Virus record (IMG/VR): IMGVR_UViG_3300032116_000001
Span: 124,001-188,000 of that record
DNA length: 64,000 nucleotides
Direction: 5' to 3' (one strand)
Notes under the pieces: generated by a model
The model's database searches: none
Told to the model about the DNA's origin: nothing
The model's input: only the letters and a program-made list of their open reading frames with translations
Shown here: piece after piece, positions 1-64,000 of the stretch
Numbering within the stretch: the stretch's first letter is position 1
Layout of the letters: each line of letters opens with the position of its first letter
Made by a program: the position numbers and the translations under genes

Positions 1-2
1 CA

Positions 3-722
3 ATGTTTACAAGACACAAAGATGTGCTTTTGCAAATGCTAGAAAGTTTCTTTTTAAACAAAAACAACAAACCATCTGATGAAAAAGTAAAAGAAATGAT
101 CGAAAACCTTGATGCTCATACACGAATGGCCTCTTATGAGTGGGCTAGACATCAGTTAATGGGCGGTGATGGTGAACCGAAAGCATGGGCAGATTTAAGC
201 CCTGATGAACTCAAGGCCATTGCTGTGAAGGCCTGGGAATCTTTATACGCTGATGGTTTTAGACTTTTTAGAATTCAAGAAATTAATGAACGTGGCGAGC
301 CACATAGAAAAGGCCCTGTTATGCCATTGAGCAGATGGGTTAAGCCCGATGTCTTTTTGCCAATTATGGAAGAGGAAGTAAACAATATACAACGCATGCA
401 GGCCAACAAAGCGGCAGTTAAAAAGGGTTATAGCCCCATTGCACAACGAAGCCGACTTGACCCCAGTATTAATCTTCAGAATATTGGTCAAAAAAGGCGT
501 GAGATTTTGGACATTGCTAGAAATAATCAGGAAGTTCAGCAAAGCGATGTGCCTAAAACCTTTATCGAAGACAACTCTGTTGAGGATTCTAAAGATGCGT
601 TGCAGTCACATGCAAGTGTGCTAGATAGAATGCTTCTCAAAATTAGTTCCATGGAGCAATCTGGTGATTACAAAAATGCAGACATTGAAATGTCAAGGCT
701 AGAATCTATTTTAAGAGGATAA
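3..722 (+). CDS. Hypothetical protein, possibly 5'-truncated; C-terminus carries the helical tag-like motif (LDRMLLKISSMEQSGDYKNADIEM)
   Basis: 239-aa ORF at the window edge, followed 5 nt later by the next gene; no family recognised. Confidence 0.7.
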   Translation: MFTRHKDVLLQMLESFFLNKNNKPSDEKVKEMIENLDAHTRMASYEWARHQLMGGDGEPKAWADLSPDELKAIAVKAWESLYADGFRLFRIQEINERGEPHRKGPVMPLSRWVKPDVFLPIMEEEVNNIQRMQANKAAVKKGYSPIAQRSRLDPSINLQNIGQKRREILDIARNNQEVQQSDVPKTFIEDNSVEDSKDALQSHASVLDRMLLKISSMEQSGDYKNADIEMSRLESILRG

Positions 723-727
723 AAATC

Positions 728-1222
728 ATGACAGAGGGCACAAAATTTAGAATAAGATTTGTTGCTGACAATGATGAAAAAAGAACCAAGGGGCTCATGC
801 ATGCAGAGCCCCTTGAAGATGATGAAGTTGTTCTTTTTATATTCCCTCATCCAGATAGATATGGTTTTTGGAATAAGAATGTTTCTTTTGGATTAAGTCT
901 GGCATTTTGTGACGCCAATGGTAAAATTGTACATTTTTCAGACATGAAGCCTAATGACCCAACAAAAGTTGGACCAGAAAACGATAATGTAATGTTTGTG
1001 GTTGAGGCTAAAGAAGGGGCTTTTTCAAAGATCGGCGCGAAGAAAGGTGATCTAATCAATTACTCTAATAATTTACTCACTGTGCACAAGACATCATCAA
1101 GGCATGCTCAAAATAATGAAAAAAATAATTTTCAAAAAAATGGCATTAAAAAAACAGGTATAGACATTAACAAGTTGGAAGTTAATCTTTTAGCAGGGTC
1201 TCTTAAGGAGGACTATAAATAA
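728..1222 (+). CDS. DUF192 family protein
   Basis: Motifs KRTKGLM, LFIFP, FWNKNVSFGLSLAFCDANGKIV and FVVEAKEG match the DUF192 pattern. Confidence 0.85.
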   Translation: MTEGTKFRIRFVADNDEKRTKGLMHAEPLEDDEVVLFIFPHPDRYGFWNKNVSFGLSLAFCDANGKIVHFSDMKPNDPTKVGPENDNVMFVVEAKEGAFSKIGAKKGDLINYSNNLLTVHKTSSRHAQNNEKNNFQKNGIKKTGIDINKLEVNLLAGSLKEDYK

Positions 1223-1223
1223 T

Positions 1224-2213
1224 ATGGCAGATCGAATTTTCCCCACACAAATCCAAGGCGATGGCCTTGATTCGGAAAAAGTTTTCACTGGTATCAACTG
1301 GGACGATTTTGGTTCACGTCTTGCGCAAGTTCGCGAAGCCGAAGGTACCGAAATGTCTCCTGAAGTGAGAGAATATCTTGATTCACTCAAAAACGATGAA
1401 TCTGATTTTGCTTACGAAGATGATGTAACAGCTGAAAACGAAAGCTCCAATGTCACGACCGCAAAGCGTGAACTTCCCGAAGCACTGGTAGAGCACCAAT
1501 TTAAGTCCAAGGACGAAGACGAAAATGACGAGCAAGAAGAGTCTAAAATTGTAAGAGGCAAAGAGGCTTCTGCTCAAAACAGAAGAGTAGTCTTCTCTAG
1601 CGCCAAGCAGCTGACTGCCGAGGCTATTGAAGAGGCTAAGGCCAAGGGTGATCAGGGGCTGGTTAATGCAATTTTGGCTGCCAGAAATGATCGAAGAACC
1701 GCTCTTGCGGCCAAGATCGCGGAAGCCGCCAAAGAGCAGGTAGACAAGAATGTTCGCATTGCTGAGCGAAATGCTTATCGTATGTCGATTGTGAATTCTG
1801 TTGAAGAAACCTCTAAAAAAATTACAGAAGCTGCGGCAAGTAACAACACCAAGGTTGCCTCTGACAATGATGGTTTTGTGAAAATTTCTGACCTCAAGGG
1901 GCAAGAAAGACAGGCATTTATTAAGAAGTGCGCCAGCCAGGGCTTCCCCGAGGAATATGTTTCTGCAATGCTTGGTGAAACACTGCAGGCAAATGCTGAT
2001 TTTTCTGCCGAGGCCGACAACATTAGACAAGTTATGTCAGCTGATCTTGACAAAAATATCAAGAAATCTGCCGTAGAGGGAATGGTCAAGGTTTCCTCAC
2101 TTGACAAGGCTGAATATGATCGACTCAAGAGATATTGGAAAGAAGAGCTTGGCTATGGTGATGAAGAATGGATTGATGATCTTTTCTCATCAAAATATGA
2201 TAGCAAAAAGTAA
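1224..2213 (+). CDS. Hypothetical acidic/helical protein, probably head-associated
   Basis: 329-aa ORF tightly packed upstream of the portal; E/A/K-rich coiled-coil composition. Confidence 0.75.
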   Translation: MADRIFPTQIQGDGLDSEKVFTGINWDDFGSRLAQVREAEGTEMSPEVREYLDSLKNDESDFAYEDDVTAENESSNVTTAKRELPEALVEHQFKSKDEDENDEQEESKIVRGKEASAQNRRVVFSSAKQLTAEAIEEAKAKGDQGLVNAILAARNDRRTALAAKIAEAAKEQVDKNVRIAERNAYRMSIVNSVEETSKKITEAAASNNTKVASDNDGFVKISDLKGQERQAFIKKCASQGFPEEYVSAMLGETLQANADFSAEADNIRQVMSADLDKNIKKSAVEGMVKVSSLDKAEYDRLKRYWKEELGYGDEEWIDDLFSSKYDSKK

Positions 2214-2226
2214 CCGCCAATAAATA

Positions 2227-2264
2227 TTTTCTTCCCTCTTTATTATAAGAAAGAGGGAAGAAAA
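2227..2264. terminator. 15-bp perfect inverted repeat (terminator-like hairpin)
   Basis: ttttcttccctcttt / attataag / aaagagggaagaaaa just after the 2213 stop. Confidence 0.5.
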
Positions 2265-2277
2265 GGTAAAAAACAAC

Positions 2278-2496
2278 ATGAGTGAAATTCGACGATTAAG
2301 TGAAGACAGCGCTGAACATTATATTTCTTTCTTAGAAAATAATGGTTTGGGTAACATAGGCAATAAAGCAAAAATGATTTTGCCAACTGATACAAAACAG
2401 TCGAACGTGGCAGGAGATGGCGTAGGCCTTCCTGTAATTCATAGCAATTTTATTTCGCTTACTAATCTTGTTAAGAAAACAGATGAAAGTGAGTAA
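2278..2496 (+). CDS. Small hypothetical protein
   Basis: 72-aa ORF filling the gap, aagg upstream. Confidence 0.55.
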   Translation: MSEIRRLSEDSAEHYISFLENNGLGNIGNKAKMILPTDTKQSNVAGDGVGLPVIHSNFISLTNLVKKTDESE

Positions 2497-2521
2497 ATAT
2501 CAATCATTAAGGTAAAAAAAC

Positions 2522-3382
2522 ATGAGCAAATTTCTTCGTAAAGTTTCTGATACAGAAAAGCTGCCTTCATCTGTGCAGCAGGCGTTTATTGGTGCGTCCT
2601 CAAATCAGGACGACCCATATGCACATTTGCGCATGGCCTCAAGAGACAATCAACTTAGTATAGCTAAGCAGTCTATGGGATATGATGAAGATGATGCTGA
2701 CATCGATGACCGATCCTGGGAGAGAGTTCAGGGCGCAAGCATTTACGAAGATAGACGCGCATCTAATATGACAGAAAGAATGAATAATCTTTCAATAGAA
2801 GATTTTTCTCCGCACGCCGTAAGGCGCTCGGATTATGGTATAGATGCAGGCGAGTCTTACAGAGAGACAACAAGCTCTCTTCAGGCATATACCCCTGAAG
2901 ATTATATGGCAGCTATGCTTAGGGGGGCTAGCATTTGGGACCCTGATATGGAAGTTATTGCTGATGCATTCCATAACAGTCAAGAAACTCAATCAGAACA
3001 GGTTATAGCCGAAGCTAAAATTCGCAGGGAAGCAAGACAAAACAGGCATCAGCAATGGGAAGAAGAAACCTCAAGTCATTTAGATTCTATTCGCCCATCA
3101 CGTGTTCTGTCGGCTCGCGCCGCACCTATATTACGAACAGCTGCTGAGAACGAAGCTGCAGGAAACTTTGGAATGATTGATTTTGATTCATTAGACAATC
3201 ATGAAGCACAACGGCTTGCCATGCAGGAAGAAAAACGTAATAGTCGGCTTGCCTTAAAACGCAATGGGATCAAGGATCGCGACGAAAGACATAATGACTG
3301 GCAAGAGCATGTTCAGACTCATGCAAGCACTATTCAAGATATTTATAATTATCAAAAGTACAACTTAAGCAGTGAGGATTAA
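2522..3382 (+). CDS. Hypothetical protein, probably head-associated
   Basis: 286-aa ORF co-oriented with the head module; no family recognised. Confidence 0.75.
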   Translation: MSKFLRKVSDTEKLPSSVQQAFIGASSNQDDPYAHLRMASRDNQLSIAKQSMGYDEDDADIDDRSWERVQGASIYEDRRASNMTERMNNLSIEDFSPHAVRRSDYGIDAGESYRETTSSLQAYTPEDYMAAMLRGASIWDPDMEVIADAFHNSQETQSEQVIAEAKIRREARQNRHQQWEEETSSHLDSIRPSRVLSARAAPILRTAAENEAAGNFGMIDFDSLDNHEAQRLAMQEEKRNSRLALKRNGIKDRDERHNDWQEHVQTHASTIQDIYNYQKYNLSSED

Positions 3383-3387
3383 TTTTT

Positions 3388-4374
3388 ATGAAAGGGCTTC
3401 GAACCGCGCAAGAGTTTGGTGGTGGGTTGGCCTCTAATCCCGCAAACGGAATAGCTAATATCCCACTCAATTCAACAGAGGATTCATCTGGTGTTAAGCC
3501 AGATGAATTACTTTCTATTTTGTCAAAGTTTATAAATTCTGATAGCGCAAGTGCTGTTCAATTTAAAGCAAAATTTGAAGATATTTTGCTTCGGTTAACT
3601 AGGCCAGATATGATAGATGCAATCCAAAAAATCATAAAAGCTATTGATATGGCTCAAGACCCTAAAAAAAGAACAAAAGACCCAAATACAGGCAAGTTTG
3701 ACCCAACAGCACAGGAACTTGCGCAAAAACTTTCCGACAAGGTGAAAATGATGGAAAAATCAAGCAGTAATCAAAATTCAAATGTTCTCAAATTTAATTT
3801 ACGAGAAGCCCAAGCCAAAAAGCCAAAGAAAAAAACAAGAGGCAACCCATTTAGGGTTTTAATGGGTAAAGTTGGCAAATTGCTTGACCATGGACTTGAA
3901 AAAAGTGAAATCAGAAGATATCTTGTTAAGCTGGGTATGTGGAATGAAGAAACAATTGAAAGAGCTATTGACATTGTTAGAGATTACAATAAAAAGAAAA
4001 GACGCGACGATGCCGATGGAAACAAAAAGGAATCTCAAATGTCTTCTGAATTAATGAGATTAGCAGAATCTAAGTTGGCATCAATGACTGATGAAGAATT
4101 TGATAATTTTTTAAATTCCAGAATTGCAGCCAAGGTTTTAGATAATTCAATCTATGATATTCCTGCTGATTTTTCAAAAAGATCAACAACGGAGTTAATG
4201 GCAAGGGCAACGTGGTTAATGTCGCTAATGAATTATAGTAAAGACATGCCACAAGGAGACGGCAAAAAACCTGCTGACACCAAGGGGGCGTCGGCAGAGC
4301 TGAAGTCAATTAAAAAGGCTCTGGAAGATCGTGGTTTTAATGCAGATGACTTGTCTGAAATGGGAATTAAGTAA
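3388..4374 (+). CDS. Hypothetical protein, probably head-associated
   Basis: 328-aa ORF, gagga SD upstream; basic segment KKPKKKTRGNPFRVLMGKVGKLLDHG. Confidence 0.75.
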   Translation: MKGLRTAQEFGGGLASNPANGIANIPLNSTEDSSGVKPDELLSILSKFINSDSASAVQFKAKFEDILLRLTRPDMIDAIQKIIKAIDMAQDPKKRTKDPNTGKFDPTAQELAQKLSDKVKMMEKSSSNQNSNVLKFNLREAQAKKPKKKTRGNPFRVLMGKVGKLLDHGLEKSEIRRYLVKLGMWNEETIERAIDIVRDYNKKKRRDDADGNKKESQMSSELMRLAESKLASMTDEEFDNFLNSRIAAKVLDNSIYDIPADFSKRSTTELMARATWLMSLMNYSKDMPQGDGKKPADTKGASAELKSIKKALEDRGFNADDLSEMGIK

Positions 4375-4397
4375 TTCGATTAAAGCGAATTGATTGG

Positions 4398-5957
4398 GTG
4401 AAAAAAATGTGTGAACATGTAAAAGAAGAAGAAACAAAATTTGAAGGCAAGCATGATCTTCAGATGGGTGGTGGGGGCTTGATTGAAATGATATTAAGCA
4501 CCATGGAGCAAATTAGCGAAGCTGTTAAATCAGCAGTTAAGGAAAATTCACACAATAAAGAATCTCCCATGGACTTAATCGAAGATTCAGACCTTGATGA
4601 TTCTGATCCCGTTGTTCAAGAGTTCTTTAATGACGGCGGGTGTAAAGGTGTATTAAAAATTATAAGATTAAACAAGCCCGAAGTTGCTCTTGAAAAGCTG
4701 TCTGAAATTTCAGTCAAGTTGCAAAAAGTTCGAATGGCAAATCGCCGTTTAATTTTAAGACAAATTTTTGCAGCAGCACAAATTGCGCGGGGAATTGATA
4801 ACGAAGCTGTAAATCTGGAGAGAGTCGCTCACAAAATGACTTCTCATAGCAAGGGATTTTATCAAGCAGAGTCTATTATGGCTATTGACAGCCTTGTTGC
4901 TGATACTTACAATCAGAGCGAGAAGCGCGTATTGGCTTCGGCCAGGGATTTAATTCTTTCTGGTGAATTCGAGAAAGGCGCACTGAAGCTAAAAGAAATT
5001 TATGCCTCAGCATTACCGCAATCACAAAATATCAGAACGGCTTACACAACGCTAAGAACCCAAGGTGGAGAGCCCTATTTGTTATGTCCAAAAGGCATTC
5101 ACGTAATGGGACATGCGGTGCCTATGGAAGTGAGCAAATGTAGAGAAAATTGCATTGATAGCAAGGTTGATGAAAGCGGGGCAGTATCATGCCAATATCA
5201 ATCTTGGCTCAAGCATGCTGATACTCACGAAAAAGCCATGGCAAGACTTGAAGTACATCGTCACCCAGATAATGCAGAAAACGCATTGGCGTATGATGAA
5301 GGTTCAAGAGGGCTACCATATAAGCTTAGTGATCTGCCTGTAGAGAAAAGATTTGAAGACAGCAATCAGGGATCAAATAAAGTGCGTGACAAAAAAGTAA
5401 GCGACGAAAGTATTGAGGCCAGACTGGAAAAAGCAAAATCTGGGCAGCCAGGACAGCGCCCAGGGCATTCTTCATCTATTTCAGATATGAACATAAAGGC
5501 ATCAAGTTTTAATAATAAAAGACATGCAATTGCTCAGAATGTGGGCATTAAATCAATGGAACAACAGCTGCGATCAGAATCCTCTGCAGAGCCTGCAAAT
5601 ATTACAATTGAAAAGCAGCTAGAAACAACAAATGGGTATAATGGCCACAGGGGCGAAATGGAACAAAGTTATGCCCACCAACTGGCCAATCAAGAATCCA
5701 ATTCAGAATCAATAACTGAACAGCTTTTGGACCAAGAAGAAATTGGTGGGGTGCGGGTCACAGAAAGACTTGCGTCAGATGTCGCAGAAATCAATCCAGA
5801 GTCTAAAGATACTTTAGGTAGCCAAATTTCTGAAGATCACACAAATGAACAATTGGATGATTTCACAATTGAAGAACTTCTTGCTGATGAAAGACGTGGG
5901 TTGTCGGAAGACGAAATCGATATGCTTTTAGAGCAATTGCTTGAAGAAACAAGATAG
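4398..5957 (+). CDS. Hypothetical head-module protein with Cys-rich domain and C-terminal T-x-E-x-x-L repeats
   Basis: 519-aa ORF; LCPKG..CRENC..SCQY cluster; repeats such as TIEKQLETT and TIEELLADERRG. Confidence 0.75.
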   Translation: MKKMCEHVKEEETKFEGKHDLQMGGGGLIEMILSTMEQISEAVKSAVKENSHNKESPMDLIEDSDLDDSDPVVQEFFNDGGCKGVLKIIRLNKPEVALEKLSEISVKLQKVRMANRRLILRQIFAAAQIARGIDNEAVNLERVAHKMTSHSKGFYQAESIMAIDSLVADTYNQSEKRVLASARDLILSGEFEKGALKLKEIYASALPQSQNIRTAYTTLRTQGGEPYLLCPKGIHVMGHAVPMEVSKCRENCIDSKVDESGAVSCQYQSWLKHADTHEKAMARLEVHRHPDNAENALAYDEGSRGLPYKLSDLPVEKRFEDSNQGSNKVRDKKVSDESIEARLEKAKSGQPGQRPGHSSSISDMNIKASSFNNKRHAIAQNVGIKSMEQQLRSESSAEPANITIEKQLETTNGYNGHRGEMEQSYAHQLANQESNSESITEQLLDQEEIGGVRVTERLASDVAEINPESKDTLGSQISEDHTNEQLDDFTIEELLADERRGLSEDEIDMLLEQLLEETR

Positions 5958-5976
5958 TGCAAAAGGTGTGTGCAAG

Positions 5977-6417
5977 GTGTGGTATCGACTTTCGCAAAAA
6001 ACTTTAGGTATTGGCGGCGGGGCATTAAAGTCCTCGCCGTCAAATGATTCTGTATTGCCAGCAGAACAACATGCCAAAATGTGGGATGTATTGGTTAATC
6101 AAACAGATCATATCGGAAACAGAAAGGGCGAGCCAAATGAAACCACTGGTGATCAAGGTGCCATAAACGAGGGGCAAGCAACTCAAGGCACAGAAATGAG
6201 AAGAGTTTCGCCTTATCATAGCAATCCTGAACACACAACTCTTGAAGAGCAACTTGAAACCGCAAGGCAACAAAACGTAAATAACGATCCGATAGCAATG
6301 ACGCAAAACAATTTCGGAACTGGAGAAATGCTAATAAGAGGAGTGCCCCAGTATAGTTCTGGCAAAGGGTGGGTAGGCTTTCAAGGAAATAACCCGTCTG
6401 CGATAACCCTGGTTTAA
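5977..6417 (+). CDS. Hypothetical protein beginning MWYRLSQ (start re-assigned from 5941 to GTG 5977)
   Basis: GTG at 5977 follows aaaggtg, removes the overlap with the upstream gene and gives the shared N-terminal tag. Confidence 0.7.
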   Translation: MWYRLSQKTLGIGGGALKSSPSNDSVLPAEQHAKMWDVLVNQTDHIGNRKGEPNETTGDQGAINEGQATQGTEMRRVSPYHSNPEHTTLEEQLETARQQNVNNDPIAMTQNNFGTGEMLIRGVPQYSSGKGWVGFQGNNPSAITLV

Positions 6418-6438
6418 AGGTTTTTTTCTTTTATGCAG

Positions 6439-6472
6439 ACAATATCTTAAGGAAAGAGTCTTAAGATATTGT
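6439..6472. promoter_or_regulatory. 13-bp perfect inverted repeat directly followed by TATAAT, upstream of the portal
   Basis: acaatatcttaag / gaaagagt / cttaagatattgt, overlapping the start of tataat; could be a terminator or an operator. Confidence 0.4.
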
Positions 6473-6538
6473 ATAATTGTGCAATATGTCTTTAAAGACA
6501 TAAGTGAGGTTTTGCTTTTGGCCAATCAAGAATCAATA

Positions 6539-8941
6539 ATGGAAGCCCCAACATTAGCCAGTGTTATGAGGGTTGCCGCGCAAACTGTGTCTGGCGAGAG
6601 AGTGATCGGTGCAACAACAAAAAGAGACACAGGCCAGCAACATGTTGCGTCAAGAATTACGTCTGGGATCGGAGCCAGCGTACACAAAGGCGTGCGGGAA
6701 GCGCAGGTTTCACCCAACAGCATTACTACGGCACCCAACTTTTATAGCCCGTTTTTAACACCAAGGGCTTATCAAGTTCCAAACGCACGCAAAGAAGTGT
6801 ATCTTTGGGCAAACTGGTGGCGAAATAATGAACCAAAAGTTGCCGCGGCTATAAATTTTTACAAACTTTTTCCTTTTTCTGGATGGAAACTTGAATGTTC
6901 AAGTTCATATGTCAAAGACTATTTTGAGAAATTAATCCAAAAGCTTAATTTCCAAAAATGGCTTCCAGAAATCAGTGGCGTATATCATCTTTTTGGAGAC
7001 TGCTTTGTACTTGCAACTCTTGAGTGCGAACACTGTGAGGGAAGCATGATTGATAAAAACACGGGAGAAGCCTGCAGCCATGATGGGGCAACATGGGCCA
7101 GCCTGACTATTTTAAACCCCGACAGTATTCAGATTAGGCCTGGTATATCTGGTCAGGAAAATTCATATTTTTATCAACCAACCGAAAGAGACATTCGATT
7201 AATCAATGAACGTCAATCACAACAATTCTATCATCAAATACCAGATAATGTAAAGAGACTTATCAAAAAGGGAGAGCCATTCCTTCTTAATTCCATATGC
7301 ATAGAGCACTTTAAATTTGGCTCTAGCCCTTGGGAAGATTACGGAACGCCAATGATTAGGTCGCTCTTTCCGACACTGGCTTATAAAGATAAATTAAGAA
7401 ATGCTCAATGGCTTATTGCTGAACGACATATTCTTCCCGTTAAAGTTGTAAAAGTTGGATCAGACAACAGGCCAGCAAGCCAATCTGATATTGATAGCGT
7501 GCAAGAAGAATTGGCCGCTGTTGCAAATGACCCCAATTTGACTTTAGTCACTCATAATGCATTCGATTTTGATTATGTGGGAGCATCAGGAAAAGTTCTG
7601 CAGCTTACAAATGAATTTGAGCTTATAGATCAAGAGATTCTTGATGGCGTAATGCTAAATAAGGCACTATTAAATGGTGAAGGCCCAACATATGGAAATG
7701 CCCAGGTTGGCCTCTTGGCAATGAAACAGCGCTTAGAAACATTCCGAAATGAAGTTGCAAGATGGATTGAAGAAAAATTATTTAAACCAGTCGCAGAATG
7801 GAACGGCTTTGTCATTGAGGGCGAAAGAGGACAAGATGAATTAGTTTATCCCAAAATTGTTTTTAGTGATTTAGAGCTTAAGGACAAAACTGGGATTTTG
7901 CAAATGTTTGTCACTGCTAATAGCAATGGTGTTATTTCAAATCAGTCATTAATTGAAGAATTTGGCCTTAATCCAGACCAAGAAATTGAAAGACTCCGTG
8001 AGGAGCAGGGCGCTAACTTTGTGCAAAACCCAGCAATAGGAAACACAGACCTTGGTAATGGTTTTGCAGGCGGCATGGGTGGAGGATTCGGCGGGATGGC
8101 CCCATCAATGCCTGCGCCAGGCGGAATGCCAGCGGCTCCTGGTATTGATGGTATGGGTGGAATGCCGCCTATTGGAGCAAGAGATTACCGAGAAAATTAT
8201 CGCCTGGCATCTGGTATAATGAACGACATTTATCGTGAAAAAATTGGCATTCATACTGCAGAAATTCAGACGAGAACAGCATCAAAAACAATTAAGTCTC
8301 AGGCTCATTACGAATTTTTAAGCACAATAAAACCTGTTTCTGGTCGGGGATTGGCTGGGGAACTTCCAGAGGAATATGATGGCTTTGGCAATGTCCTAGA
8401 GCCACAGTTGTTAGGAGGACCATTCTGTTTTCCTCTTAATTCATCGGCAATTCATGAGCTAAGAAACATAATCGCAGAAGCCTCTAATGATCCTGCAGGC
8501 AAAATTGCTTTAGCCTCGGCTGAAGAAGCAAAAAATAGAATAACCATTGGCAAGAAGGGTGGCAGAAATGAAGAGAAACAAGTTAATTTGTTCACAAGCA
8601 TTGAGAAGAAACTTTACTATCTTTTGACATCTTTAAACTTACCTTTTGCGATTTATGCTCAATATAGTATGGGGCAAACAAGTGATTACACCCTGGATGC
8701 CGCAATACCATCGTTGAGGCTAGGCTTTGAGGCAGATGGTGAAATTTGGCACAATAGTCCAGATAAAATTGCAAGAGATAAAAGAAGAGATATGGAGCTA
8801 GCAGCAAATGGCTGGACAATTCTTCGCTTTACAGACAAAGAGTTAAATGATCGCCAAAACGAAGTTGCCCAGGTAATTTTACAAGCTATCCGAAAAGTTG
8901 CAGCACCAGGTCAAGATAATCAAGGGAATATCATTCTCTAG
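6539..8941 (+). CDS. Portal protein with C-terminal DUF559/Vsr-like endonuclease domain (ORF open from GTG 6479; ATG 6539 preferred)
   Basis: Portal-like core (EPKVAAAINFYKLFPFSGWKL, GTPMIRSLFPTLAYKDKLR, ILPVKVVKVG), position before the protease, C-terminal YTLDAAIP..FEADGEIWH..RD..L..NGWTILRF. Confidence 0.85.
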   Translation: MEAPTLASVMRVAAQTVSGERVIGATTKRDTGQQHVASRITSGIGASVHKGVREAQVSPNSITTAPNFYSPFLTPRAYQVPNARKEVYLWANWWRNNEPKVAAAINFYKLFPFSGWKLECSSSYVKDYFEKLIQKLNFQKWLPEISGVYHLFGDCFVLATLECEHCEGSMIDKNTGEACSHDGATWASLTILNPDSIQIRPGISGQENSYFYQPTERDIRLINERQSQQFYHQIPDNVKRLIKKGEPFLLNSICIEHFKFGSSPWEDYGTPMIRSLFPTLAYKDKLRNAQWLIAERHILPVKVVKVGSDNRPASQSDIDSVQEELAAVANDPNLTLVTHNAFDFDYVGASGKVLQLTNEFELIDQEILDGVMLNKALLNGEGPTYGNAQVGLLAMKQRLETFRNEVARWIEEKLFKPVAEWNGFVIEGERGQDELVYPKIVFSDLELKDKTGILQMFVTANSNGVISNQSLIEEFGLNPDQEIERLREEQGANFVQNPAIGNTDLGNGFAGGMGGGFGGMAPSMPAPGGMPAAPGIDGMGGMPPIGARDYRENYRLASGIMNDIYREKIGIHTAEIQTRTASKTIKSQAHYEFLSTIKPVSGRGLAGELPEEYDGFGNVLEPQLLGGPFCFPLNSSAIHELRNIIAEASNDPAGKIALASAEEAKNRITIGKKGGRNEEKQVNLFTSIEKKLYYLLTSLNLPFAIYAQYSMGQTSDYTLDAAIPSLRLGFEADGEIWHNSPDKIARDKRRDMELAANGWTILRFTDKELNDRQNEVAQVILQAIRKVAAPGQDNQGNIIL

Positions 8942-8990
8942 TGTTGAGTAATTTTTAGCATATTTTCTGTTATTTTTTTGAAAATGTTAC

Positions 8991-9015
8991 AGGTGCAAGC
9001 CTGAAAATAACAGAA
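8991..9015 (+). promoter_or_regulatory. AGG-N19-GAA late-promoter-like motif, first of a tandem pair before the protease
   Basis: AGG tgcaagcctgaaaataaca GAA. Confidence 0.65.
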
Positions 9016-9040
9016 AGGCATATAAAGCGTTGGTTTTGAA
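9016..9040 (+). promoter_or_regulatory. AGG-N19-GAA motif, second of the tandem pair
   Basis: AGG catataaagcgttggtttt GAA, directly abutting the first copy. Confidence 0.65.
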
Positions 9041-9086
9041 AGTTTTCAAAAAATCAACATAACTAATTTTAGGAGAAAGAATCACC

Positions 9087-12000
9087 TTGATGGAGCGGCG
9101 AGCCAAGTGCGGCATCATAAATATTCATAGCTTTCTCAACGAGGAAGATCGCAATGCGGCTCGTGATCACATGATGCGAACTGCTTCTGTTCAATTAAGA
9201 GAAGCAGCTAAAATTGGTTTGCAGTCTTTATATGCTGATCCAGAAGAAGTTTTAAAGAAATACAAAGACTTTGACATAGTTAAAGCAATGCAGGCAAGAA
9301 AAGGTGCCAAGCTTCTGTGGGTCAGGGCCAGGGCGATTGACGCTGATACAGTAAATGCCAATGGCGATTATTTCTCAAGGGCCGAGTTACTTAAGGAAGT
9401 TGAAGTTAAGGGCGAAAAGATACCTGCGTATAAAACATTTGAAGGTGTCCCGATTTATACAAATCACAAAAACGATGACATCGAGCAGGCAAAGGGTATG
9501 GTCGTTTATGCAGAATGGGACGAGGAACAAAATTGTGTATTCTGTACATTCTTCGTTGACGAAGAAGCGTACCCTGATATAGCAAGAAATATTCGAACTG
9601 GTGTAATCCATGATGTTTCTATGGGCTGTCAGGTGCAAAGTGGCGAGTGCTCTAAATGCGGCAATATAGCCACTATTGAAAAAGAATATTGTGATTGTCT
9701 CAAGAAATACAAAGGCAAAAAACACCCTGTAACAGGTGAAAAAATTTATGAAAAAAACTTTGGATTAAAGTTTATTGAATTAAGTTGTGTTGGTGACGGG
9801 GCATTTGAAACCTGCGAAATAGAAGAGCTTTATGACGTTGATGAAATTCTTGATGCTGCTATGAGCACAGAAAGACGTGCAAATTCTATTTATTCAAGCA
9901 TAGTTCTTGCCAGCACATTAATGCCAGACAACACTGTTGATAAGCATTATTTTGAGGAATCTTTAAGAGAAATTTCTGCCGCTGCTCAATCTGCAGTACG
10001 ATTAGCCCAATCTGCAGGCACCCTGGTTGGTGGGCAGTTGATGGCAGGCGAGGGCGCGGACCAAAATGCAACAGTTTCGGCAGTATTAAACGCTCTGGGA
10101 ATTGATCCAAGGTCAGGGTTAAATATTCTTGATTTACTTAATCTTGCCTTAAACTTTTTAGAAGTTGCGGTTATGAATCTTTTTGCAAGAAAAGATAATG
10201 TTGACTTGACTCATGTTGGAAAAATTACAAAAAGCATGGCCGATCTTCAAAACACCATGCAAGACATGATTGATGATGGCGTAGATACTGGTGTAAGAAA
10301 TCAACAGCCAATTAATCAAGGTCAAATTGCAAATCAGCCACCAATGGCAGCTCCACAAATGCCCCAGGGTGGTCAACAAATTAATCCTGGCGCTGGGCAG
10401 CAACCCATGAATTGGAATAACTTGGGAGATGTTGGAAGATCAATAAGCCCAATGTCTATGCCTGGGGGAATTGGTGGTGGCGTTGTGCTTTCATCTTCTG
10501 ATCCACAAATGATAATGTGGGCGTCAAAGGATGGAAGTCGCGAAGTTTACGCCAGCGTAAAAGCTTCGCAAAACAATCAATCTAGTAGATTGACAAACAA
10601 TATAGTAGAATTTGGACAAGCTCTTGTTGGCTTTAAAAATTCGCTTGGCATAGACCAAAAATCAATTGCCAATTTTAACAAAAACAATCAATTCGTGCGT
10701 GCTGCCCAAGGGCGCAACACAAATCAAAAGACCAACGCGCCTGTTACTGCAGGGGCGGGAGAATACCAAACTATGGATCATTTCGCAAAAATCGCTCAAG
10801 AGCAGCGCAAGAAATACGCTTTTACCGCCCATGTAGATGTTACTATGGAGGATGCCAGCGGCAACCGCGTTGTTCTTTCAACTGACGGAAATATTTCTGG
10901 ATTTGTCAAGGGTGTTAAAGCCCAGTGGGAGCCAGAACTTACTGAATCTCAAATCGCTCGCATGGAAAATGGCGAGGGCACAAGAGTTGCATCTGAGTTG
11001 CTTGCAAGTTTTGCAAAGCAAGTTAAAACAGCTGGATGGAAGCCTTATACCGAAACAGATGTCAAGGAAAACGAACTTGAGCCACATCGCAACGGGACAA
11101 AGATTGAAACAAGAGAAGAATCTTTGGAAAAAATGAGGTCCAACAACAAGGGTGAAAAAACCATGCAAGAAGCACTTGGTGGTGATTATTACTCCAATAG
11201 AAGAGACGCCGACGACGATGTTAAAGAAAACATGCTTGATGAAAGCGCAGGACTTTACGGCAGGGCCGTAAATGAGTCATTTAATGAAGTAAAGGATCGC
11301 TTGCTTGAAGATGCACGGCGTGGACATCCCGAAAATACACTTGAAGAACAACTTTCTGAGTGCAGAGAAAATCATGGAACCGCAGAAGTTGAAGTGGTAA
11401 TGACAATGGTGAAAGAAGCAATGGCCAAGGCCGTTGTTGCTTCAAGAGTTTTGCCAGAAGAAATTGTTTCCGTGGCTGAAACGCTGGCTTCGCGCAATGA
11501 TCTGGAAGAACTCGTTGCTCTTGCAAGCTTGGGTATGAATACCAGAAAGGCTTATGCTAATCGAAGAGCATTCCATAAAATTTCTGCTGTATTAATGGCA
11601 CCTGATGCTGCTCTGTTGCATTCGCTTGGTGAGATTGTGAGCCGTGAAATAACTGCATCTGATGTAAGTGAGGCAATTCGAGTTGCTGCATCTATGAAAG
11701 ACGTGGCAACTACTGCTGTCGCAAACATGGTTGAAGCCATGAGAGACGGCGAAATGGTTGAGGCAGCGCCTGTAAACATTAAGGTTAGCAGAGAAGAAAG
11801 ACTCAAAACAGCTCTTGCCTCTTCTGGGCACGAATCATTTAATAAAGAGCACTTAAAGGCTGTTATTTCAGCAATGGTGATGGCAAGTGAAGAAACACAA
11901 GCTACACCCGAAGAGGTTGTTGATTCACTCAAGGGACTTAATTTGGCCTCAAAAATCAACGAAGCCCGAACAGCTTCGGCGACGGATGGAAGATTGACTG

Positions 12001-13367
12001 CAAGAGCAAGAAAACAATTCTGGGGTAATGAAAGATTCGCATCTAAGTCAACGGTCTCTGATGCAACTGTTGGATGGATTGCTGATTACGCAACCAACTT
12101 TGATTACAGTACGCAGGCGGTGGCTCAGGCTGTGGAAAAACTTACCAATGATCCCAGGGTGGCAACGCACTTGATTACTAAGGCCATTGATGCCAAGCTC
12201 CAAGGCGAAAGAATGGCAGGTGTTACGGTTACAGAAGAAAAGTCAGAAATCATTCGCTTTGTGTGCAGGGCAGAAGACCTCGGAGGTATTGACCCCAAGG
12301 ACGAAGCTTTTGAAGACACTTTTAGACAAAAGGCTATTGAAATTCTAACCGCTCAAGGATTTACAGTTGATCCAGGAACATTTAGCTTTACTGATCTTTC
12401 AGTAACAGAAAACGGGGACATTACTGCGTCGGTTCAAACCAGAGTCACAAAGACTTTTAAAGCAGACGCCGAATTACCTGCTCAGCCCCTGGAAAATATG
12501 GACACAATGTCCGTGGCCCCAGAAGTTATTGAGCCAACAGTAGTAATGTCTGAAGCAGCAAGAGAAGCCAGACTTGCAAGGCGGCAGCAAATTTTAAGCA
12601 AGATTGCACAAGCCGCCCCTGGCATGATGCCACCAGCTCAAGAGATGGGCACGCCAGGCATGGATGCTTCGGGTATGGGAATGGCAGGCGCTGAAGGTCT
12701 TGGCGTTGCCGCCTTGTCGGTGCCGACGGCAGCGGGTGACAATCCTGTTGAAGAACCCGCTGATACTGATGCAATGCCAGAACCTGGCAATCCAAAGCCA
12801 ATTGGTACTATCTGCCCCATATGTGGCAGCGATGATGTTGATCTTGCTAACAGCGAGGGTGAGTGCAACTCGTGTGGCACGCGCTATAAAGTTATGCAAA
12901 GTATTGAAATCATTAGCATTGGTGGTGGTGAGCCCGTTAATAATGATTCGCCTGAGGCAGAAATGGATGGCATGGCGTCACCCGATACCATGGGTCTTGG
13001 AGAGGACACTGGTCTGGGCGCTGCCACTGCGCCCGCTCCTATGGGTTCACCCGACATGAACAACCCAGGAGGCATGCCGCCTGCTCAAGGAATGGGAGCC
13101 ATGGCCAGCGCAGGCGCAGCTTTGTATCGAATTGCTGCCACAGTTGACTCTGATGTGTATCTCAAAACAACTATGCCAAACTTTAGCCGAACTGCTGAAA
13201 AGCAATTGCCCATCGGCATGGTATGTCCAAAGTGCGGCAGCAGAGAGGCTCAAAAAGTCAAGAACTCTACGTTCTGTTATGATTGTGGAAACTATGCTAT
13301 TAGCAGCGTGAAGCCAAATGATTCTGATCCCACAAAGATCGATGTTTCAATAACCTGGTTGGCATAA
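9087..13367 (+). CDS. Prohead (capsid maturation) serine protease with long scaffold-like C-terminal region and zinc ribbons
   Basis: NANGDYF, PIYTNH (His), DVSMGC (Ser), FIELSCV motifs of HK97/assemblin-fold prohead proteases; CSKC, CPIC..CNSC, CPKC..CYDC; located between portal and capsid. Confidence 0.85.
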   Translation: MMERRAKCGIINIHSFLNEEDRNAARDHMMRTASVQLREAAKIGLQSLYADPEEVLKKYKDFDIVKAMQARKGAKLLWVRARAIDADTVNANGDYFSRAELLKEVEVKGEKIPAYKTFEGVPIYTNHKNDDIEQAKGMVVYAEWDEEQNCVFCTFFVDEEAYPDIARNIRTGVIHDVSMGCQVQSGECSKCGNIATIEKEYCDCLKKYKGKKHPVTGEKIYEKNFGLKFIELSCVGDGAFETCEIEELYDVDEILDAAMSTERRANSIYSSIVLASTLMPDNTVDKHYFEESLREISAAAQSAVRLAQSAGTLVGGQLMAGEGADQNATVSAVLNALGIDPRSGLNILDLLNLALNFLEVAVMNLFARKDNVDLTHVGKITKSMADLQNTMQDMIDDGVDTGVRNQQPINQGQIANQPPMAAPQMPQGGQQINPGAGQQPMNWNNLGDVGRSISPMSMPGGIGGGVVLSSSDPQMIMWASKDGSREVYASVKASQNNQSSRLTNNIVEFGQALVGFKNSLGIDQKSIANFNKNNQFVRAAQGRNTNQKTNAPVTAGAGEYQTMDHFAKIAQEQRKKYAFTAHVDVTMEDASGNRVVLSTDGNISGFVKGVKAQWEPELTESQIARMENGEGTRVASELLASFAKQVKTAGWKPYTETDVKENELEPHRNGTKIETREESLEKMRSNNKGEKTMQEALGGDYYSNRRDADDDVKENMLDESAGLYGRAVNESFNEVKDRLLEDARRGHPENTLEEQLSECRENHGTAEVEVVMTMVKEAMAKAVVASRVLPEEIVSVAETLASRNDLEELVALASLGMNTRKAYANRRAFHKISAVLMAPDAALLHSLGEIVSREITASDVSEAIRVAASMKDVATTAVANMVEAMRDGEMVEAAPVNIKVSREERLKTALASSGHESFNKEHLKAVISAMVMASEETQATPEEVVDSLKGLNLASKINEARTASATDGRLTARARKQFWGNERFASKSTVSDATVGWIADYATNFDYSTQAVAQAVEKLTNDPRVATHLITKAIDAKLQGERMAGVTVTEEKSEIIRFVCRAEDLGGIDPKDEAFEDTFRQKAIEILTAQGFTVDPGTFSFTDLSVTENGDITASVQTRVTKTFKADAELPAQPLENMDTMSVAPEVIEPTVVMSEAAREARLARRQQILSKIAQAAPGMMPPAQEMGTPGMDASGMGMAGAEGLGVAALSVPTAAGDNPVEEPADTDAMPEPGNPKPIGTICPICGSDDVDLANSEGECNSCGTRYKVMQSIEIISIGGGEPVNNDSPEAEMDGMASPDTMGLGEDTGLGAATAPAPMGSPDMNNPGGMPPAQGMGAMASAGAALYRIAATVDSDVYLKTTMPNFSRTAEKQLPIGMVCPKCGSREAQKVKNSTFCYDCGNYAISSVKPNDSDPTKIDVSITWLA

Positions 13368-13382
13368 TTAAGCAAGAGTAGG

Positions 13383-13433
13383 AAACAAAACGAGACATGA
13401 TTGGTTAAATTCTAATCATGTCTCGTTTTGTTT
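13383..13433 (+). terminator. Rho-independent terminator-like hairpin
   Basis: 20-bp perfect stem aaacaaaacgagacatgatt / aatcatgtctcgttttgttt ending in a T-run. Confidence 0.7.
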
Positions 13434-13488
13434 TTTCATTTATTATTCCTTTTTATTGAATAATAAATGAAAAAAAATATTTTTTTGC

Positions 13489-13513
13489 AGGTGTTAAAGC
13501 TATTTTTAGTGAA
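13489..13513 (+). promoter_or_regulatory. AGG-N19-GAA motif before the scaffold-decoration-capsid genes
   Basis: AGG tgttaaagctatttttagt GAA. Confidence 0.65.
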
Positions 13514-13568
13514 GTCTTTAAGCAGACACTCACTTGTTAATGCAAAACATAATCAAGTGAGGAGCCTA

Positions 13569-15305
13569 ATGGCTCTTAAACAGAGGGAAGCAGCAATTAT
13601 GAATAAGAATAACGAAACTCCCCTCCAGACTGATAGACTGAAACAAGTTCTTAGAATCGCAGAAATCAAAGCTACGGATAAAGAAGATATGGAAAATTGT
13701 GTAAACGACATGCAAAGAAGTGCTTCGCTTGATGAAAGTGAAGCACGCATTGTCGCCAAGGCCGTTAGGGCAAAGCATCTTCCTAATATTCTCCGTGAAG
13801 CGGGTGCTGAAGAAATGATTAAAGAGGATTTGTTAACGCCAGTTGGAGTGGCCTCGGAAACTGCTGACTTCGCTAAAGATAAAAATGACGACGATCACGA
13901 TGAAGATAATTCAGAATTTGTTGAAAACGAAGATTTTGATTTATTGAATTCTGAAGAAGATTTAAACGACGATATGGGCGAAGCAAACGACGAAACAAAC
14001 ATCGCCACTTTTGAAATCGACGTTCCCGCAGACAAGGTTGAGGAAGCGCAGAAAGCTGTGCAAGAAGCTCTTGACAAGATTTTTAGCGGAGACGCATCTG
14101 ACGATGAGTTAGATGAAGAAGACCATGACACAGCACTTGAAGGCCTTGCCGACGAAGACGTTGAGGAAGTGGATGATCTTGAAGGTGACATGGACATTGA
14201 TATGTCCACTGACGTAGAGGAGGCCGATGATGCCCCCTTGCAGCACACAGCAAGCACGGTGAATAAAATTATGACCCCAGAAGAAAGAACCAAGCGCCAA
14301 GCAGAGCGCGAAGCTATTCTCCAGCGCGTGGTCGTTGCTGAGGAAGCATCCAAGCCAAAAGACAGAGGTCTTGGCAAGGATACAACTGAAGGCACTTATG
14401 GTGGACAAAAGGCAAAGCCTTTCCAGCATAATGATGCCGCGCAATACCACGGCGAAGAAGCCTTCCCAACAATGTCCCTTAAGGGCGGTGAAGGTAATTC
14501 CCAGCGCGGAGACAATCCTAACTATGCCGATCAACCAATCCCGACTATGAATCCCGAAAACCTTCAGTTGAAGGGTGCCGTGGATGCGGTGAAGCTGGAC
14601 GGTCAGCCTGACGGAACTATCGAATATGTAATTGATTTCAATCATCTTGATGATGTTCCATCTGCGGAGCCTGAACGTGGCACCGCGTTTGAAATTCCAA
14701 CGCAAATGGAAAATCTTCCTCGCAAGACAACCGTTGCTTCTCAAAATGACACTGAGGAAAGACTGGCTGAAGTTGAAGATGTTGTTTACAATTACCTCGT
14801 TGAGGCTGGTGTAGACGGCGAAGAAGTTGGTAAAATGACAGTTGCCGAAGGTGTGAATCTTCTTATGAAGATTGCATCTGAAAAGAGTAAGGACACCGAG
14901 GCAAACGACCTTAACGTTGAAATCAATGCAGAAGATGCAAAAGATGAGCGCAAGGCCGCGATTCAAGAATCACGGATCAAAACTGCTTACTCTTGCGCAT
15001 TTAAGCTTGCTTTGAACAATGTCCTCGCACAAAATGAAGTTGATGGATACGCTGAAACTATGCTGAACGACAGGTTACCTGTTGACAGCATGATCAGACA
15101 AACAACGCTTCTGATGCGCTCTGCTAACAGTAGCGCTCAACGTGTCGCTCAGGCAGCCGCTGAGAACTTTGGCACTGCTCGCTCGGCTTCAAGCCAAGCC
15201 GTTTCGTCATCCCCTGCACTTTCTGGTGATTTTAACACCAATAGTGCTTCGACAGATATACAAGAGGCTCTTAGAGGTGTGTTTACCATGCCCCGTGAGA
15301 ACTAA
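13569..15305 (+). CDS. Putative capsid scaffolding/assembly protein (start 13569 or 13599; ORF open from 13467)
   Basis: Very acidic, helical protein immediately before decoration and capsid genes; gaggag SD before ATG 13569; the 13467 start lies upstream of the promoter motif. Confidence 0.65.
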   Translation: MALKQREAAIMNKNNETPLQTDRLKQVLRIAEIKATDKEDMENCVNDMQRSASLDESEARIVAKAVRAKHLPNILREAGAEEMIKEDLLTPVGVASETADFAKDKNDDDHDEDNSEFVENEDFDLLNSEEDLNDDMGEANDETNIATFEIDVPADKVEEAQKAVQEALDKIFSGDASDDELDEEDHDTALEGLADEDVEEVDDLEGDMDIDMSTDVEEADDAPLQHTASTVNKIMTPEERTKRQAEREAILQRVVVAEEASKPKDRGLGKDTTEGTYGGQKAKPFQHNDAAQYHGEEAFPTMSLKGGEGNSQRGDNPNYADQPIPTMNPENLQLKGAVDAVKLDGQPDGTIEYVIDFNHLDDVPSAEPERGTAFEIPTQMENLPRKTTVASQNDTEERLAEVEDVVYNYLVEAGVDGEEVGKMTVAEGVNLLMKIASEKSKDTEANDLNVEINAEDAKDERKAAIQESRIKTAYSCAFKLALNNVLAQNEVDGYAETMLNDRLPVDSMIRQTTLLMRSANSSAQRVAQAAAENFGTARSASSQAVSSSPALSGDFNTNSASTDIQEALRGVFTMPREN

Positions 15306-15334
15306 TCTCTTCCATTTCAGGAGAAAATCAACAA

Positions 15335-15961
15335 ATGGCAATTCACATTATCAACGCTGTGATCGTAGCAAACTACGACACAAAGAAAAACACTGATTTC
15401 ACCCAGGGCGCTGCTCTGGCCCGTGATCTCTCTGGTGCCGATGCTGGTCTTGTTCGCAAGGCTGACCGCGCCTCTGACACTGCCGCTAACTGGGTTGGCC
15501 TTGCCGCTGACAACAACCAGAGAAGTGGCAACACGATCATTCTGAACGACCCCGTTGGTTCAACTTACGTTGACGGCAGCGGAAACCTGGTTAGCAATGC
15601 TAATGGTTTCTACGTCGGCGAAAAGCGTGCTATCGGCGACTTCCAAGACGAAACCGTCAACAATGTGACCAACCTCACGGCGGGCGCTGGCGGATTTGAA
15701 GGACCGCGCAGAGGAGTTGGTGTTTACACAACCCCATCTGGCCAATTCATCACTGACCAATTCGTGGCCGTAGCCACCTCTTCTGCCACTGCTGACAGTG
15801 GCTCTGCTATCACTTTCGCCATCGGTGATTCACTGACGTTTGGTGCTGGTGCCAATGCTGGTAAGCTCGTGAGACTTGCTAACGCGGCCCATGGACGAGC
15901 AGTTGCTGTGGTTGAAAAGTATGATGCTGCAGCTGGCCTTTTGTGGATTCAACAGGTCTAA
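15335..15961 (+). CDS. Capsid decoration/cement protein (putative)
   Basis: 208 aa, Gly/Ala-rich beta composition, directly upstream of the major capsid gene, strongly biased codon usage, aggag SD. Confidence 0.7.
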   Translation: MAIHIINAVIVANYDTKKNTDFTQGAALARDLSGADAGLVRKADRASDTAANWVGLAADNNQRSGNTIILNDPVGSTYVDGSGNLVSNANGFYVGEKRAIGDFQDETVNNVTNLTAGAGGFEGPRRGVGVYTTPSGQFITDQFVAVATSSATADSGSAITFAIGDSLTFGAGANAGKLVRLANAAHGRAVAVVEKYDAAAGLLWIQQV

Positions 15962-15985
15962 GATAATAAGGAGATCAACAAATAA

Positions 15986-16840
15986 ATGAGCATGATCAAG
16001 AGAAATACAAACGAGCAGCGCGAAGCCATTATTGCAATGGCTATGGAAACCCCCGAGGGTAGAACTGCGCTTGCACAAGCGATGGTTGAGCCAATCAAAA
16101 CATCGTTGATGTACCAAGCCATCGGGCGAAAGCTTCTGATGGTTGACGAGCTGCCAAACGGCGCTCTGGCCCGATACGAGCGCGACGTAGCTGTTAAGAG
16201 CTACGTGATTCCGAAGCGTGGTTCCGTGCCCGACGCCCTCGTGGAAGCTGAAGAGCTGATCGTTCCTACGATTGAGCTTGCTGCCCACCCCACGATCAGA
16301 CTGAACGAAATCCGCGCCCGCCGATTCTACATCGTGGACCGCGCACAAGTTCGTGCCAAGGACTCGCTCCAGCGACAGGAAGACGTTGAAGTCTTTAAGG
16401 TCATCAACGCTGCAATCCCAACTGACCACAGCATCTCCGTTTCAGGTACCCTGCAGGCTGAAAACATCAACCTGGCCCTTACCCTGATCGAAGAGCACGA
16501 ACTGATCGGTGCCAAGATTGTTCTCGCTCCACAGCGATACAAGGACATTCGGGGCTGGGGCAAGGAAGTGTACGATGAGGCAACTCAGCGCGACATCCTG
16601 ATGACTGGTCTGTACGGCCACATCTACAGTGCTGACATTCACGTTAGCACCATGGTTCCTAAGAACGCGGTCTACGTGCTTGCACCTGCCCAGTTCGTTG
16701 GTGCCATGCCAGTGAAGCAAGACATCACTGTTCTGCCCGCAGACGATCCTAAGCGACTCCGCCTCGGCTGGGTGGTCTATGAAGAAATCGGCTTTGCTGT
16801 CATCAATGATTACGCTTTGAGCCGCGTGACTGTTGCTTAA
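15986..16840 (+). CDS. Major capsid protein, HK97 fold, short form without a delta domain
   Basis: 284 aa; E-loop and P-domain-like pattern (RKLLMVDELPNGALARYERD, IVDRAQVRAKDSLQRQED, GWVVYEEIGFAV); aaggag SD; strongest codon bias in the window; followed by a terminator. Confidence 0.88.
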   Translation: MSMIKRNTNEQREAIIAMAMETPEGRTALAQAMVEPIKTSLMYQAIGRKLLMVDELPNGALARYERDVAVKSYVIPKRGSVPDALVEAEELIVPTIELAAHPTIRLNEIRARRFYIVDRAQVRAKDSLQRQEDVEVFKVINAAIPTDHSISVSGTLQAENINLALTLIEEHELIGAKIVLAPQRYKDIRGWGKEVYDEATQRDILMTGLYGHIYSADIHVSTMVPKNAVYVLAPAQFVGAMPVKQDITVLPADDPKRLRLGWVVYEEIGFAVINDYALSRVTVA

Positions 16841-16856
16841 AAAGCAACCCGATAAT

Positions 16857-16892
16857 AAAAATCCCCACGAAATTAGTTTCGTGGGGATTTTT
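16857..16892 (+). terminator. Rho-independent terminator after the capsid gene
   Basis: aaaaatccccacgaaa / ttag / tttcgtggggattttt, then further T residues. Confidence 0.85.
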
Positions 16893-17043
16893 TGGCTTAT
16901 TTTGAACTTGTTTTATTTAATTTTTAAAAATCTATCGCTAAATTTCCCAAAATAAGAAAAAACAATTTTTAATAAAATCGTAAAATTTAATATTTAATTT
17001 CTATAAATTTAGTATGCATCAGCCAATTATAAAATGAGTTCAT

Positions 17044-18378
17044 ATGCCTAAAACACATATTTTTTCCAACGAATCAGAAAGTATTTTTCGATCAGGTCTT
17101 TATTCAGCTAAAGACTTGGCTGCGATGTTTAATTGTCACAGTCAAACTATTTATAGCACTGCTAAAAGACTTGGTGTTGTTTTGCCCCGATCAGATATGC
17201 GGCGGTACAAACCAAACGATCATTATTTTAAAACATGGTCTAATGAGATGGCATATGTTTTGGGTCTTCTTGCTGCTGATGGACATGTCGCAGTAACAAA
17301 AACTGGGCAACACATAGTAATGATTAATTTGAAAGAGTCAGATAAGGAGCTTGTAGAGAGAATAAAAAAATTTGTCGATTACAGTGGTCCAATTTATTCT
17401 CAGAGAAAATCAAACGGCGAAACTCAAGCAGTTCTAACAATGACGTCAAAAGAAATGGTAAATGATCTTAGAGTTCTTGGACTGGGGCAGAATAAAACCC
17501 ATTCTTTGGTGTGGCCTAATTCAATCTCTGATGAATTTGTTCCGCATTTCGTGAGGGGATATTTTGATGGAGATGGATGTATTTTTTATGAAAACAGCGC
17601 TAACAAAGACAATCTTTTAACAGTAAATATTATAGGCACACCATCATTTATTGATTATTTAAAGAATCAATATCATATTATGTCAGGCAATGCGCATGGA
17701 TATATAGCCAAAAAGGGAGTAGTTAATTCTATGGTTATTAATGGTAAATTTGCCGCTCGATCATTTTTGGATTGGATTTATAAAGACAGCACTGAAGAAA
17801 CCCGTTTGTCAAGAAAATACAATATATATCAAAAGTTTCTTTTGGATTATGGCACTGATAAAAAATTACCAAATAATAGCAAAATTAATTTTGAAATAGC
17901 TAAAGTTATAAGAGATAGACACGCCAATGGCGAAACCGTGTCTTTTATTGCTTCTGAGTTAAACATTGGGGAGGCACTGGTTCATGATGTGGTTGGAAAT
18001 CGATCATGGGTGGATAATAATTATTTACCAGTGCGAAAAAAATCAAAAACCATTGTTTTCGATCATGATGGTCGCAGTGGAACTTTAAAGCAATGGGCTG
18101 AGTGGACAGGTGTGGCTAAATCAACAATAGATAGGCGATTAAGAGAGGGCAAGTCTTTCGCAGATGCTATTTCAACCAATAAATTTAAAACTGCAAAACC
18201 AGAAGTTAATATTGGTCGAAGCGGAATGACAAGAAGTAAAGCCACTGAAATTCGAAAAGCATATTCAAATGGCATTAAGGGAAAAGAGTCAATGTCTTGT
18301 TTTAATATTAGCAAAAGTCAATATATTGATATTATCGGCAATAGAGTATGGAAAGAAGAAGATTTGTGGTGGAAGTAA
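17044..18378 (+). CDS. Free-standing LAGLIDADG (DOD-type) homing endonuclease with extra HTH modules
   Basis: YVLGLLAADG and FVRGYFDGDG motifs; HTH-like segments at the N-terminus and three at the C-terminus. Confidence 0.85.
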   Translation: MPKTHIFSNESESIFRSGLYSAKDLAAMFNCHSQTIYSTAKRLGVVLPRSDMRRYKPNDHYFKTWSNEMAYVLGLLAADGHVAVTKTGQHIVMINLKESDKELVERIKKFVDYSGPIYSQRKSNGETQAVLTMTSKEMVNDLRVLGLGQNKTHSLVWPNSISDEFVPHFVRGYFDGDGCIFYENSANKDNLLTVNIIGTPSFIDYLKNQYHIMSGNAHGYIAKKGVVNSMVINGKFAARSFLDWIYKDSTEETRLSRKYNIYQKFLLDYGTDKKLPNNSKINFEIAKVIRDRHANGETVSFIASELNIGEALVHDVVGNRSWVDNNYLPVRKKSKTIVFDHDGRSGTLKQWAEWTGVAKSTIDRRLREGKSFADAISTNKFKTAKPEVNIGRSGMTRSKATEIRKAYSNGIKGKESMSCFNISKSQYIDIIGNRVWKEEDLWWK

Positions 18379-18404
18379 ATTGATGCTTCGGGCGGATGTG
18401 AGCA

Positions 18405-18971
18405 ATGGTCATTAATCTTGATAATCTATACGTGACTCAGAGCAGTATTAGGAATTGGGAGCGAGTGGTTCGAATGATTGATTTTGTTCGGAATGGGGGA
18501 ATTTTCACGAATGAATTCATTCAGCAATATCACAATGATGAGTCTTCAATAAATCATCAGCCGATGAAAATTAAAATCATGCCCGATGATAAGCATTTTC
18601 TACACGATGGGCATCACAGGGCTATTGCCTTGTGGATTGCTGGCCGAAAAGAGCTGTATCCCGAAGAATACACAACGCACAATTGGCCGTCGTATGAATC
18701 TTTTTCGGAAGTTAATTTAAGTGTTGGGTGGGTGACTCCTTTGGATATAAGAGAAGAAATTAGATATCCAGATGTTGTTCCTTTTAAGGAAAGGGTTTTA
18801 ATGCTGCCATGTGAAGATCAATTAGATTATATTATGGCTCACAAATCAGAATATTGCCATCCCCGAAATGGCATAAATTATGTTAGTGATTTGGTCAAGT
18901 GTGTTCTTGATGGGCAATGTTGCACTAGTTCCGAAGGATGCCCTTGTAAAACAGATGAATTAATAAATTAA
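18405..18971 (+). CDS. ParB/Srx-like N-terminal domain protein
   Basis: KHFLHDGHHRAIAL matches the ParB-like DGHHR motif. Confidence 0.6.
   Translation: MVINLDNLYVTQSSIRNWERVVRMIDFVRNGGIFTNEFIQQYHNDESSINHQPMKIKIMPDDKHFLHDGHHRAIALWIAGRKELYPEEYTTHNWPSYESFSEVNLSVGWVTPLDIREEIRYPDVVPFKERVLMLPCEDQLDYIMAHKSEYCHPRNGINYVSDLVKCVLDGQCCTSSEGCPCKTDELIN
18935..18959 (+). promoter_or_regulatory. AGG-N19-GAA motif 11 nt before the ART-like gene start
   Basis: AGG atgcccttgtaaaacagat GAA. Confidence 0.55.
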
Positions 18972-20182
18972 TGCCTTTTTTCCGCAGAATATCTCAAAAT
19001 GATAAAGCCCAACCGAGTTTATTTTTTGATGCATGGGCAAACAATGATCTGGTGACAGATGATTTTAATCCTGAATACCCCAAGGTGCTTTATCATGGGA
19101 CCACGCATGGGTTTAATGCCTTTGACCCCCAAAGCCCGCACTTAAGCCCAGAGGGTTTCTGGGGCAAGGGATTTTATTTTAGCGATGATTACCAAGATGT
19201 AAATACTAATTATGCAACATTTGATAGCCCAGATGCAACAAATAAAATGGAAAACATGGCAGAAAGAATCGTTGCAAATGAAAATTTTTCAAGCTTTGAT
19301 TTAGATAAATACAAAAAATCTCATCCTCAGTTTTTTGATCAAAATGGCAACATAACGGATGAATATGAATTGGCAAAAGTAATTGCAAGTGAAAAAACTT
19401 TTGGGGCGGGGCCGCAAGTTATGCCAGTTTATCTTAAGATGAAAAATCCCCTAAACACAACTGAAGAAAATCCTACAGTCTTTGATATTCATTATGAATA
19501 TGATGAATACGGTGACCCAATTGGGGAGCCAAGTGGAAATTTTTTCGATCTTAAGGATGCCGTTATAGACACTGCGAATGACTATGGGCTGAACGGTGAT
19601 GAATTTTGGGAGTCAATGGAACATTTTTTAGCAATCAAGGCATATGATGGCTATCTCACGGCAAATGATGTTGTGCAAACACTAAAGGAACAAGATATGC
19701 TTTATTATCTTGACTCTGATGAAAACGGAAACAACATGGCAAGCGAGTTTATTAAGGCTATTTTTCAGAGACTTGGTTATGATGGTGTAATAATGAGTGC
19801 ATGGCAGCATTTTGGAGGCGATAAAAACGCTATGCGCGGCATCAATCCTGATACTAAGCATTATATAACATGGGAACCAACAAACATTAAGTCGGCGATT
19901 GGAAACAATGGTCTTTACGACCCCGAAAACCCAGTAATTACAGCAAATATGCATTTAGATAGCGAAAAAATTGTTAAATATGCCTCGTATTTAGATTTGC
20001 AAGAAAGATTTTGTGAGGCCGATGAGATGGATTTGAAGATTTTAAGAATCTCAAAATCTCTAAATGGAGTAAACGCAAAGGCAGATAAAATTTCCCGAAA
20101 GTTCCTTGGCATGTACACAATACATAATATATCTGGCTCAAGCCCGAGAGCGGCAGTATTGGTTTATAGGAGGGAGCGGTGA
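18971..20182 (+). CDS. ADP-ribosyltransferase-like (ART-PolyVal type) protein; native C-terminus replaced by IS sequence
   Basis: VLYHGT..FNAF, GFYFS, VMPVYLKMKNP, GYDGVI, IKSAIGNNGLYDPENP; the last ~16-18 codons are read from the IS left end. Confidence 0.7.
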   Translation: MPFFRRISQNDKAQPSLFFDAWANNDLVTDDFNPEYPKVLYHGTTHGFNAFDPQSPHLSPEGFWGKGFYFSDDYQDVNTNYATFDSPDATNKMENMAERIVANENFSSFDLDKYKKSHPQFFDQNGNITDEYELAKVIASEKTFGAGPQVMPVYLKMKNPLNTTEENPTVFDIHYEYDEYGDPIGEPSGNFFDLKDAVIDTANDYGLNGDEFWESMEHFLAIKAYDGYLTANDVVQTLKEQDMLYYLDSDENGNNMASEFIKAIFQRLGYDGVIMSAWQHFGGDKNAMRGINPDTKHYITWEPTNIKSAIGNNGLYDPENPVITANMHLDSEKIVKYASYLDLQERFCEADEMDLKILRISKSLNGVNAKADKISRKFLGMYTIHNISGSSPRAAVLVYRRER

Positions 20183-20251
20183 AACCCCGCGCCTTGTGGG
20201 CGGGGATGAGAGCGACATTGCATAATTATCTAAATATTTACGAATCAAAGC

Positions 20252-20276
20252 AGGTGTTCGTAAGAAGGCTGTAGAA
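20252..20276 (+). promoter_or_regulatory. AGG-N19-GAA motif inside the IS, 10 nt before the tnpB start
   Basis: AGG tgttcgtaagaaggctgta GAA. Confidence 0.5.
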
Positions 20277-20286
20277 AGAAGATATT

Positions 20287-21456
20287 ATGCTCAGGGCATA
20301 CAAGTATCGAATCTATCCTAACAAGGAGCAAGCCGAAATGTTCGTTGAACATTTCGGCGCTTGTCGGTTCGTATACAATTGGGGACTGCAACTCAAGACG
20401 GAAACGTATCAACAGGCGTCGAAGACGCTTTCTTACTACGACTTGAACAATCTGCTTCCGAAGCTAAAAACAGAGCATGTTTGGTTGAAGAATGTTAATT
20501 CTCAATCTATTCAGTCTGCTTTGAAGAATCTGGAAAGTGCATATACCAAGTTCTTCCGAGAAAAGAAGGGATTCCCAAAGTTCAAATCAAAACACAATCC
20601 GAAACAGTCTTTCCAGTGTCCTCAGCATTGTTCTGTGAATTGGGAGAGCGGAACACTCTCCATACCAAAAATTAAAGGAATCAAGGCGAAGTTTCATCGC
20701 AAGTTTGATGGAGAGATTAAGACTGTCACTGTCAGCAGGAATGCTGTCGGACATTTCTATGTCTCAATCCTTGTTGAAAACAGTCAACCTCTGCCACCGA
20801 AGGCAGCTCTAAGTGCTGATGATGCCGTAGGCATCGACGTAGGATTGTCAAGATTTCTTACAGCATCAGACGGAATGATTGTCGCGAATCCGAAGTTCCT
20901 TCGGAAGTCTGAGAAGAGACTTGCATATGAGCAATATCGACTTAGTAAGATGAAGAAAGACTCTGCAAGCAGAGCAAAACAAAAGAAACGAATTGCTCGT
21001 ATTCACGAGCATATATCCAATCAAAGACGAGACTTCCTGCACAAAGTGACGAGCAGACTTGTTGGCGAGAGCCAAGCAACAACGTTCTGTGTCGAAGACC
21101 TTTCAGTTAAGAACATGCAGAAGAATCGTTGTCTTGCAAAATCCATCGCTGATGTATCTTGGGGAATGTTCTTTGACTTTCTCAAGTACAAGTGCGAATG
21201 GACAGGAAAGAATCTTCTCGACATCGGAAGATTCGAGCCAAGCTCCAAGATGTGCAGCGCTTGCGGTGCTGTGAATAAAGAACTAAAGCTATCTAACAGA
21301 GAATGGCTTTGCTCCTGCGGAGCCAAGCATGATAGAGATGTCAATGCTGCTGAGAACATCAAAAGAATGGCATTTCAGAAGCAAAACTTAATTAGATGTA
21401 TAGGGCTGGAACAGCCCGAATCAACGCCTTTGGACACTGTAGCGATAGATACGTGA
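20287..21456 (+). CDS. tnpB: TnpB RNA-guided endonuclease
   Basis: RAYKYRIYP HTH start, RuvC motifs GIDVG, VEDL, DRDVNAA, zinc finger CSACG..CSCG. Confidence 0.95.
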   Translation: MLRAYKYRIYPNKEQAEMFVEHFGACRFVYNWGLQLKTETYQQASKTLSYYDLNNLLPKLKTEHVWLKNVNSQSIQSALKNLESAYTKFFREKKGFPKFKSKHNPKQSFQCPQHCSVNWESGTLSIPKIKGIKAKFHRKFDGEIKTVTVSRNAVGHFYVSILVENSQPLPPKAALSADDAVGIDVGLSRFLTASDGMIVANPKFLRKSEKRLAYEQYRLSKMKKDSASRAKQKKRIARIHEHISNQRRDFLHKVTSRLVGESQATTFCVEDLSVKNMQKNRCLAKSIADVSWGMFFDFLKYKCEWTGKNLLDIGRFEPSSKMCSACGAVNKELKLSNREWLCSCGAKHDRDVNAAENIKRMAFQKQNLIRCIGLEQPESTPLDTVAIDT

Positions 21457-21498
21457 TTGAAGAAGGAAGCCCCACCCCTTGTGGGTTGGGCAGTTCAC

Positions 21499-21630
21499 GC
21501 GGATGATTTGGAAGAAATACCTGGTAGCGTCAAGAAAGAAATGAGAAAGATAGCAAAGCCATATGACGTGAGATTCGAAAGATCAGAAGACAAAAGCGAT
21601 TCATCCAATCGCCTTGATGAAATTATTTAA
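21499..21630 (+). pseudogene. Orphaned 3' end of the ART-like gene (ADDLEEIPGSVKKEMRK...LDEII stop)
   Basis: 43 sense codons plus TAA begin exactly after the IS right end and would join the upstream gene in frame. Confidence 0.65.
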
Positions 21631-22029
21631 TTAGTCCCAATCATAAGTTTCTTTTTCTGATTCCGTATATGAAATTCTCGTTAGAGCCTCACCGTACCGA
21701 TTGGGTCCTGGCAAAAACCTAACAGAAGCATATTCAACATATTTGTTGTTGTCGTCGGGTATTATTTCTGCTTTCACGAGTGCGTCAATGATCGGCTTGC
21801 AAACATTGTCAACGTCTTGTTGTTTTGACCATCCGCGGCCCCCAAGAACAAAAATTTCAATTCTAATTGGGAATGCCTCTGCGGGCGAAAGCTTTTCTTG
21901 AATTTCTGGAACTACTTTTTCCAACCATTGTCTGTATTTTTTTGATTTGGACATTCGACCGCGGGCAGTCGGCACATACATATTATTGGCCGAAAACGGG
22001 GGACCAATGCTACACGAAACATTTCGCAT
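21631..22029 (-). CDS. rusA: RusA-like Holliday junction resolvase
   Basis: PPFSANNMY and DVDNVCKPIIDALVKAEIIPDD match the RusA DxDNxxKxxxDAL motif. Confidence 0.9.
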   Translation of the reverse strand: MRNVSCSIGPPFSANNMYVPTARGRMSKSKKYRQWLEKVVPEIQEKLSPAEAFPIRIEIFVLGGRGWSKQQDVDNVCKPIIDALVKAEIIPDDNNKYVEYASVRFLPGPNRYGEALTRISYTESEKETYDWD

Positions 22030-22047
22030 ATTGTTTTTTGTACAATT

Positions 22048-22293
22048 TTAATCTCGTATTGTAGTGTAGTTAAGTTTTTCTTCGCCAGCTTTTTCGCAAA
22101 TAAATTTTACAAATTGCTCTCCATATGGTAAGCATGTTGGCTTAAGTTCAGCACAATGTTCTTCTAAAAATGATTTTCCTTTTTTGCTTCTACTCCAGAA
22201 TCTGACTTGAATTACATCATCACCGTCCTGATACTCTCTGATTTCAAAATCAATTTTTGCATCTTTTGGCCGATTGGAAAATCTATACCACAT
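22048..22293 (-). CDS. Small hypothetical protein beginning MWYRFSN (start re-assigned from 22473)
   Basis: ATG at 22293 lies 1 nt after the upstream stop and removes a ~180-nt same-strand overlap. Confidence 0.7.
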   Translation of the reverse strand: MWYRFSNRPKDAKIDFEIREYQDGDDVIQVRFWSRSKKGKSFLEEHCAELKPTCLPYGEQFVKFICEKAGEEKLNYTTIRD

Positions 22294-22294
22294 A

Positions 22295-22807
22295 TTACAT
22301 AATTCCCTTTTGTTCTTTGACGTAAAGCATTCCATTTTTAAACAAAATTGTAATTTGTTTTTGTGAATTACCCCATCTGTACCAAGTGAAATCAGTTCCC
22401 GCCTCAATAGAACGAGATGTGTATTGCCGAAGTACATTGGTTGGTGCTCCAAGAATTTGTACCACTTCGTCAAAGCTCATACCGACCTCCAGTTGTGCAA
22501 ATTGCGAAAGACTTGGCGCAACTTCAGTTGACAATGAAGAGAATTCGCCCTCGGCATCGGCGTTGAGATTTTCTTCTTGGTTTTTCTGAGCGTTTTCTTT
22601 CTGTTCCATGATTGGTGGCAAATTACCATTCTTGTCTGGTTTTATGGTGCCGATGAAGAACCCGCCAACTCCAATAGATGTGTTTTTGGCATTAGATGAT
22701 TGGCCAATTTGAAAAGCCAGATATCCAAATACAAGAAAAATAATTACCACAATCCAGAGTGAACACCCAAAACGATTATTGAGCCTTTGGCCAAGGCTGG
22801 TGTCCAT
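22295..22807 (-). CDS. Membrane-anchored protein with BamE/BLIP-like C-terminal domain (ORF open from 22927)
   Basis: One hydrophobic helix LWIVVIIFLVFGYLAF; QLEVGMSFDEVVQILGAP..WYRW..ITILFKNG..KEQKG. Confidence 0.6.
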   Translation of the reverse strand: MDTSLGQRLNNRFGCSLWIVVIIFLVFGYLAFQIGQSSNAKNTSIGVGGFFIGTIKPDKNGNLPPIMEQKENAQKNQEENLNADAEGEFSSLSTEVAPSLSQFAQLEVGMSFDEVVQILGAPTNVLRQYTSRSIEAGTDFTWYRWGNSQKQITILFKNGMLYVKEQKGIM

Positions 22808-22862
22808 TTTTTCAAATATTGTTTGTTTATTGTCAGAAAGTGATGAAACTTTCAGGTTCTTT

Positions 22863-23516
22863 TCATTTTGCTTGCTGCATTCGCAGGTCTCGCCACAGGT
22901 TGAGCACATGATTTGTAAAGTCCTCACTTTGATTATTATTCAAATGTTTAAACATTGCCTGCTCACCATGTTTGACTCCATAGGCCAAATATCTTCGAGC
23001 AAGTATGTTGTACTTTAGCTCTTCCTTTTCTTTAGTTGCGTTTTCTTTCAATTGATCATTTTGTGATTGTATGACCTGAGAATTGGCCAAGTGCAATAAC
23101 TCTTGTACTTTGGGCGCGACAAAGGCTGCTGGACCTGATAAATTGTTTTGTGCCATTTGAATTAATTGTTTAATCTTGCTGCTAATGTATGTTACTTCGC
23201 CAAATGCGGCTGTTTTTTGAAATTGAGTTTTTTTAGATAACTCAAGCGCATTGTTTCTTTCATTTTGTTGTGCCTGATTAGAAAAAGGCAAAATTATTTC
23301 TCTAGCCTGTCTTAGATAAAGCAAAACAGCTTCTTTTGTTGGGCTCGCAACTAAGCTGTTATAAACATAATTAATAAGCGAATTAATTTCAACGAAGAAT
23401 AAGTCAGCGTCAGGGTTATTTACAAAGCCTTCCATAATGCTATCTGCTTTTCTAAATTGACCAGATTCATCATAATATCTCGCCAATTTAAGCATTTTAA
23501 TTAATTGGTTTTTCAA
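22863..23516 (-). CDS. Hypothetical helical protein with N-terminal helical tag
   Basis: TTG start with caggag SD; N-terminus LLKLARYYDESGQFRKADSI-like (MKNQLIKMLKLARYYDESGQFRKADSI). Confidence 0.7.
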   Translation of the reverse strand: MKNQLIKMLKLARYYDESGQFRKADSIMEGFVNNPDADLFFVEINSLINYVYNSLVASPTKEAVLLYLRQAREIILPFSNQAQQNERNNALELSKKTQFQKTAAFGEVTYISSKIKQLIQMAQNNLSGPAAFVAPKVQELLHLANSQVIQSQNDQLKENATKEKEELKYNILARRYLAYGVKHGEQAMFKHLNNNQSEDFTNHVLNLWRDLRMQQAK

Positions 23517-23550
23517 TTGGGTCTCCTGCGCTTAAATTTAACTTAAATTA

Positions 23551-23575
23551 TTCCATTTAAGACTGAGGAAAACCT
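23551..23575 (-). promoter_or_regulatory. AGG-N19-GAA motif before 23516
   Basis: - strand AGG ttttcctcagtcttaaatg GAA. Confidence 0.6.
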
Positions 23576-23631
23576 GTTTTATGTTTAATAAAGAGTATTT
23601 AAATCTTAACAAAATTAATCATATTTTTCCA

Positions 23632-23656
23632 AGGCTCTCAAGGTTTTAAATAAGAA
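23632..23656 (+). promoter_or_regulatory. AGG-N19-GAA motif before the pyruvyltransferase gene
   Basis: AGG ctctcaaggttttaaataa GAA. Confidence 0.6.
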
Positions 23657-23692
23657 GTATTTAAAATGGATGTTATTGCCAGGGGGAACTAA

Positions 23693-24745
23693 ATGGAAAT
23701 AGCTTTGTGTGGATTTTATGGTAAAAGCAACTTTGGCGATGATCTTATGGCAGATTGTTTGCCAGAGGTTCTTAGTCTTGGTGGAAGGCATAATGTTACG
23801 GTATTTTCTGATTGTGAATCTCATGGTGTCAAGAGCGCTAAAAATGAACTAAACTATTTTAATTATGATGTTGTTGTTATCGGTGGCGGCGGAATTATAA
23901 ATCCTAAGTTTTGGGCTTTTAAAAAAGCTGAATTAGAAAAATTAATTCAAAGCCAAGCACCAATATTTTTTCTTAATGTAAATGTAACTGAGGATTTTAA
24001 TTTAGAACAAGGATTTCCTGAACAAATTGCAAGGCTTAATGCTCGTTGGTGGGTTAGAGATGATTTTTCGCACACTATTTTAGCAAAGCATGGTATACAA
24101 AGCAAGGTTCTTCCTGATATATCTTTTAGGATTACGAATCACTCAATGCCAAAAGATCAAAAAAAACTTTTGTTCTTTCCTAATGCTTACTTATTAAATA
24201 AGCTTTTCTGCAAAAACAACACACTAGATTATATAAAGGCGCACGAATCTGCTTTTACAATTGCGAATTTTTTAGATTGGATGGCTCATTTTGGATGGAA
24301 AATAGAATTTATTCCATCTCAGACTGGGAAAGATTTTGATGACAGAATTGTTGGGGGATTGATATATAGTCTTATGCAAAGAAAAGATGTTGCTTTTTGG
24401 CAATCAAATTCTTTGCCATGGGTAAATATAATTCATAAAATTTGTGAATCTGATCTTGTAATTTCTATGAGATATCATGCATCCACAGTGTCCATTGCTT
24501 CTGGAGTGTCATTAATTGATATTACTCATCATGCCAAGAACAAAAATTTGATGCGCGATTTAAATTTAGAGTCTGTCTCTGTAGATTATGATGCACTGTC
24601 TCATAATGCCTTAGTGTCTGCTGCCAACAACTCTCATATGATAAAATCTTCAGAAATTAATTTGTTTAATCAAATGGCCAAAAAATCATGGGATGAATTT
24701 ATTGTTGAGTGGAGTTTAATAATGGCAAATTTGGAAAAGCGGTGA
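23693..24745 (+). CDS. Polysaccharide pyruvyl transferase family (WcaK-like) protein
   Basis: GFYGKSNFGDDLM, VIGGGG, VRD..S, PDISF, SMRYHA motifs. Confidence 0.85.
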   Translation: MEIALCGFYGKSNFGDDLMADCLPEVLSLGGRHNVTVFSDCESHGVKSAKNELNYFNYDVVVIGGGGIINPKFWAFKKAELEKLIQSQAPIFFLNVNVTEDFNLEQGFPEQIARLNARWWVRDDFSHTILAKHGIQSKVLPDISFRITNHSMPKDQKKLLFFPNAYLLNKLFCKNNTLDYIKAHESAFTIANFLDWMAHFGWKIEFIPSQTGKDFDDRIVGGLIYSLMQRKDVAFWQSNSLPWVNIIHKICESDLVISMRYHASTVSIASGVSLIDITHHAKNKNLMRDLNLESVSVDYDALSHNALVSAANNSHMIKSSEINLFNQMAKKSWDEFIVEWSLIMANLEKR

Positions 24746-24752
24746 TATAAAA

Positions 24753-26270
24753 ATGGACTTTAAACCAGTGAAATGCAAAGGATGTACACTGTTTGAGTGC
24801 TCAGTTGACCTTAATCAGCAAAGATTTTGTGACAAAATTCGCCCTTTAAGGCATGTTAAAATATCAAGAAGAAAAAAAGAATATATTTCATGCAATGACA
24901 ATATAGAAAAAAATACAATGAAAACTATCTGGCAAAAAATTTATCTTAGCTTTGTGTCTTTGTGGAAAATAATTTTTGGACGAAAATGCACATCCATCGT
25001 GCCTCATTGCGGCTGTGCGCCTCATTGTGGCTATTCGCCATGTGATTGTAATGGCGGATTAGACCGTATTGCCAATTGGTGGAACAATCTAATTTGGGTG
25101 TCTAAAATCAAAAGACGAAAACACCTTAAAAAATGTACAAACAAGCCAAGGGTTGCTTTTATAAGCGTGTACAACACATCATGTGGAATAGCTACCTATA
25201 ATCAAGAGCTGATCGACGAATTAATGCATTACGCTGATGTTCATGTTTTTGCCGAATATGCGAATGAAAAAAGAGAAGTCTCTGTGCCTGGTGATCCTCA
25301 TTTTGTCACGAGATGCTGGGACAGAAAAACTCATCCAAAGAAAAAATTACTTAATGAAATAGATAATTTCCAGCCAGACATTATCCACATTGGTCATGAA
25401 TATGGCTTTTTCCCGAAAAGCTATTTGTTTACAAATTTAGTTAGCGCACTAAAAATGAGAGGATACCCTGTAGTGGCGACCATGCATTCCATTTATGATC
25501 ACAGGGATAAAGTTGTTCAAGAGGCAAGTGGGCAACATATTATTGCTCACACACTGCCAGGTAAGGCCACTTTAGTAAAAAAAGGTGTTAATGAAAAGAA
25601 CATCACGGTTATTCCTCACGGCACATCAATTTTTGCTGGCACCACCGACAACCCCGATCTTTTAACACCTTTGTGGAACACATGGGGCAATGAACATACA
25701 ATATTCCATCCTGGATTTTTATTCGGCTACAAAGGTCACATGAGAATGTTAGATGTGGTCAGCAAGTTAAAAGAAGATTTTAGCGATGTGCACTATATTA
25801 TTCAAGCAAGTGAAAATCCTCATACCATGGCTGAGCACGATGCAATATATCAAAGCTTAGTGTCTCGAATTAAGGAGCTAGGAATTGAAGGCAATGTGAC
25901 TATTAGCAGAGGTTTTGTTGCTAAGGAGGTTTTGATGAGTTATATTCGCACGGTTAAGTGTGTTGTGCTGCCATATGCAAATCATCCAGATCATGACGTG
26001 CGAGCAACATCTGGAATTGCTAGATTAGTTATGGGAACAGAAACACCCATGGTAGTCACAAATGTTCATTTATTTGACGACGTTGAAGGAGTTGTACCTA
26101 GAGCAAACAATGATCAAGAGCTTTACGAGTATATTAAGAATATATTCAACTCTGATAATGAAAAGAATAGGCAAATAGGATATAGAAAAAATTTCCTGAG
26201 AAAAACTGGCTGGGCAACAGTTGCTTTTTCGACTGCTGCTTTGTACCAAAAAATATTGGATAATATTTAA
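24753..26270 (+). CDS. GT4-type (GT-B) glycosyltransferase with Cys-rich N-terminal extension
   Basis: SCGIATY, IIHIGHEY, TMHS, VIPHG, GFLFGYKG, VVLPY..TSG motifs. Confidence 0.8.
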   Translation: MDFKPVKCKGCTLFECSVDLNQQRFCDKIRPLRHVKISRRKKEYISCNDNIEKNTMKTIWQKIYLSFVSLWKIIFGRKCTSIVPHCGCAPHCGYSPCDCNGGLDRIANWWNNLIWVSKIKRRKHLKKCTNKPRVAFISVYNTSCGIATYNQELIDELMHYADVHVFAEYANEKREVSVPGDPHFVTRCWDRKTHPKKKLLNEIDNFQPDIIHIGHEYGFFPKSYLFTNLVSALKMRGYPVVATMHSIYDHRDKVVQEASGQHIIAHTLPGKATLVKKGVNEKNITVIPHGTSIFAGTTDNPDLLTPLWNTWGNEHTIFHPGFLFGYKGHMRMLDVVSKLKEDFSDVHYIIQASENPHTMAEHDAIYQSLVSRIKELGIEGNVTISRGFVAKEVLMSYIRTVKCVVLPYANHPDHDVRATSGIARLVMGTETPMVVTNVHLFDDVEGVVPRANNDQELYEYIKNIFNSDNEKNRQIGYRKNFLRKTGWATVAFSTAALYQKILDNI

Positions 26271-26300
26271 ATGATCGGGGCTTGCCCCGATCATTTAAAT
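26265..26300. terminator. Bidirectional terminator-like hairpin between convergent genes
   Basis: 16-bp perfect stem atttaaatgatcgggg / cttg / ccccgatcatttaaat overlapping both stop codons. Confidence 0.7.
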
Positions 26301-27275
26301 CGCCTTCTGCTTGGTGTTAAAAACAAGATTTTCGTTTTTGGAATAGTACTGTCCTCCACCGAGATTTATCATTGCGGTGGTGTCACCATTAAGTGCCAAT
26401 TTAAGTTCGGCTAGATCACTATCACTTGGTAAAATAATCTTCCCCGATTTATACGCGCCAGAGTCTATCGGGACTGGCAAAGACATAATATGGTGCATTG
26501 AGTCTGTGTAAATCTTTGGCATTAAATTTGATTTTATGGATGCGTTTCTGTTTGATCTCCTGCTTTTGAGATATACTGCTAATCCCACCACGCCCATTTT
26601 TTCAAATTTGTCTGGCACTACAATCGCATCGCATTTGCAAACAGTATCCCATAGCGGATGCCAAAACACCCTCATACCTTCGCCATGATGATTTGCTTCC
26701 CCCAAAGACAACAAGACGTACATTTCTCTCACAAAAGCCGCATAGTTTCTTTTACATCTGTACTGAGCACCCTCTACGATTAGTTCTTTAGCCTCCGATT
26801 GCGTGATTTTTTCTTCTCTCATCAGGGCGCTTGTTGGCGATGTCTGATTTATTGAGGTGTTAAAATTCATTGACTTTTCGTTGCACTCCATCCATGTTTT
26901 CCAAAATAGATCAGGTGATCCAAGGCTTTGGTATTGATCAATCATTTTGAAGAAAGCCATTACATATTTTGTGTCCCATTGAAAAAGCAAATCATCTTCA
27001 ACTTGTTTACACTCTCGCAATTTGCCAAAAAAATTCATTCCATCTGCCTTTTCCACATGTGCCTTGATATCGTTTGTATTTAGGTGTAAAAAAACATATT
27101 CAAGGTTGTCTTCATTTATTTTAAGGTTATTCCAAATTTTAGTATTTGGATTTTTTTTAATGTAAGACCATACATCGGGAAAGAATTGTCCAGATTTGAT
27201 CATGCGAACTCCTGTTCCAGGGGCAATTTTGAGCATAGATTGCAATGGAGCTGTAATTATAGCTTTTTTAGCCAT
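26295..27275 (-). CDS. Hypothetical protein
   Basis: 326-aa ORF; no family recognised. Confidence 0.7.
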   Translation of the reverse strand: MAKKAIITAPLQSMLKIAPGTGVRMIKSGQFFPDVWSYIKKNPNTKIWNNLKINEDNLEYVFLHLNTNDIKAHVEKADGMNFFGKLRECKQVEDDLLFQWDTKYVMAFFKMIDQYQSLGSPDLFWKTWMECNEKSMNFNTSINQTSPTSALMREEKITQSEAKELIVEGAQYRCKRNYAAFVREMYVLLSLGEANHHGEGMRVFWHPLWDTVCKCDAIVVPDKFEKMGVVGLAVYLKSRRSNRNASIKSNLMPKIYTDSMHHIMSLPVPIDSGAYKSGKIILPSDSDLAELKLALNGDTTAMINLGGGQYYSKNENLVFNTKQKAI

Positions 27276-27326
27276 GTTTATTTATCGTTGATTTTCATTA
27301 AAGAAATTAAGATTCCATCTGTTTAC

Positions 27327-27351
27327 AGGGAGAATTTTAAAAAACAATGAA
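27327..27351 (+). promoter_or_regulatory. AGG-N19-GAA motif before 27406
   Basis: AGG gagaattttaaaaaacaat GAA. Confidence 0.6.
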
Positions 27352-27405
27352 GTAAACAATACAGAAGGGTATTTTTCAATACTCCGAAAACAATTAGGAC
27401 CTATC

Positions 27406-27837
27406 ATGAATAACCGCACCGTTGTCGCCAGATTAATTGAAATTGCAAATATACTAGATTCCCATAATTTAGTAAATGAATCCGATGAAATTACACGAAT
27501 TGCTCAAGATTTTTCATCTTCTCCGTCTTTTGATTATTTGCCAGGCACTAACTCTTACGACATTGAGGGTCCAGATGATTATCGAGCAGATGACATGATG
27601 ATTCGCGGCGATCAATTTGAGTCAGAAAATGAACTTATGATGGAGCTTGCAAGAGCCGAAGCTTTTGATCGAATAAATCAAATTGTAAATAATCCCAACC
27701 CAAGTGAAAAAGAAATCGAAGAATATAATAGACTGCTTCAATTGTTGGATGGAAGTCGATCCGAAGAAGATTTTAAACAAAATATTCTTGATAGCGGTGC
27801 AAATATTATTGATGATGAAGACATTTTTAATAATTAA
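27406..27837 (+). CDS. Acidic hypothetical protein with N-terminal helical tag
   Basis: MNNRTVVARLIEIANILDSHNLVNESDEITRIAQ; agga SD. Confidence 0.75.
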   Translation: MNNRTVVARLIEIANILDSHNLVNESDEITRIAQDFSSSPSFDYLPGTNSYDIEGPDDYRADDMMIRGDQFESENELMMELARAEAFDRINQIVNNPNPSEKEIEEYNRLLQLLDGSRSEEDFKQNILDSGANIIDDEDIFNN

Positions 27838-28157
27838 TCTATATCAGAATCATCTGGTTTCATAAAAAAATCAAGATCAAATGGGGGCAAAATTAACCTA
27901 TGAGGATCAAGGCTTTGTTCTTGGTCCTCATCTTTGGTTTTAATATCTAATGAAAAATCAAAATGGCTGCCAAGCGATGATATAATGTCGGCCATATTAT
28001 TCAGCGACGCTGCATATAAGTCCATGATTGTTGCCCACCAATACAAAGCCTCTTCTTGACTTATGTCTTTTGTGCCATATTGATGTATTTTTTTAGCACA
28101 TTCTGACAGCATTATCGCTTTGTTTCTAAACATTTCAGCCGACTCTTCTGGCGTCAT
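27834..28157 (-). CDS. Hypothetical protein at the end of the tail operon (ORF open from 28202)
   Basis: agagga SD 9 nt before ATG 28157. Confidence 0.6.
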   Translation of the reverse strand: MTPEESAEMFRNKAIMLSECAKKIHQYGTKDISQEEALYWWATIMDLYAASLNNMADIISSLGSHFDFSLDIKTKDEDQEQSLDPHRLILPPFDLDFFMKPDDSDID

Positions 28158-28177
28158 AGCTATTTTTCCTCTGTTGA

Positions 28178-28921
28178 TTATTGTTTTTTGTTTTTGCCCC
28201 ATATATTTTGAGGCAGTGTTGACATGAAAGATTCTTCTATCCCTTGTGGTCTTTCCTTATTTGTCTGATTGTTTGGGGAAGTTATTCCCAAAACATCACT
28301 TCTTGCTGTTAAGATTAATTGTATTCTTTCTAAATCAGATGCGCTAATACTTCTAAATTCTTCTTTTGTCCACTGCACTCCCTTTAGCCAAAAGTCAACT
28401 TCTATAACAATCGGGGGCACTGGATGGCCACTTTGGGCCTTGCCTTCAAAATAAGATTGTGCAGCTGAATATAAAAATGCTGCCTCTGAAGAGCCCAGTG
28501 TAGTATAAGACTGATATTTCCCCCAAAGATCATTAATAATATCGTCTTGTATAATCTTTACAATATTACCGCTTGAATCATTTAAGAAATATTTTGCTTC
28601 TGGTTCGATTTGACACACCCAGATTATTGCTTTTTTTAAAATTTCTCTTTTTTCAAATTCTCCAGAAAAATAATTACTGTCTTTTCCATTTGCCCTAAAG
28701 GCTTTAAGTTCTATTTCTTGAGCTTCAAACCAACTTAACTCTCTTGCACAAAAAACAGCAATGTTATTGTTTTGTTTAACAGTTATTAAAAACTGGCCAT
28801 CTTCAACGCTTGGAAGTTGGCTTTGGATATCATTAATTTTATTAATGTATTCTGTATTATTTTCTGATGATTCGATCATTTGTTGTGTTAATTTAATAAC
28901 TTCTTCGGAATTATAATTCAT
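28178..28921 (-). CDS. Putative tail assembly chaperone
   Basis: Follows the tube-like genes; ARELSWFEAQEIE..KREILKKAIIW pattern; assignment mainly positional. Confidence 0.45.
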   Translation of the reverse strand: MNYNSEEVIKLTQQMIESSENNTEYINKINDIQSQLPSVEDGQFLITVKQNNNIAVFCARELSWFEAQEIELKAFRANGKDSNYFSGEFEKREILKKAIIWVCQIEPEAKYFLNDSSGNIVKIIQDDIINDLWGKYQSYTTLGSSEAAFLYSAAQSYFEGKAQSGHPVPPIVIEVDFWLKGVQWTKEEFRSISASDLERIQLILTARSDVLGITSPNNQTNKERPQGIEESFMSTLPQNIWGKNKKQ

Positions 28922-30279
28922 GCTTCTTCATCGTCTCCAATTTCTTCTTCTTTTTCTTCTTTTTTGCCTGGAGTTGCTTGCAAATCGTTACTGCTTAGCC
29001 AAAACTCTGATATTGGATAGTCCAACGCACTTGTCGTAAAGCCTTTTTGTATTGACAATGGGGCAGCGCGAGCTAAGAATTCAAACGTGTAGAAAAACCC
29101 AGATTTCAAATTACCTTCGACTTTCACGGGCTGAAACTCTACGTTTGGCATTGGAAAAAACCAAATTGAACCAAAATACAAAGTAAGAGCACTGGTGTTG
29201 GGTATTTCAAAATCATTTGATCGAGACCAGAACACCAACGAGCCCTTAACTGATCTTTTTGTAAGCGAAGCAAACCTTGGGCCATTTTGATCTGTTCGTG
29301 ATAAATTTAGCGCCGTAAAAGCAAATTCCCAGTTTTGGTTTAATGATATATCAGCTGTCACAAGTCGTTGTTCTGCGTTTAACGCTTCAGTGGAAATCAC
29401 TGTGTCCATCGCCTCGATCATTTCATCGGCGCTATTATATAGCTTAAAGTCAACAAGCGCATCCATCGTTGACGCAACTCTATAGTGTCTATAATCTTCT
29501 GTCGCCTCCTCATCAGAAGCGATAGGGCTTTCTTCAGGATCGGAATCATCTGACTGTATTGTCACCAATTGTGGCTCAATGTCAATAACCTCAGGCGAGA
29601 CACTAATCATTTTTTCAGAAATAATTGATCGCCCCCCAACAATATCAATAGATATGTTTACAGGACTTAATTGACCAGTGCCGCTACAGGATATTCTTAC
29701 TGATTCAACAAAAGAAGGACCAAAATAATACTCATTTGATGGCGTGGACGCAGAAATCATAATTGGGTAGCCTGGATATACAATGGCTTTGTAAAAAACC
29801 AATTCCCCTGGCTCAGTTTCTGCAGCTTGGCGCTCAACTATAATGTTTCCATCTTCATCTGTTTTAATAATTGGGGCTGGAATTAGTGGGGAAAATTTTA
29901 AATTTGCTTTCTGAACATATCCAGTGGCTAATGGCCTTGTAAAAGGAGACACTCCAAACGGCGTGGGAAGATTTTCATAAACAGAGCTTCCTGTTGTAAT
30001 GGTAAACCCCTCCACCCATGCGGGATGCCAATTTGGGTCATCTTTTTTAATTTGCCAATACCCGTTGCCGTCATAAACTTCTTCGCCGATTAGTTCGGCC
30101 ATGCGATATAGGTCCCATACATACGCATCTCTAAAAGTTTTACGCCTTCCTCGACCGCCCACATCCATTCTTAAATGATTTGTATCCGCCCAAATACCCT
30201 TGTTCGCCTCTGTAAATGAGATTACGAACAGGGATTGCTGCGCGACAGCTGAATTTAAGATAATGGTTTTTTGTGTCAT
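28918..30279 (-). CDS. Tail tube-like protein, paralog 2
   Basis: Aligns by eye with 30690..32048 (TKRSVKGSLVFWS vs QGRKISGTLRYKS); acidic insertion. Confidence 0.55.
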   Translation of the reverse strand: MTQKTIILNSAVAQQSLFVISFTEANKGIWADTNHLRMDVGGRGRRKTFRDAYVWDLYRMAELIGEEVYDGNGYWQIKKDDPNWHPAWVEGFTITTGSSVYENLPTPFGVSPFTRPLATGYVQKANLKFSPLIPAPIIKTDEDGNIIVERQAAETEPGELVFYKAIVYPGYPIMISASTPSNEYYFGPSFVESVRISCSGTGQLSPVNISIDIVGGRSIISEKMISVSPEVIDIEPQLVTIQSDDSDPEESPIASDEEATEDYRHYRVASTMDALVDFKLYNSADEMIEAMDTVISTEALNAEQRLVTADISLNQNWEFAFTALNLSRTDQNGPRFASLTKRSVKGSLVFWSRSNDFEIPNTSALTLYFGSIWFFPMPNVEFQPVKVEGNLKSGFFYTFEFLARAAPLSIQKGFTTSALDYPISEFWLSSNDLQATPGKKEEKEEEIGDDEEA

Positions 30280-30282
30280 GTT

Positions 30283-30678
30283 TTAACTCGTGGCTTTTAT
30301 CCACTCTTTTGATATTGCTTTAATTATATCATACTGCATTTGATTAACGGTTTCGCTGCGTATGGGGATTGGATTGCCGTCAATGTCAGTCGCGGTCCAG
30401 TGTTTAACAAATCTTAAAACAATTAATTTACAAAACAAACTATATCTTACCAAAGGTCGCCCCGTTATATGATTAATTATAGTTGATTCCTCCAATACCT
30501 TACTCATGTTGTCATAGTCTCTTCCTGCACAATGGCACACCAAAGAGCGTACTGTTTCACTTTTTTCGACATTGCTTGGGAGTATCTTTACGCCTGTGAT
30601 AACACCATCAGAATTCGCAATGTGTTCATATTTAATCGTTATTTTAAAAGTTATCTTCGGGTCTACAAATATATTCAT
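30283..30678 (-). CDS. Small tail-operon protein, possible chaperone
   Basis: 131 aa between the two tube-like genes; FVKHWTATDIDGNPIP resembles tail chaperone motifs. Confidence 0.5.
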   Translation of the reverse strand: MNIFVDPKITFKITIKYEHIANSDGVITGVKILPSNVEKSETVRSLVCHCAGRDYDNMSKVLEESTIINHITGRPLVRYSLFCKLIVLRFVKHWTATDIDGNPIPIRSETVNQMQYDIIKAISKEWIKATS

Positions 30679-30689
30679 ATTATGCTCTT

Positions 30690-32048
30690 TTAACTAAACT
30701 TAAGCTCTGGGAACTCATCGTAATTTTCTGAAATCATTGTCCATTGAATTTCTCTTGATTGGTCAGACTTAACGTCTCCTTCGCTTGTGGATAATGACCA
30801 CGCTATCTCTGGCAAACTTATTACAAAGTCACTATAATTGATTTCGATTCCTCCGCCATTAATGCTTGATGGCCCAGCTAGTCTCTCCATTAGTGTGAAC
30901 GGGGCTATTGGGCTTTTGTATCTTAAGGTCCCTGAAATTTTTCGACCTTGAGAAACTAGCGCAAATGGATAAGAGTTTTCTAATTGACGTATTGATGGGT
31001 CATTTGATAATGAATGTGCCGCGTAAATTTCTTGAATTTGATTATCAATAGTTATACTGATTCCTGTAACAGTTGAAGAATAATCAAGGCCTTGAAAGCC
31101 CGCAAATAATGGATGATTCTGAGGTGTGGCCAATCCAAAATTGCCTATATTTGCTGATTTTGGATTGATAGTAATCAACATAGGGTCTATTTTTCTTGTG
31201 GGAGGAAGTGTAGAAAAAGCAGTTAATATATTTTTTTGTTGTGTTCTTAAGTCAATTTGTTTGTCTCGCCAAAGCCTTAGTGAGGCAAATTCAACTGTGA
31301 CATAAACTCCTGATTCTATGTCTGCGTCTATTGTTATTTTATTAACTAAGCATGGCGAAAAAAGACCTTCGCGCAAAGATAGCAAAGAAAATGCAGGTTC
31401 GCGAACGGGGGCGGAGCCAGTGGTTATGCGTGCGCTTAAAATTGTGTTGTTCGGCGTATGCGGATGGGCAGTTGGCGAGGAAAAAGTAAGCGTTCTATTC
31501 GTTTTATTTACTCCTGAAACCAAGACTGTTTCTGATGTTTGTCCAGAGCCCGCGGCAGCCAAAATACTCATCTGAAAAGGTGTTGGAATTGCCAAAAAAT
31601 CAGATATATTATCAACAACAAAACTTGAAGCCCCTGAAGAAACTGCAACAGATGGGGTGTTAGTTACTATTCTACTCATTGCGGCTGTGGCGGTGCCCCA
31701 CCTAGCCAAAAGCGCAGCATCCCACAAGGCTGCAAACGCCCAGTCTATATATCCAGTCACGCTTGCCCTTATTGGCATTTTAATTGTAGCCCTAATAGTA
31801 ACAGGGCTTGTCACAAATGCATTGGGGTCGGCTCCCTCGCCTGCTCGTCGGTTTTTGGGATCAGAACTTTGATCAATTCTTAATGATAATGATTCTGCAG
31901 CTATTAAATACTCTTTTGCAATACTTCCTGCATTCGCATCTATGTCTGACTCTCGCGGAGCATCTCTTATAATGGCCAATAAATCAGAATAACCTGGTTG
32001 AAAACCAATGGCAGCATATGTGCTTGACATTGTATTAAGCCAACTCAT
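30690..32048 (-). CDS. Tail tube-like protein, paralog 1, with inserted beta-rich segment
   Basis: Tube-like pattern (LIAAESLSL, SPVTIRATIKMP, ISITIDNQIQE, RKISGTL); position in the tail operon. Confidence 0.6.
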   Translation of the reverse strand: MSWLNTMSSTYAAIGFQPGYSDLLAIIRDAPRESDIDANAGSIAKEYLIAAESLSLRIDQSSDPKNRRAGEGADPNAFVTSPVTIRATIKMPIRASVTGYIDWAFAALWDAALLARWGTATAAMSRIVTNTPSVAVSSGASSFVVDNISDFLAIPTPFQMSILAAAGSGQTSETVLVSGVNKTNRTLTFSSPTAHPHTPNNTILSARITTGSAPVREPAFSLLSLREGLFSPCLVNKITIDADIESGVYVTVEFASLRLWRDKQIDLRTQQKNILTAFSTLPPTRKIDPMLITINPKSANIGNFGLATPQNHPLFAGFQGLDYSSTVTGISITIDNQIQEIYAAHSLSNDPSIRQLENSYPFALVSQGRKISGTLRYKSPIAPFTLMERLAGPSSINGGGIEINYSDFVISLPEIAWSLSTSEGDVKSDQSREIQWTMISENYDEFPELKFS

Positions 32049-32049
32049 T

Positions 32050-34431
32050 TTACGGGGCAGTCTCCACTGTTATAAAATCATAAATACTCCAGTCTATCTG
32101 CCCATTGGGGCTGACTGTAAGGTTTGATCCTGGTCGAACACTAACATCATCAACTCTGTCAAAAAGCTGATTGGAAGTTCCCAAAAGAAATCTTCTTCCT
32201 CTTGGTGTTCCCTTGGGAATAACTGTCGATAAAACAGTCGGTGTTCCTGAAGAGCCATTTCTAGCGGTCACTGTGACAATAAGTTCATTTTTCGTTTCAG
32301 CAGATTCAACTTCGTTTAATAGTGGATTCCCGTCTAAGCCATATCGTGGCCCAGTTGATGGAATCTCTTCGATTTCTGGTACAAGCACAGAAAGTCTGCG
32401 CGGGATTCGGGATATTCTTCCCGTTATTTTGATTCCTCTTTTTAAAGGAAATTGCGCAGACAGGCCATTATCTAGCCATCCCCTTAGCTTAAAATATGCT
32501 GTTCTACTAGACACAGGGCTCCATGTTGTATTATCTGCAGAAGTTGATATTTGGTTTGTTCCAGAAGTTGCCACAGCAATTTTTACAGAGCCTCCCACTG
32601 GGGCTGCTGTGCGTCCAATTTTAAGCCAATAGGTTGCAGACGGTGTTACAGCAACATTAAATTTCGCTGTAAATTCCTGGGGCTCGGTGGTTAGGCTGCC
32701 GAAAGATATATTTTCAGCTGTCGCTAACAATGTCCCTGGATTACCTGCGGTATCAGAATGTAAAGTAACTACAAGGCCTTGCGAAGTGTTTGTAATTGCC
32801 GCGGTGGCGGAAAGAAGAATGCTTATGCCCCCTAAATAAGAGCCACTTTGTGGCACAATCTTGATTGCATAATAAGCAGATGATATTGTGTCATGCTGAC
32901 TTACTGCTACGGGTGTGTTTGTAAATTTAGGCACACCTGTGATTTCGTTTACATTTGTCAGCCTAAACTCATTAAGTTCACCGACCAGATTTGATCGTTT
33001 ATATACATGATAAAAAAGCGCCCCAGACACAGAATTCCAAGACAACTCATTTAAAAAATAATCAGGAACTGAACTTTCCGACAAGACTGAGGTATATGTT
33101 GGTGGTGTTTCGCCCGCTGGTAAAACTGCAGAAACTCCATAGACATGTGTTCCTCTGCCAAGAGCCGAATCCTCGTCTTTTGCTAAAACAGAATTTGAAA
33201 CAACACCACTCACAGACGACAATCCCAAAACAACATTTGTTTGTGAAACAAGGTCGCCCCTAAATAAAGCAAAAGTGTGTTGTATGTCGTCATTATAAAG
33301 ATCATAATAAGCTCGCGCAAAAGAGCTTGGAAATTCTATTCTTTCTAGCCCAGCAAATGATATGCCCTTGCCAAAATAGCTTGTTGGCCTAAACGGTTGC
33401 TGGCTCCAGAATTGACGAAAACTTGTTTGTGGACTGTCGGCTTTCCTGCTTGTATACTTTTTTATAGCCTGAATTAACCCAGCAGTGCTCGCATTATCTC
33501 TTATAGCTCGTAAAGCCTGTCTTGTTGCTGCACATGTGCTAGAAATTAGTGCGCCATCACTAGCCGAAAACACTGTGTTATTTGATCCTGGGGCGGGCCA
33601 GTAAATAGCAGTGCTTCTGACAGACCAGTTCGGGTCGGTGCCTGAAAGTCTTGGGTCGTTTGGGTTTATAATTAAAATATCGGCAATAGGAAGCCAGCTT
33701 GAGGGCATGGGTGGATAATAATTAAAATCATCTGGATCGCTTCCAGCCCCTGCCTGAGGCAGTCCGCACACAGCTCTTATTTTGGGTTCATAAATAAATC
33801 TTACAGGGGTGCCGACATGAATCGTAGATGCCAAAGTCCCATAGCCCGAGCCATTATAAAATCCTGGATCAATAATCAATGCTGTTTTGTCTTCATTGAT
33901 TCCAGAAAAAATCATAAATGTTGTCCCTACATGAGCCTGTATCGGGAAACCAAGTTCTTCAATCACGGTGGCATCTGCTACAAATAGTTGTGACGTCCCC
34001 GAAAGAGAAGACGACGATACATTTGTGCTATAAATTCTTGTAGCTCTGCGTGCTTCTTCAATTGGGAAGCCGAGTCTTATGCCATATTGATCGGTGTTGC
34101 CGTAAGATTGCGCAAAGTCTCTTCTTATAGGTATCCTTTGAGACAATATTGAAAGCCTTGACCCATTAAATCCAATTTCGCCTGGCCCAATAGTAATAAA
34201 GTAAGGATCATTAGACTCATCATAAGTAATTTGGAAGCCCTGCGGATCGGTTTCAATTATTCCAAAATAAGGCAAAGAATTATTGGCGAGTCTTTCTAAA
34301 TTTCTTATCTCAAAGAGAGCAGTATTAGGAATTGTCTCGCTGCCTATACCATCGTTTAATGCTTCATGAATTTCGCCAATGGCTCGTGCCACTTCAAAAA
34401 TAATTTCTTCACTTTTTGCTGTTATTGCCAT
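32050..34431 (-). CDS. Virion structural protein (tail/baseplate-associated)
   Basis: 793 aa, beta-rich; carries a beta-sandwich segment related to one in 35331..39305. Confidence 0.6.
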   Translation of the reverse strand: MAITAKSEEIIFEVARAIGEIHEALNDGIGSETIPNTALFEIRNLERLANNSLPYFGIIETDPQGFQITYDESNDPYFITIGPGEIGFNGSRLSILSQRIPIRRDFAQSYGNTDQYGIRLGFPIEEARRATRIYSTNVSSSSLSGTSQLFVADATVIEELGFPIQAHVGTTFMIFSGINEDKTALIIDPGFYNGSGYGTLASTIHVGTPVRFIYEPKIRAVCGLPQAGAGSDPDDFNYYPPMPSSWLPIADILIINPNDPRLSGTDPNWSVRSTAIYWPAPGSNNTVFSASDGALISSTCAATRQALRAIRDNASTAGLIQAIKKYTSRKADSPQTSFRQFWSQQPFRPTSYFGKGISFAGLERIEFPSSFARAYYDLYNDDIQHTFALFRGDLVSQTNVVLGLSSVSGVVSNSVLAKDEDSALGRGTHVYGVSAVLPAGETPPTYTSVLSESSVPDYFLNELSWNSVSGALFYHVYKRSNLVGELNEFRLTNVNEITGVPKFTNTPVAVSQHDTISSAYYAIKIVPQSGSYLGGISILLSATAAITNTSQGLVVTLHSDTAGNPGTLLATAENISFGSLTTEPQEFTAKFNVAVTPSATYWLKIGRTAAPVGGSVKIAVATSGTNQISTSADNTTWSPVSSRTAYFKLRGWLDNGLSAQFPLKRGIKITGRISRIPRRLSVLVPEIEEIPSTGPRYGLDGNPLLNEVESAETKNELIVTVTARNGSSGTPTVLSTVIPKGTPRGRRFLLGTSNQLFDRVDDVSVRPGSNLTVSPNGQIDWSIYDFITVETAP

Positions 34432-34436
34432 TATAA

Positions 34437-35324
34437 TTACACCACATATCCAAGTTCTGTTTCTAAATATTCACGCAATCGTGAAGGCATTTCCACAATA
34501 GATGTTTGCCAATAACTCAAGAAATTTGGTTCCCATGAATCCAATTGCACCCATTGATCCACCATGACCTTTATTGATTCATTTACCTGGTTGTATTGTT
34601 CTTGATTTATAGGAGCTGATTGTATTAGTGCTGGTACTAAAAACGCTCCAAGCGCTTCCTCGGCGAAGCCCAATGCGCCTCGGGGCTTTCTTTTATCGAC
34701 TGGAATTACATTTATTCTATTTTTAGAACTATTATTGGCATCAAAATAATCTATATCTATCAAAAACTTTATAATTTCAACAGTTTTATATTCTGTCGCC
34801 CATCCTGGGGGAGCGGGAACTGTGGTCTGGCCGATTATGTTTTGGCTAATCCAACTAATCGCTTCTGATTGTGAAACATCCTTGAACATTAACAATGGAT
34901 TTCCGCCACCACTGCCGCGTAAAACTTCCACCTGTACATCAAAACTCGAAACTCCCATGTTTTTCCATGCCCTTAGGAAAACACCACCAAATGCATACGC
35001 ATTTTGAATAACCGTAGAGCCCAGCAAGCTCGTGGGATTAAAGGCTTGTTCAGGCGGTGATGATGTATGTATTTTGTTTGGTACTTCATCATTTAAGTAT
35101 CTGGCAAGACCAGCGCCGATGATCAACTCAGCATTAGCATTGATTGCCGATCTTGTTTCTACAGTTGCTAATCCATAACATAAATCTAAATCTCTTTCTT
35201 CCAGCGGAGCGCCTAACCCGTACTCTTCGATTGCCAATGACGTATCAACCATGGTCGCAACCCTGTCAAGGCTGCGAATTACAGAGTCAAGTATGTATGC
35301 TGTATATGGGTTCGGAGATGACAT
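34437..35324 (-). CDS. Hypothetical protein in the tail operon
   Basis: 295-aa ORF tightly packed between structural genes. Confidence 0.7.
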   Translation of the reverse strand: MSSPNPYTAYILDSVIRSLDRVATMVDTSLAIEEYGLGAPLEERDLDLCYGLATVETRSAINANAELIIGAGLARYLNDEVPNKIHTSSPPEQAFNPTSLLGSTVIQNAYAFGGVFLRAWKNMGVSSFDVQVEVLRGSGGGNPLLMFKDVSQSEAISWISQNIIGQTTVPAPPGWATEYKTVEIIKFLIDIDYFDANNSSKNRINVIPVDKRKPRGALGFAEEALGAFLVPALIQSAPINQEQYNQVNESIKVMVDQWVQLDSWEPNFLSYWQTSIVEMPSRLREYLETELGYVV

Positions 35325-35330
35325 ATGTAT

Positions 35331-38300
35331 TTAAACACTCCTTATAACTATTTTGTCACCAGGTGGTGCGCCATTTGTGGGGGTGGTTATATCTGGCATT
35401 TCTTTACCCACTGATAAATATGTTATTCTTTGAATTTTATCGGAATCAATAATTAAAGGCGCTGGTGTTGGGTCCACAGACGTTGATGGTCCAATTTCGG
35501 CCAAAGTCTGCGAAGATGATTGCCAGCGAATTTGCAATCTTTGTGATCCTGTAGAATGGAAATGTTCCACAACAATTCTTTGTGGAGTGGTATTAGAAAG
35601 AAGCCCCATCACATAATTAAATGTATTAAGAGAGTCATTTAGCCACTCATCTAAGACCAAAACATCATTAATATACACTCTAACCCCCTGGCTAGATGTA
35701 ACACTCAGTGTATAACTTTCGTTATAAATTGGAGTGAAAACTCCCTCTATTCTGGTGTTTATGTTTTCATTCTGTCCATCTAAAGTGAAATTTGTGTAAT
35801 TAATCGATGTTATAATTTCGTCTGTTGTGGGCGAAATGGATGTGTCTAGGTTATTGTAATCAAGAGATGATTTTTTCCACCATTGTGCACGCCATGATGG
35901 TGATGAATTAAAGGTGTGCAAAAGTGTTTTTATGATTCCATCCACAGAATATTTAACACAAACATGTATATCATTTGAAAACTTAGCATACCTCCATTGT
36001 GTCCCATCGTGGAAGGCACGAGGATAGATGGATAGTTGTGATGGCGGGTTTATATCTTTGCATGTGTAAGCCCAATGACCTTCGACTTTATAGACAGGGT
36101 TCGACTCTCTTTCTTTGTTTGGCGGGGGGAGATATGCTGTTATATTTGGAGTATCTCTATTAAAAGCGCCATAAACTTCATTAGATGTTTGGTAAAACTT
36201 AATCCAAACTTCTCCAGCCTCATTTATCCAATTATTGTCTACATCGGGTTTTGAAATATTTTCATTTACACTTGTTACATAATCAAACTCAATGGTGCCT
36301 CCAATTTCCAAAGATGTCTTTTCAAGCACAATCCAGTATGTATTGTTGTTAGAGAACGTATACGGAAGTGAAAAAGTTATTTCCGTAAATCCTGAAGTTG
36401 ATAACTCGCCAAATGAAACTCCATCACCAGAGATTATCCTTTGGCCTGGAAGGTCATTGTTATTGGCATAAATATGCGGTATCAATTTTGAAGAGCTGGA
36501 ATTAAGCAGTTCTGTAAATCCCGAGTCTAAATCTACTTGCAATCGAAGCGAAAAACTTGATGCGAATGTCTTTTCTGTTGTTTCAATCTTAAATGCGATA
36601 TATTTACTAAAATTCCCCGTAGAACCCCCAGATGTTTGGTTTAAAGATGGGTCAAGAACCTCAACAGATTGTGTTCCGTACTGTTCTAAGTCTCCTGCTG
36701 ACAAGCCCGTTGGCGCTATGGTAAATGAGTCGGCTCTAACCTCCTCGACAGATGGATTGGGGTCGTCCTTAACCGCATTTGCAATGCCAAAATAAGGATT
36801 TAAATTAATTTTCCAATAAGGAACGTCAGAAAATGTATATTTCGATACAGAAACGCCAAGGTTTCTTAAGCCTACCCACAATTCTGGATACTGATTAAGA
36901 TCAATTATTAGAAACTCTCCGCCATCATTAAGAAAATCTTGAACCTCTTCATCAATCTCATCCTCAGTGTAACCCTGATTTGCTAGTCTTTTTCTAAACT
37001 GCTCTTCCGTTTCTCTGGTTTCGTCTGGAGGAGATACAACCTTGGTGCGAATCAATCTGGAGTCTCCCATGGTTAAATCAGGTATAATACCAGCGTAGCC
37101 ATGAAGCCTCCATGAATCAATGGTTTCTAGCGTGCCTGGTGCTCGATTGGCCTGGTCTTCACTTGTTCCTCTTCGATAATATCCCGTTGTACTTTGTCCT
37201 TTTAATTCTCTATTGGCGTATTCTCCATCTGTTAAAAAGAACATGCTCGCCATAACAAAAAGGTCTTTTTGAAGAACGTTTTCATCACTGTCTTCAAGCT
37301 CAAACCTAATTGTGTAATCTTGGCCAAGGGCAATTCCTGATTTATTGGGATCAATTGCTTCGCATTGGCTAGATGGTTCCATATAGATTTCAAAATTATT
37401 GGCTATATTTATTTTTTGTTTTGTTAATGAGAGAGCATTAGAATTTAATCGACCCATTTCCGTTGATGGCGGTGCCGCTGATAAGTCTTCTATTATAGCA
37501 ATCCCAGGGCTATTGAACGGTATTGCTCTAGGAGGGGCATTATCGGGGTTTTGAAGGTCTGTGTCAAAGGGGTTTTTTAATAATCCCCTGAATATCTTTG
37601 ACTGCAAAGATGCAGAGTCTAGTAGTTGGTTTTGCTTTGGCGTTATGGTTTCTGGAAACCTTGATGCTGGTAATAATACATCAAAGGCGGCTGATCTTGT
37701 AGCACCTTTGATATCCAAGTTCCTAAAAGTTTGTAACAAATTGTAAACCTCAGGAAGAATTATGGATGCAAGGAGGGGGTCTCCATGAGGTTTTTGTGCA
37801 AATGTTTTTATCTCTTGGTCTGCCCATATTATAGAAAGGCCAGCTAAAATATTTCTCTCACTTCCCGTTTCTAAGTCGGCTCTCATAATTGTACCTGATC
37901 CGCTCGATGAAGTGCCCGCGACTAAATTACTTATACTTCCTGGTGCCTTTGCGAGAACCAATCTTGAAATTAAAACATAATCTCTTGGAACTCGTGGAAA
38001 ATATTTGCAAATATCCCAATTAGCTGGCCAAAGCTCGCTGGGCACTGGAGGAGAAGATATGATTAAATATTCAGCTATGGGGCCGTCACTTGGTGTGCCC
38101 TGTGGCGTGGCGCAAATGATGACAGGCACGGCTTCTGCATCACGCGGGGCTGAATATCCGATCATGCTATTGCTTAGCCCAATGACTGGCACTTTCGGAA
38201 AATCTTCAAGAAGTTCGTATTTGGGCGGAATTTCTGGATTAGAATATTCTCCGTCTTTAAAAAGAAAATGCGTCCTGTTGCTGGCCACTAAATACTTGTT

Positions 38301-39305
38301 ATCATCATTGATACTTGTTGGTTTCCATGAAAGACTTTCATAAATTCTAGTGTTAAAGAAATTTTTTCGTGGCCAAAATATAATATCGTCAAGGTCGGGG
38401 TTTATAGTTGTCCCTGATGTGTAAGTATATGTTGGTAAATCGTCTTGACTCCCCCAATACATTGCTATATGCCACCAAGAATCAGGCCCCCAGGTGAAAC
38501 TTGGGTCATTGACAGTTCTTAAAGTTACATTATAGCCATTTGTAGTTTTTTGAATTGTATATGCCAAGACGCTTAGTTCTTCATATAAACTAGGCTCGGC
38601 ATCAAGTTCTTGCCAGTCTGATCCAGATTTCTCTTGAACTAGGCCAATGTGTGAATAAAACCTGACGTCTAACGGGGCGTCATTTAAGTGGTTGGAATGT
38701 TTGTGTCCGTCTACAGCATCATTAGGAATAAAAAATTCAATTTGATATGTGTGGTCATATGTGGTTATCCCTGGGTTGTAAAAAGATACCCACGTCGCAC
38801 TTTCGTAAAATGGAACTTCCTCATAATCGGTGCCATCCCAGCGCACTGGGTGGTTTTTGGTTAGTCTTTGTGAACCTCCTGAAGGCTCACCGCCGTTGGT
38901 TGTGTAAATGGGGTTACCGTCATCATCTCTGGGAATCCACCCAGACCAAGCATTATATTTCCAGACCCCCCAGCCCTCTGGAGATGGCGGACCATAATAA
39001 TAAGGGCTCCAGAACTCACCCGAAGGTATTTCTGGGAAATCAGATGCAAAATTTAATTTAACATCAATCTCACCACCTTGTATTCCAAGGCCAACGGGGT
39101 CTTTTTCTCCGAAAAGCAGCAATCCCTCAGCAGAATCTTCGTCATGAAATAGCGTTGCTGTTCTGAGTCTGCAAAAGATAGTTTCCAGGGCCAGAAGAGC
39201 GCCTGGATTTTTCGAAGTGTCTCCTATTTTTGACACTATCCTTTCTCTTGCTCGCCCCAAAGTTTCGGCTATAATCTGCAATCCCTCGCGATTAATCTCG
39301 CTCAT
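35331..39305 (-). CDS. Large tail-associated protein with C-terminal PA14 domain
   Basis: 1324 aa; RIEGVFTP..YTLSVTSSQGVRVYINDVLVLDEW..IVVEHF..GSQRLQIRW is PA14-like. Confidence 0.7.
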   Translation of the reverse strand: MSEINREGLQIIAETLGRARERIVSKIGDTSKNPGALLALETIFCRLRTATLFHDEDSAEGLLLFGEKDPVGLGIQGGEIDVKLNFASDFPEIPSGEFWSPYYYGPPSPEGWGVWKYNAWSGWIPRDDDGNPIYTTNGGEPSGGSQRLTKNHPVRWDGTDYEEVPFYESATWVSFYNPGITTYDHTYQIEFFIPNDAVDGHKHSNHLNDAPLDVRFYSHIGLVQEKSGSDWQELDAEPSLYEELSVLAYTIQKTTNGYNVTLRTVNDPSFTWGPDSWWHIAMYWGSQDDLPTYTYTSGTTINPDLDDIIFWPRKNFFNTRIYESLSWKPTSINDDNKYLVASNRTHFLFKDGEYSNPEIPPKYELLEDFPKVPVIGLSNSMIGYSAPRDAEAVPVIICATPQGTPSDGPIAEYLIISSPPVPSELWPANWDICKYFPRVPRDYVLISRLVLAKAPGSISNLVAGTSSSGSGTIMRADLETGSERNILAGLSIIWADQEIKTFAQKPHGDPLLASIILPEVYNLLQTFRNLDIKGATRSAAFDVLLPASRFPETITPKQNQLLDSASLQSKIFRGLLKNPFDTDLQNPDNAPPRAIPFNSPGIAIIEDLSAAPPSTEMGRLNSNALSLTKQKINIANNFEIYMEPSSQCEAIDPNKSGIALGQDYTIRFELEDSDENVLQKDLFVMASMFFLTDGEYANRELKGQSTTGYYRRGTSEDQANRAPGTLETIDSWRLHGYAGIIPDLTMGDSRLIRTKVVSPPDETRETEEQFRKRLANQGYTEDEIDEEVQDFLNDGGEFLIIDLNQYPELWVGLRNLGVSVSKYTFSDVPYWKINLNPYFGIANAVKDDPNPSVEEVRADSFTIAPTGLSAGDLEQYGTQSVEVLDPSLNQTSGGSTGNFSKYIAFKIETTEKTFASSFSLRLQVDLDSGFTELLNSSSSKLIPHIYANNNDLPGQRIISGDGVSFGELSTSGFTEITFSLPYTFSNNNTYWIVLEKTSLEIGGTIEFDYVTSVNENISKPDVDNNWINEAGEVWIKFYQTSNEVYGAFNRDTPNITAYLPPPNKERESNPVYKVEGHWAYTCKDINPPSQLSIYPRAFHDGTQWRYAKFSNDIHVCVKYSVDGIIKTLLHTFNSSPSWRAQWWKKSSLDYNNLDTSISPTTDEIITSINYTNFTLDGQNENINTRIEGVFTPIYNESYTLSVTSSQGVRVYINDVLVLDEWLNDSLNTFNYVMGLLSNTTPQRIVVEHFHSTGSQRLQIRWQSSSQTLAEIGPSTSVDPTPAPLIIDSDKIQRITYLSVGKEMPDITTPTNGAPPGDKIVIRSV

Positions 39306-39309
39306 CGTA

Positions 39310-40080
39310 TTACACCGCCTCTATCGGAACTGAATCAGGTCCTGCATTAACAATGGGCACCAGCTCCCTGGCGGTCAGGGTAAATTGACCTTGTTTGAGT
39401 AGTTGTTGCCCGCGGCCATCGTCTGATGGCTTGGCCTCAGATATTTTAACCCCATAAATCAATCGTATTGGCGAAAGCAAGTCTTTTTGCATTTGCTTAA
39501 TGTTAAGTCTTGCTTCTTCGGTTAAATTTGTTACAGACGTGTCGTTTCTGACTGCCTCGTACATTCTCAGAAAGGCATCGGCAGCAATACCAGACGCGAG
39601 CGGGGCTGGAGACGGTGAAGAGTGTGTTTCAGCCCAAAGAGTTGAAAATGCACTTTGGGCCGCTGTAACAAAAGGAGAAAGTATTGTATTGTGCTGATTT
39701 GTAAAATGCTCGGGTGTAAGTGCCCATTTTTGGCAAATTGGGCACAAATCCATAATCCACATTACTCTATAATCTTTTAGTGAATAATAAACCAATCTTG
39801 CAAGTTCTTGCACTAATTTTTCAGAATTTTCTGTTTGGTTAGAGCCCGCGGATATTCCAATAGTGATTCTGTGCTCAATTTCTTGCATACCAAAAGCCGC
39901 ATCGCCAATATTTTCCGAAGAACCATAAATAATTATAGACAAATTTGACGGCAGAACATCTCTATCGCCTAAATGCCATCCTTCAAGAACATGGTCGTAA
40001 ACAACAACATGCCCTTCTGCGTTTTTTGGCATTTTGTAAAATAAAATGCCCCTTATGGTTTCATAAATTTTTTCCAACAT
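39310..40080 (-). CDS. Putative tail terminator/completion protein with inserted C2H2-like zinc motif
   Basis: Directly after the head-tail adaptor; CPICQKWALTPEHFTNQH insert. Confidence 0.5.
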   Translation of the reverse strand: MLEKIYETIRGILFYKMPKNAEGHVVVYDHVLEGWHLGDRDVLPSNLSIIIYGSSENIGDAAFGMQEIEHRITIGISAGSNQTENSEKLVQELARLVYYSLKDYRVMWIMDLCPICQKWALTPEHFTNQHNTILSPFVTAAQSAFSTLWAETHSSPSPAPLASGIAADAFLRMYEAVRNDTSVTNLTEEARLNIKQMQKDLLSPIRLIYGVKISEAKPSDDGRGQQLLKQGQFTLTARELVPIVNAGPDSVPIEAV

Positions 40081-40107
40081 AATTAAAATGCGATCTTTGT
40101 CTTAAGA

Positions 40108-40602
40108 TTATTGATTTTGACCTTTTGACCGCCCGCCTTCGGCTGGATTTTTTGGTGCGCCACGCAATGTTGATCTCACAAATCTATCACCCTTTGTTGA
40201 TCTTTGTCCCGACAATCTGATTTCTCCATTTTGAATTCTAACAAGCTCATTCATAGCCCAATCAAATCGTGTTTTTTGTGCTTCGCTATATTGTCTATCG
40301 GCACCCTGAAGGGGCTGGTTGTAATACATTTGAGCTGACAAAATAGCACAAATAACAGGTATTGGGTGAGGGTAGCTAATCTCGCCTCCATTGTTTTTTT
40401 GCACTAAAGGAACGTCATAAATAACCCCTATGTTTGCATCTATCTGACTAGACGCTTCTTCAATAAAAAAATCCAAATCAATGTTTTTGGCCGACTCTGG
40501 TGATGGATTTCTAAAATTAGGAATAGGGTTGTCGCCCTCCAGTGTAATATTCGGCGGGAGATATTGTTTTACATCGTTTATTGTGCAGTAGCGTCTTGCC
40601 AT
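40108..40602 (-). CDS. Head-tail adaptor (Mu gp36/DUF1320-like)
   Basis: YCTINDV..FIEEASSQID..YDVPL..ICAILSA..RFDWAMNELVRIQNGEI. Confidence 0.75.
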   Translation of the reverse strand: MARRYCTINDVKQYLPPNITLEGDNPIPNFRNPSPESAKNIDLDFFIEEASSQIDANIGVIYDVPLVQKNNGGEISYPHPIPVICAILSAQMYYNQPLQGADRQYSEAQKTRFDWAMNELVRIQNGEIRLSGQRSTKGDRFVRSTLRGAPKNPAEGGRSKGQNQ

Positions 40603-41297
40603 TATTTATTTACCCCTTGCTGATTCGCATCATCTCGTCTTAGGTATTCAGGAGTGTATTCTACCCCCTGTCCAGTGGGCAGCAGCCCCATGGCTTCTAT
40701 GTCTTTTCTTCCAATCATAGTAAATGCATTAATTTTTTCAAGATCGGTGCCTGAAGCCGCTCCCGACGTTATAAATCTATGAAAGTCAACATCTATGTCT
40801 TGGAAGCCCCCTGATTTGGCGCAGTAGATTTCCACAGCATCGGGAATTGATGTCCCTTTTGCTAATTTGTTGATTTCTTGAGCCTGTCGCTTACCCACAT
40901 TCGCAATCATAACAAGCCCATTATTTTTGTGCGCAATTTCACACGCTTGGCTAAGGGAAAGATTTGGAGGCAATGAATCTTTAATATTAAAAGCAATAAT
41001 ATGAGCCTTGTCTGTGCATGTGTATTCTTGGCCTGGGACCACATGCAAATCTAAGTTCTGCTCTCTGCATAGTTGCTGAGCACGCCAGCCAGCTTGCGGG
41101 CCATAATTATTCACCACGCCGATGACATCAAGTCCCTTGACTATAGCGGCTGTTAAAATAGATTTTATGGATGAATCCAAGTCATTTTGATTGGTAAAAT
41201 TTTCAACACGATCAATATACACGCGCAAATCCACCCGCAACACATGTTTGCGGAGGGCTATACACTCTCGTGCGGTGGAATACCATCTATTAAACAC
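40602..41297 (-). CDS. PHP-fold protein lacking most metal-binding histidines
   Basis: VDLRVY, GLDVIGVVNN, VVPGQE, HIIAFN, DAVEI follow the PHP motif order; N-terminus MFNRWYSTAR. Confidence 0.65.
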   Translation of the reverse strand: MFNRWYSTARECIALRKHVLRVDLRVYIDRVENFTNQNDLDSSIKSILTAAIVKGLDVIGVVNNYGPQAGWRAQQLCREQNLDLHVVPGQEYTCTDKAHIIAFNIKDSLPPNLSLSQACEIAHKNNGLVMIANVGKRQAQEINKLAKGTSIPDAVEIYCAKSGGFQDIDVDFHRFITSGAASGTDLEKINAFTMIGRKDIEAMGLLPTGQGVEYTPEYLRRDDANQQGVNK

Positions 41298-41319
41298 TTC
41301 AGAAACTCCTATTGGTATT

Positions 41320-41344
41320 TTCTGAAGAAAATTAACTTAAACCT
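41320..41344 (-). promoter_or_regulatory. AGG-N19-GAA motif heading the neck/tail operon
   Basis: - strand AGG tttaagttaattttcttca GAA. Confidence 0.65.
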
Positions 41345-41930
41345 ATCGCCGCTCACCACAGTCGGGGCAGAATTTTTCTGCCCCCGAAAACTTATAACCA
41401 CATTGATAGCAAAATTTTATCAATGACACTCCACAATGAGGGCAGAATTTTGCATTTTTAGGATAATCATTGCCACAAGAAGCACACCCAATATTAATAG
41501 AATCTTTTGCGATTTGAACGGGCGGGGTGGTTTTTTTGGCAATTTCTTTTGAGATATTTACCACAGAATCTTCCATAAATTCGGACAATGTTGTTGGTAT
41601 ATTGTCGAATATGGATTTGTTTTCAGCGTGGTTATATTGATCTTCATTAATAAATTCCGATTCATCAGCTTCTGGCTCTTCGCTTGGAAAAACATGGTCT
41701 GATATAAATTTTTGCATAGCTGGGTGGTCAATGAGGCTTTGTGAATCAGAAGCATTTATATTGCCACTTTCATCTATAATGACTTTCATTCGATCATGAG
41801 GAAGCACATTGTTATTTGAATCCTGCCCCAAAACTGTGTGCCCAAACCTATTTAATCCAAAAGAAGATTGAGCCGCTTTTTCTGGATCGACAAAAGAATG
41901 CCTATGTATTGGTTTTTCGTCTTCGGTCAC
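41343..41930 (-). CDS. Double zinc ribbon protein
   Basis: C-terminal CASCG..CPHCG..CYQCG..CPDCG. Confidence 0.75.
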   Translation of the reverse strand: MTEDEKPIHRHSFVDPEKAAQSSFGLNRFGHTVLGQDSNNNVLPHDRMKVIIDESGNINASDSQSLIDHPAMQKFISDHVFPSEEPEADESEFINEDQYNHAENKSIFDNIPTTLSEFMEDSVVNISKEIAKKTTPPVQIAKDSINIGCASCGNDYPKNAKFCPHCGVSLIKFCYQCGYKFSGAEKFCPDCGERR

Positions 41931-41973
41931 TTTTTCCTATCGTGGCGCATTAGCCATTAATGTTTATACAGAA

Positions 41974-42324
41974 TTAGTTTTTACCTTTGGTTTCGCTTTT
42001 CTTCCAGCTAAAGCCATCAATATCAACCCCAAGGTCTTTAACTGAGTTCATTATAGCGTGCATAATTTCTGCCTCGGAAACCCCCTCGGGCACCTTAAAA
42101 GTTACACTTGTTGTATGAGTTTCGCGATCATCTTTAGGCGGAGCTTCTGTGATTTTTGCAAAGGGTTGTATCATCGGATTGTAAGGCATGTCATGCATGA
42201 TGTTGTCATCGCCACTTGATAAATACTGAGCTATTCGGTGAAGCTCCTTAGACATCGGGCTTCCTTTTTTATCCAGTGAATCGGCGACGTTTGTAATTCT
42301 ATTTGCAATATTTTTGTTGCTCAT
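41974..42324 (-). CDS. Small hypothetical protein with N-terminal helical tag
   Basis: MSNKNIANRITNVADSLDKKGSPMSKELHRIAQ; aaagga SD. Confidence 0.75.
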   Translation of the reverse strand: MSNKNIANRITNVADSLDKKGSPMSKELHRIAQYLSSGDDNIMHDMPYNPMIQPFAKITEAPPKDDRETHTTSVTFKVPEGVSEAEIMHAIMNSVKDLGVDIDGFSWKKSETKGKN

Positions 42325-42446
42325 AATTCCTTTCCCAAGGTTGTTTTTTGTCCGTTTTTTTACACCCTACTATAAGGCATATTAATTATGATCATTATTA
42401 TGATTAGTATTATGATCATAATAATGAAATTTCTTCAATTGATAAT

Positions 42447-42471
42447 TTCTGATGTATTTTGGGATATTCCT
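42447..42471 (-). promoter_or_regulatory. AGG-N19-GAA motif upstream of 42324
   Basis: - strand AGG aatatcccaaaatacatca GAA. Confidence 0.6.
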
Positions 42472-42480
42472 TTAAGGATA

Positions 42481-43698
42481 TCAGTTGTCCTTAACCTCTT
42501 CGTCGAATCGCTTTAGTGCATTGACTTGGTCTTCTTCTGTTGTTTTGTTAAGAATGTCTGACATGGCATATCCTTGATCAAGTAATGCAATGGCTTCTGG
42601 CCATACGGACATTACGGGGTGACCTTGCCTTTCTTCTGGAGATAAGTCCCTAATCTGATCGTAGCTTTCAGAAACCCACTTTGCTACATATAGAATTCGA
42701 TTAATTACACTTCTTAGAACAGATTGAGAAGACTGTTGAATTCTTGCCTCTCCAGTTGATTCTCCTCCAAGCGGCGCTGTGTCAGGATCATTACCGCCAC
42801 TGCCTGTACTTGTGCCTGTATCTATCGTTGAACTCATTAGGAAAACTGATCGAAGCTCTCGCAATGCATTTATCTCGTCACTCATATCATGAGTTCTCAT
42901 AATTTCAGTGTATCTTGGATTTCTTATTTTCAATCTATTGAAGGACGAATCCACCACTACAAAGCCCTCATATTCTAGTGGATCATAGTATTGATTCAAA
43001 AGCTCTTCGCAATCACTTATTGAATTCACTGGAAATTTCTGTGGCAAAAACCCATTAAACTCGTTTTTAAATGGTTTCATGGAGAATATATCAATTTCTT
43101 CTAAGGAATCGTTATTTACCGCCGCAACAAGCCATAAATGGCGTTCTTTATAAATGCAAACAACTCTGTTTTCTGGTGTGCATAATTCAAATATATAAGT
43201 TGTGTTTTTATCAAGGCTTTTTGTAAATGCATCAAATGATGTCCCCATGTCATTTAGGGTTTGCTCAAAAAGCTCTCGCCAGGTGATTTTATTGTTGTTA
43301 CTATTTGGAGTATAAACAGGCCATGATCCATCGGCCACAAATCTTGTACCCACATGCCACTCGTTTTTGTAAAAGTATAAGCTGACCATTGCTCCGTCAT
43401 ATTTTGATAGCGCGTATGCTTCGTGCCATTTGAAATTATTCAAAATATCTTTGCCATAAGGGTTGTTTGGCTCAAAAAAAGCATCAATTGGCTTACTGAC
43501 AACATTCCATGTGTCTAACTCAAGGATCAGCCCTCTTGTTTCTCTAACCAATGGGTTGTCAAGAGGGCTAAGAACTCTATAATTAAAAACAACTACGCCA
43601 AGATTTTCACATATGTTGAATTGAATGTCGAATCTCTGGAAAAGATTATGAAGTGTTTTCCCAGAGCGTAAATATTCTTGTGTCAACAGGGTTTTCAT
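42481..43698 (-). CDS. RNA ligase, T4 Rnl1-like
   Basis: Nucleotidyltransferase motifs KYDG, FELCTPENRVV, EGFVVVD, RLKIRN; ETRGLILE N-terminal motif. Confidence 0.88.
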   Translation of the reverse strand: MKTLLTQEYLRSGKTLHNLFQRFDIQFNICENLGVVVFNYRVLSPLDNPLVRETRGLILELDTWNVVSKPIDAFFEPNNPYGKDILNNFKWHEAYALSKYDGAMVSLYFYKNEWHVGTRFVADGSWPVYTPNSNNNKITWRELFEQTLNDMGTSFDAFTKSLDKNTTYIFELCTPENRVVCIYKERHLWLVAAVNNDSLEEIDIFSMKPFKNEFNGFLPQKFPVNSISDCEELLNQYYDPLEYEGFVVVDSSFNRLKIRNPRYTEIMRTHDMSDEINALRELRSVFLMSSTIDTGTSTGSGGNDPDTAPLGGESTGEARIQQSSQSVLRSVINRILYVAKWVSESYDQIRDLSPEERQGHPVMSVWPEAIALLDQGYAMSDILNKTTEEDQVNALKRFDEEVKDN

Positions 43699-43708
43699 GC
43701 AGTTTGAA

Positions 43709-43733
43709 TTCTTGTTTTTATCAATTTTGGCCT
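43709..43733 (-). promoter_or_regulatory. AGG-N19-GAA motif 10 nt before the RNA ligase start
   Basis: - strand AGG ccaaaattgataaaaacaa GAA. Confidence 0.6.
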
Positions 43734-43776
43734 ATTTTTGCCACAGGAATAGGGCTTTAAATTTTCTGTTTTTGAT

Positions 43777-44640
43777 TTATGATGGCCAAATACCCCATCT
43801 TTCATGCATAGCAAAACATACTCTTTGTAAAGATGCATAGTAGGTGAAATTTTGTACATTATCTCCTTGAATTACTTTGTTGAAGAAATAAGTAGGATCA
43901 CTGCTTATAGTGTTCATAATAATCGTGGCTGGTATATTTTGACTAACACACCAGTGTGCAAGACTATTGCTTGTGCTAAAAACTCCTTTGGCCTTTTGTG
44001 ATAATGCAAAAAGGTGACATATTGTGGGAAATTTATCAACCATGTTGTACACATTAGATAAATTTGAATACAATTTTGAATCCCATCTTATTCCCGATAA
44101 GATATATCTTTTTTCCAGGTCTCCAGAAATCCATTGAATAAATTCATGCCAATGGGGCCAATGAGCCGCGTATGTTGTCGTATTTATGCTGAATGGTTGA
44201 ATAATATAAAAATCTGATTCTATTTTGGCAGCAATATCATCTGCCCATTCGTGACATTCTTGTGGAAGATTGAGATTTTTTGCTATTTCTATATTTCTAT
44301 CCCATGACCTGTTTTTATCCATTACCGTTGTGGTCGGATAAAAGTCATCGGGGCTTATGTCTTTGTTTTTTATTATTTTTTTCAAACCTTCTAAAAAGGT
44401 CCGTTCATACATTAACAAACTGTTTTTTGCCTTGAAATCATCTATATCGGCGGGCTTCACGAGAATCAGATTGTCTACAAAGTCTTGGCATTTTAAAAAA
44501 GACTCCATAGCGGGATTTTCGGGACCAAAATAAACTAAGTTTTTTGCTCCCGATGATTTTACATAACCAAGCTCACAGATGACATCACCCCACGCCCCAG
44601 AAACTATAGCCCATTGTTTTTTTGAATCTGCATTCATCAT
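43777..44640 (-). CDS. GT9-like (GT-B) glycosyltransferase-related protein
   Basis: GAWGDV near the N-terminus, YIIQPFS, FSTSNSLAHW..NIPA. Confidence 0.55.
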   Translation of the reverse strand: MMNADSKKQWAIVSGAWGDVICELGYVKSSGAKNLVYFGPENPAMESFLKCQDFVDNLILVKPADIDDFKAKNSLLMYERTFLEGLKKIIKNKDISPDDFYPTTTVMDKNRSWDRNIEIAKNLNLPQECHEWADDIAAKIESDFYIIQPFSINTTTYAAHWPHWHEFIQWISGDLEKRYILSGIRWDSKLYSNLSNVYNMVDKFPTICHLFALSQKAKGVFSTSNSLAHWCVSQNIPATIIMNTISSDPTYFFNKVIQGDNVQNFTYYASLQRVCFAMHERWGIWPS

Positions 44641-46568
44641 TACATTCTCTCGATAGTGTGAACTTTATGAGCATCAAAAGATGATCTGTAGTCATTATTG
44701 CTTGATATTTTTAAATTATTTATTCTCAGTTTTCTTGCCACAGAATCCATATTGCACAACGGGTTGTTTTTGTCATGAACAAGAATAATACCATTGTCAT
44801 TTAACATATTTGAAGCTAACAAAATTAGCACAGAGGTGTTTTTGTCATTTTCTGAAGTGTCCATTATAATTATATCATACTTTTTATTTAAATCATTTAT
44901 CTTTTTGCACTCAACAAAAACATTTTCTATACAATCGTTTTTGTATTTTTTGCTTAATTTTGCAATTAGCTGACTGCCTGAACTTTGAATTCTTTGATAT
45001 TCAGTATTGTTTATTTCGGAATATTTCAGACAAACTCCACCAACTGCTCCATGATAAGTATTTATATCAAGTATATTCAATGGCTGAAGCCTAGATATTT
45101 CTGATGCAACGTGTCTAATTGAGCTGTCTGAATCCAATATGTTTTTAAATATATGAGCATTAAATACATTTTCTTCTTGATCGAATTCACGCGCATAATC
45201 AACAACAAACTCAATATATTCTTCAACCCATTTTTCAGACACGTTTCCAAATTTTCCAAGATCAAGATTTGAAAATAATGATGAAAATTTATTGTATTTT
45301 TCTTTTCCTTCTTTGCCGTTAAAATGAAGAACATTTATTGTCTTTTTATCAATTGATGCGATTAAATTCGATTCTGACACATGTATTTGCAGATTTTCTG
45401 GTTCTTTCAGAAGTTGCATATTATATTTTTCATCAATTTCATTAACGCATCCCATTTTTGCAATAGCAGCATTAAGAAGGGCTTGCTCTCTCCATGGCAA
45501 ATCTATTCTTTGGTCCATCCATACAATACCCATTGGGGCCATTGATCTCATCATATTATCAAGAGCAAGCATTGATTTTCTACTTCCCCCAAAAACCCCA
45601 CCATTAATAATGAACTTTAAACTTTTGTCTTTTTGGCTTAAATTTAAAAAGTCTGAAGCTCCTTGTTGTCCCCCGTAGGGCTCGCTTAAGTTATCAAGTA
45701 TATCTTCTACCGATGTTTGTTTACTAATCCAATTTTCTCTTCCAGCTAATATAGCAAGATCATTGCATGAATCCATTGTATTAAAAAGATTTCTTACATC
45801 GCCTATAACAAGAATGTCAGTGTCGAATACTAAATACTGATCTGCGCACACAACATGCGCAATGCTATAAACAGCAGTTTTTATCCATATATTTACATCA
45901 TCGACGACCCTTTTAATTTCAATGGTGTCTGCTCCAAATTTTCGACAAATTTTAGGAACAATAACGCTGTTTTCCTCAGTCATGACAACTACGTGGCAAT
46001 CCCTGACATTTCCATATTTGTAAAGAGACGCAAGAAAATTACTAAGCATGTCTGCCATGCTATCATCCGCAACTGCGCAGATGCATCTTTTCACCTTTTT
46101 AATTTTTCGAGGAACTAAAATATGAACTCTATTTAAGGCTGCCATCATTACATTAGGCGCGGAAGCATGCAATACGGGGTCAATCCATACTGCATGACAT
46201 CCATGTGGATTATCTGACTCAATAATTAATTCTATTTTCTTGGGATTGTAAATTCTAGCCTCAATAAATCTTGGATCACAATTTTTCCTTACATTTGTTG
46301 CTGCGCCAACTAATATACCATCAGCGTAAATAAAGAAATTAGCCTCGCTGTCTTCAACAGAGCTATCATTCAATGCAACGTGACAGCTTAGTAAATTAAA
46401 GCCTTCATGAATCTCAAACTTCAATTTACTATTTGGGTGAGCTGATATACTATGTTCAAAAAAAGATTTATTTACCGATAAAAGAATCGGATATCCCATG
46501 CCACCACGGCTGCCAATACCTCCGTGGCCAACTTTATATTCTGATGGTATTAATGTGTCTAAATACAT
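44640..46568 (-). CDS. Fusion of NPCBM/NEW2 carbohydrate-binding domain, GT8 glycosyltransferase and SAM-methyltransferase-like domain
   Basis: ISAHPNS..VALND..IYADG..HAVWIDP; FDTDIL, INGGVF, EQALLN, LHFNG; YDIIIMD..LNDNGIILVHD. Confidence 0.75.
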   Translation of the reverse strand: MYLDTLIPSEYKVGHGGIGSRGGMGYPILLSVNKSFFEHSISAHPNSKLKFEIHEGFNLLSCHVALNDSSVEDSEANFFIYADGILVGAATNVRKNCDPRFIEARIYNPKKIELIIESDNPHGCHAVWIDPVLHASAPNVMMAALNRVHILVPRKIKKVKRCICAVADDSMADMLSNFLASLYKYGNVRDCHVVVMTEENSVIVPKICRKFGADTIEIKRVVDDVNIWIKTAVYSIAHVVCADQYLVFDTDILVIGDVRNLFNTMDSCNDLAILAGRENWISKQTSVEDILDNLSEPYGGQQGASDFLNLSQKDKSLKFIINGGVFGGSRKSMLALDNMMRSMAPMGIVWMDQRIDLPWREQALLNAAIAKMGCVNEIDEKYNMQLLKEPENLQIHVSESNLIASIDKKTINVLHFNGKEGKEKYNKFSSLFSNLDLGKFGNVSEKWVEEYIEFVVDYAREFDQEENVFNAHIFKNILDSDSSIRHVASEISRLQPLNILDINTYHGAVGGVCLKYSEINNTEYQRIQSSGSQLIAKLSKKYKNDCIENVFVECKKINDLNKKYDIIIMDTSENDKNTSVLILLASNMLNDNGIILVHDKNNPLCNMDSVARKLRINNLKISSNNDYRSSFDAHKVHTIERM

Positions 46569-46575
46569 GCTTCAC

Positions 46576-47247
46576 TTACATTGAAGTCGATAGATAGTTT
46601 TTGGGTCCTAGTTCTTGACTTCTTAAATATTCAAGAGTTTCTTTCTTTTCTATATAAAAGCTTTGATATTTATACAAATCTATTTCTGGATAATATATTA
46701 CTCTCCTTATCACCCCATCTCCATAAACATCTCTGTGAGCTAGAAAACTAAATCCATGCCTTCCACAATAACTTGAACTCTCTGTTAATTTTGGATACAC
46801 TCTCTCGCTTAATATTGCCCTAAGTTTACTACAATTTTTTAAAGAAAGTATGTAGTTTTTACATTCTGTGATAAATTTCAAAGAAAAAAGACCCATATTA
46901 AGCCAACCTTCATCTCCGATTGCTATATGATCATGGGTGCATCCTCTTTTTGCAATTAGATTCAAGAAATTGCTTCCAACCTCAGTTGTGTCATGCAATA
47001 CCCACCACCACGGGTTAGTATTATTCGACTCTAGTAAATAAATTAACCCAGTGTGATCATAGGAATTATGATTAACATAAGCGTAGGTTATGTTGTTTTT
47101 GCGTATTGTTTGTTCAAATTCGGCCCCACCAACAACGACTAGTATTTGGTCATTTTTAACGCCGCATTTCAGAAGACTTTTTATAAGCTTTTCTGCATGT
47201 TTTTTATGCGAGCTTATGTGCGAAGATACTAAAAAATTTATCATCAT
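46576..47247 (-). CDS. GT-A-like glycosyltransferase-related protein
   Basis: ILVVVGG, HNSYDHTGL, WVLHDT; located in the glycosyltransferase cluster. Confidence 0.5.
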   Translation of the reverse strand: MMINFLVSSHISSHKKHAEKLIKSLLKCGVKNDQILVVVGGAEFEQTIRKNNITYAYVNHNSYDHTGLIYLLESNNTNPWWWVLHDTTEVGSNFLNLIAKRGCTHDHIAIGDEGWLNMGLFSLKFITECKNYILSLKNCSKLRAILSERVYPKLTESSSYCGRHGFSFLAHRDVYGDGVIRRVIYYPEIDLYKYQSFYIEKKETLEYLRSQELGPKNYLSTSM

Positions 47248-48038
47248 GTTTGGCCTCCGATCAGCAAATATCTGTTTTTAAATTCAGATGTTTTTGGCTC
47301 ATCTGCTGCACACCATGCATTTCCAATAATTGCATTCTTTTTACTCGGGTCACTTAAAGCCACCTCTGAAACTTGGGAAACCAGTTCTTCTATATTATTT
47401 ATTTTGGAAGTTTTGATAAAAAAAAGATTTGACTTCATCAAGTTACCATCAAAGCAAAATGCTCCACAATAATAATCGTAGTAATTATCAAAAAGCCATC
47501 TGCCGTAATTAATATTGCCTAAACTGTTCGTTTCAGATAGAAAAATAATTTTTTCATGCAATTCTTGTATCATTGCAGGGTGATCTAGCTTGTATGAAAA
47601 AATGTAGTCGGCATGCCATCGATGAATTAAAACATCTGGCAAAAGCCCCATAACTTGCATTAAATATCCACTAAAATCTGATGCCGCAAGAGTCATAAAA
47701 GACAAAAAATGCGACTTGTGATTTAAATGACTTTCTATTAAATTACTTATTGAATTCTTTGACGCCCAAAAAACCAAGCCACTCATCACAACATAAATTG
47801 TATTGTTTTTTTTACATTGCTTTAAAATATGAGTGTGTAAATGATCCTCAAGAATTAAAACTTTTTTATCTTTCTGATCGAAATTTAATAAATAGTCGGT
47901 TTTAAGAAAATTTCTATTTTTTATCAAAAATCTTATTTCATCAGCATACTCGCATTTTTTTAGCTCATTTAGAATAGACATGGTGTACTGAAGATTATCA
48001 ACCTCAACAACAATAACTACATTTTTTTTATCTATCAT
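47244..48038 (-). CDS. Degenerate paralog of the adjacent GT-A protein, lacking the acidic DxD motif
   Basis: TIYVVMSGLVFWASKNSISNLI aligns with TIYIRFDDDICWIDNNAVSNLI of 48040..48876. Confidence 0.55.
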   Translation of the reverse strand: MIDKKNVVIVVEVDNLQYTMSILNELKKCEYADEIRFLIKNRNFLKTDYLLNFDQKDKKVLILEDHLHTHILKQCKKNNTIYVVMSGLVFWASKNSISNLIESHLNHKSHFLSFMTLAASDFSGYLMQVMGLLPDVLIHRWHADYIFSYKLDHPAMIQELHEKIIFLSETNSLGNINYGRWLFDNYYDYYCGAFCFDGNLMKSNLFFIKTSKINNIEELVSQVSEVALSDPSKKNAIIGNAWCAADEPKTSEFKNRYLLIGGQT

Positions 48039-48039
48039 T

Positions 48040-48876
48040 TTAGGCTCCCGACACTGACAGATATTGGCTTAATACATCAGTGTCGTCTATGTGCGATCTT
48101 TGAGGAAAATACGCATAATGCGCTACAAGAGAATTGCCAGAAATTAGCAAGCCACGCTTTAATTCTTTTGGTTTATATATTGAAAGCCAATCTTCTTCCT
48201 TTTCTCCCACTTCGCCATCAAAATCAGCCATGTCTTCTCCAAACCAGCAGATACAATTTATTGCTACTCGATTACCGCAATCATAAGGAATTTCCACATC
48301 GGGAAAATAAAATTCATTATGATTACCATTTTTTACATGCTCTAAAAACACTCTATGAACGTGTTCTCCAAACTCTCCGCTTCGCCACCCAATGTCGCAC
48401 AATCCGTCTCCACTAGCCCTGCCTTTATCAAAGGACATTAAACCTAACTCTTGATGAATTTTTGAACAAAATGGATGATTTATTGTATTTGCATAAACCA
48501 AAAAAGCATTTGGATTATTGATTCTCGCGGTTATAAGATTTGAAACAGCATTATTGTCTATCCAGCATATATCATCGTCAAATCTTATATAAATTGTATC
48601 ATTTTCACAACAATTTTTAAAAAACTTGTGAATAGTAAAAATGCCGTCTGGCTCTTCATTTAAATAAATGGCTTTGAAAAAATTAGGATGGCTTTTACAC
48701 AGTGATTCAATGCATTCTATATCTTCATCTTGGGTCGTATTTACCCAGAAGTGATGTTCATCGATCACGTTGCTATTATCTAAAAGATATTTAGCTAGGA
48801 TAATAAGATGATCTTTACGCCCCGATGGGGTAACGCTTATTATCTTTTTACCATATAACACAATGTAATTATACAA
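48040..48876 (-). CDS. GT-A (GT2-like) glycosyltransferase
   Basis: VTPSGRK, IYIRFDDDICWI, INCICW, VAHYAY. Confidence 0.65.
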   Translation of the reverse strand: MYNYIVLYGKKIISVTPSGRKDHLIILAKYLLDNSNVIDEHHFWVNTTQDEDIECIESLCKSHPNFFKAIYLNEEPDGIFTIHKFFKNCCENDTIYIRFDDDICWIDNNAVSNLITARINNPNAFLVYANTINHPFCSKIHQELGLMSFDKGRASGDGLCDIGWRSGEFGEHVHRVFLEHVKNGNHNEFYFPDVEIPYDCGNRVAINCICWFGEDMADFDGEVGEKEEDWLSIYKPKELKRGLLISGNSLVAHYAYFPQRSHIDDTDVLSQYLSVSGA

Positions 48877-48879
48877 GTA

Positions 48880-49977
48880 TTACTGGCCTTTGCCCCAGAT
48901 ATATCTGAAGAATCGGCTGCGCCCACCAGGCATATTGAATTCGGGAACAGTAATAGAGCCAATTTTGGGAAATTGAGCAATGGGAAGTTTTTTAAGAAGA
49001 TCATCAAAGTCTTCTTTGTACATTTTTGCAGTGTCTCTTAGGCTATTTATCGCATCATAAGTGCCAGAATCTGGGTCTTGAAGCAATAATCTTTGCTGTC
49101 TTTGATTAAGACCAACAAGCAAGCTTCTTATCAGAAAATATGTTGCACCGTAAATAATTGCTGGCTCATAATAATAAGGCGCACTAATAATTGTAGGATA
49201 TTTATTCGCGCCTGGCTGGGCATTAACAATTTGTAATGCATGGTGCATAGCATCATTCATTTGTGATCCAGTAAATAATCTTACATTATAGCTTACCATC
49301 ACTGTATCATAAGGGTGAATTTCCACTGGATCGTCATTTTCGTCAATAAAGTAAATAGTGCCCTTATAATCAAGTTTAATTTTTAATCCGTCGGGATAAT
49401 TTGGGTTAGGACCATTGATAGTTTGATTAATAGTTTCGTATTCAGAAAGTATAATCATGGGCTCTCTATTCCCATCGCTACTATACCCTGTAATTCTTAC
49501 TTGCGGTCGTGGGGTATAATTCCAGAAAGAAAATGCTACAGTGGCCTTGGTTCTGTCTTTGTTAAAAATGACTTCTTCGTCGTAGATAGGGACATTAAGC
49601 AAATGCAATAATTCGTGCCTTAGACTTGATTTTATTAGAAGCTCGTCACCATTTATAGGCTGACTGGTTGTAATAACCACGTCACTGGCGTTTACTTCTT
49701 GTATTTTGTAATAACTACTTGCTAACCCGTCTTCATCTACGTAGTCATTTTGCGGGAAGTCAACGCTGCCTACCAGTGAATATGGACCATCTATGTGGCT
49801 TGATCTTAGAATGTTATATTTAGAAACACCAGTCAAAGTGTATCTTTCCCATTCTATGTAAATGCCCTGGGCTTCCGAGGAGTTTGAATAATAAATAAGC
49901 GGACTTTCACTATATGTTTGGGATTCAAATCCCCCAAGCATATTAATCTCATTTGTTTGCTGTGTTTCTTCGGACAT
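48880..49977 (-). CDS. Putative neck/head-tail connector with N-terminal FN3-like domain
   Basis: IEWE..YNILRS..YVD..YYKI; C-terminal adaptor-like FTGSQMNDAMHHALQIVN..AIIYGATYFLIRSL. Confidence 0.5.
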   Translation of the reverse strand: MSEETQQTNEINMLGGFESQTYSESPLIYYSNSSEAQGIYIEWERYTLTGVSKYNILRSSHIDGPYSLVGSVDFPQNDYVDEDGLASSYYKIQEVNASDVVITTSQPINGDELLIKSSLRHELLHLLNVPIYDEEVIFNKDRTKATVAFSFWNYTPRPQVRITGYSSDGNREPMIILSEYETINQTINGPNPNYPDGLKIKLDYKGTIYFIDENDDPVEIHPYDTVMVSYNVRLFTGSQMNDAMHHALQIVNAQPGANKYPTIISAPYYYEPAIIYGATYFLIRSLLVGLNQRQQRLLLQDPDSGTYDAINSLRDTAKMYKEDFDDLLKKLPIAQFPKIGSITVPEFNMPGGRSRFFRYIWGKGQ

Positions 49978-50006
49978 GATTAGTGCAAGCCTCTCTTTGC
50001 TTTTAA

Positions 50007-50042
50007 AAAGCGGCTTGCATATATTTCAATGCAAGCCGCTTT
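50007..50042 (-). terminator. Terminator-like hairpin after 50068..50895
   Basis: 14-bp stem aaagcggcttgcat / atgcaagccgcttt with a T-run on the - strand. Confidence 0.65.
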
Positions 50043-50067
50043 AGGCATTTGTTTTCAATGCGGCTGA

Positions 50068-50895
50068 TTATTTCTTTCTTTTCACTGAACCCTTTGCCCT
50101 TGTGTTTGTCTCAGATGCTTCATCTTCTGACAAGTCAATTTCATGGGCAACAGCAACTTCGTCGCTTCCTTCCAGGTCTACATCCACACTATTATATCTT
50201 CGGTCACCAGCCATATAACCATCATTATTGAAATTGGTCATTTGTTCACTTCTGGTACTTGTACCGTCATAAGGGTTGGCAGGCGGCTCAGCAAATACGG
50301 CTCGGCCTTTTCGGGGATCGCCCGAGGTGGAGCTGTTGCTAGAATTAACATATCGCCCAATTAATGAAGGGTCATTCTCAACAAGCTCAGCAAAAGCTTC
50401 AACAGTTAGTTCTCTTCCTTGTGCCGCTGCCTCAACCTGAGCAGCGTTTAAAGCAGTGACATAAGTAAGTGAGTCATTGGCATAACCACTTGTTGATACT
50501 TCTGATTTTTTATTGTACGAGTTTTGTGCATCGAAGGTTTCTGCAACAATTTGTTTTCCGTCAGCATCGGTAACTACATTCATTTTGCGACTTGCTTGCG
50601 CTCGGCCTAATGAATCTTTTTCTTTTTGAATTCTGGCATCTTCAATTCTTTCAAATTCCTCCCGAGTAATTCTTCGCAAAATGCCAGATTTTAAAGAATA
50701 TTTAAGATTATTGCTACTCTTAACATACAGGGGATTTTCCCATGTAAGGTCCACGATACCAAAAGGCTCAATTGCGAGCTTAATGTCAGATACGTAATGT
50801 GGTCCAAGCGTGACGTTCTGGATAATGAAGTCTTCTCTAGGCTGCATGTCAGAGTATGCTTCAATTTTTTCAGCAAGGCTGCGGTTTCTATTCAT
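50068..50895 (-). CDS. Hypothetical protein
   Basis: 275-aa ORF with aaaggag SD. Confidence 0.75.
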   Translation of the reverse strand: MNRNRSLAEKIEAYSDMQPREDFIIQNVTLGPHYVSDIKLAIEPFGIVDLTWENPLYVKSSNNLKYSLKSGILRRITREEFERIEDARIQKEKDSLGRAQASRKMNVVTDADGKQIVAETFDAQNSYNKKSEVSTSGYANDSLTYVTALNAAQVEAAAQGRELTVEAFAELVENDPSLIGRYVNSSNSSTSGDPRKGRAVFAEPPANPYDGTSTRSEQMTNFNNDGYMAGDRRYNSVDVDLEGSDEVAVAHEIDLSEDEASETNTRAKGSVKRKK

Positions 50896-50970
50896 TATTT
50901 TTAACTCCTTTTTGTTTTTTTGAGTTTTAAGACTTATTATAGTCTTAAAAAATTAATTATATATTTAAGA

Positions 50971-51333
50971 CTATTTTACCTTCTTTGCAGAAGATGCATC
51001 TATTGGAAGGCTTGTTACGCCGTCAATTCCTTCTTTTCCAGTCCAGATTTCATTAGATTTTCCTTCTCTGGTGTCAGGCCCATAAGTTTTTTTTCTTACA
51101 TCTCTTTGATCCTTCATAAATTTGCCCATTTCTTTGCGGGTTTTTGTGGTCCCTATGCGTTTTTCTTCTGCTGTGAGCCCATGATGGACGCTAACTGACG
51201 AGTCAAAAACACGTTTTCCAAATCCATTTCCGCATGGGCAAGGCATTTCTTCCTTGTATTCAGAAATAGAAATTCTGAGAACGAATGTTTTTCGCTCTCC
51301 ATTACAATTGCATTCATATTCATATCGTGGCAC
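50971..51333 (-). CDS. FmdB-family zinc ribbon protein
   Basis: MPRYEYEC..CPCG..KRVF. Confidence 0.75.
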   Translation of the reverse strand: MPRYEYECNCNGERKTFVLRISISEYKEEMPCPCGNGFGKRVFDSSVSVHHGLTAEEKRIGTTKTRKEMGKFMKDQRDVRKKTYGPDTREGKSNEIWTGKEGIDGVTSLPIDASSAKKVK

Positions 51334-51414
51334 TAGTCCTACACCTTAGGGATAATTTGGCTTTTGCTTGCCTTAATTGAATTTTGTACAACAAAAGGTG
51401 AAAAACATAATATC

Positions 51415-51606
51415 ATGAGCGTAAAAAATATTATTGATCCTACAATGACGGTTACTATGTATTGTGTCAAATGTCGCACAATGGTGGCGGTAACTGGTTT
51501 GGAAAGGACTGTATTGAAAAATGATCGACATGCCTTACGAGGTCAATGCCCTCATTGCTCAACTTTTGTTTATAAAATTGTCTCCAAGGACGAAGTCTTT
51601 AATTAA
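51415..51606 (+). CDS. Small DUF5679-like zinc ribbon protein (ORF open from 51364)
   Basis: MYCVKCR..KNDRHALRGQCPHCSTFVYKI. Confidence 0.75.
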   Translation: MSVKNIIDPTMTVTMYCVKCRTMVAVTGLERTVLKNDRHALRGQCPHCSTFVYKIVSKDEVFN

Positions 51607-51621
51607 TTAGGTGAAAATACT

Positions 51622-53730
51622 GTGGATAAAATTCAAAAAATAACCCTGGCACAAGCAGCAGAAATGGCTTTGCTTGAAGGTGGTGTTCAGGCTGTTCAAC
51701 AGTTAAACAAAGGAATTCAAAATGAAGAAAATAAGCAACAAGTTAATCCCGACGGAACTTCAAATTTAGACAAGCCAATTACAGATGAGCTGGAGCGCAT
51801 CCGCGCTGAGCAATTAGTCACAGAATCGCTTGGGACATTTGGTATTGACAGGGCCGCTGCAGAAAACTATATGAAGGTGATCGCTGAAAAAACTGGCGCT
51901 CCTTTCACGCACCAGGTTCAAATTTTACAAATGATTGGCCAGAAAGCGGGTGAAATGGGAACAACACCACAAGATATTTTCCCTTTAGTGCTTGCTATTT
52001 ATATCAGAAATAAGGATGTTCAGTTAACACAGGGCATACTGTCTATATTGGCAAAATATGAAAGCCAAGCGCCAGGCATTGGGGTATTAGATGTTGCTAA
52101 AAAAACAGCCATGGGACAACCCACTGGTCACGAATTGATGCAAATTAGAATTGCTCTTATGGCAGCAGGTGGTGAATTTAATAGTAAGGGACTAACTTCA
52201 ACAAAAGATTTGGAAAAGGCTATTTACAGCATTGTGGCCCCGCAAAGCGAGTCTGGAGCCGCGATTATGAAGTGGCAAGAACAAAGACTAAAAACACAAA
52301 GTGGCATAGAAGATTGGCTGAGATCACTTGGGAGATTTCAGGCTAATTACTCTACACAAAGACTTAAGAAAGTTGAAGAGGCTTATGAATTTTTGATAAA
52401 AACATTTCCTAACATTGCCACCACAGCCCCTATGGATTGGTGGATGAAGGTTTTAAATGGTGTTGCCGCAGCTTCGACGGTTAAGGAATATGGTATGATT
52501 GCTATCAATCCCACCATTCAGGGTGAAACACCTGTCCAAAAAATTCAACAGATGAGCCAGATGCCGCTTATAAACCGAGGAGCAAATAATCAATCTAAAA
52601 TTATAACGGCACAATCTGCTCCTCAAGATTTAAGGAGCCAAGACCCTGTTGCAACAACCTCGGCAGGGCAAAACCAGCAATCAATACCAAACTCAGGCGA
52701 AGTTGATATCGCTACCCAAGTGGCCAATCAAGCTAATAATGCGCAATTGCCCGCTTCCGTGGAGCCTATGCTGGGGCAGTTTTTAAACAGCACTCAGATG
52801 GGCAAAGAGCTTTTGGTTGCAATTGACGTTTTTGAACGAGGGCAGCTAATTCTTGACACTGAAATGAAGACTTTGCAAGACATTATTGCAAAGTCGGGAG
52901 CAACTGATTACATGGCAGACGGTAGGCCAAATAATGCCGTTTTCATGACTCCTGAACAATTTCAACAAGCTGCCACACGAGTATACAACTTAGCCACGCA
53001 GCAACAAACAGTACTGGTTAAAATTCTTAATTTATTCAGCTCCATGGTGAATCAAATAGAAAACAGGCCCCAGTTATTAAGTTTAATTCAAAAAGCTATT
53101 AGCGAGTGGAGAGCAAGGCATGCAAAGGTTGAGTCAAATTTAATTACCGCATTTGAGCTTCAGCTAGTTGGACCAATTGAGCAATCTATAGCTATGCTTA
53201 TTCCACAAAAAGAATATTTACAAAACGGTATTCAAATGGCCGCAATGATCAACAATATCGGCGCGGACCAATATGTTGGCCCATTTAGCGCCCTGTGTAT
53301 GCAGATTAGCAATTTGCGCGAAGAGGCTTCAAAGCGATATATGAAAGTCGCCTCTAATGCTAAAGTTCTCCCTCAGTTTAAAAACTATGCCTTACAAAGA
53401 GCAAGACAGCAAATGCAGCAAGCGCTTGCTGTTAGAAACGAGGGCGTCATGGCGGTAATGAAAATGTCACAAGGTATTTTTGGTGGACAATCCCTCTTGC
53501 CAACTGCAGACACAAAGGCATGGGTGAAGTTATCTTCAGAAAGATTCCCAGACGATGATATAGAGAAATTGGCAGACGCTAAGCTCGAAGAATACTGGAA
53601 TGAACTTTATGAAGATTCTCCTGGCGCTGAAGGCTATGGCACAGCCATAGAGCACGCTGTTGAACTACACGGAGTTCCAACAAAGGAAATATCACAAAAA
53701 AGCAAAATGAAAAGAAACCAAGACTGCTAA
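51622..53730 (+). CDS. Large Q/A-rich helical hypothetical protein
   Basis: 702-aa ORF, aggtg SD; internal KIITAQ and AWVKLSS motifs. Confidence 0.75.
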   Translation: MDKIQKITLAQAAEMALLEGGVQAVQQLNKGIQNEENKQQVNPDGTSNLDKPITDELERIRAEQLVTESLGTFGIDRAAAENYMKVIAEKTGAPFTHQVQILQMIGQKAGEMGTTPQDIFPLVLAIYIRNKDVQLTQGILSILAKYESQAPGIGVLDVAKKTAMGQPTGHELMQIRIALMAAGGEFNSKGLTSTKDLEKAIYSIVAPQSESGAAIMKWQEQRLKTQSGIEDWLRSLGRFQANYSTQRLKKVEEAYEFLIKTFPNIATTAPMDWWMKVLNGVAAASTVKEYGMIAINPTIQGETPVQKIQQMSQMPLINRGANNQSKIITAQSAPQDLRSQDPVATTSAGQNQQSIPNSGEVDIATQVANQANNAQLPASVEPMLGQFLNSTQMGKELLVAIDVFERGQLILDTEMKTLQDIIAKSGATDYMADGRPNNAVFMTPEQFQQAATRVYNLATQQQTVLVKILNLFSSMVNQIENRPQLLSLIQKAISEWRARHAKVESNLITAFELQLVGPIEQSIAMLIPQKEYLQNGIQMAAMINNIGADQYVGPFSALCMQISNLREEASKRYMKVASNAKVLPQFKNYALQRARQQMQQALAVRNEGVMAVMKMSQGIFGGQSLLPTADTKAWVKLSSERFPDDDIEKLADAKLEEYWNELYEDSPGAEGYGTAIEHAVELHGVPTKEISQKSKMKRNQDC

Positions 53731-53806
53731 TATTGAATTGACGCAATAATACTTGGCAGTTACGCTCTTTCATTTATAATGAAAGTAAAAAAAATGGAGA
53801 GATACA

Positions 53807-54949
53807 ATGTCATTGCAAAATTTAATTGATTCTTTGGTCTTTGACAACAATTGTGGTGATTTTATTGAGTCAACTCAGATATGTAAATGTCTTGTGCCTG
53901 CGTATATTGGCGCTTTTTCGGGATATGATAAAATCAGATCAAAAGCATTGCCAGTGGATAAATACACGGCAGGGGATACAAATAATTTTGGATTTCAAAC
54001 ACTTGATACTCCTCAACTTTCAAAAAATCCTTCAAGAATATCCAGAAGATATTCGCCCATTGTAAGACAAGAATTTTCTGGACATCGATCTGATGATCCA
54101 ACATTTTTAAAAATTGAATCAAATAATAAAAATCAATACTATCCTGGGGCACTAGAGCGAACAACAAGTTTGATTACTTTATTTAGTGATCAGTCTGATT
54201 TAATCTTTGATCAAGGAGACCAATTGCATGATGGGCTTGAAGATGATCCAGATGTTATTCGACTACTAAGGGCCATGAATAATGAATTAGAACTTAAAAC
54301 GTCTTTCTCGGAAGACATGGCTGGACCAGATGATATTGACTTCTTTACTGATACTTTGATATTTTCAGAAACACCCAAAGAAAATTTGATTTTAGATTCT
54401 AGTAAAAATACAAATATTACCAACAATACCACAAATAATAATTATTTAAATAATGTTTATAGCAAATTAGAGACTGTTATTAATTCTATAGCCACGGAGA
54501 ATCAGCCACAATATGTCAATGATTCCTATGCTGGAGCCGAATCTAAGGTCAACACTTTTGAAAAATTGGAAAAAGAAAGTGAAAAGATAGCTATGAAAAG
54601 AGCAGAAAATCGCATTAAAGACAGAGTTCATAATGATCTTCCTAGTGTAATAGAAGTCACGAATTCAATTGCTCGCGAAATTACAAAACAACCAACTCAT
54701 GCGGTAAGCAATATATCTCAAGGTAATAATCCTGTATCATTAACAACAGGCCTTGACACCCCTGTGACAACTAAACAAATTCAAGCCATGCATGAAAATC
54801 AAAATAATAAAGCAGAAATTATTAAAAGAGAAATAAGCAAAGAAATTCGTGAAGAATCTGCAAACACTATACAGAAGAAATTTAAACAGTCTGAGGAAGA
54901 TAGTGTTAAAAGAATGAGAACTGCACTTAACAGGATATTAAATTCGTAA
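53807..54949 (+). CDS. Hypothetical protein
   Basis: 380-aa ORF, ggag SD, ttggca-N16-tataat upstream; stop overlaps the next start. Confidence 0.75.
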   Translation: MSLQNLIDSLVFDNNCGDFIESTQICKCLVPAYIGAFSGYDKIRSKALPVDKYTAGDTNNFGFQTLDTPQLSKNPSRISRRYSPIVRQEFSGHRSDDPTFLKIESNNKNQYYPGALERTTSLITLFSDQSDLIFDQGDQLHDGLEDDPDVIRLLRAMNNELELKTSFSEDMAGPDDIDFFTDTLIFSETPKENLILDSSKNTNITNNTTNNNYLNNVYSKLETVINSIATENQPQYVNDSYAGAESKVNTFEKLEKESEKIAMKRAENRIKDRVHNDLPSVIEVTNSIAREITKQPTHAVSNISQGNNPVSLTTGLDTPVTTKQIQAMHENQNNKAEIIKREISKEIREESANTIQKKFKQSEEDSVKRMRTALNRILNS

Positions 54950-57900
54950 TGCCTGACCCGTATGTAAACCCTAATAAAACCATTCCATCTGGAGGATATT
55001 TGTGGGTGCCTAATGTCACCCCAAACGGCGGCGCAACGCCAATAGGATTTCGTCCGACGATTGTGGGCCGAGGTCAGTTTCGAAATGATTTACCAGTACA
55101 GACTGATTATCCCAACGGCAGTGTTGTAGTTACTTATGATGGTGAATTAATTTCTTTGGAAAATTCTGAAAATTGGCCATTCTTAAATGCTTTTAGACCT
55201 CTTCAAAGACCATCTGCGGTCAGAGGGGCAGCCCCCAATAGTCCCTTTATTGTCTCGGGCACTGATTGGAAGTGGCAAGTGGATTTAAAAACTCCCACGC
55301 GGCTTTCCGCAGCCACGTTTACATACTCTTTAACAGTGGATGTTCAAGATGACTCTGTATTCAATCTTATAGATCGAGAAAGTGATGATGGCAGAGCTAT
55401 ATTGGCTTATCGATCCAATCCATCACAATCACTTGACATTGACTGGTCTAAATATATTTGGGGGCGTGTTGATGTTGATGACATTGAGTTTCCGCCATTG
55501 GTGGAAGATAAGCCATCACAAATAGCAGTTACGGGTATCCAATCAACTACCGATAATCAAGCTGAGCCGACAACAACTGTTACTATAAAATTTGGAACAG
55601 GATTAAATGCAGAGGATTATCAAATAAGGCAAAAATTAACCATTAAAAATAGGCACGAAATTTCTGCTCTTAAATTCTCTCTTCATGAAATACTTTTATT
55701 TGACGCAGCGCGAGTTAACCTAATCGAAGAACAGCTTCCATGCGCCCTTCTGTCTTATGCCTTTCCAGTGGCATTTAATTACAGCCCTTCACGCGGTTCA
55801 TTAGTGCATCCAAATAATTTATCAACCCCTAATTTTCACGTAAAGCTTTTTCATCCAGAATCCAATACTAATAGTCCTGGGTTTGCCCACTCAATGTCAG
55901 TGAGATTTTTACTTTTTTCAATGCCGATTTCTGGCATCGATCCATTTTCTTTTTTTGGTGTAGCCAATCCATTTTCTTTGTACTTTGTTGTGTTTATTGG
56001 CCCCGTTCCTGGTAAACGAACCCTCAGATATGGCATGATTGGCAAATATTCGAAAGCCACGGCTGGCCGCGTAGTTCCAGTAGATTATTTTACTCTACAA
56101 CAAAATGCAAGAATATTCAAAATTCAAAAAACAGAATCAGAAGGAAGACCAAGTGATAATGCAACATGGACCGATGTTGACAATGGTGAATATGACCCAC
56201 AAAATATTCCCGCATTTGATCCGATTCGAGGTCCGTGGCTAAGGCATTTTACGTATTTTGATGACAATGGTGATAATAAATCTTGGTATAGAGTTATTCA
56301 GACATTAAGCACGGGCAATCAATTTATTGGTCCGAGTTTTCAGGGAAGTCTTTTTTCTGAAAGATTGCCACTCAGAATGGTTGATAGTCCATCAACCACC
56401 ACAGCGATTGACTCAACAACTTTGATAAGAAGAATTCAAGTTGATTCAGGTAACAACCCATTAAACTCTAATCCATTGGCCTTGTTTGTTGCAGTCAATG
56501 AAGACCGTCCACCCGCCGATCCCGTAAATTTTGTTAAAGGTTCATGGAAGCTATCACTTCGGGCAGCATGCCCCGATCCGAATTATCTCTCGTACTCTCA
56601 CTTATATGCAAGAATTTGGTTTGTTCCAGAAGACCATAATATTTCAGAAACAAATATACATGAATACCGAGACAAAACTGAAATATGTTTTGAAACATCA
56701 GATGGGCAAACCAAACTAGTTCGTCGTGCACCAAGGTCATTGTCTGAGCTAATGGTTTCTCCACCATTGCCACAATCGATATCTGATTTAGAGATAGCAA
56801 GATACATAGATGTTGACACTAGCTTTAATTTTAATCTTGGCTCTAGAGCCAAGATGGTAGCAGGGCTATACGAAGTCACTGCTTTGAGCGAGGACGGCAT
56901 AAGTTCTGATCTTTCTAATAATGACTATGATTTACCTAAAATCAACATTGAAATAAACGCAGAATCAACGGCGGTTGATACTACGCTGCAACAAACACTG
57001 TCGCAGGTGTTGTATCCACAGAGAGCATCTAATTTTGATTCCTCAAGATATATTATCTATCCAAAACCATTGGTTGTATCAACAAAATTGGTCGGGGGAA
57101 GTGAAATACCATCGGGTAATGATGTTTATACTGAGTACAATAAAACCTTTGCTTCAAAAACAGACAATAATTCAAATATAACCAATGCCTTTGACCAACT
57201 TTTAACATTTGTTAAATCTGGCCAAGATAATAATATTGGAAAAGTTGGAATCCCATTTGAAAATGTCCCACAACAAAGAGACCCAAACCTTTTTGTTGTG
57301 GCCGACTTTGTCACAAATGATCTTTCATTACAGGCAGGCAAAATAGATACGGGACCATGGAGTATTGTATTGCGATCACATAGGTCCATTGACAATGAAC
57401 GCATAGCTATTGACATAAGACTTGAGGCCATGCTTGTAACAACTGATGGCCGCGTGTCAGAAAGAATTTTTAGGTCACCTTATATAAAGGATCGCGGCCA
57501 AGAAGAAGCTGATTATGTTTATGACGTTGACTTACAAATTCCGTTTCTTATAGGAAACTCTGACACTCAAATGGTTTTAAGAGTATACGCTTATCCTTAT
57601 TCCAGAAGTGGCCAGTTGCTTGATATCAATGCCATTAAATCTAGTTTAAATAACTTATCAGGTATAATACCTTTCGGCTTAAGAATTCAAGAACTCACAA
57701 TTATTGATCATACTATTAATAGGCTTGAAATTGATCAAATAGATTCGGTTTTGGGATCGCCAGCTTTTTATGAAGACTTGCCATTGGTGCCCAATCGAAC
57801 AATTGGTGATCAAGAATTTTGGTTTATCGCTGCTAATGATTTATTGACAACAAGGGTTGTTGATGGCTTGCGTGGCCTTGATGTTACTGGTTGTATTTAT

Positions 57901-59247
57901 AGTCCAACATGGTTTGTGAATTTACCAAAAGACATTGAGGTACGATCAGGTGCCCAAGGCTTTAGAGACAGACTGGTTTGGTTTAGAACCGTGCCTGCTG
58001 AGGGGGATAATTTGGGAGAGTTTGCAGTTTCAGCACTTGAAAATCCAACAAGCGGCAGAATTCATGTTGTTCAAGACGGCGACCCTGAGATTTCAAGCCA
58101 GTCATTTAACTCTATGAATGCGACTGGAAAAATAATCAAACAATATAGTTTTGACGCACCTTATTTACCACTGCTTGACAAAGGAACTGTGCAGGGGCCA
58201 AATGGCAATGGGTTTAGAGACTTTGAAGGAAAAAACCCAAGTATTGTAATGATGCCTACAACTATGAGTGGAGAAAATCCATCTCTTATTGCATTGGTTG
58301 CCCAAGCTGATGATAGTGAATCTTCTTTCAATGTCGCACTTAATGCTCGCAGCGGTTTAGTGGGAAGCTGGATCGGTCCAAATAGAGAACTTGGTGAGTC
58401 TGAGTTCGGAAAAATAAGAAAAGTTGCACAAGGCATGTTCAATCCATCTGTTGCGATATCTAATAATGGCGTCAGCGCATATGTTGCTGGCTGGGTCAAT
58501 CCTGGAACTATAGTACTTAAGCAGACAAATTTATTTGATGCTCGTAAATCAACCACAATCGCAGAGGGCTTAAATTTCATTATTGATGGCGACCCTAATC
58601 CATCATTGGGCTCTGGACAAAGATCAATTATTCCAAGGGGCAGTTTATCGGGGAAAGCTACGCAAACATTTCCAGCAATTATGATTGATGATCGAGAAAT
58701 TGTAACAATTGCTTATGCAATTGATGGTGAATCAGGAAAACTATTTGCACGAAGATTTGACGGATATAATGTGAGCAACAAGTTTCTTCTAGCTGATTTA
58801 AGGGCTCAGGGCACCGCTGGAAATGATACAATTTCTATTTTTGGACCCGCGCTAGCCTGGAACAAAAAAACACATTCAGCATTTATGGCTTGGTGGTGCG
58901 GAGGTAAAATTTTTGCAGGATCGTTTTCTCTGCTAACTTCTGACTCTTCACAAAGTCTGCTCACTCCTATTCAATTAGTTGCTGGAAACAGAGACTTTAC
59001 GTCCTCGGGGAACTCAGCACATGCATCATTTATAGCATTGAAATCCAATGGCTCATTAAGAGTTGATCAATTGGGCACACCAGAGCAAGACGTCCCAAGA
59101 CAAAGAGTGGGCCTGTTTGTTAGTCAAAAATTCCCCCACCAAGGCAATTTATTCATTTGGTATCGAGACTCCGAGGGCAATTTGAGAATGCGCGAGGTGA
59201 TGATTGGCGGAGTGGTCGGAGCCCCAACTATATACTCGCAAGATTAA
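54949..59247 (+). CDS. Large beta-rich virion (tail/baseplate-associated) protein
   Basis: 1432 aa, P/S/N-rich beta composition with propeller-like repeats (NPSIV, NPSVA, FPAIM, GPALA). Confidence 0.55.
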   Translation: MPDPYVNPNKTIPSGGYLWVPNVTPNGGATPIGFRPTIVGRGQFRNDLPVQTDYPNGSVVVTYDGELISLENSENWPFLNAFRPLQRPSAVRGAAPNSPFIVSGTDWKWQVDLKTPTRLSAATFTYSLTVDVQDDSVFNLIDRESDDGRAILAYRSNPSQSLDIDWSKYIWGRVDVDDIEFPPLVEDKPSQIAVTGIQSTTDNQAEPTTTVTIKFGTGLNAEDYQIRQKLTIKNRHEISALKFSLHEILLFDAARVNLIEEQLPCALLSYAFPVAFNYSPSRGSLVHPNNLSTPNFHVKLFHPESNTNSPGFAHSMSVRFLLFSMPISGIDPFSFFGVANPFSLYFVVFIGPVPGKRTLRYGMIGKYSKATAGRVVPVDYFTLQQNARIFKIQKTESEGRPSDNATWTDVDNGEYDPQNIPAFDPIRGPWLRHFTYFDDNGDNKSWYRVIQTLSTGNQFIGPSFQGSLFSERLPLRMVDSPSTTTAIDSTTLIRRIQVDSGNNPLNSNPLALFVAVNEDRPPADPVNFVKGSWKLSLRAACPDPNYLSYSHLYARIWFVPEDHNISETNIHEYRDKTEICFETSDGQTKLVRRAPRSLSELMVSPPLPQSISDLEIARYIDVDTSFNFNLGSRAKMVAGLYEVTALSEDGISSDLSNNDYDLPKINIEINAESTAVDTTLQQTLSQVLYPQRASNFDSSRYIIYPKPLVVSTKLVGGSEIPSGNDVYTEYNKTFASKTDNNSNITNAFDQLLTFVKSGQDNNIGKVGIPFENVPQQRDPNLFVVADFVTNDLSLQAGKIDTGPWSIVLRSHRSIDNERIAIDIRLEAMLVTTDGRVSERIFRSPYIKDRGQEEADYVYDVDLQIPFLIGNSDTQMVLRVYAYPYSRSGQLLDINAIKSSLNNLSGIIPFGLRIQELTIIDHTINRLEIDQIDSVLGSPAFYEDLPLVPNRTIGDQEFWFIAANDLLTTRVVDGLRGLDVTGCIYSPTWFVNLPKDIEVRSGAQGFRDRLVWFRTVPAEGDNLGEFAVSALENPTSGRIHVVQDGDPEISSQSFNSMNATGKIIKQYSFDAPYLPLLDKGTVQGPNGNGFRDFEGKNPSIVMMPTTMSGENPSLIALVAQADDSESSFNVALNARSGLVGSWIGPNRELGESEFGKIRKVAQGMFNPSVAISNNGVSAYVAGWVNPGTIVLKQTNLFDARKSTTIAEGLNFIIDGDPNPSLGSGQRSIIPRGSLSGKATQTFPAIMIDDREIVTIAYAIDGESGKLFARRFDGYNVSNKFLLADLRAQGTAGNDTISIFGPALAWNKKTHSAFMAWWCGGKIFAGSFSLLTSDSSQSLLTPIQLVAGNRDFTSSGNSAHASFIALKSNGSLRVDQLGTPEQDVPRQRVGLFVSQKFPHQGNLFIWYRDSEGNLRMREVMIGGVVGAPTIYSQD

Positions 59248-59283
59248 CACAATTCGCTTCGCGCAGACGTATTAGAATTGTCC

Positions 59284-59308
59284 AGGTAAAATTTTGGAAT
59301 ATATGGAA
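59284..59308 (+). promoter_or_regulatory. AGG-N19-GAA motif 11 nt before the cca start
   Basis: AGG taaaattttggaatatatg GAA. Confidence 0.65.
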
Positions 59309-59319
59309 AAATAAAATTC

Positions 59320-61488
59320 ATGTGGTATCGATTTGCTCAAAAAAAATCAAAAAACGAAGGCGTATTTTATCACCCTTTGGACATTTCTTTTAGTTCAACA
59401 CTAAGGGGAATATTTGATTTTCTGAGACAAAAAAATTACAAAGCATTAATTGTTGGCGGATCGGTAAGAGATGCTTTGCAAGGCATAAGCCCCAAAGATA
59501 TCGACATTGAGGTTTATGGAATATCATATGATGAATTGGCAAAACTTTTGTCTAACTTTGGCAAAATAGACATTGTTGGGAAAACATTTGGTGTAATTAA
59601 GCTTTCAGACAATGAAGGCAATGACTTTGATTTTTCTATTCCCCGAAGAGAAAATAAAACAGGAGTGGGCCATAAAGACTTTTCTGTAATTTTTGACCCC
59701 AGTATTAATCCCAAGGAGGCCGCGGCTCGCAGAGATTTTACAATTAATTCGCTGGCTTACGACCCATTAACAGAAGAAGTGCATGATTACTTTGGTGGCA
59801 TTGAAGACCTTCAAAACAAAGTTCTGCGACATACAAGCAATGCATTCGCAGAGGACCCACTTAGGGTTTTGCGCGGAATGCAATTTGCCACAAGATTTAA
59901 TATGAATTTGGCCCCTGAAACTGCGAATATTATTAGGGAAGAAGTTTCGGATGATGAGCACTACCATTCTTTGGCTAAAGAAAGAATCTCAGAAGAATTT
60001 ATGAAAATGGCCACAAAAGGCAAATATCCTGGCAGGGCGATTCAATATTTAAAGGACACGGGATGGATTAGATTTTTTCCTCAGCTTGAGGCAATAATTG
60101 GCGTGCCACAAGAATATGAGTGGCACCCAGAAGGCTGGTCTCATTCATTAATTTCTAAAAAAAGCATTAATAACCAAGGTCAGAAACTTCCAATTGAAAA
60201 TTTGACTCGCGAATTTCTTAATAGTGCCATTCGTGAATATCGGGCCAATCAACAAAAAACATTCAGAAGAAATTCCTCTTCACGTCAATCAAGAAGTATT
60301 TTGGCAGATAGCACCTTAAAAGAAAAACAAAACATTGCTTTTGAGATTCCAATAACAACCTTGATGTCAGTGATGGGGGATTCATTGGAAGAACACGCTG
60401 TTGTTCAAAATATGATTTACTCTGTTGCATCTTATGCGGCGGGCTCAATTTTGGGAGATCACAATAGCGCAAATGTGGGGTTTGCTAATCGCTCTAGCGA
60501 TAACGCGCTTGATGCTGTTATAGATAATGCTGTATTTTCTGTTGATAATGACAGAATTTTATTCAATTTTGATTTGATATTTCGCACAAATAAAATTAAT
60601 GATGCACAAACATTGAGCACAAAAGATGTGCATTTTATCACAATCGGTGACGTTGGCACTCATACTTCACACGTTATGGACGCGGCTGCTGAAATTGCGG
60701 ACAGAGATGGTTTACAAGGGGATGAACGTGCCGCCCTGATTTTTGCTGCCCTTGGGCATGACCTTGCGAAAGCCACTACCACCGAACAAAGAGAAAAAGG
60801 TGGAAAAATCAGATGGACGGCTCATGGCCACGAGGAAGCATCTGTTCCAGTGGCAGAAGAACTTTTGCAATCAATAGGCATTAAGCAAGATATTATCAAG
60901 CGCGTACTACCGATTATTGAGCGGCATCTTGAACACATTAGGTTTAATCCAGCGACATCGTCTATTGCTCAAATTAGGCAATTAGCAAATAGCCTACACC
61001 CTGCTAATATTGAAGATTTGGCAAGATTAATGGAAGCAGACTCTAGTGGCCGACCACCATTGCCCAAGGGCCTCCCAGATCAAGCCAGACTAATGCTCAA
61101 TTTGGCCCGAGAAGACGGCTCCAATGCTGGCCGACCAAATCCCCTAATACAGGGCAGAGATGTGATGCCTTATTATCAAAACAGGGGCGGCAAGCATATT
61201 GGCGAAGTGGTGCAAGATGCTTATAACGCGCAAATTAAAGGAAGAATTTCCACTGTGGAACAAGCAAGGGAGTGGTTAGATAACTATCTTCGTGGTCGCA
61301 CATCTTTACTAAGAGGAGACGATATACTACCATATTTTAACAACAATGGCGGCCCACATATTGCTGAAATTCTAAAGCAGGCCTGGACCGCGCAACAAGC
61401 TGGGGAATTTGATACTCAAGAATCCGCAAGAAGCTGGCTGTCTAATTACATGCAAAACAAATCAAATAAGCCAGATGCGACTGTATAA
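59320..61488 (+). CDS. cca: CCA-adding tRNA nucleotidyltransferase with HD domain, 171-aa insertion and duplicated tail domain
   Basis: VGGSVRD, DIDIEV, RRDFTIN, EDPLRVLR, ERISEE, HPEG..DVGTHT, ALGHDLAK. Confidence 0.92.
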   Translation: MWYRFAQKKSKNEGVFYHPLDISFSSTLRGIFDFLRQKNYKALIVGGSVRDALQGISPKDIDIEVYGISYDELAKLLSNFGKIDIVGKTFGVIKLSDNEGNDFDFSIPRRENKTGVGHKDFSVIFDPSINPKEAAARRDFTINSLAYDPLTEEVHDYFGGIEDLQNKVLRHTSNAFAEDPLRVLRGMQFATRFNMNLAPETANIIREEVSDDEHYHSLAKERISEEFMKMATKGKYPGRAIQYLKDTGWIRFFPQLEAIIGVPQEYEWHPEGWSHSLISKKSINNQGQKLPIENLTREFLNSAIREYRANQQKTFRRNSSSRQSRSILADSTLKEKQNIAFEIPITTLMSVMGDSLEEHAVVQNMIYSVASYAAGSILGDHNSANVGFANRSSDNALDAVIDNAVFSVDNDRILFNFDLIFRTNKINDAQTLSTKDVHFITIGDVGTHTSHVMDAAAEIADRDGLQGDERAALIFAALGHDLAKATTTEQREKGGKIRWTAHGHEEASVPVAEELLQSIGIKQDIIKRVLPIIERHLEHIRFNPATSSIAQIRQLANSLHPANIEDLARLMEADSSGRPPLPKGLPDQARLMLNLAREDGSNAGRPNPLIQGRDVMPYYQNRGGKHIGEVVQDAYNAQIKGRISTVEQAREWLDNYLRGRTSLLRGDDILPYFNNNGGPHIAEILKQAWTAQQAGEFDTQESARSWLSNYMQNKSNKPDATV

Positions 61489-61522
61489 AAGAATACATTA
61501 GGCTCATCACAACACCACTGAT

Positions 61523-61547
61523 AGGATGATGATCTTGAAAAACAGAA
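61523..61547 (+). promoter_or_regulatory. AGG-N19-GAA motif 12 nt before ATG 61560
   Basis: AGG atgatgatcttgaaaaaca GAA. Confidence 0.6.
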
Positions 61548-61559
61548 AAATATACGCAG

Positions 61560-64000
61560 ATGGCTGATATAAGAGAATTAAATGCGACTTGCATAATCGG
61601 GGCGATATTCGTTCCATCTGGTGGTTACATCGGAGGGACATATTCTCGCACAAGGGTGCAAAAAGACCCCGCTAATTTAGCACCATCTACATTTAATTAT
61701 AATTCTAACAGGCCCAGTGATGTTTCGCCAAGGCTTCAGCCAATAGCACAAAATGCTGGTTCATTAATGGCAATTCCCAATAAATTTGTGGGAGCATCGC
61801 TTTGTACATTTGTTTTTGGGGGCATAGCACCTGATGATAACAAAAGCGGTAATGCAAAGCATCCATTGTTTAATCTTATTAAAGGTCCAAAAACATCTGT
61901 GGCCTATGATGATGACCCCAACACAATTTTAAAATATGACCCGACTTTTGATGGGGAAGCCAATGTCGGCACAACGGGAGATACAGAGGATGATTTTCCA
62001 GACTATACACCAGTAATACCCCCAGTGCCATCCTCGCAATTTCCTTTTATACCCTCAGTATCTAGCTCAAGGTTTCAAAATGCTCAAATACTACCAACTT
62101 ATAATATTTGGAAACTAAGCAACATTGATGAATCTCAACTGACTTATAAGAAGTATTATGGTCCAGTTTTTCCCGATGGTTATCAAGGGCCACACATACG
62201 TCAAGTTTTTAACTCGGACGGTTCTTGCTCCGTTGAGGTTAGCGCACAAAATGTTGCGGCTGACATTAAAAGAATTTTCCCAATATCGAGAGATTTGATG
62301 TATGAAGATGGAGCAAAGTTATATTATCCAACATCTTCTGAGCAAACTTTTTCAAGAGAAATTAAAGCCCGCGGTGGAAAAAATTGCGGATTCCAAATAC
62401 ATTTTAACCACTCAACTGTGTCTTCAATGACTAATCCAAAATCAAGCGATAGTACAGGAAGCATTAGAATAACATGGGGGAACAATGCGCCTTTAAAAAA
62501 AGGCGACTATATAACAAACTATATGCTGACGTTAGTTCCTGGAAAATCTCCAGAACTTACGTTTTATCACCCAGGCAAGGGAGAGTGGACAACATTCCCT
62601 CTAAATGGCCCAACTTTTGGCGGAGGGGACGGCAATTATTCAGTTTATGTGCATTATTCTGGCCCATCAATGCTTGTAGGTTTTGATTCTGATATGAATC
62701 AGTGGAACACATTTTCTCCACTTGATGATAGACAGGGTGGAGATTATGCCAGAATTTACGAACATCTTATCGATGAAACAGCATCTATAAGCATGATATT
62801 AACCAATATAACCACTTCGTTTCAGTATGGCGGGATTGCTTTTAGTAATTACAATCCTGAACAGCGCATTCCTGATGCCAATGGCAATATTGATCCAGAT
62901 AGTGATTATGGCTTCAATAAAGTTAGTTTTTCGGCCCCTAAAGACAAAGAATCAACAATAACACCATCTGCTATTCAAAAAAACCTAGATAAGCATAGAT
63001 ATTTATCAAAGTCTCAGCAAGATTTTGAAAATGATTTTGAAAGCAATGCTTCGTATTACGGCGACTGGAGGTCTCCTGGCCCCGAGCTTATTTATATTGA
63101 AAAAACAAGAGCTTCTGATTCTATCAGCACTCAAGTTGAGGGAATTATACAGTTTAGAACAACAATCGAGGGTGTGGGATTCTTGCATGTTCGAAACTCT
63201 GATGAGGGCACATCAACTGCGTCGCAAGGCCAGACACTCGGAGATTCGGCTGCTGGAAGTTTTTTCTCCGAAACATCAATTGCCTCAGAAGCCGAAACCC
63301 CTTCTTCTGCGGTTAGAAGCAAGGTTGTTCAGGAACTTCCTTGGGGTGATATTTCACAATGGCTTACTGGATGGTCTATTAACTATTCTCTTAACGGAAA
63401 TAATCGCACATCTGTTGAAGGTCGCGCAAACATCACGCTTGTAAACATGGCGTTAACGGAAGAAGGAAGCCAAATTTTAGATGTTCTTGAGAACAACACA
63501 CTTGCCGTGACATTATCTGCTGGCTACGGCGACACACCTGTGTATTTTCAGGGAATAATAGAGTCTCAGAAAACCACAAGAGAGGGCAACAAGATGGTTA
63601 CGGTTTTGACAGCGACAGATGTCGCGACGAAGTGTCTATCAGATATACCATTCAGAAGCGTATTGTATTTCGGAGGCATGCGATACGGAAGAATTCTTGA
63701 TTATTGTATTGCTTGTTCTGGATTCGGGGATCATTACATTAGGCAATCCGACTCGACTGATGAAAGATTTTCTATTTTTCAGAATAATATGAATTTCAGA
63801 CTTTCAAACTCGCCAATTTCTGAAAGTTTGGCCAACGATGTTCTTAGTGCTAATTTTAAGAAAGTTATCATGGACGTAATTCGTCCCACTTTAGACTTAA
63901 TATCTAGTAGAGAGGCTCTCCCTGTGTTGTTCTGGGACTATGACAACCAAATCATTCGCATAGGATGGAGGTATGAACCAGATTATCAAGATTCATTAAA
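61560..64000 (+). CDS. Baseplate hub/tail-associated protein, runs off the window end (missing from the ORF track)
   Basis: Manual translation MADIRELNATCII... stays open to position 64000; distal DISQWLTGWSINY..RANITLVN..VTLSAGY..YFQGII..LTATD is hub (gp27/gpD)-like. Confidence 0.7.
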   Translation, partial: MADIRELNATCIIGAIFVPSGGYIGGTYSRTRVQKDPANLAPSTFNYNSNRPSDVSPRLQPIAQNAGSLMAIPNKFVGASLCTFVFGGIAPDDNKSGNAKHPLFNLIKGPKTSVAYDDDPNTILKYDPTFDGEANVGTTGDTEDDFPDYTPVIPPVPSSQFPFIPSVSSSRFQNAQILPTYNIWKLSNIDESQLTYKKYYGPVFPDGYQGPHIRQVFNSDGSCSVEVSAQNVAADIKRIFPISRDLMYEDGAKLYYPTSSEQTFSREIKARGGKNCGFQIHFNHSTVSSMTNPKSSDSTGSIRITWGNNAPLKKGDYITNYMLTLVPGKSPELTFYHPGKGEWTTFPLNGPTFGGGDGNYSVYVHYSGPSMLVGFDSDMNQWNTFSPLDDRQGGDYARIYEHLIDETASISMILTNITTSFQYGGIAFSNYNPEQRIPDANGNIDPDSDYGFNKVSFSAPKDKESTITPSAIQKNLDKHRYLSKSQQDFENDFESNASYYGDWRSPGPELIYIEKTRASDSISTQVEGIIQFRTTIEGVGFLHVRNSDEGTSTASQGQTLGDSAAGSFFSETSIASEAETPSSAVRSKVVQELPWGDISQWLTGWSINYSLNGNNRTSVEGRANITLVNMALTEEGSQILDVLENNTLAVTLSAGYGDTPVYFQGIIESQKTTREGNKMVTVLTATDVATKCLSDIPFRSVLYFGGMRYGRILDYCIACSGFGDHYIRQSDSTDERFSIFQNNMNFRLSNSPISESLANDVLSANFKKVIMDVIRPTLDLISSREALPVLFWDYDNQIIRIGWRYEPDYQDSL

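What the first reader, a model, noticed from the sequence alone, without database searches (positions are those of the whole stretch)
27406..42324. Second shared tag: ~30-aa helical A-x-x-L-D...RIAQ module on otherwise unrelated proteins
Seen: MNNRTVVARLIEIANILDSHNLVNESDEITRIAQ (27406), MSNKNIANRITNVADSLDKKGSPMSKELHRIAQ (42324) and MKNQLIKMLKLARYYDESGQFRKADSI (23516). It also occurs internally as MHLDSEKIVKYASYLDLQERFCEADEMDLKILRIS (19949) and at the C-terminus of ORF 3..722 (LDRMLLKISSMEQSGDYKNADIEM). Sequence after the module is unrelated. The three N-terminal copies each have an upstream AGG-N19-GAA motif, and two end in RIAQ. Inference: a helical docking or packaging module, possibly removed by the head protease.
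Basis: partly seen in the sequence, partly recalled or inferred. Interest (0 to 1): 0.65.

Follow-up and report, generated by a model that had tools for sequence, protein, structure and literature searches.

The report
Shared TPR-like leader tag, huge phage
About twenty otherwise unrelated proteins of this 379-kb phage, and over two thousand protein clusters in metagenomes, carry the same undescribed ~40-residue two-helix tag, usually at the very start; it is probably a common docking signal, perhaps for loading cargo into the phage head.

Summary
Iteration gives 19 solid and about 5 marginal copies. Outside the tag the carriers share no similarity. The other two (42324 and the C-end of ORF 3..722) are supported only by pairwise similarity to one other tag.

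AlphaFold predicts a helix-turn-helix hairpin (pLDDT 92.9). Its residue pattern is that of one 42-residue TPR_10/TPR_12 repeat (hhalign 96.9%), but it occurs as a single copy. No Pfam or PHROG family covers it.

Related IMG/VR contigs carry 4-11 copies each. Phage G, the closest isolate, has none. An exhaustive search finds 2,181 clusters, mostly with the tag at residues 1-38, followed by unrelated acidic, disordered sequence (67% versus 7% identity).

Carriers include an ART-PolyVal enzyme, a PcfJ-like protein and a GH108 lysin. Several lie beside the portal, protease, scaffold and capsid genes. Capsid targeting, as with the T4 CTS, is the best guess (about 0.4) but is untested. Removal by the protease is also untested. 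The AGG-N19-GAA motif is genome-wide and not tag-specific.

The parts
27406..27519 (+). N-terminal tag (aa 1-38) of the 143-aa protein P0001 (ORF 27406-27837). This is the short-helix-2 variant ending in RIAQ, followed by an acidic, disordered-looking tail.
   Evidence: held-out E 7e-4; E 7.7e-12 with profile A2, in which it was a training row
42214..42324 (-). Divergent N-terminal tag (aa 1-37) of the 116-aa protein P0002 (ORF 41974-42324). It has a 5-residue deletion at the turn and the start of helix 2 and ends in RIAQ. It is the first gene of a minus-strand operon that holds a head-tail adaptor homologue.
   Evidence: Not recovered by family profiles (0.25-0.31), but significantly similar to the P0001 tag (0 of 2000 shuffles)
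23409..23516 (-). N-terminal tag (aa 1-36) of the 217-aa protein P0003 (ORF 22863-23516, TTG start with AGGAG upstream).
   Evidence: (held-out E 3.6e-5)
19937..20068 (+). Tag near the C-end (aa 323-366 of 403) of the ART-PolyVal ADP-ribosyltransferase-like protein P0004 (ORF 18971-20182).
   Evidence: PF18760, 3.8e-19; held-out E 1.4e-3
597..719 (+). Marginal C-terminal tag (last 41 aa) of an 802-aa ORF (genome 122314-124722; window part 3..722).
   Evidence: Profile E 0.3-0.75. Best local match to the C-terminal tag of L015, E 0.025
6479..8941 (+). Context: portal protein gene.
   Evidence: phrog_16240, 1.6e-32; 30% identity to the phage G portal
9087..13367 (+). Context: 1426-aa ORF with a head-maturation protease domain at its N-end. 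It is a candidate processing enzyme and candidate receptor for the tag.
   Evidence: phrog_18299, 9.8e-17, residues 87-242
13467..15305 (+). Context: very acidic 612-aa protein between the protease and capsid genes. It looks like a scaffold and is a candidate receptor.
   Evidence: sequence; position. No family hit. The scaffold role is my inference
15986..16840 (+). Context: major capsid protein gene.
   Evidence: 48% identity to phage G gp27 major head protein, E 5e-105

Best explanation
The module is a self-contained leader tag of about 38-43 residues. It folds as one helix-turn-helix hairpin with the residue pattern of a single 42-residue (TPR_10/TPR_12-type) tetratricopeptide repeat: l..iA..LD..G.y.EAD, then [KR][ILV]AQ. 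A single TPR-type hairpin has wide hydrophobic faces on both helices, so it should need a partner. About twenty different proteins in one phage carry nearly the same hairpin, so they most likely dock to one common, conserved phage-encoded partner.

My preferred reading is that the partner is part of the prohead interior: the scaffold-like protein, the long protease fusion protein or the capsid protein. On this reading the tag loads enzymes and small disordered proteins into the head, to be delivered with the DNA. The 10-residue capsid targeting sequence of the T4 internal proteins and Alt works in this way.

Shown: the tag exists, it is a hairpin, it is modular, it is under purifying selection, and it is widespread. 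Inferred: that it docks to something, and to what. Whether the head protease cuts it off is not known.
For: Existence and modularity:
- The tag is found well above controls.
- Carriers are unrelated outside it.
- 63 of 70 distinct copies in this genome and its relatives start at a Met, 4 are at the C-end and 3 are internal. One internal copy looks like a gene fusion.
- Orthologues keep the tag at the same end.

Fold:
- AlphaFold gives helix 5-21, a turn, and helix 25-41, with pLDDT 92.9.
- The tag profile aligns to TPR_10/12 units with hhalign probability 96.9%, and it pulls such proteins out of 1.8 billion.

Selection:
- Tags in tandem paralogues are 53-74% identical in DNA, and 17-53% of identical residues use different codons.
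- In 70 non-redundant metagenomic carriers, residues 1-38 are 67% identical pairwise, against 7% for residues 39-70. The sequence that follows is rich in D, E and P.

Link to the head and to injected proteins:
- Carriers include ART-PolyVal, PcfJ-like and GH108 lysin proteins.
- A conserved 153-aa tagged protein and two C-tagged proteins lie just upstream of the portal, protease, scaffold and capsid block, and this holds in relatives too.
- P0002 heads an operon with a head-tail adaptor homologue.
- No carrier has a strong membrane segment.
- Relatives hold tandem arrays of small tagged genes. T4's diverse internal proteins likewise share only a conserved CTS (PMC3012670).
Against: - There is no virion proteome or any other experiment for this clade.
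- No receptor was identified.
- The GH108 lysin has a weakly hydrophobic Gly/Ala-rich stretch right after its tag (Kyte-Doolittle 1.16). If that is a signal-anchor, the protein would be in the membrane and not in the head.
- One double-tagged metagenomic protein sits in an array of small genes next to helicase, UDG and thymidine kinase genes, which looks early rather than late.
- Cargo domains in metagenomic carriers (FHA, AP2, ferritin-like, RING-like) do not point to the virion.
- Phage G has a 48% identical capsid protein but no tag, so the capsid protein alone is an unlikely receptor.
- Tags at both ends of one protein are common, which a cleaved N-terminal propeptide does not need.
Confidence: 0.4

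Rival explanations
1. The tag is a co-assembly (oligomerisation) tag that works outside the virion. The hairpins bind each other or a non-structural hub. This gathers the carriers, many of which have long disordered acidic linkers and some of which have a tag at each end, into one complex or network in the infected cell, for example for host takeover.
For: - A single TPR-type hairpin has exposed hydrophobic faces on both helices (pattern).
- Double and triple tags occur on one protein.
- Cargo domains such as FHA, AP2 and RING-like fit regulators.
- One carrier lies in a region that looks early.
- One carrier has a J-domain-like stretch, a weak hit only (Pfam DnaJ, E 0.07).
Against: - No direct evidence of self-binding.
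- Several carriers cluster with head genes.
- ART-PolyVal and PcfJ domains are typical of proteins delivered with DNA (Pfam family names; my knowledge of the polyvalent-protein literature).
Confidence: 0.25
2. The tag is a handle for a chaperone, protease or other quality-control factor. It recruits a folding helper or sets the lifetime of its carriers, rather than their location.
For: - T4 propeptides are also reported to recruit chaperonin (PMC10052503 discussion).
- J-domain genes lie near or on tagged genes.
- The tag is followed by disordered sequence.
Against: - Nothing specific points to a chaperone.
- A folded, highly conserved 40-residue hairpin is more than a degron needs.
- C-terminal and internal copies exist.
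Confidence: 0.1
3. The conserved stretch acts at the DNA or RNA level, as a shared 5' cassette that promotes recombination or translation. The peptide itself has no role.
For: - Most copies are at the 5' end of genes and start with similar codons.
- Tandem arrays suggest duplication.
Against: - Copies are only 53-74% identical in DNA, with many synonymous differences at conserved residues.
- C-terminal and internal copies exist.
- The conserved positions are those of a packed hairpin.
Confidence: 0.03
4. There is no real module: the likeness is chance or composition among helical N-termini.
Against: - Controls with reversed and shuffled ORFs never reach the real hits.
- The tag is conserved in relatives.
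- 2,181 clusters match at E<=0.001 in 1.8 billion proteins.
Confidence: 0.01

Closest known systems
Capsid targeting sequence (CTS) of phage T4 internal proteins IPI-III and Alt
   Same: A conserved leader is shared by otherwise very diverse proteins, which in T4 serves to encapsidate them into the scaffolding core (PMC3012670). One T4 cargo, Alt, is an ADP-ribosyltransferase (my knowledge), and one carrier here is ART-like. Relatives of this phage hold tandem arrays of small tagged genes.
   Different: The T4 CTS is about 10 residues, is not a folded domain, is N-terminal only and is cut off by gp21 (my knowledge). The tag here is a 40-residue folded hairpin, also occurs at C-ends and twice per protein, and neither packaging nor cleavage has been shown. 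I did not test sequence similarity.
N-terminal propeptides of head and ejection proteins of phiKZ-like giant phages (SPN3US, 201phi2-1)
   Same: In those giant phages many head proteins have N-terminal parts that the prohead protease removes (PMC10052503). Here a protease domain is encoded next to the portal.
   Different: Those propeptides are 20-254 residues long. No single tag common to unrelated proteins is described for them in the passages read. I saw no consistent cleavage motif after the tag here.
Tetratricopeptide repeats of the 42-residue TPR_10/TPR_12 (kinesin-light-chain) type
   Same: The residue pattern is the same over helix A, the turn and the first half of helix B (hhalign 96.9%, 31 columns). 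The tag profile retrieves such proteins. A hairpin fold is predicted.
   Different: TPR works as tandem arrays of three or more repeats that form a solenoid. The tag is a lone hairpin at a protein end, and Pfam TPR models do not detect it. The second half of helix B and the [KR][ILV]AQ end are specific to the tag.
Terminal coat-binding helix-turn-helix of scaffolding proteins (P22, T7, phi29) and cargo-loading peptides of encapsulins
   Same: In both cases a short terminal helical element docks a protein to the inside of an HK97-fold shell, and it can be moved to foreign cargo (my knowledge).
   Different: Those elements sit on one scaffold or cargo family, not on twenty unrelated proteins. 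Binding of this tag to the capsid protein was not tested.
Polyvalent proteins and MuF-anchored effectors of phages
   Same: The effector domains ART-PolyVal and PcfJ occur on carriers, with a ParB-like nuclease (weak Pfam hit below its cut-off) as a neighbouring gene.
   Different: In those systems many effector domains are fused into one giant protein with a head-anchoring domain (my knowledge). Here the domains are separate proteins, each with its own small tag, and no MuF domain was found on carriers.

Membership tests
TPR repeat (Pfam TPR_10 / TPR_12 type) | Helix-turn-helix unit of 34-42 residues with the TPR pattern of small and large residues | tested here: met
   AlphaFold hairpin with pLDDT 92.9. 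hhalign of tag alignment A2 against 22 TPR_10/12 units gives 96.9% over 31 columns. The units were taken from the tag profile's own hits, so this test is partly circular.
TPR repeat (Pfam TPR_10 / TPR_12 type) | Detected by the curated Pfam TPR models | tested here: not met
   No TPR repeat-family hit on any carrier at E<=0.1, nor on 100 metagenomic carriers at E<=0.001.
TPR repeat (Pfam TPR_10 / TPR_12 type) | Tandem array of three or more repeats forming a solenoid | tested here: not met
   Nearly all carriers here have one copy. Among the top 150 metagenomic hits, 78 have a single N-terminal copy.
T4-type capsid targeting sequence | Conserved leader shared by otherwise unrelated proteins | tested here: met
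T4-type capsid targeting sequence | Carriers are found in proheads or virions | not testable with these tools
   No proteome exists for this uncultured clade. The closest isolate, phage G, lacks the tag.
T4-type capsid targeting sequence | Leader removed by the prohead protease at a defined motif | not testable with these tools
   A protease domain is present. There is no consistent motif after the tag. [KR][ILVM]AQ is enriched in the proteome (28 against 8.6), but its meaning is unknown.
T4-type capsid targeting sequence | Sequence similarity to the T4 CTS | not tested
   No T4 sequence was fetched. The length and the predicted fold differ.
Scaffold-type coat-binding helix-turn-helix / encapsulin cargo-loading peptide | Binds the inner face of the capsid protein | not tested
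Polyvalent / MuF-anchored phage effectors | Effector domains of the polyvalent-protein set | tested here: met
   ART-PolyVal on P0004 (3.8e-19). PcfJ on L005 (7.8e-14).
Polyvalent / MuF-anchored phage effectors | Covalent fusion to a MuF or other known head-anchoring domain | tested here: not met
   No such Pfam domain on any carrier.

The most novel reading that the evidence does not exclude
The tags of dozens of different proteins stack on each other, or on a scaffold helix, without covalent links, and form a TPR-like solenoid inside the prohead. This would be a 'split TPR' core that both builds an inner body and loads a varied set of enzymes for injection. It would be a new principle of cargo loading in giant phage capsids, and a portable 40-residue tag for packing foreign proteins.
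Probability: 0.1. Interest if true: 0.85.

Novelty: new variant of a known kind. Interest (0 to 1): 0.62.

Why it matters
Shared leader tags are how T4 fills its head with anti-defence proteins, and they are used to pack foreign proteins into capsids. Here a different, folded, TPR-like tag marks about twenty proteins per genome in a large clade of uncultured huge phages. It has no Pfam, PHROG or literature record that I could find.

If it is a targeting signal, it gives a direct list of the proteins these phages send to one place. That list may be the injected arsenal: an ADP-ribosyltransferase, a lysin, a PcfJ-like protein and many unknowns. It would also give a compact tag for engineering. 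Even if the target is not the head, the tag defines a previously unseen interaction network in huge phages and annotates over two thousand 'hypothetical' protein clusters.

Tried and rejected
- Complex prediction on two copies of the tag (alignment A2) scored 0.26 against a mark of 0.42. The verdict was 'no answer', which is no evidence either way.
- Fold of a natural 72-aa protein with two tags (P0099) came out at pLDDT 65.6 from a single sequence, too poor to read how two tags pack.
- Foldseek of the hairpin against the PDB gave nothing at E<=0.001, only generic hairpins such as Rop.
- ESM Atlas feature search of the tag gave no hit at 0.9 or above.
- The word-index protein search on the tag region found only the protein's own cluster.
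- tblastn of two short tagged proteins and of carrier L001 against GenBank phages found no match. Megablast of the window region also found nothing.
- A literature search for tag strings found 0 papers.
- PDB sequence searches for the two large C-tagged proteins found nothing useful. My impression that they are sigma-like is unsupported and is dropped.
- A search for internal repeats in the 1426-aa protease fusion, as possible multiple receptor sites, found only two Zn-ribbon-like units and low complexity.
- A search for a tail sheath family in the genome found nothing.
- I looked for a cleavage motif after the tag and found none that is consistent. An A-x-E pattern is frequent in metagenomic copies, but the linkers are acidic anyway, and it is absent from the copies of this genome.
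- A Pfam hit to the T7 capsid assembly protein on one of 100 metagenomic carriers (E 1e-4) was not followed up. It may be compositional.
Full report
WHAT THE WINDOW IS

The window is bases 124,001-188,000 of a single 378,848-bp contig with 40.6% G+C. IMG/VR and CheckV class it as a complete virus record. It carries the following head genes:
- a portal gene (6479-8941, phrog_16240);
- a 1426-aa ORF whose N-end is a head-maturation protease domain (9087-13367);
- a very acidic 612-aa protein that looks like a scaffold (13467-15305);
- a major capsid protein 48% identical to gp27 of Bacillus phage G (15986-16840).

Phage G is the closest isolate, with a portal 30% identical. Megablast finds no close GenBank phage. 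IMG/VR holds 48 related contigs whose portals are 48-75% identical. The genome is therefore an uncultured huge phage, a distant relative of phage G.

CHECK OF THE OBSERVATION

Two details differ. The ORF at 23516 starts with TTG behind an AGGAG. ORF 3..722 is the end of an 802-aa ORF that starts before the window.

I built an HMM from just these five segments and searched a simple ORF set of the whole genome (446 ORFs). It found eight further proteins at E<0.05. The best hit in reversed or shuffled ORFs was 0.19. Iteration converged on 19 domains. A six-frame search with a later profile added two short genes that my ORF set had missed (sequences).

In a leave-one-protein-out test, 16 of 22 candidate copies were recovered at E<0.005, with controls never better than 0.25. 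Two do not pass by profile: 42324 at 0.25 and the ORF 3..722 C-end at 0.75.
- The 42324 copy is nevertheless clearly like the 27406 copy. Its local score is 50, against a maximum of 43 in 2000 shuffles. It has a five-residue gap at the turn.
- The ORF 3..722 end gives its best local match to the C-terminal tag of another large protein, at E 0.025.

I call these two divergent or marginal members.

With the tags masked, no pair of the 21 carriers shows BLASTP similarity at E<=0.1. 'Otherwise unrelated' is therefore correct.

The AGG-N19-GAA motif is upstream of all three N-terminal copies, at -79, -59 and -147. The same motif lies within 120 nt upstream of 43 of 446 genes, against 8-16 genes for other spacings, and of only 4 of 21 carriers. 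It is a genome-wide promoter-like element, roughly AGG-N17-[CT]AGAA[TA]A, lying 50-65 nt before starts. It also precedes the protease gene. It is not a property of the tag.

WHAT THE MODULE IS

The alignment gives the pattern l..l..iA..LD..G.y.EAD.l..v..[KR][ILV]AQ over about 40 residues. AlphaFold2 on the 36-row alignment predicts helix 5-21, a three-residue turn and helix 25-41, with mean pLDDT 92.9.

The spacing of small and large residues is that of a tetratricopeptide repeat. I first read this from the pattern. It was then borne out in two ways. The exhaustive profile search returned TPR_10/TPR_12 repeat proteins, which match many times each, alongside the phage proteins. A profile-profile comparison of the tags with 22 such units gave 96.9% probability over 31 columns. 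That second test is partly circular, because the units came from the tag's own hits.

The tag is not a canonical TPR domain. Pfam's TPR models do not detect it, and it is a single hairpin rather than an array. No Pfam or PHROG family covers it. The ESM Atlas gives nothing at 0.9 or above. The members of ten clusters that I looked up carry no name or only 'hypothetical protein'. A text search for tag strings finds no paper.

WHERE IT OCCURS

In this genome most copies are at the N-end. Three copies looked internal in my longest-ORF calls, but each has a Met right at the tag start and is probably N-terminal too. Clear C-terminal copies are on the 262-aa, 802-aa and 601-aa proteins. There is also a copy near the C-end of the ART-PolyVal protein.

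Taking this genome and the fetched parts of its relatives together, 63 of 70 distinct copies begin at a Met, 4 are C-terminal and 3 are internal. One internal copy, in the PcfJ-like protein, corresponds in a relative to the start of a separate reading frame. This suggests a gene fusion.

Related contigs carry 11, 9, 4 and 4 copies, including tandem arrays of three or four small tagged genes. Orthologues keep the tag at the same end. The 153-aa protein a few kb upstream of the portal (about 10 kb in this genome) has it at the N-end in more than 30 relatives. The 262-aa and 601-aa proteins have it at the C-end.

Phage G, a 485-kb uncultured phage, Vibrio phage D181 and virus Rctr197k share the portal type but have no copy.

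In 1.84 billion representative proteins, 2,181 match at E<=0.001 and 85 at E<=1e-10. Of the best 150:
- 78 have one N-terminal copy;
- 13 have one copy at each end;
- others have two or three copies;
- about 20 are true TPR proteins.

SELECTION

In 70 non-redundant N-tagged proteins, residues 1-38 carry 2-4.3 bits per position (1.5-1.8 at the three most variable positions) and are 67% identical pairwise. From residue 39 on, identity is 7% and the sequence is rich in D, E, P and N. These are top hits of the profile, so the level of identity is biased upward, but the sharp edge is not.

Tags of tandem paralogues are only 53-74% identical in DNA, and 17-53% of the identical residues use different codons. 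The peptide is therefore what is conserved, not a DNA cassette.

WHAT THE CARRIERS ARE

Few carriers have known domains:
- ART-PolyVal (P0004; confirmed);
- PcfJ-like (L005);
- GH108 lysozyme with a peptidoglycan-binding domain (L006);
- a weak J-domain-like stretch (L002).

The rest are unknown. Many are small, with long acidic or Q/P-rich linkers. No carrier has a strong membrane segment. Among 100 metagenomic carriers the only Pfam domains are FHA, AP2, ferritin-like, RING-like, Zn-ribbons and one weak T7 scaffold-family hit.

MECHANISM

Shown: a conserved, modular, folded hairpin at protein ends.

Inferred: it is a docking element for one common partner. The argument is that a lone TPR-type hairpin exposes hydrophobic faces on both helices, and twenty proteins in one cell carry almost the same one.

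The most likely destination is the prohead interior, which would make this a capsid-targeting tag in the manner of the T4 CTS. In T4 only the CTS is conserved among very diverse internal proteins, and it serves to place them in the scaffolding core (PMC3012670). Giant phiKZ-like phages also remove N-terminal propeptides from head and ejection proteins (PMC10052503).

In favour:
- the ART, PcfJ and lysin cargoes;
- the tagged genes next to the head block and at the head of a neck operon;
- the tandem arrays of small tagged genes.

Against:
- no proteome and no identified receptor;
- a weakly hydrophobic stretch after the lysin's tag, which might be a signal-anchor;
- a carrier in a region that looks early;
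- cargo domains that look regulatory;
- double tags;
- absence of the tag from phage G despite its similar capsid protein.

I put capsid targeting at about 0.4, a co-assembly tag acting elsewhere at 0.25, and chaperone or turnover handles at 0.1. The remaining ~0.2 is an unknown partner of some other kind. DNA-level or chance explanations are close to excluded.

Removal by the head protease is an open question. The tag ends in [KR][ILV]AQ. This tetrapeptide is over-represented in the proteome (28 against 8.6 +/- 2.6). It occurs three times in the protease fusion and once in the scaffold-like protein. That is a lead, not evidence of cleavage.

TESTS THAT GAVE NOTHING

- The single complex job, on two tag copies, returned 'no answer'.
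- The fold of a natural double-tag protein was too poor to use.
- Foldseek on the hairpin gave only generic hairpins.
- Short-query tblastn against GenBank phages found nothing.

VERDICT

The 'helical docking module' reading is supported as to structure and modularity. 'Packaging' is the best but unproven guess, and 'removed by the protease' is untested. The tag is an undescribed, widespread, single-hairpin TPR-like leader of a clade of huge phages. I rate it a new variant of a known kind (shared targeting leaders) and of moderate to high interest.

Noticed in passing
genome-wide; in the window e.g. 8991 (+), 41344 (-), 42471 (-), and 59 nt before the start at 23516: There is a promoter-like motif AGG-N17-[CT]AGAA[TA]A about 50-65 nt upstream of starts. 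AGG-N19-GAA lies upstream of 43 of 446 genes, against 8-16 for neighbouring spacings. It precedes the protease gene and neck-operon genes, so it may be a phage-specific (late?) promoter.
   Followed up: partly
window 9087-13367 (+): The head-maturation protease domain is only the first ~250 residues of a 1426-aa ORF. The rest is helical, Ala-rich sequence and M/P/G/Q-rich low complexity, with two Zn-ribbon-like CxxC...CxxC units near the C-end (residues 1238-1264 and 1375-1401). This is an unusual protease fusion and could be a core or scaffold protein.
   Followed up: partly
window 6479-8941 (+): The portal protein has a C-terminal extension (residues ~700-806) that hits an HNH endonuclease PHROG (phrog_559, E 1.3e-4).
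   Followed up: no
window 20287-21456 (+): A transposase-like gene (phrog_506, E 1.7e-127) sits directly after the ART-PolyVal carrier, inside the head-gene region.
   Followed up: no
whole proteome; window 9087-13367 and 13467-15305: The tetrapeptide [KR][ILVM]AQ occurs 28 times, against 8.6 +/- 2.6 expected from shuffles. About nine are at or just after tag ends, three are in the protease fusion and one is in the scaffold-like protein. It could be a recognition or cleavage motif.
   Followed up: partly
L005 (genome 329190-331757) and L091 (relative G001): The PcfJ-like carrier has its tag in the middle (residues 590-633). In a relative, the part after the tag is a separate frame that begins near the tag. 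The internal position therefore looks like a fusion of two genes.
   Followed up: partly
L006 (genome 15307-16392): A GH108 lysozyme with a peptidoglycan-binding domain carries the tag at its probable N-end. The tag is followed by a weakly hydrophobic Gly/Ala-rich stretch and a Pro/Ala/Lys-rich linker. It could be a signal-anchor-release type lysin or a virion lysin.
   Followed up: partly
window 17044-18378, 18405-18971, 18971-20182 (+): Right after the capsid gene lie three separate genes: an endonuclease/HNH gene, a ParB-like nuclease gene (weak Pfam hit, E 8e-4, below the curated cut-off) and an ART-PolyVal gene. These domains are often found fused in phage 'polyvalent' proteins. Only the ART gene carries the tag.
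   Followed up: no
L096 9616-12691 (metagenomic relative): Four consecutive genes each start with the tag, and the last has a second copy inside. A DnaJ-domain gene and an ART-PolyVal gene lie just upstream.
   Followed up: no
genome 239215-239901 and window 9087-13367: M/P/G-rich low-complexity stretches (runs of Met, Pro and Gly) recur in the protease fusion and at the N-end of a 228-aa protein with a marginal C-terminal tag.
   Followed up: no

What the first reader, a model, noticed from the sequence alone, without database searches (positions are those of the whole stretch)
43777..48876. Five-gene glycosyltransferase-like cluster directly downstream of a neck-like gene
Seen: two GT-A paralogs, another GT-A-like gene, an NPCBM-GT8-methyltransferase fusion and a GT9-like gene are tightly coupled to 48880..49977. 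No sugar-nucleotide synthesis or modified-base genes are in the window. Established: some mycobacteriophages glycosylate capsid and tail proteins using glycosyltransferases in the structural operon. Inference: a virion glycan pathway more elaborate than those, possibly with methyl capping; host-surface or DNA modification remain alternatives.
Basis: partly seen in the sequence, partly recalled or inferred. Interest (0 to 1): 0.6.

Follow-up and report, generated by a model that had tools for sequence, protein, structure and literature searches.

The report
Variable glycan-building gene cluster in jumbo phage
A widespread freshwater jumbo phage carries five back-to-back sugar-transferase genes, one fused to a sugar-binding module and a methyltransferase, in a fixed slot among its virion genes; they most likely build a methyl-capped glycan on the phage particle, but the target is not proven.

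Summary
The five minus-strand genes are real, translationally coupled, and conserved in related uncultured phages.

- **g4 (642 aa):** folding confirms three domains: CBM51/NPCBM, a GT8-like retaining GT-A, and a CCoAOMT-like O-methyltransferase.
- **g1:** a GT-A enzyme with an invariant DDD motif.
- **g2:** a full-length paralog of g1 that has lost that motif.
- **g3:** belongs to a large family without Pfam coverage and looks GT-A-like in Atlas models only.
- **g5:** GT9-like, on one source of evidence.

In other genomes these domains occur fused (g2-type+g3, GT8+g3, g3+GT8+methyltransferase), so they work together.

In relatives that carry a homolog of the 365-aa gene, the module follows it directly. 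Where the downstream flank was captured, it precedes a T4 Rnl1-like ligase. Its content ranges from one fused gene seen at a locus end to two, three or five genes. A rearranged relative has at least seven, again beside structural genes. The cluster is AT-rich and diverges faster than its flanks, like a serotype locus.

"Neck-like" is not verified for the 365-aa protein. The genome also encodes a sugar-nucleotide epimerase/dehydratase and canonical GT2 genes outside the window.

Virion glycosylation is the best reading (about 0.5). Host-envelope remodelling is the main rival. DNA glycosylation is unlikely.

The parts
48880..49977 (-). It has a weak FN3-like N-terminal domain. It is a probable virion protein and a candidate acceptor, but neither role is proven.
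   Evidence: It is 51-79% identical in relatives, which is more conserved than the GT genes. It has no Pfam, PHROG or PDB family; the only hint is a weak FN3-like match to 5z06 at E 0.095. In the relatives that carry a homolog, the GT module follows it directly.
48040..48876 (-). g1: GT-A-fold glycosyltransferase with an invariant DDD motif. Its family is not covered by Pfam. It is present only in the five-gene clade.
47244..48038 (-). g2: full-length paralog of g1 with a degenerate DxD (S-G-L in this phage) and its own conserved Q-V-M-G...W..D-Y-I motif. It is either a cation-independent or a non-catalytic GT-A-like subunit, and it is often fused to g3 elsewhere.
   Evidence: hhalign of the g1 family against g2 gives probability 97.4%, E 1e-11, 235 columns. 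Motif loss is shown. N-terminal g2-type domains fused to g3 domains occur in proteins of about 500-540 aa.
46576..47247 (-). g3: member of a large unannotated family with near-invariant H-D-T. It is a putative GT-A-like transferase and a core member of the module in all relatives examined.
   Evidence: Atlas model TM 0.54-0.63 to GT2 clusters; the nearest clusters are unnamed viral ones. The profile search found 751 cluster representatives at E<=1e-3 and 419 at <=1e-10. Fusions occur with GT8, with g2-type domains and with DUF5672. There is no PDB or Pfam sequence match even with an 88-sequence profile.
46155..46568 (-). g4 domain 1 (aa 1-138): CBM51/NPCBM carbohydrate-binding module.
45249..46094 (-). 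g4 domain 2 (aa 159-440): GT8-like retaining GT-A glycosyltransferase with an invariant D-x-D (D249, D251) and H415.
44643..45224 (-). g4 domain 3 (aa 449-642): class I, CCoAOMT-like O-methyltransferase domain. It is full-length only in the five-gene clade.
43777..44640 (-). g5: GT9-like (heptosyltransferase-like, GT-B) protein. It is present only in the five-gene clade.
   Evidence: Atlas features score 0.97 (202 of 256 shared) to a viral cluster that is 81% PF01075. Atlas model TM 0.75 over 258 residues to a cluster that is 100% PF01075. An N-terminal G-D pair is invariant among 8 homologs. No Pfam or PDB sequence hit.
42481..43698 (-). T4 Rnl1/gp63-like RNA ligase. It is the conserved downstream boundary of the GT slot wherever that flank was captured.
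   Evidence: PF09511 at 6.4e-19 and phrog_562 'RNA ligase and tail fiber protein attachment catalyst' at 7e-32. Syntenic in relatives.
40108..40602 (-). 164-aa head-tail adaptor (Mu gp36-like). It is the only neck-type protein in this block recognisable by sequence.
   Evidence: phrog_195 head-tail adaptor at 1.5e-5. PF07030 at 1.7e-4 here and on record for the orthologs.

Best explanation
The five genes form one late, co-transcribed glycan-assembly module of a freshwater jumbo phage. The soluble cytoplasmic transferases would build an oligosaccharide step by step from host sugar nucleotides: g1 (DDD GT-A), the g2/g3 pair, the GT8 domain of g4 and the GT9-like g5. An SDR epimerase/dehydratase encoded elsewhere in the genome may supply a modified donor. 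The CBM51 module of g4 would hold the enzyme on the growing glycan. Its GT8 domain would add an alpha-linked sugar, and its C-terminal O-methyltransferase would cap that sugar. The most likely acceptor is a virion surface protein made from the same operon. The FN3-bearing 365-aa protein encoded immediately upstream is the first candidate. The result would be a lineage-specific, fast-evolving glycan coat. Shown here: the gene structure, the folds and motifs, the domain fusions, the conserved position and the variable content. Inferred: the order of the steps, the donors, the acceptor and the timing of expression.
Against: There is no expression or proteomic data, and no listed run holding the stretch is recorded as RNA. 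No ORF of 100 aa or more in the genome has a Ser/Thr-rich acceptor-like tract. The 365-aa protein has no recognised structural family, and most of the surrounding block is unannotatable. From general knowledge, GT8 and GT9 are the classic LPS-core families. The g1 homolog in Synechococcus phages B3 and B23 lies in a non-structural glycan island with a thymidylyltransferase, GT11 and GT25. g2 lacks the DxD, and the methyltransferase motif I is non-canonical in this phage. The g3 and g5 assignments each rest on a single Atlas call.
Confidence: 0.5

Rival explanations
1. Host-envelope remodelling. The enzymes modify LPS/LOS core, capsule or another host surface glycoconjugate during infection, for example to exclude superinfecting phages or to stop progeny re-adsorbing to lysed cells.
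Against: The module stays beside morphogenesis genes in every relative examined, even when rearranged. It has no membrane-spanning component, flippase or lipid-carrier enzyme. No integrase or lysogeny module turned up among the genes scanned, but I did not search the genome for one.
Confidence: 0.2
2. DNA hypermodification. The transferases build a glycan on a modified base in the phage genome, as in the T4 alpha/beta-glucosyltransferases and the multi-sugar DNA glycans reported more recently.
For: Phage GTs are classically DNA-modifying, a point cited in PMC12619734. Jumbo phages often carry anti-restriction functions.
Against: The genome has no ThyA-family hydroxymethylase. The cluster lies far from the nucleotide-metabolism region, where a ThyX-like protein and canonical GT2 genes sit. 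A CBM51 lectin module and a CCoAOMT-like O-methyltransferase suit a glycan acceptor, and none of the listed fold hits was a T4-type DNA glucosyltransferase.
Confidence: 0.06
3. Another acceptor. The module glycosylates a host or phage non-structural protein, a small molecule or a free oligosaccharide, or the enzymes are themselves packaged and injected. Its place in the structural block would then reflect only late timing.
Against: There is no toxin-like or targeting domain. The repertoire-level variability at a fixed slot fits a surface-exposed product under diversifying selection better.
Confidence: 0.12

Closest known systems
Chlorovirus PBCV-1 A064R (with A061L, A071R, A111/114R): virus-encoded machinery for capsid-protein glycans
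   Different: The host is bacterial and the virus is tailed. The domain order differs, and the added CBM51 has no counterpart in A064R. There is no demonstrated sequence homology. I could not test g3 against A064R domain 2 because no tool gave me that sequence. The PBCV-1 GT genes are expressed early and are scattered; these genes sit in a structural operon.
Mycobacteriophage virion glycosylation (Che8, Corndog, Myrna type; Freeman et al. 2023, known here only through citations in PMC12619734 and PMC11256854)
   Same: Phage-encoded glycosyltransferases glycosylate capsid and tail-tube subunits.
   Different: From general knowledge those systems have one to a few GT genes and modify C-terminal tails of capsid and tail-tube proteins. 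Here there are five genes with six transferase-like or methyltransferase domains plus a lectin module, three families without Pfam coverage, and no obvious acceptor tail. The paper itself was not held in the library.
Putative glycosyltransferase orthogroups in the core genome of 'moraphages' (freshwater jumbo phages; PMC12619734)
   Same: These are freshwater uncultured jumbo phages in which four putative GT orthogroups were noted in the core-genome analysis, with no function assigned. Like them, this genome encodes DnaK and PhoH.
   Different: Membership is not established. This genome is 379 kb against 200-307 kb for moraphages, and it lacks class II LysRS and glutamine synthetase. No shared contig identifiers were found. 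The paper does not describe a positional module, the fusions, the CBM51 or the methyltransferase.
LPS/LOS core glycosyltransferases: GT8 (LgtC, WaaI/J) and GT9 (WaaC/F/Q)
   Same: The fold is shared, along with the catalytic motifs D-x-D plus His in GT8 and an N-terminal G-D in GT9.
   Different: Neither protein reaches the Pfam family thresholds. There is no Kdo or heptose pathway nearby, the proteins carry lectin and methyltransferase fusions, and the genes sit in a phage structural block.
Glycan islands of T4-like cyanophages (Synechococcus phages B3/B23; S-SCSM2R)
   Same: They contain a g1-family homolog at 28% identity over 99% of its length within a multi-GT cluster.
   Different: Those islands lie in the hyperplastic auxiliary-gene region next to hli genes and include a nucleotidyltransferase. 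They are not next to morphogenesis genes, and their function is equally untested.

Membership tests
CBM51 / NPCBM (PF08305), g4 aa 1-138 | Sequence match above the curated Pfam threshold | tested here: met
   35.2 bits against a cut-off of 23.9, E 1.4e-8. The profile against PDB CBM51 chains gives 5.6e-15.
CBM51 / NPCBM (PF08305), g4 aa 1-138 | Discoidin-like beta-sandwich fold of solved CBM51 modules | tested here: met
CBM51 / NPCBM (PF08305), g4 aa 1-138 | Binds carbohydrate | not testable with these tools
   This needs glycan-array or ITC measurements on the recombinant domain.
GT8 (CAZy; PF01501), g4 aa 159-440 | GT-A fold closest to solved GT8 enzymes | tested here: met
GT8 (CAZy; PF01501), g4 aa 159-440 | D-x-D and a C-terminal His that bind Mn2+ and UDP (as in LgtC; from general knowledge) | tested here: met
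   D249, D251 and H415 are invariant in 15 homologs.
GT8 (CAZy; PF01501), g4 aa 159-440 | Sequence match above the Pfam gathering score | tested here: not met
   There is no PF01501 hit even at E<=10. The only sequence link is the family profile against GlyE at 1.1e-6. I therefore file it as GT8-like and not as a member of the curated family.
Cation-dependent class I O-methyltransferase (CCoAOMT-like; PF01596/PF13578), g4 aa 449-642 | Rossmann-type class I methyltransferase fold closest to O-methyltransferases | tested here: met
Cation-dependent class I O-methyltransferase (CCoAOMT-like; PF01596/PF13578), g4 aa 449-642 | Sequence match above the Pfam threshold, with canonical SAM motif I | tested here: inconclusive
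   Methyltransf_24 scores 16.3 bits against a cut-off of 26.3, and one homolog has PF13578 on record. Motif I has Asn in place of the first Gly, and this phage has Ser where relatives have the beta-2 Glu.
GT9 (PF01075), g5 | GT-B fold resembling GT9 proteins | tested here: met
   The Atlas model has TM 0.75 over 258 residues to a cluster that is 100% PF01075, and a feature score of 0.97 to a viral cluster that is 81% PF01075. This is a single source, and I made no model of my own.
GT9 (PF01075), g5 | Sequence match above the Pfam threshold | tested here: not met
   No Pfam hit at E<=10, none on record for 8 homologs, and the profile against PDB finds nothing relevant.
GT-A glycosyltransferase superfamily (GT2-like), g1 | GT-A fold with a D-x-D after the fourth strand | tested here: met
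GT-A glycosyltransferase superfamily (GT2-like), g1 | Membership of a curated GT family (Pfam) | tested here: not met
   None of 38 family members hits any Pfam family, and there is no PDB sequence match. The only hit is PHROG 4447 at 5e-5.
GT-A glycosyltransferase superfamily, g2 | Catalytic D-x-D | tested here: not met
   g2 is homologous to g1 over 235 columns, but the motif reads S-G-L here and G-K-D, G-E-D or D-N-N in relatives.
GT-A glycosyltransferase superfamily, g3 | GT-A fold and an acidic nucleotide-sugar-binding motif | tested here: inconclusive
   Atlas models give TM 0.54-0.63 to GT2 clusters. H-D-T is near-invariant in 88 sequences. hhalign to g1 and GT8 is null and there is no PDB hit.
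Phage neck protein (T4 gp13/gp14-type or adaptor), 365-aa gene | Detectable similarity to any neck, adaptor or connector family | tested here: not met
   No Pfam or PHROG hit. A six-sequence profile against PDB gives only a weak FN3-like match. The recognisable adaptor is the 164-aa gene at 40108-40602.
Virion-glycosylation system (mycobacteriophage or chlorovirus type) | Virus-encoded GTs genetically linked to virion genes | tested here: met
   The module stays adjacent to morphogenesis genes in every related locus examined.
Virion-glycosylation system (mycobacteriophage or chlorovirus type) | Glycans demonstrated on virion proteins | not testable with these tools
   The phage is uncultured, so this needs glycoprotein staining and glyco-MS.
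T4-type DNA glucosylation | A hydroxymethyl-pyrimidine-forming ThyA homolog, with the GT among nucleotide-metabolism genes | tested here: not met
   PF00303 is absent from the genome, which CheckV rates 100% complete. The cluster is not in the nucleotide-metabolism region.
Gtr-type O-antigen seroconversion | Integral-membrane GtrA/GtrB/GtrC-like components | tested here: not met
   The highest 19-residue Kyte-Doolittle mean in g1-g5 is 1.51, so none has a predicted membrane span.

The most novel reading that the evidence does not exclude
The slot behind the 365-aa gene is a phage 'glycan serotype locus'. It is fixed in position but varies in content, and it would give each lineage of a widespread freshwater jumbo-phage group its own methyl-capped virion glycan. 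It is built largely from transferase families that no curated library covers: the g1 family, the DxD-less g2 family, and the g3 family with 751 representative clusters. The g2/g3 pair, often fused, would be a new two-domain glycosyltransferase type, possibly related to the cation-independent second domain of PBCV-1 A064R. The CBM51-GT8-methyltransferase protein would be a self-tethering enzyme that finishes the glycan.
Probability: 0.3. Interest if true: 0.75.

Novelty: new variant of a known kind. Interest (0 to 1): 0.55.

Why it matters
Virion glycosylation by phage-encoded enzymes has been shown experimentally only for a few mycobacteriophages. For large DNA viruses it has been shown in chloroviruses and mimiviruses.

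A conserved but hypervariable multi-enzyme glycan locus in an abundant freshwater jumbo phage would extend the phenomenon to environmental phages. This phage was found in 20 sequencing runs from 13 studies. It would imply that glycan coats are under diversifying selection, through adsorption, grazing, defence sensing or particle attachment.

It would also give three sizeable unannotated protein families a testable biochemical role. The CBM51-GT8-O-methyltransferase architecture is a compact candidate enzyme for glyco-engineering.

Tried and rejected
- **GenBank phage searches.** Megablast of the region and tblastn of g4, the 365-aa protein and g3 found nothing. Only g1 hit, in Synechococcus phages B3 and B23.
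- **Direct family scans.** Pfam and PHROG scans of the five proteins were almost empty: NPCBM and one PHROG hit only.
- **PDB profile searches.** Profiles for g1, g3 (7 and 88 sequences), g5 and the 365-aa protein gave nothing useful.
- **hhalign.** g3 against g1 and against g4 was null.
- **Promoter and terminator scan.** Counts did not exceed the shuffled controls, so it says nothing about the operon structure. The sigma-70 model may also not apply to the host.
- **Acceptor search.** No ORF of 100 aa or more has a 30-residue window with at least 50% Ser+Thr.
- **Expression.** None of the listed runs holding the stretch is recorded as RNA, so I did not use read laying.
- **Complex prediction.** The interaction is untested.
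- **Literature.** The Freeman et al. 2023 paper is not held.
- **Moraphage membership.** It could not be decided: DnaK and PhoH are present, LysRS and glutamine synthetase are absent, and no shared identifiers were found.
- All translations used table 11.

Full report
**Setting.** The window is bases 124001-188000 of a single 378,848-bp virus record. IMG/VR classes the record as linear, and CheckV rates it 100% complete. The first part of the window carries a portal gene and a giant protein with a prohead-protease domain on the plus strand. From about 26 to 51 kb a long minus-strand block follows. It holds a Mu gp36-like head-tail adaptor (164 aa, 40108-40602), a 1324-aa PA14-domain protein, and many proteins with no recognisable family. 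The phage is uncultured. Nothing in GenBank phages matches the region at DNA level. Near-identical DNA is present in 20 public runs from 13 studies, mostly labelled freshwater metagenomes, and none is recorded as RNA. The same cluster also sits on contigs of 248 kb and 421 kb from other samples.

**Checking the observation.**
- g1: 48040-48876
- g2: 47244-48038
- g3: 46576-47247
- g4: 44640-46568
- g5: 43777-44640

g1 has no ATG start. A TTG lies 3 nt after the stop of the upstream 365-aa gene, and a GTG 18 nt after it; gene callers use the GTG. The following junctions are +1, -4, +7 and -1 nt, so the five genes are translationally coupled to each other and to the upstream gene. A 78-nt gap precedes the next gene, a T4 Rnl1/gp63-like RNA ligase (PF09511 at 6e-19, phrog_562). 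All five have conserved homologs in related contigs, so they are real genes.

**What each protein is.** Direct family scans were nearly blind. Pfam finds only NPCBM in g4, and PHROGs finds only a weak glycosyltransferase hit for g1.
- **g2.** It is a true paralog of g1 (hhalign 97.4%, 235 columns). Where g1 has D-D-D, g2 has S-G-L, and relatives have G-K-D, G-E-D or D-N-N. Instead it keeps a motif of its own, Q-V-M-G...W..D-Y-I.
- **g3.** It has no sequence link to anything solved or curated, even with an 88-sequence profile. The ESM Atlas model of this exact protein aligns to GT2 clusters at TM 0.54-0.63. Its nearest clusters are unnamed ones from tailed phages and giant viruses. H-D-T after a hydrophobic strand is nearly invariant.
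- **g5.** The Atlas gives a feature score of 0.97 to a viral cluster that is 81% Glyco_transf_9, and TM 0.75 over 258 residues to a pure GT9 cluster. An N-terminal G-D pair is invariant; from general knowledge it sits where the catalytic Asp of heptosyltransferases lies.

None of the five has a predicted membrane span.

**The upstream 'neck-like' gene.** The 365-aa protein has no Pfam, PHROG or PDB relative. A six-sequence profile gives only a weak FN3-like match for residues of about 19-102 (E 0.095). It is much better conserved than the transferases (51-79% identity in relatives), as expected of a structural protein. I cannot confirm that it is a neck protein. The only neck-type protein recognisable by sequence is the 164-aa adaptor 3.2 kb downstream of the cluster.

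**Evidence that the five genes form one pathway.** An exhaustive profile search with g3 found 751 cluster representatives at E<=1e-3. Many are fusions:
- About ten proteins of 500-540 aa carry a g2-type domain followed by a g3 domain.
- Four proteins of about 600-650 aa carry a g4-type GT8 domain followed by g3. One of them reaches E 5e-5 against Pfam Glyco_transf_8, just under the gathering score.
- One 686-aa protein carries g3, then GT8, then part of the methyltransferase.
- One carries DUF5672 plus g3.

These are Rosetta-stone links between g2, g3, the GT8 domain and the methyltransferase.

**A fixed slot with variable content.** In every related contig that carries a homolog of the 365-aa gene, the module follows that gene directly. 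Where the downstream flank was captured, it is followed by the Rnl1-like ligase, a zinc-ribbon protein, the adaptor and the PA14 protein. The content differs between contigs:
- L018: a single g1/g2-type+g3 fusion, and the locus ends there.
- L020: g2 plus a g3-GT8-methyltransferase fusion.
- L001-L004 and L010-L011: three genes, namely g2, g3 and a shorter g4 whose C-terminal domain lacks the glycine-rich loop.
- The window, L008 and a 204-kb contig: five genes. L009, cut at its 5' end, has the same run.
- L022, a more distant relative: at least seven GT genes, including three NPCBM proteins. It lacks the 365-aa homolog nearby, but its cluster sits next to homologs of window genes at 28-31 kb in the same minus-strand structural block.

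The five-gene clade has thus added an active DDD enzyme (g1), a GT9-like enzyme (g5) and a complete methyltransferase to a core of g2, g3 and CBM51-GT8. The cluster is 31-35% GC against 38-43% for its flanks. Its proteins are 40-62% identical to those of L008, against 55-87% for most flanking genes. Fixed position, variable repertoire, AT-richness and fast divergence are the hallmarks of loci that encode exposed glycans.

**The rest of the genome.**
- Present, between 276 and 312 kb: a 299-aa SDR epimerase/dehydratase (PF01370 at 1.5e-38, GDP_Man_Dehyd at 6e-34), one canonical GT2 and a double GT2. They lie scattered among ThyX-like, RtcB, PRPP synthetase, RuvB, DNA ligase, GroEL and NAD synthase genes.
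- Not found: a sugar-1-phosphate nucleotidyltransferase, a GT4 and a ThyA-family hydroxymethylase.

So no sugar-nucleotide gene turned up among the window ORFs I scanned, but the genome does encode one such enzyme. Any DNA- or host-directed glycosylation has better-placed candidates than this cluster.

**Rivals.**
- **Host-envelope remodelling.** GT8 and GT9 are the LPS-core families (general knowledge). The g1 homolog of Synechococcus phages B3 and B23 lies in a non-structural glycan island, and such islands are usually read as cell-wall modification (PMC12801897).
- **DNA glycosylation.** This is unlikely, given the missing hydroxymethylase, the location of the cluster, and the lectin and O-methyltransferase domains.
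- **Another acceptor.** A host or non-structural protein, or a small molecule, remains possible.

**Novelty.** Phage-encoded virion glycosylation is known from mycobacteriophages (cited in PMC12619734), and virus-encoded glycan machinery is known from giant viruses. A recent survey of freshwater 'moraphages' noted four putative GT orthogroups in its core-genome analysis without assigning a function. I could not establish whether this phage belongs to that lineage. What appears new here is:
- the position-locked, repertoire-variable module;
- the CBM51-GT8-O-methyltransferase architecture, which I did not find described in a phage in the literature searches;
- three transferase-like families without curated coverage, including a DxD-less family that pairs with g3.

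I rate it a new variant of a known kind.

**Limits.** The two structure jobs went to g4 and g1. No models of my own exist for g2, g3, g5 or the 365-aa protein. There are no expression or protein data for this uncultured phage.

Noticed in passing
window 44000-48000: The GT cluster is markedly AT-rich: 31-35% GC per gene against 38-43% for flanking genes and 39.7% for the window. This suggests acquisition from elsewhere or relaxed composition, as in O-antigen loci.
   Followed up: partly
window 20287-21456 and 17044-18378: A transposase (phrog_506 at 1.7e-127) and an endonuclease with an HNH domain lie between the head genes and the minus-strand structural block. Mobile elements have inserted into the structural region.
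   Followed up: no
window 9087-13367: A 1426-aa protein has a head-maturation-protease-like domain only at residues of about 54-243. The remaining 1200 or so residues have no family.
   Followed up: no
window 59320-61488: A 722-aa protein has an N-terminal tRNA nucleotidyltransferase (CCA-adding) domain. The genome also encodes RtcB, a T4 Rnl1-like ligase and an Rnl2-like ligase, so the phage has an extensive RNA-repair set.
   Followed up: no
genome 277911-279461 and 281747-282553 (L016:1911-3461, L016:5747-6553): An unusually long (516 aa) ThyX-like protein lies about 2.3 kb from a canonical GT2 and next to a DHH phosphoesterase. No ThyA homolog exists in the genome. If this phage modifies its DNA, this is a better place to look.
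   Followed up: no
genome 292303-294017 (L016:16303-18017): Two adjacent proteins (291 and 253 aa) carry type IV pilin-like N-terminal methylation motifs, next to a GroEL homolog. This is unusual cargo for a phage.
   Followed up: no
L022:4178-14949: A Logan contig from a distant relative carries at least seven consecutive GT genes. They include two g1-type genes, two GT8+g3 fusions and three NPCBM-bearing proteins, which is far more elaborate than the window's cluster.
   Followed up: partly
L024 (Synechococcus phage B23, MN695335.1 221447-232259): The g1 homolog gp354 (annotated hypothetical) sits in a cluster with GT11, GT25 and glucose-1-phosphate thymidylyltransferase genes and several unannotated genes, near hli genes.
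   Followed up: partly
L008:4878-5057, L010:6088-6270, L018:5126-5299, L020:623-802: Relatives have a conserved 57-60-aa DUF5679 gene on the opposite strand, between the 120-aa gene and the divergent 700-aa gene. No such gene is called in this phage's 289-nt gap at window 51334-51621.
   Followed up: no
genome 223435-225138 and 244017-244640: The phage encodes a full-length DnaK (HSP70, E 4e-185) and a PhoH-like protein. This is reminiscent of the 'moraphage' lineage, but it lacks the LysRS and glutamine synthetase reported for that lineage.
   Followed up: partly

What the first reader, a model, noticed from the sequence alone, without database searches (positions are those of the whole stretch)
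60136..60648. 171-aa in-frame insertion at the HPEG/DVxxHT junction of the CCA-adding enzyme
Seen: the normally contiguous motif HPEG-DVxxHT, which supplies the first His of the HD domain, is split by 513 nt with no stop (WSHSLISK...VHFITIG), and Gly flanks both sides. The insert lacks the N-terminal Cys/Ser and C-terminal His-Asn of inteins and matches no domain I recognise. Staying open over 171 codons in AT-rich DNA implies it is translated. Its in-register antisense reading contains stops but has a faint HNH-like stretch (RRIRCNRVNHILNN), which is only speculative. Inference: a novel inserted domain, a non-canonical self-excising element, or a domesticated mobile-element remnant at a conserved site.
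Basis: partly seen in the sequence, partly recalled or inferred. Interest (0 to 1): 0.65.

Follow-up and report, generated by a model that had tools for sequence, protein, structure and literature searches.

The report
Decayed antisense homing endonuclease inside CCA gene
The 171-codon insert in this jumbo phage's CCA-adding enzyme gene is the worn-out remnant of a selfish HNH homing-endonuclease gene that sits on the opposite strand and is apparently tolerated because the host reading frame runs through it without a stop.

Summary
Window 60136-60648 is a 513-nt, stop-free, in-frame insert between HPEG and DVGTHT of a 722-aa CCA-adding enzyme, and an independent contig spans it.

It is not a new sense-coded domain, an intein or an intron. 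It is homologous (35.7 bits, E 3.5e-13) to 669-675-nt inserts at the same codon junction in related phage CCA genes. Those full-length inserts carry an intact 205-aa HNH_3 endonuclease ORF on the opposite strand, in codon register.
- Selection acts on the antisense frame (dN/dS 0.11-0.19), not the sense frame (0.35-1.12).
- The HNH ORFs use none of the three codons (TTA, CTA, TCA) that would put a stop in the host frame; about 10 are expected.
- The element is patchily spread among near-identical host genes (at least 8 gains or losses).
- It can be far more similar between phages than its flanks are (98.7% against 80-86%).

In the window the endonuclease is dead: 9 stops, catalytic His-His changed to Arg-Arg, zinc-finger part deleted. 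The host frame is still open (P about 2e-6).

The closest precedent is the ShiLan hidden-HNH insertion, which lies on the same strand. The antisense arrangement is a new variant.

The parts
59320..61488 (+). Host gene: class II tRNA nucleotidyltransferase (CCA-adding enzyme) with a C-terminal HD domain, 722 aa including the insert
   Evidence: Pfam PolyA_pol 4e-22 and HD 4e-10. PHROG 2244 tRNA nucleotidyltransferase 2e-68. AF2 model mean pLDDT 89.8, and the top Foldseek PDB hits are CCA-adding enzymes.
59320..60135 (+). Upstream host part (head/neck, ends ...EWHPEG)
   Evidence: 76% identical to the insert-less P0003. Codon-position differences 61/28/182 indicate purifying selection in the sense frame.
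60136..60648 (+). Sense read-through of the insert: 171 codons with no stop (WSHSLISKK...VHFITIG), a 'shadow' translation of the antisense element
   Evidence: P of no stop about 2e-6. Matches the profile of long inserts built without it at 35.7 bits, against at most 13.3 bits in 2000 shuffles. No Pfam, PHROG or PDB hit, and atlas recognition below threshold.
60136..60648 (-). Decayed HNH homing-endonuclease gene, antisense and in codon register with the host frame: 9 stops and about 52 codons (the zinc-finger part) deleted relative to intact 669-nt elements
   Evidence: Intact homologues are HNH_3 at 33.3 bits (cut-off 24.8) and PHROG HNH at 1e-12.
60400..60441 (-). Remnant of the HNH catalytic core (RRIRCNRVNHILNN). 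It aligns to HHRDGNRLNNAVDN of intact copies; the two catalytic-motif His are now Arg
   Evidence: The best six-frame match of the intact-HNH HMM in the whole window is at 60289-60513 (-), and it is weak.
60649..61488 (+). Downstream host part: HD domain (starts DVGTHTSHV) and a C-terminal tail with two tandem copies of about 50 aa
   Evidence: Pfam HD at 446-560. Codon-position differences to P0003 of 63/27/191 indicate purifying selection.

Best explanation
The insert is the degenerate remnant of a homing-endonuclease gene (HEG) of the HNH_3 type. It invaded the CCA-adding enzyme gene at the codon junction HPEG|DV, in antisense orientation and in codon register. It has no intron or intein around it.

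Shown for intact relatives:
- The element is about 669 nt. Nearly all of it is a 205-aa HNH plus zinc-ribbon ORF on the opposite strand.
- That ORF is under purifying selection.
- It uses no TTA, CTA or TCA codons, so the host frame reads straight through it.

Inferred: the endonuclease cuts or nicks insert-less alleles at the conserved HPEG-DVxxHT coding sequence during co-infection. Repair then copies the element in (homing). The occupied allele is immune because the target is split. The host enzyme is made with an extra loop or domain of 170-225 aa at the start of its HD domain and still works.

Shown for the window's phage: the cycle has reached the decay stage. The endonuclease frame has 9 stops, has lost its catalytic histidines, and has lost most of its zinc-finger region. 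No intact copy exists elsewhere in the 378.8-kb genome. Selection has still kept the host frame open.
For: 1. Homology. The window insert scores 35.7 bits (E 3.5e-13) against a profile of the long inserts built without it; shuffles reach at most 13.3 bits.

2. Antisense HNH. The antisense in-register frame of the 669-675-nt inserts is open for 205-223 aa in L002, L005, L006, L007, L010 and L016. It matches Pfam HNH_3 at 33.3 bits (cut-off 24.8) and PHROG HNH families at 1e-12. It has relatives annotated as HNH homing endonucleases in 206 phage records.

3. Which frame is selected. Sense codon-position differences run 1>3>2 (93/37/63 and 46/6/21). Antisense dN/dS is 0.11-0.19 and sense dN/dS is 0.35-1.12. 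Antisense amino-acid identity is 65-92% where sense identity is 43-80%. The flanks have dN/dS 0.04-0.07.

4. Mobility.
- On a tree of the flanks, presence or absence needs 9 changes (at least 8 forced by starred branches). Sister pairs exist with and without the insert: P0007/P0031, P0008/P0027, P0010/P0017, P0064/P0066, window/P0003.
- L002 and L003 are syntenic, 82-85% identical in the flanks, and differ by a precise 669-nt indel.
- The P0008 and P0009 inserts are 98.7% identical where their flanks are 80-86% identical.

5. Read-through matters. Intact HNH ORFs contain 0 TTA/CTA/TCA codons against 9-10 expected (P 2e-6 to 1e-5 each). The window's sense frame has 0 stops against 12.6 expected. 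The HD part downstream of inserts stays under strong purifying selection (dN/dS 0.05-0.07).

6. Decay in the window. There are 9 antisense stops, HVHH has become *ARR, about 52 codons are deleted, and GC is 0.35 against 0.425 for the rest of the gene. There is no other copy in the genome.

7. No intron or intein. Rfam gives no intron match for the window (only weak sub-threshold snoRNA hits) and nothing at all for three intact loci. The RNA fold z-score is -0.52. The residue after the insert is D, A or G, never C, S or T.
Against: - No experiment or RNA data show that the insert stays in the mRNA and protein. The one metatranscriptome contig covers only 59952-60102.
- How the antisense ORF is transcribed and translated is unknown. 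No convincing promoter or Shine-Dalgarno sequence was seen.
- Endonuclease activity and target site are inferred, not measured.
- AF2 models most of the window's sense insert with pLDDT 85-94. This is unexpected for a mere shadow translation and leaves room for a structural or exapted role.
- On its own, the antisense remnant in the window is only weakly detectable by the HNH HMM (i-E 0.45). The assignment rests on homology to intact elements.
Confidence: 0.85

Rival explanations
1. The window's insert is, or has become, a functional sense-coded protein domain of the CCA enzyme: an exapted remnant that modulates tRNA binding or HD phosphohydrolase activity.
For: - The frame is open against strong odds.
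- AF2 predicts a compact alpha/beta module with pLDDT 85-94 for most of residues 273-443.
- A different insert (class B) at exactly the same site in another clade is under sense-frame purifying selection, with position differences 31/22/97. A real domain is therefore tolerated there.
Against: - In intact copies the sense frame evolves nearly neutrally (dN/dS up to 1.1).
- No Pfam, PHROG, PDB or atlas relative was found, and atlas recognition is 1989, below the 2300 reached by most real families.
- The closest relatives P0003 and P0004 work without it.
- GC is lower than in the gene and there is an internal deletion, both consistent with decay.
- An open frame is needed anyway if the downstream HD domain is to be made.
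Confidence: 0.1
2. The insert is removed from the RNA by an unrecognised self-splicing or host-assisted intron, with the endonuclease ORF on the antisense strand as in some rDNA group I introns.
For: - HNH endonucleases often reside in phage group I introns at conserved sites (general knowledge).
- Rfam models miss divergent introns.
- No RNA data cover the junctions.
Against: - There is no Rfam intron match in the window or in three loci with intact elements.
- There is no excess RNA structure (z -0.52).
- The antisense ORF fills 615 of 669 nt, leaving no room for a ribozyme core.
- A spliced intron would not need a stop-free host frame, nor avoidance of TTA/CTA/TCA in the endonuclease ORF.
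Confidence: 0.04
3. The insert is a non-canonical intein excised from the protein.
For: - It is an in-frame insertion at a conserved catalytic motif with patchy distribution.
- True LAGLIDADG inteins occur elsewhere in related CCA genes.
Against: - The first residue is Trp.
- The last residues are h-x-h-G, with no His-Asn.
- The residue after the insert is Asp, Ala or Gly, so no nucleophile is available.
- No Hint or intein Pfam hit in any insert class.
- The sense frame is not the selected frame.
Confidence: 0.01

Closest known systems
[quoted passage not shown]
   Same: - A stop-free insertion read in frame with a phage host gene.
- Patchy, intein-like distribution.
- No intron or intein features.
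- A complete HNH ORF hidden in another reading frame of the insertion.
- The insert is presumed to stay in the protein as a loop.

Same-strand examples of this kind turned up here in methylase genes (L026, L029, L073, L092).
   Different: - In ShiLan the HNH is on the same strand in a shifted frame. Here it is on the opposite strand, codon for codon in register, so it needs its own antisense transcript.
- The paper contains no mention of antisense or opposite-strand cases.
- The host gene here is a CCA-adding enzyme of freshwater jumbo phages.
- The window's copy is a decayed remnant.
Inteins carrying homing-endonuclease domains
   Same: - In-frame occupation of a highly conserved catalytic motif.
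- Sporadic distribution.
- A homing cycle that ends in endonuclease decay.
- They co-occur in the same gene family (LAGLIDADG_3 in P0010, P0031, P0032).
   Different: - No Hint domain and no splicing residues.
- The endonuclease is not part of the host polypeptide; it is encoded on the other strand.
- The inserted peptide is presumably never removed.
Phage group I introns with HNH endonucleases (e.g. I-HmuI of SPO1; my own knowledge) and I-PfoP3I (PMC3428280, title and abstract only)
   Same: An HNH-type homing endonuclease targeting a conserved site of a phage nucleic-acid-metabolism gene.
   Different: - No ribozyme match and no space for one.
- The host frame is kept open through the element.
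Free-standing HEGs that split a gene into pieces (mobE in nrdA of Aeromonas phage Aeh1; my own knowledge, not checked here)
   Same: An HEG inserted directly into a coding sequence without an intron or intein. The L014/L015 variant of this same element does this: the CCA gene is cut into a head ORF and an HD ORF.
   Different: In the window and most relatives the host gene is not split; it is read through the element.
Rickettsia palindromic elements (selfish DNA translated inside host proteins; my own knowledge)
   Same: Selfish DNA tolerated as an in-frame, translated insertion in proteins.
   Different: RPEs are short, multi-copy palindromic repeats with no gene of their own. This element is single-copy and is itself an endonuclease gene.

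Membership tests
HNH_3-type homing endonuclease gene | HNH (beta-beta-alpha-metal) catalytic motif recognised by the family model | tested here: met
   Met for intact homologues: P0175 scores 33.3 bits on Pfam HNH_3 (cut-off 24.8) and 1e-12 on PHROG HNH families. In the window's own copy the motif is degraded: HVHH has become *ARR and the HMM match is only i-E 0.45.
HNH_3-type homing endonuclease gene | Intact open reading frame in the window | tested here: not met
   The antisense in-register frame has 9 stops and lacks about 52 codons. It is a pseudogene remnant.
HNH_3-type homing endonuclease gene | Sporadic distribution, and a history that disagrees with the host gene (mobility) | tested here: met
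   At least 8 presence/absence changes on the flank tree. A precise indel between syntenic phages. Insert 98.7% identical against 80-86% for the flanks.
HNH_3-type homing endonuclease gene | Site-specific cleavage or nicking of the empty allele | not testable with these tools
   Needs purified protein and DNA substrates.
Hidden-HEG in-frame insertion elements (ShiLan type) | The insertion has no stop in the host frame and has no intron or intein signature | tested here: met
Hidden-HEG in-frame insertion elements (ShiLan type) | HNH ORF in an alternative frame of the same strand | tested here: not met
   The ORF is on the opposite strand in register. The same-strand alternative frames carry 10-33 stops.
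Intein | N-terminal Cys/Ser/Ala, C-terminal (His-)Asn, and a Cys/Ser/Thr nucleophile after the insert; Hint fold | tested here: not met
   The insert starts with Trp and ends ...ITIG, and the next residue is Asp. The same holds across 23 insert-bearing homologues. No Hint or intein Pfam hit.
Group I / group II intron | Ribozyme core detectable by covariance models, or excess structure | tested here: not met
   No Rfam intron match in the window or in three intact loci. Fold z-score -0.52. Splicing itself is not testable here.
Class II CCA-adding enzyme with HD domain (host gene) | PolyA_pol head domain, HD domain with H...HD...D, and a CCA-enzyme fold | tested here: met
   Pfam PolyA_pol 79 bits and HD 40.5 bits. 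Foldseek top hits are CCA-adding enzymes at E 1e-13. The invariant H448, H480-D481 and D574 are retained. Enzymatic activity is not testable here.

The most novel reading that the evidence does not exclude
Antisense, codon-register, read-through insertion may be a general third way for homing endonuclease genes to live inside conserved coding sequence, beside introns and inteins. The same HNH family is found antisense inside CCA genes and inside giant polyvalent proteins.

The 'shadow' peptide that the host is forced to translate may then be raw material for new protein domains. AF2 already folds the window's shadow with pLDDT around 90. An unrelated, sense-selected domain (class B) sits at exactly the same HPEG|DV junction in another clade, also beginning with Trp and ending h-x-h-G. 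It could be an exapted descendant of such an element.
Probability: 0.2. Interest if true: 0.85.

Novelty: new variant of a known kind. Interest (0 to 1): 0.62.

Why it matters
Homing endonuclease genes are thought to need an intron or an intein to sit harmlessly inside essential genes. The ShiLan case (2025) showed that a bare HNH gene can instead hide in another frame of a stop-free insertion.

This locus and its relatives extend that to the opposite strand:
- Two proteins are encoded codon for codon on both strands.
- Selection is measurable on the endonuclease frame.
- Synonymous-codon selection (no TTA, CTA or TCA) keeps the host frame open.

This explains a class of unexplained in-frame inserts in phage enzymes that annotation pipelines read as novel domains or, in some assemblies, as spurious small proteins. 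It gives a simple computational signature for finding more of them: sense codon-position differences 1>3>2, an antisense ORF, and missing stop-complement codons. It also raises two testable questions: how enzymes tolerate 170-225 extra residues at a catalytic motif, and whether such shadow peptides seed new domains.

Tried and rejected
- Pfam and PHROG scans on the sense insert and on 8 other inserts found nothing.
- PDB sequence searches with the insert profiles found nothing meaningful.
- A tblastn search of the sense insert against 50,697 phage records found nothing.
- A word search restricted to residues 273-443 found nothing at E <= 0.01.
- The search for related loci with the sense-insert alignment in viral contigs gave no confirmed locus.
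- The ESM atlas gave no usable hit for the window's insert or for the class B insert.
- hhalign of class A against class B inserts showed no similarity, so the two are not shown to share an origin.
- The own genome has no second copy of the insert and no intact HNH of this family.
- The megablast search of the last 20 kb of the window (44000-64000) against known phages found no match.
- AF2 of the HNH protein with a 5-sequence alignment gave pLDDT 52, too poor for a fold search, so it was not used as evidence.
- The promoter/terminator scan and reading of the region upstream of the antisense ATG gave no convincing expression signals.
- Read laying confirmed the assembly, but the RNA run does not reach the insert, so it says nothing on splicing.
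- A six-frame scan of the whole window with the HNH HMM found no other hidden copies.
- Considered and rejected: intein, group I/II intron, misassembly, and an alternative genetic code (not needed; the frame is open under table 11).
Full report
**Observation.** The gene at window 59320-61488 (+) encodes a 722-aa protein.
- Pfam finds a PolyA_pol head domain at residues 43-170 and an HD domain at 446-560. PHROG 2244 (tRNA nucleotidyltransferase) scores 2e-68.
- An AF2 model (mean pLDDT 89.8) matches solved CCA-adding enzymes.
- Residues 273-443 (nt 60136-60648) interrupt ...EWHPEG | DVGTHTSHV... with 171 stop-free codons.
- In 96 of the 120 best homologues the two motif halves are contiguous. 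This includes the closest relative, P0003, which is 76% identical and has the junction GGC|GAT.
- Composition predicts 12.6 stops in the insert, so P(none) = 2e-6, and 0 of 20,000 shuffles were stop-free. The other five frames hold 8-22 stops.
- The stretch is present in at least 19 DNA runs from 12 studies. An independent contig spans 59613-60840 without a difference.

The window lies in a 378,848-bp viral record rated complete, a jumbo phage, with most holders being freshwater metagenomes.

**The sense peptide matches nothing.** Pfam, PHROGs, PDB sequences, tblastn against phages, a region-restricted word search and the ESM atlas all gave nothing for it. Rfam gave no intron match, and the RNA folds no better than shuffles (z -0.52).

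**The insert is not unique.**
- 23 of the 120 best homologues carry an insert at exactly this junction. All start with Trp and end h-x-h-x-h-Gly.
- Class A inserts are about 223 aa and begin WSxSIV...LLTRD. The window's 171 aa and the 147 aa of P0012 are shortened class A members.
- Class B inserts are 140-162 aa and are unrelated by hhalign.
- A profile of the long class A inserts, built without the window's row, scores the window's insert at 35.7 bits (E 3.5e-13). The best of 2000 shuffles scores 13.3 bits.
- A profile search of 1.84 billion representatives found 55 proteins. Most are 640-770-aa proteins with the match at about residues 250-470. In those where the motif check succeeded, the match is an insert at this same HPEG|DV junction of a CCA enzyme.

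**The insert behaves as a mobile element.** I built a tree of 71 host proteins with the insert removed in-script.
- On that tree the class A label needs 9 changes, at least 8 of them forced by well-supported branches.
- Sister pairs occur with and without the insert: P0007/P0031, P0008/P0027, P0010/P0017, P0064/P0066 and window/P0003.
- L002 and L003 are syntenic and 82-85% identical in the flanks. They differ by a precise 669-nt indel at GGN|GCN.

**The key result came from the DNA.**
- In the flanks dN/dS is 0.04-0.07 with saturated dS.
- In the insert the sense-frame dN/dS is 0.35-0.79 and dS is much lower than in the flanks.
- The P0008 and P0009 inserts are 98.7% identical where their flanks are 80-86% identical.
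- Differences fall on sense codon positions in the order 1>3>2 (93/37/63 and 46/6/21). This is the signature of a gene on the opposite strand in codon register.
- That frame is open for 205-223 codons in every full-length insert examined: L002, L005, L006, L007, L010 and L016.
- Its product reads MSINIT...FLHRYIMEIHLGR...EHVHHRDGNRLNNAVDNL...HN... and is followed by six CxxC pairs.
- It matches Pfam HNH_3 above the gathering score (33.3 against 24.8 bits) and PHROG HNH families at 1e-12. It also hits 206 phage records by tblastn, and the annotated features under most of the listed hits are HNH or homing endonucleases.
- Re-computed in the antisense frame, dN/dS is 0.11-0.19 and amino-acid identity is 65-92%. 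In the sense frame identity is 43-80% and dN/dS reaches 1.1.
- The ORF's TGA stop is the complement of the Ser codon TCA in the 'W-S' that opens the sense insert. Its start lies 48 nt from the other end. The ORF therefore fills 615 of 669 nt and leaves no room for a ribozyme.

**The host frame is kept open by selection on the endonuclease's synonymous codons.** The five intact ORFs contain no TTA, CTA or TCA codons. These are the complements of TAA, TAG and TGA. Neighbouring-gene codon usage predicts 9-10 per ORF, giving P of 2e-6 to 1e-5 each. The HD domain downstream of inserts is under strong purifying selection. Together these argue that the host protein is translated through the element. 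That step is an inference; no RNA or protein data bear on it. The one metatranscriptome contig ends upstream of the insert.

**State of the window's copy.** I aligned it codon by codon to the intact elements and read it on the antisense strand.
- The window has 9 stops.
- The motif EHVHHRDGNRLNNAVDNL has become N*ARRIRCNRVNHILNNSV, so His-His has changed to Arg-Arg.
- About 52 codons of the zinc-ribbon region are deleted.
- GC is 0.35 in the insert against 0.425 in the rest of the gene.
- The genome holds no other copy of this HNH family.
- P0012 is a second, independently decayed copy with 13 stops.

**Mechanism.**
- Shown: an HNH gene in antisense register, purifying selection on it, avoidance of stop-complement codons, patchy and incongruent distribution, and decay in the window.
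- Inferred: the enzyme targets the conserved HPEG-DVxxHT coding DNA of empty alleles and spreads by repair-mediated homing during co-infection. Insertion destroys the target. The host enzyme tolerates a bulge of 170-225 residues at the start of the HD domain. After fixation the endonuclease decays, while the sense frame must stay open.
- Unknown: how the antisense ORF is expressed, and whether the HD activities survive.
- One oddity is that AF2 models most of the window's sense insert confidently, with pLDDT 85-94 outside residues 311-335. The atlas recognition score is nonetheless in the range of shuffled or reversed sequences. I keep an exapted or structural role as a 10% rival.

**Comparison with the known.** The only close precedent found in the library is the ShiLan domain (PMC11855218, PMC9957025). 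It is a stop-free insertion in mycobacteriophage methylase genes with a hidden HNH ORF in another frame of the same strand, and it is neither an intron nor an intein. That paper has no mention of antisense cases, and a search for 'antisense HNH' found no paper. The present element shares the strategy but puts the endonuclease on the other strand. I rate it a new variant of a known kind.

Among 80 viral-contig relatives of this HNH, 7 are embedded in longer open frames:
- Antisense in a CCA gene (L016).
- Antisense in two giant polyvalent proteins (L033, L062).
- On the same strand in four DNA methylases (L026, L029, L073, L092).

Both arrangements therefore recur.

**Verdict.** Interest is 0.62. 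The window's own copy is a dead relic, but it led to an undescribed antisense form of hidden homing endonuclease with a clean evolutionary signature.

Noticed in passing
L014:699-5651 and L015 (relatives; same HPE site): Here the same antisense HNH is intact but the CCA gene is in pieces. The head ORF ends 'WHPEESYP*' and the HD ORF restarts at 'MGNLEIHTSH'. The insert's sense frame (P0139, 216 aa) is still open but out of frame with both. The head ORF also carries a LAGLIDADG intein. The contig is 56% GC and has a WhiB gene nearby.
   Followed up: partly
L033:3186-3791 and L062:3360-3830 (HNH on +; host ORF on -): Related HNH ORFs lie antisense inside open frames of at least 2380 and at least 2342 aa. 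These are large polyvalent proteins (SLT, ddrB-ParB and DEAD domains in one; LPD22 and GGDEF in the other). The antisense read-through arrangement is therefore not confined to CCA genes. Whether relatives lack these inserts was not checked.
   Followed up: partly
L026, L029, L073 (N6_N4 methylases) and L092 (C5 methylase): ShiLan-like cases: an HNH ORF in a shifted frame of the same strand, embedded in an open methylase frame of 550-792 aa.
   Followed up: partly
P0015, P0024-26, P0028, P0030, P0033-35; DNA in L008:3802-4287, L009:6802-7221, L013: Class B insert (140-162 aa; WSHFDAPDHKR...ELTVG...RGCPxHVYVKMG) at the identical HPEG|DV junction.
- It forms one clade. One member lies on a 1.36-Mb Armatimonadetes MAG contig.
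- It is under sense-frame purifying selection (position differences 31/22/97) and has no antisense ORF.
- It has no Pfam, PDB or atlas relative.
- It also starts with Trp and ends with Gly.
- Its origin is unknown.
   Followed up: partly
P0010, P0031, P0032 (also P0035, P0065, P0079 have about 320 extra N-terminal residues): True LAGLIDADG_3 inteins, or other large inserts, lie upstream of HPEG in related CCA genes. P0031 has the intein but not the HNH element, P0007 has the reverse, and P0010 has both. The gene is a hotspot for selfish elements.
   Followed up: no
P0159 (7139 aa) and P0173 (3126 aa); P0163-P0172 and P0174 (107-238 aa): The sense-insert profile hits 10 stretches of a 7139-aa protein and 2 stretches of a 3126-aa protein. 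All correspond to the 'shadow' of the HNH core. It also hits several small proteins that may be wrong-strand gene calls over HNH genes. Their DNA was not examined.
   Followed up: no
window 60136-60648 (+), model m6a98e23697e4 residues 273-443: AF2 gives the shadow translation a confident alpha/beta fold: strands 274-279, 336-344, 399-421 and 436-441, and helices 297-312 and 358-378, with pLDDT 85-94. The exception is residues 311-335, which coincides with the deleted zinc-finger region. This is unexplained.
   Followed up: no
window 61150-61470 (+), protein residues about 610-715: The C-terminal tail of the CCA enzyme holds two tandem copies of about 50 aa: GRDVMPYYQNRGGKHIGEVV...REWLDNYL and GDDILPYFNNNGGPHIAEIL...RSWLSNYM. 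There is a weak Pfam tRNA_NucTran2_2 hit at residues 609-649.
   Followed up: no
window 54949-63998 compared with L002, L003, L005-L007: The CCA gene sits between a protein of about 1430 aa and another very large protein, in the same order as in related contigs of 80-178 kb. The neighbours have no Pfam hits in the relatives, and the relatives have an extra small ORF of 116-121 aa upstream that the window lacks.
   Followed up: no
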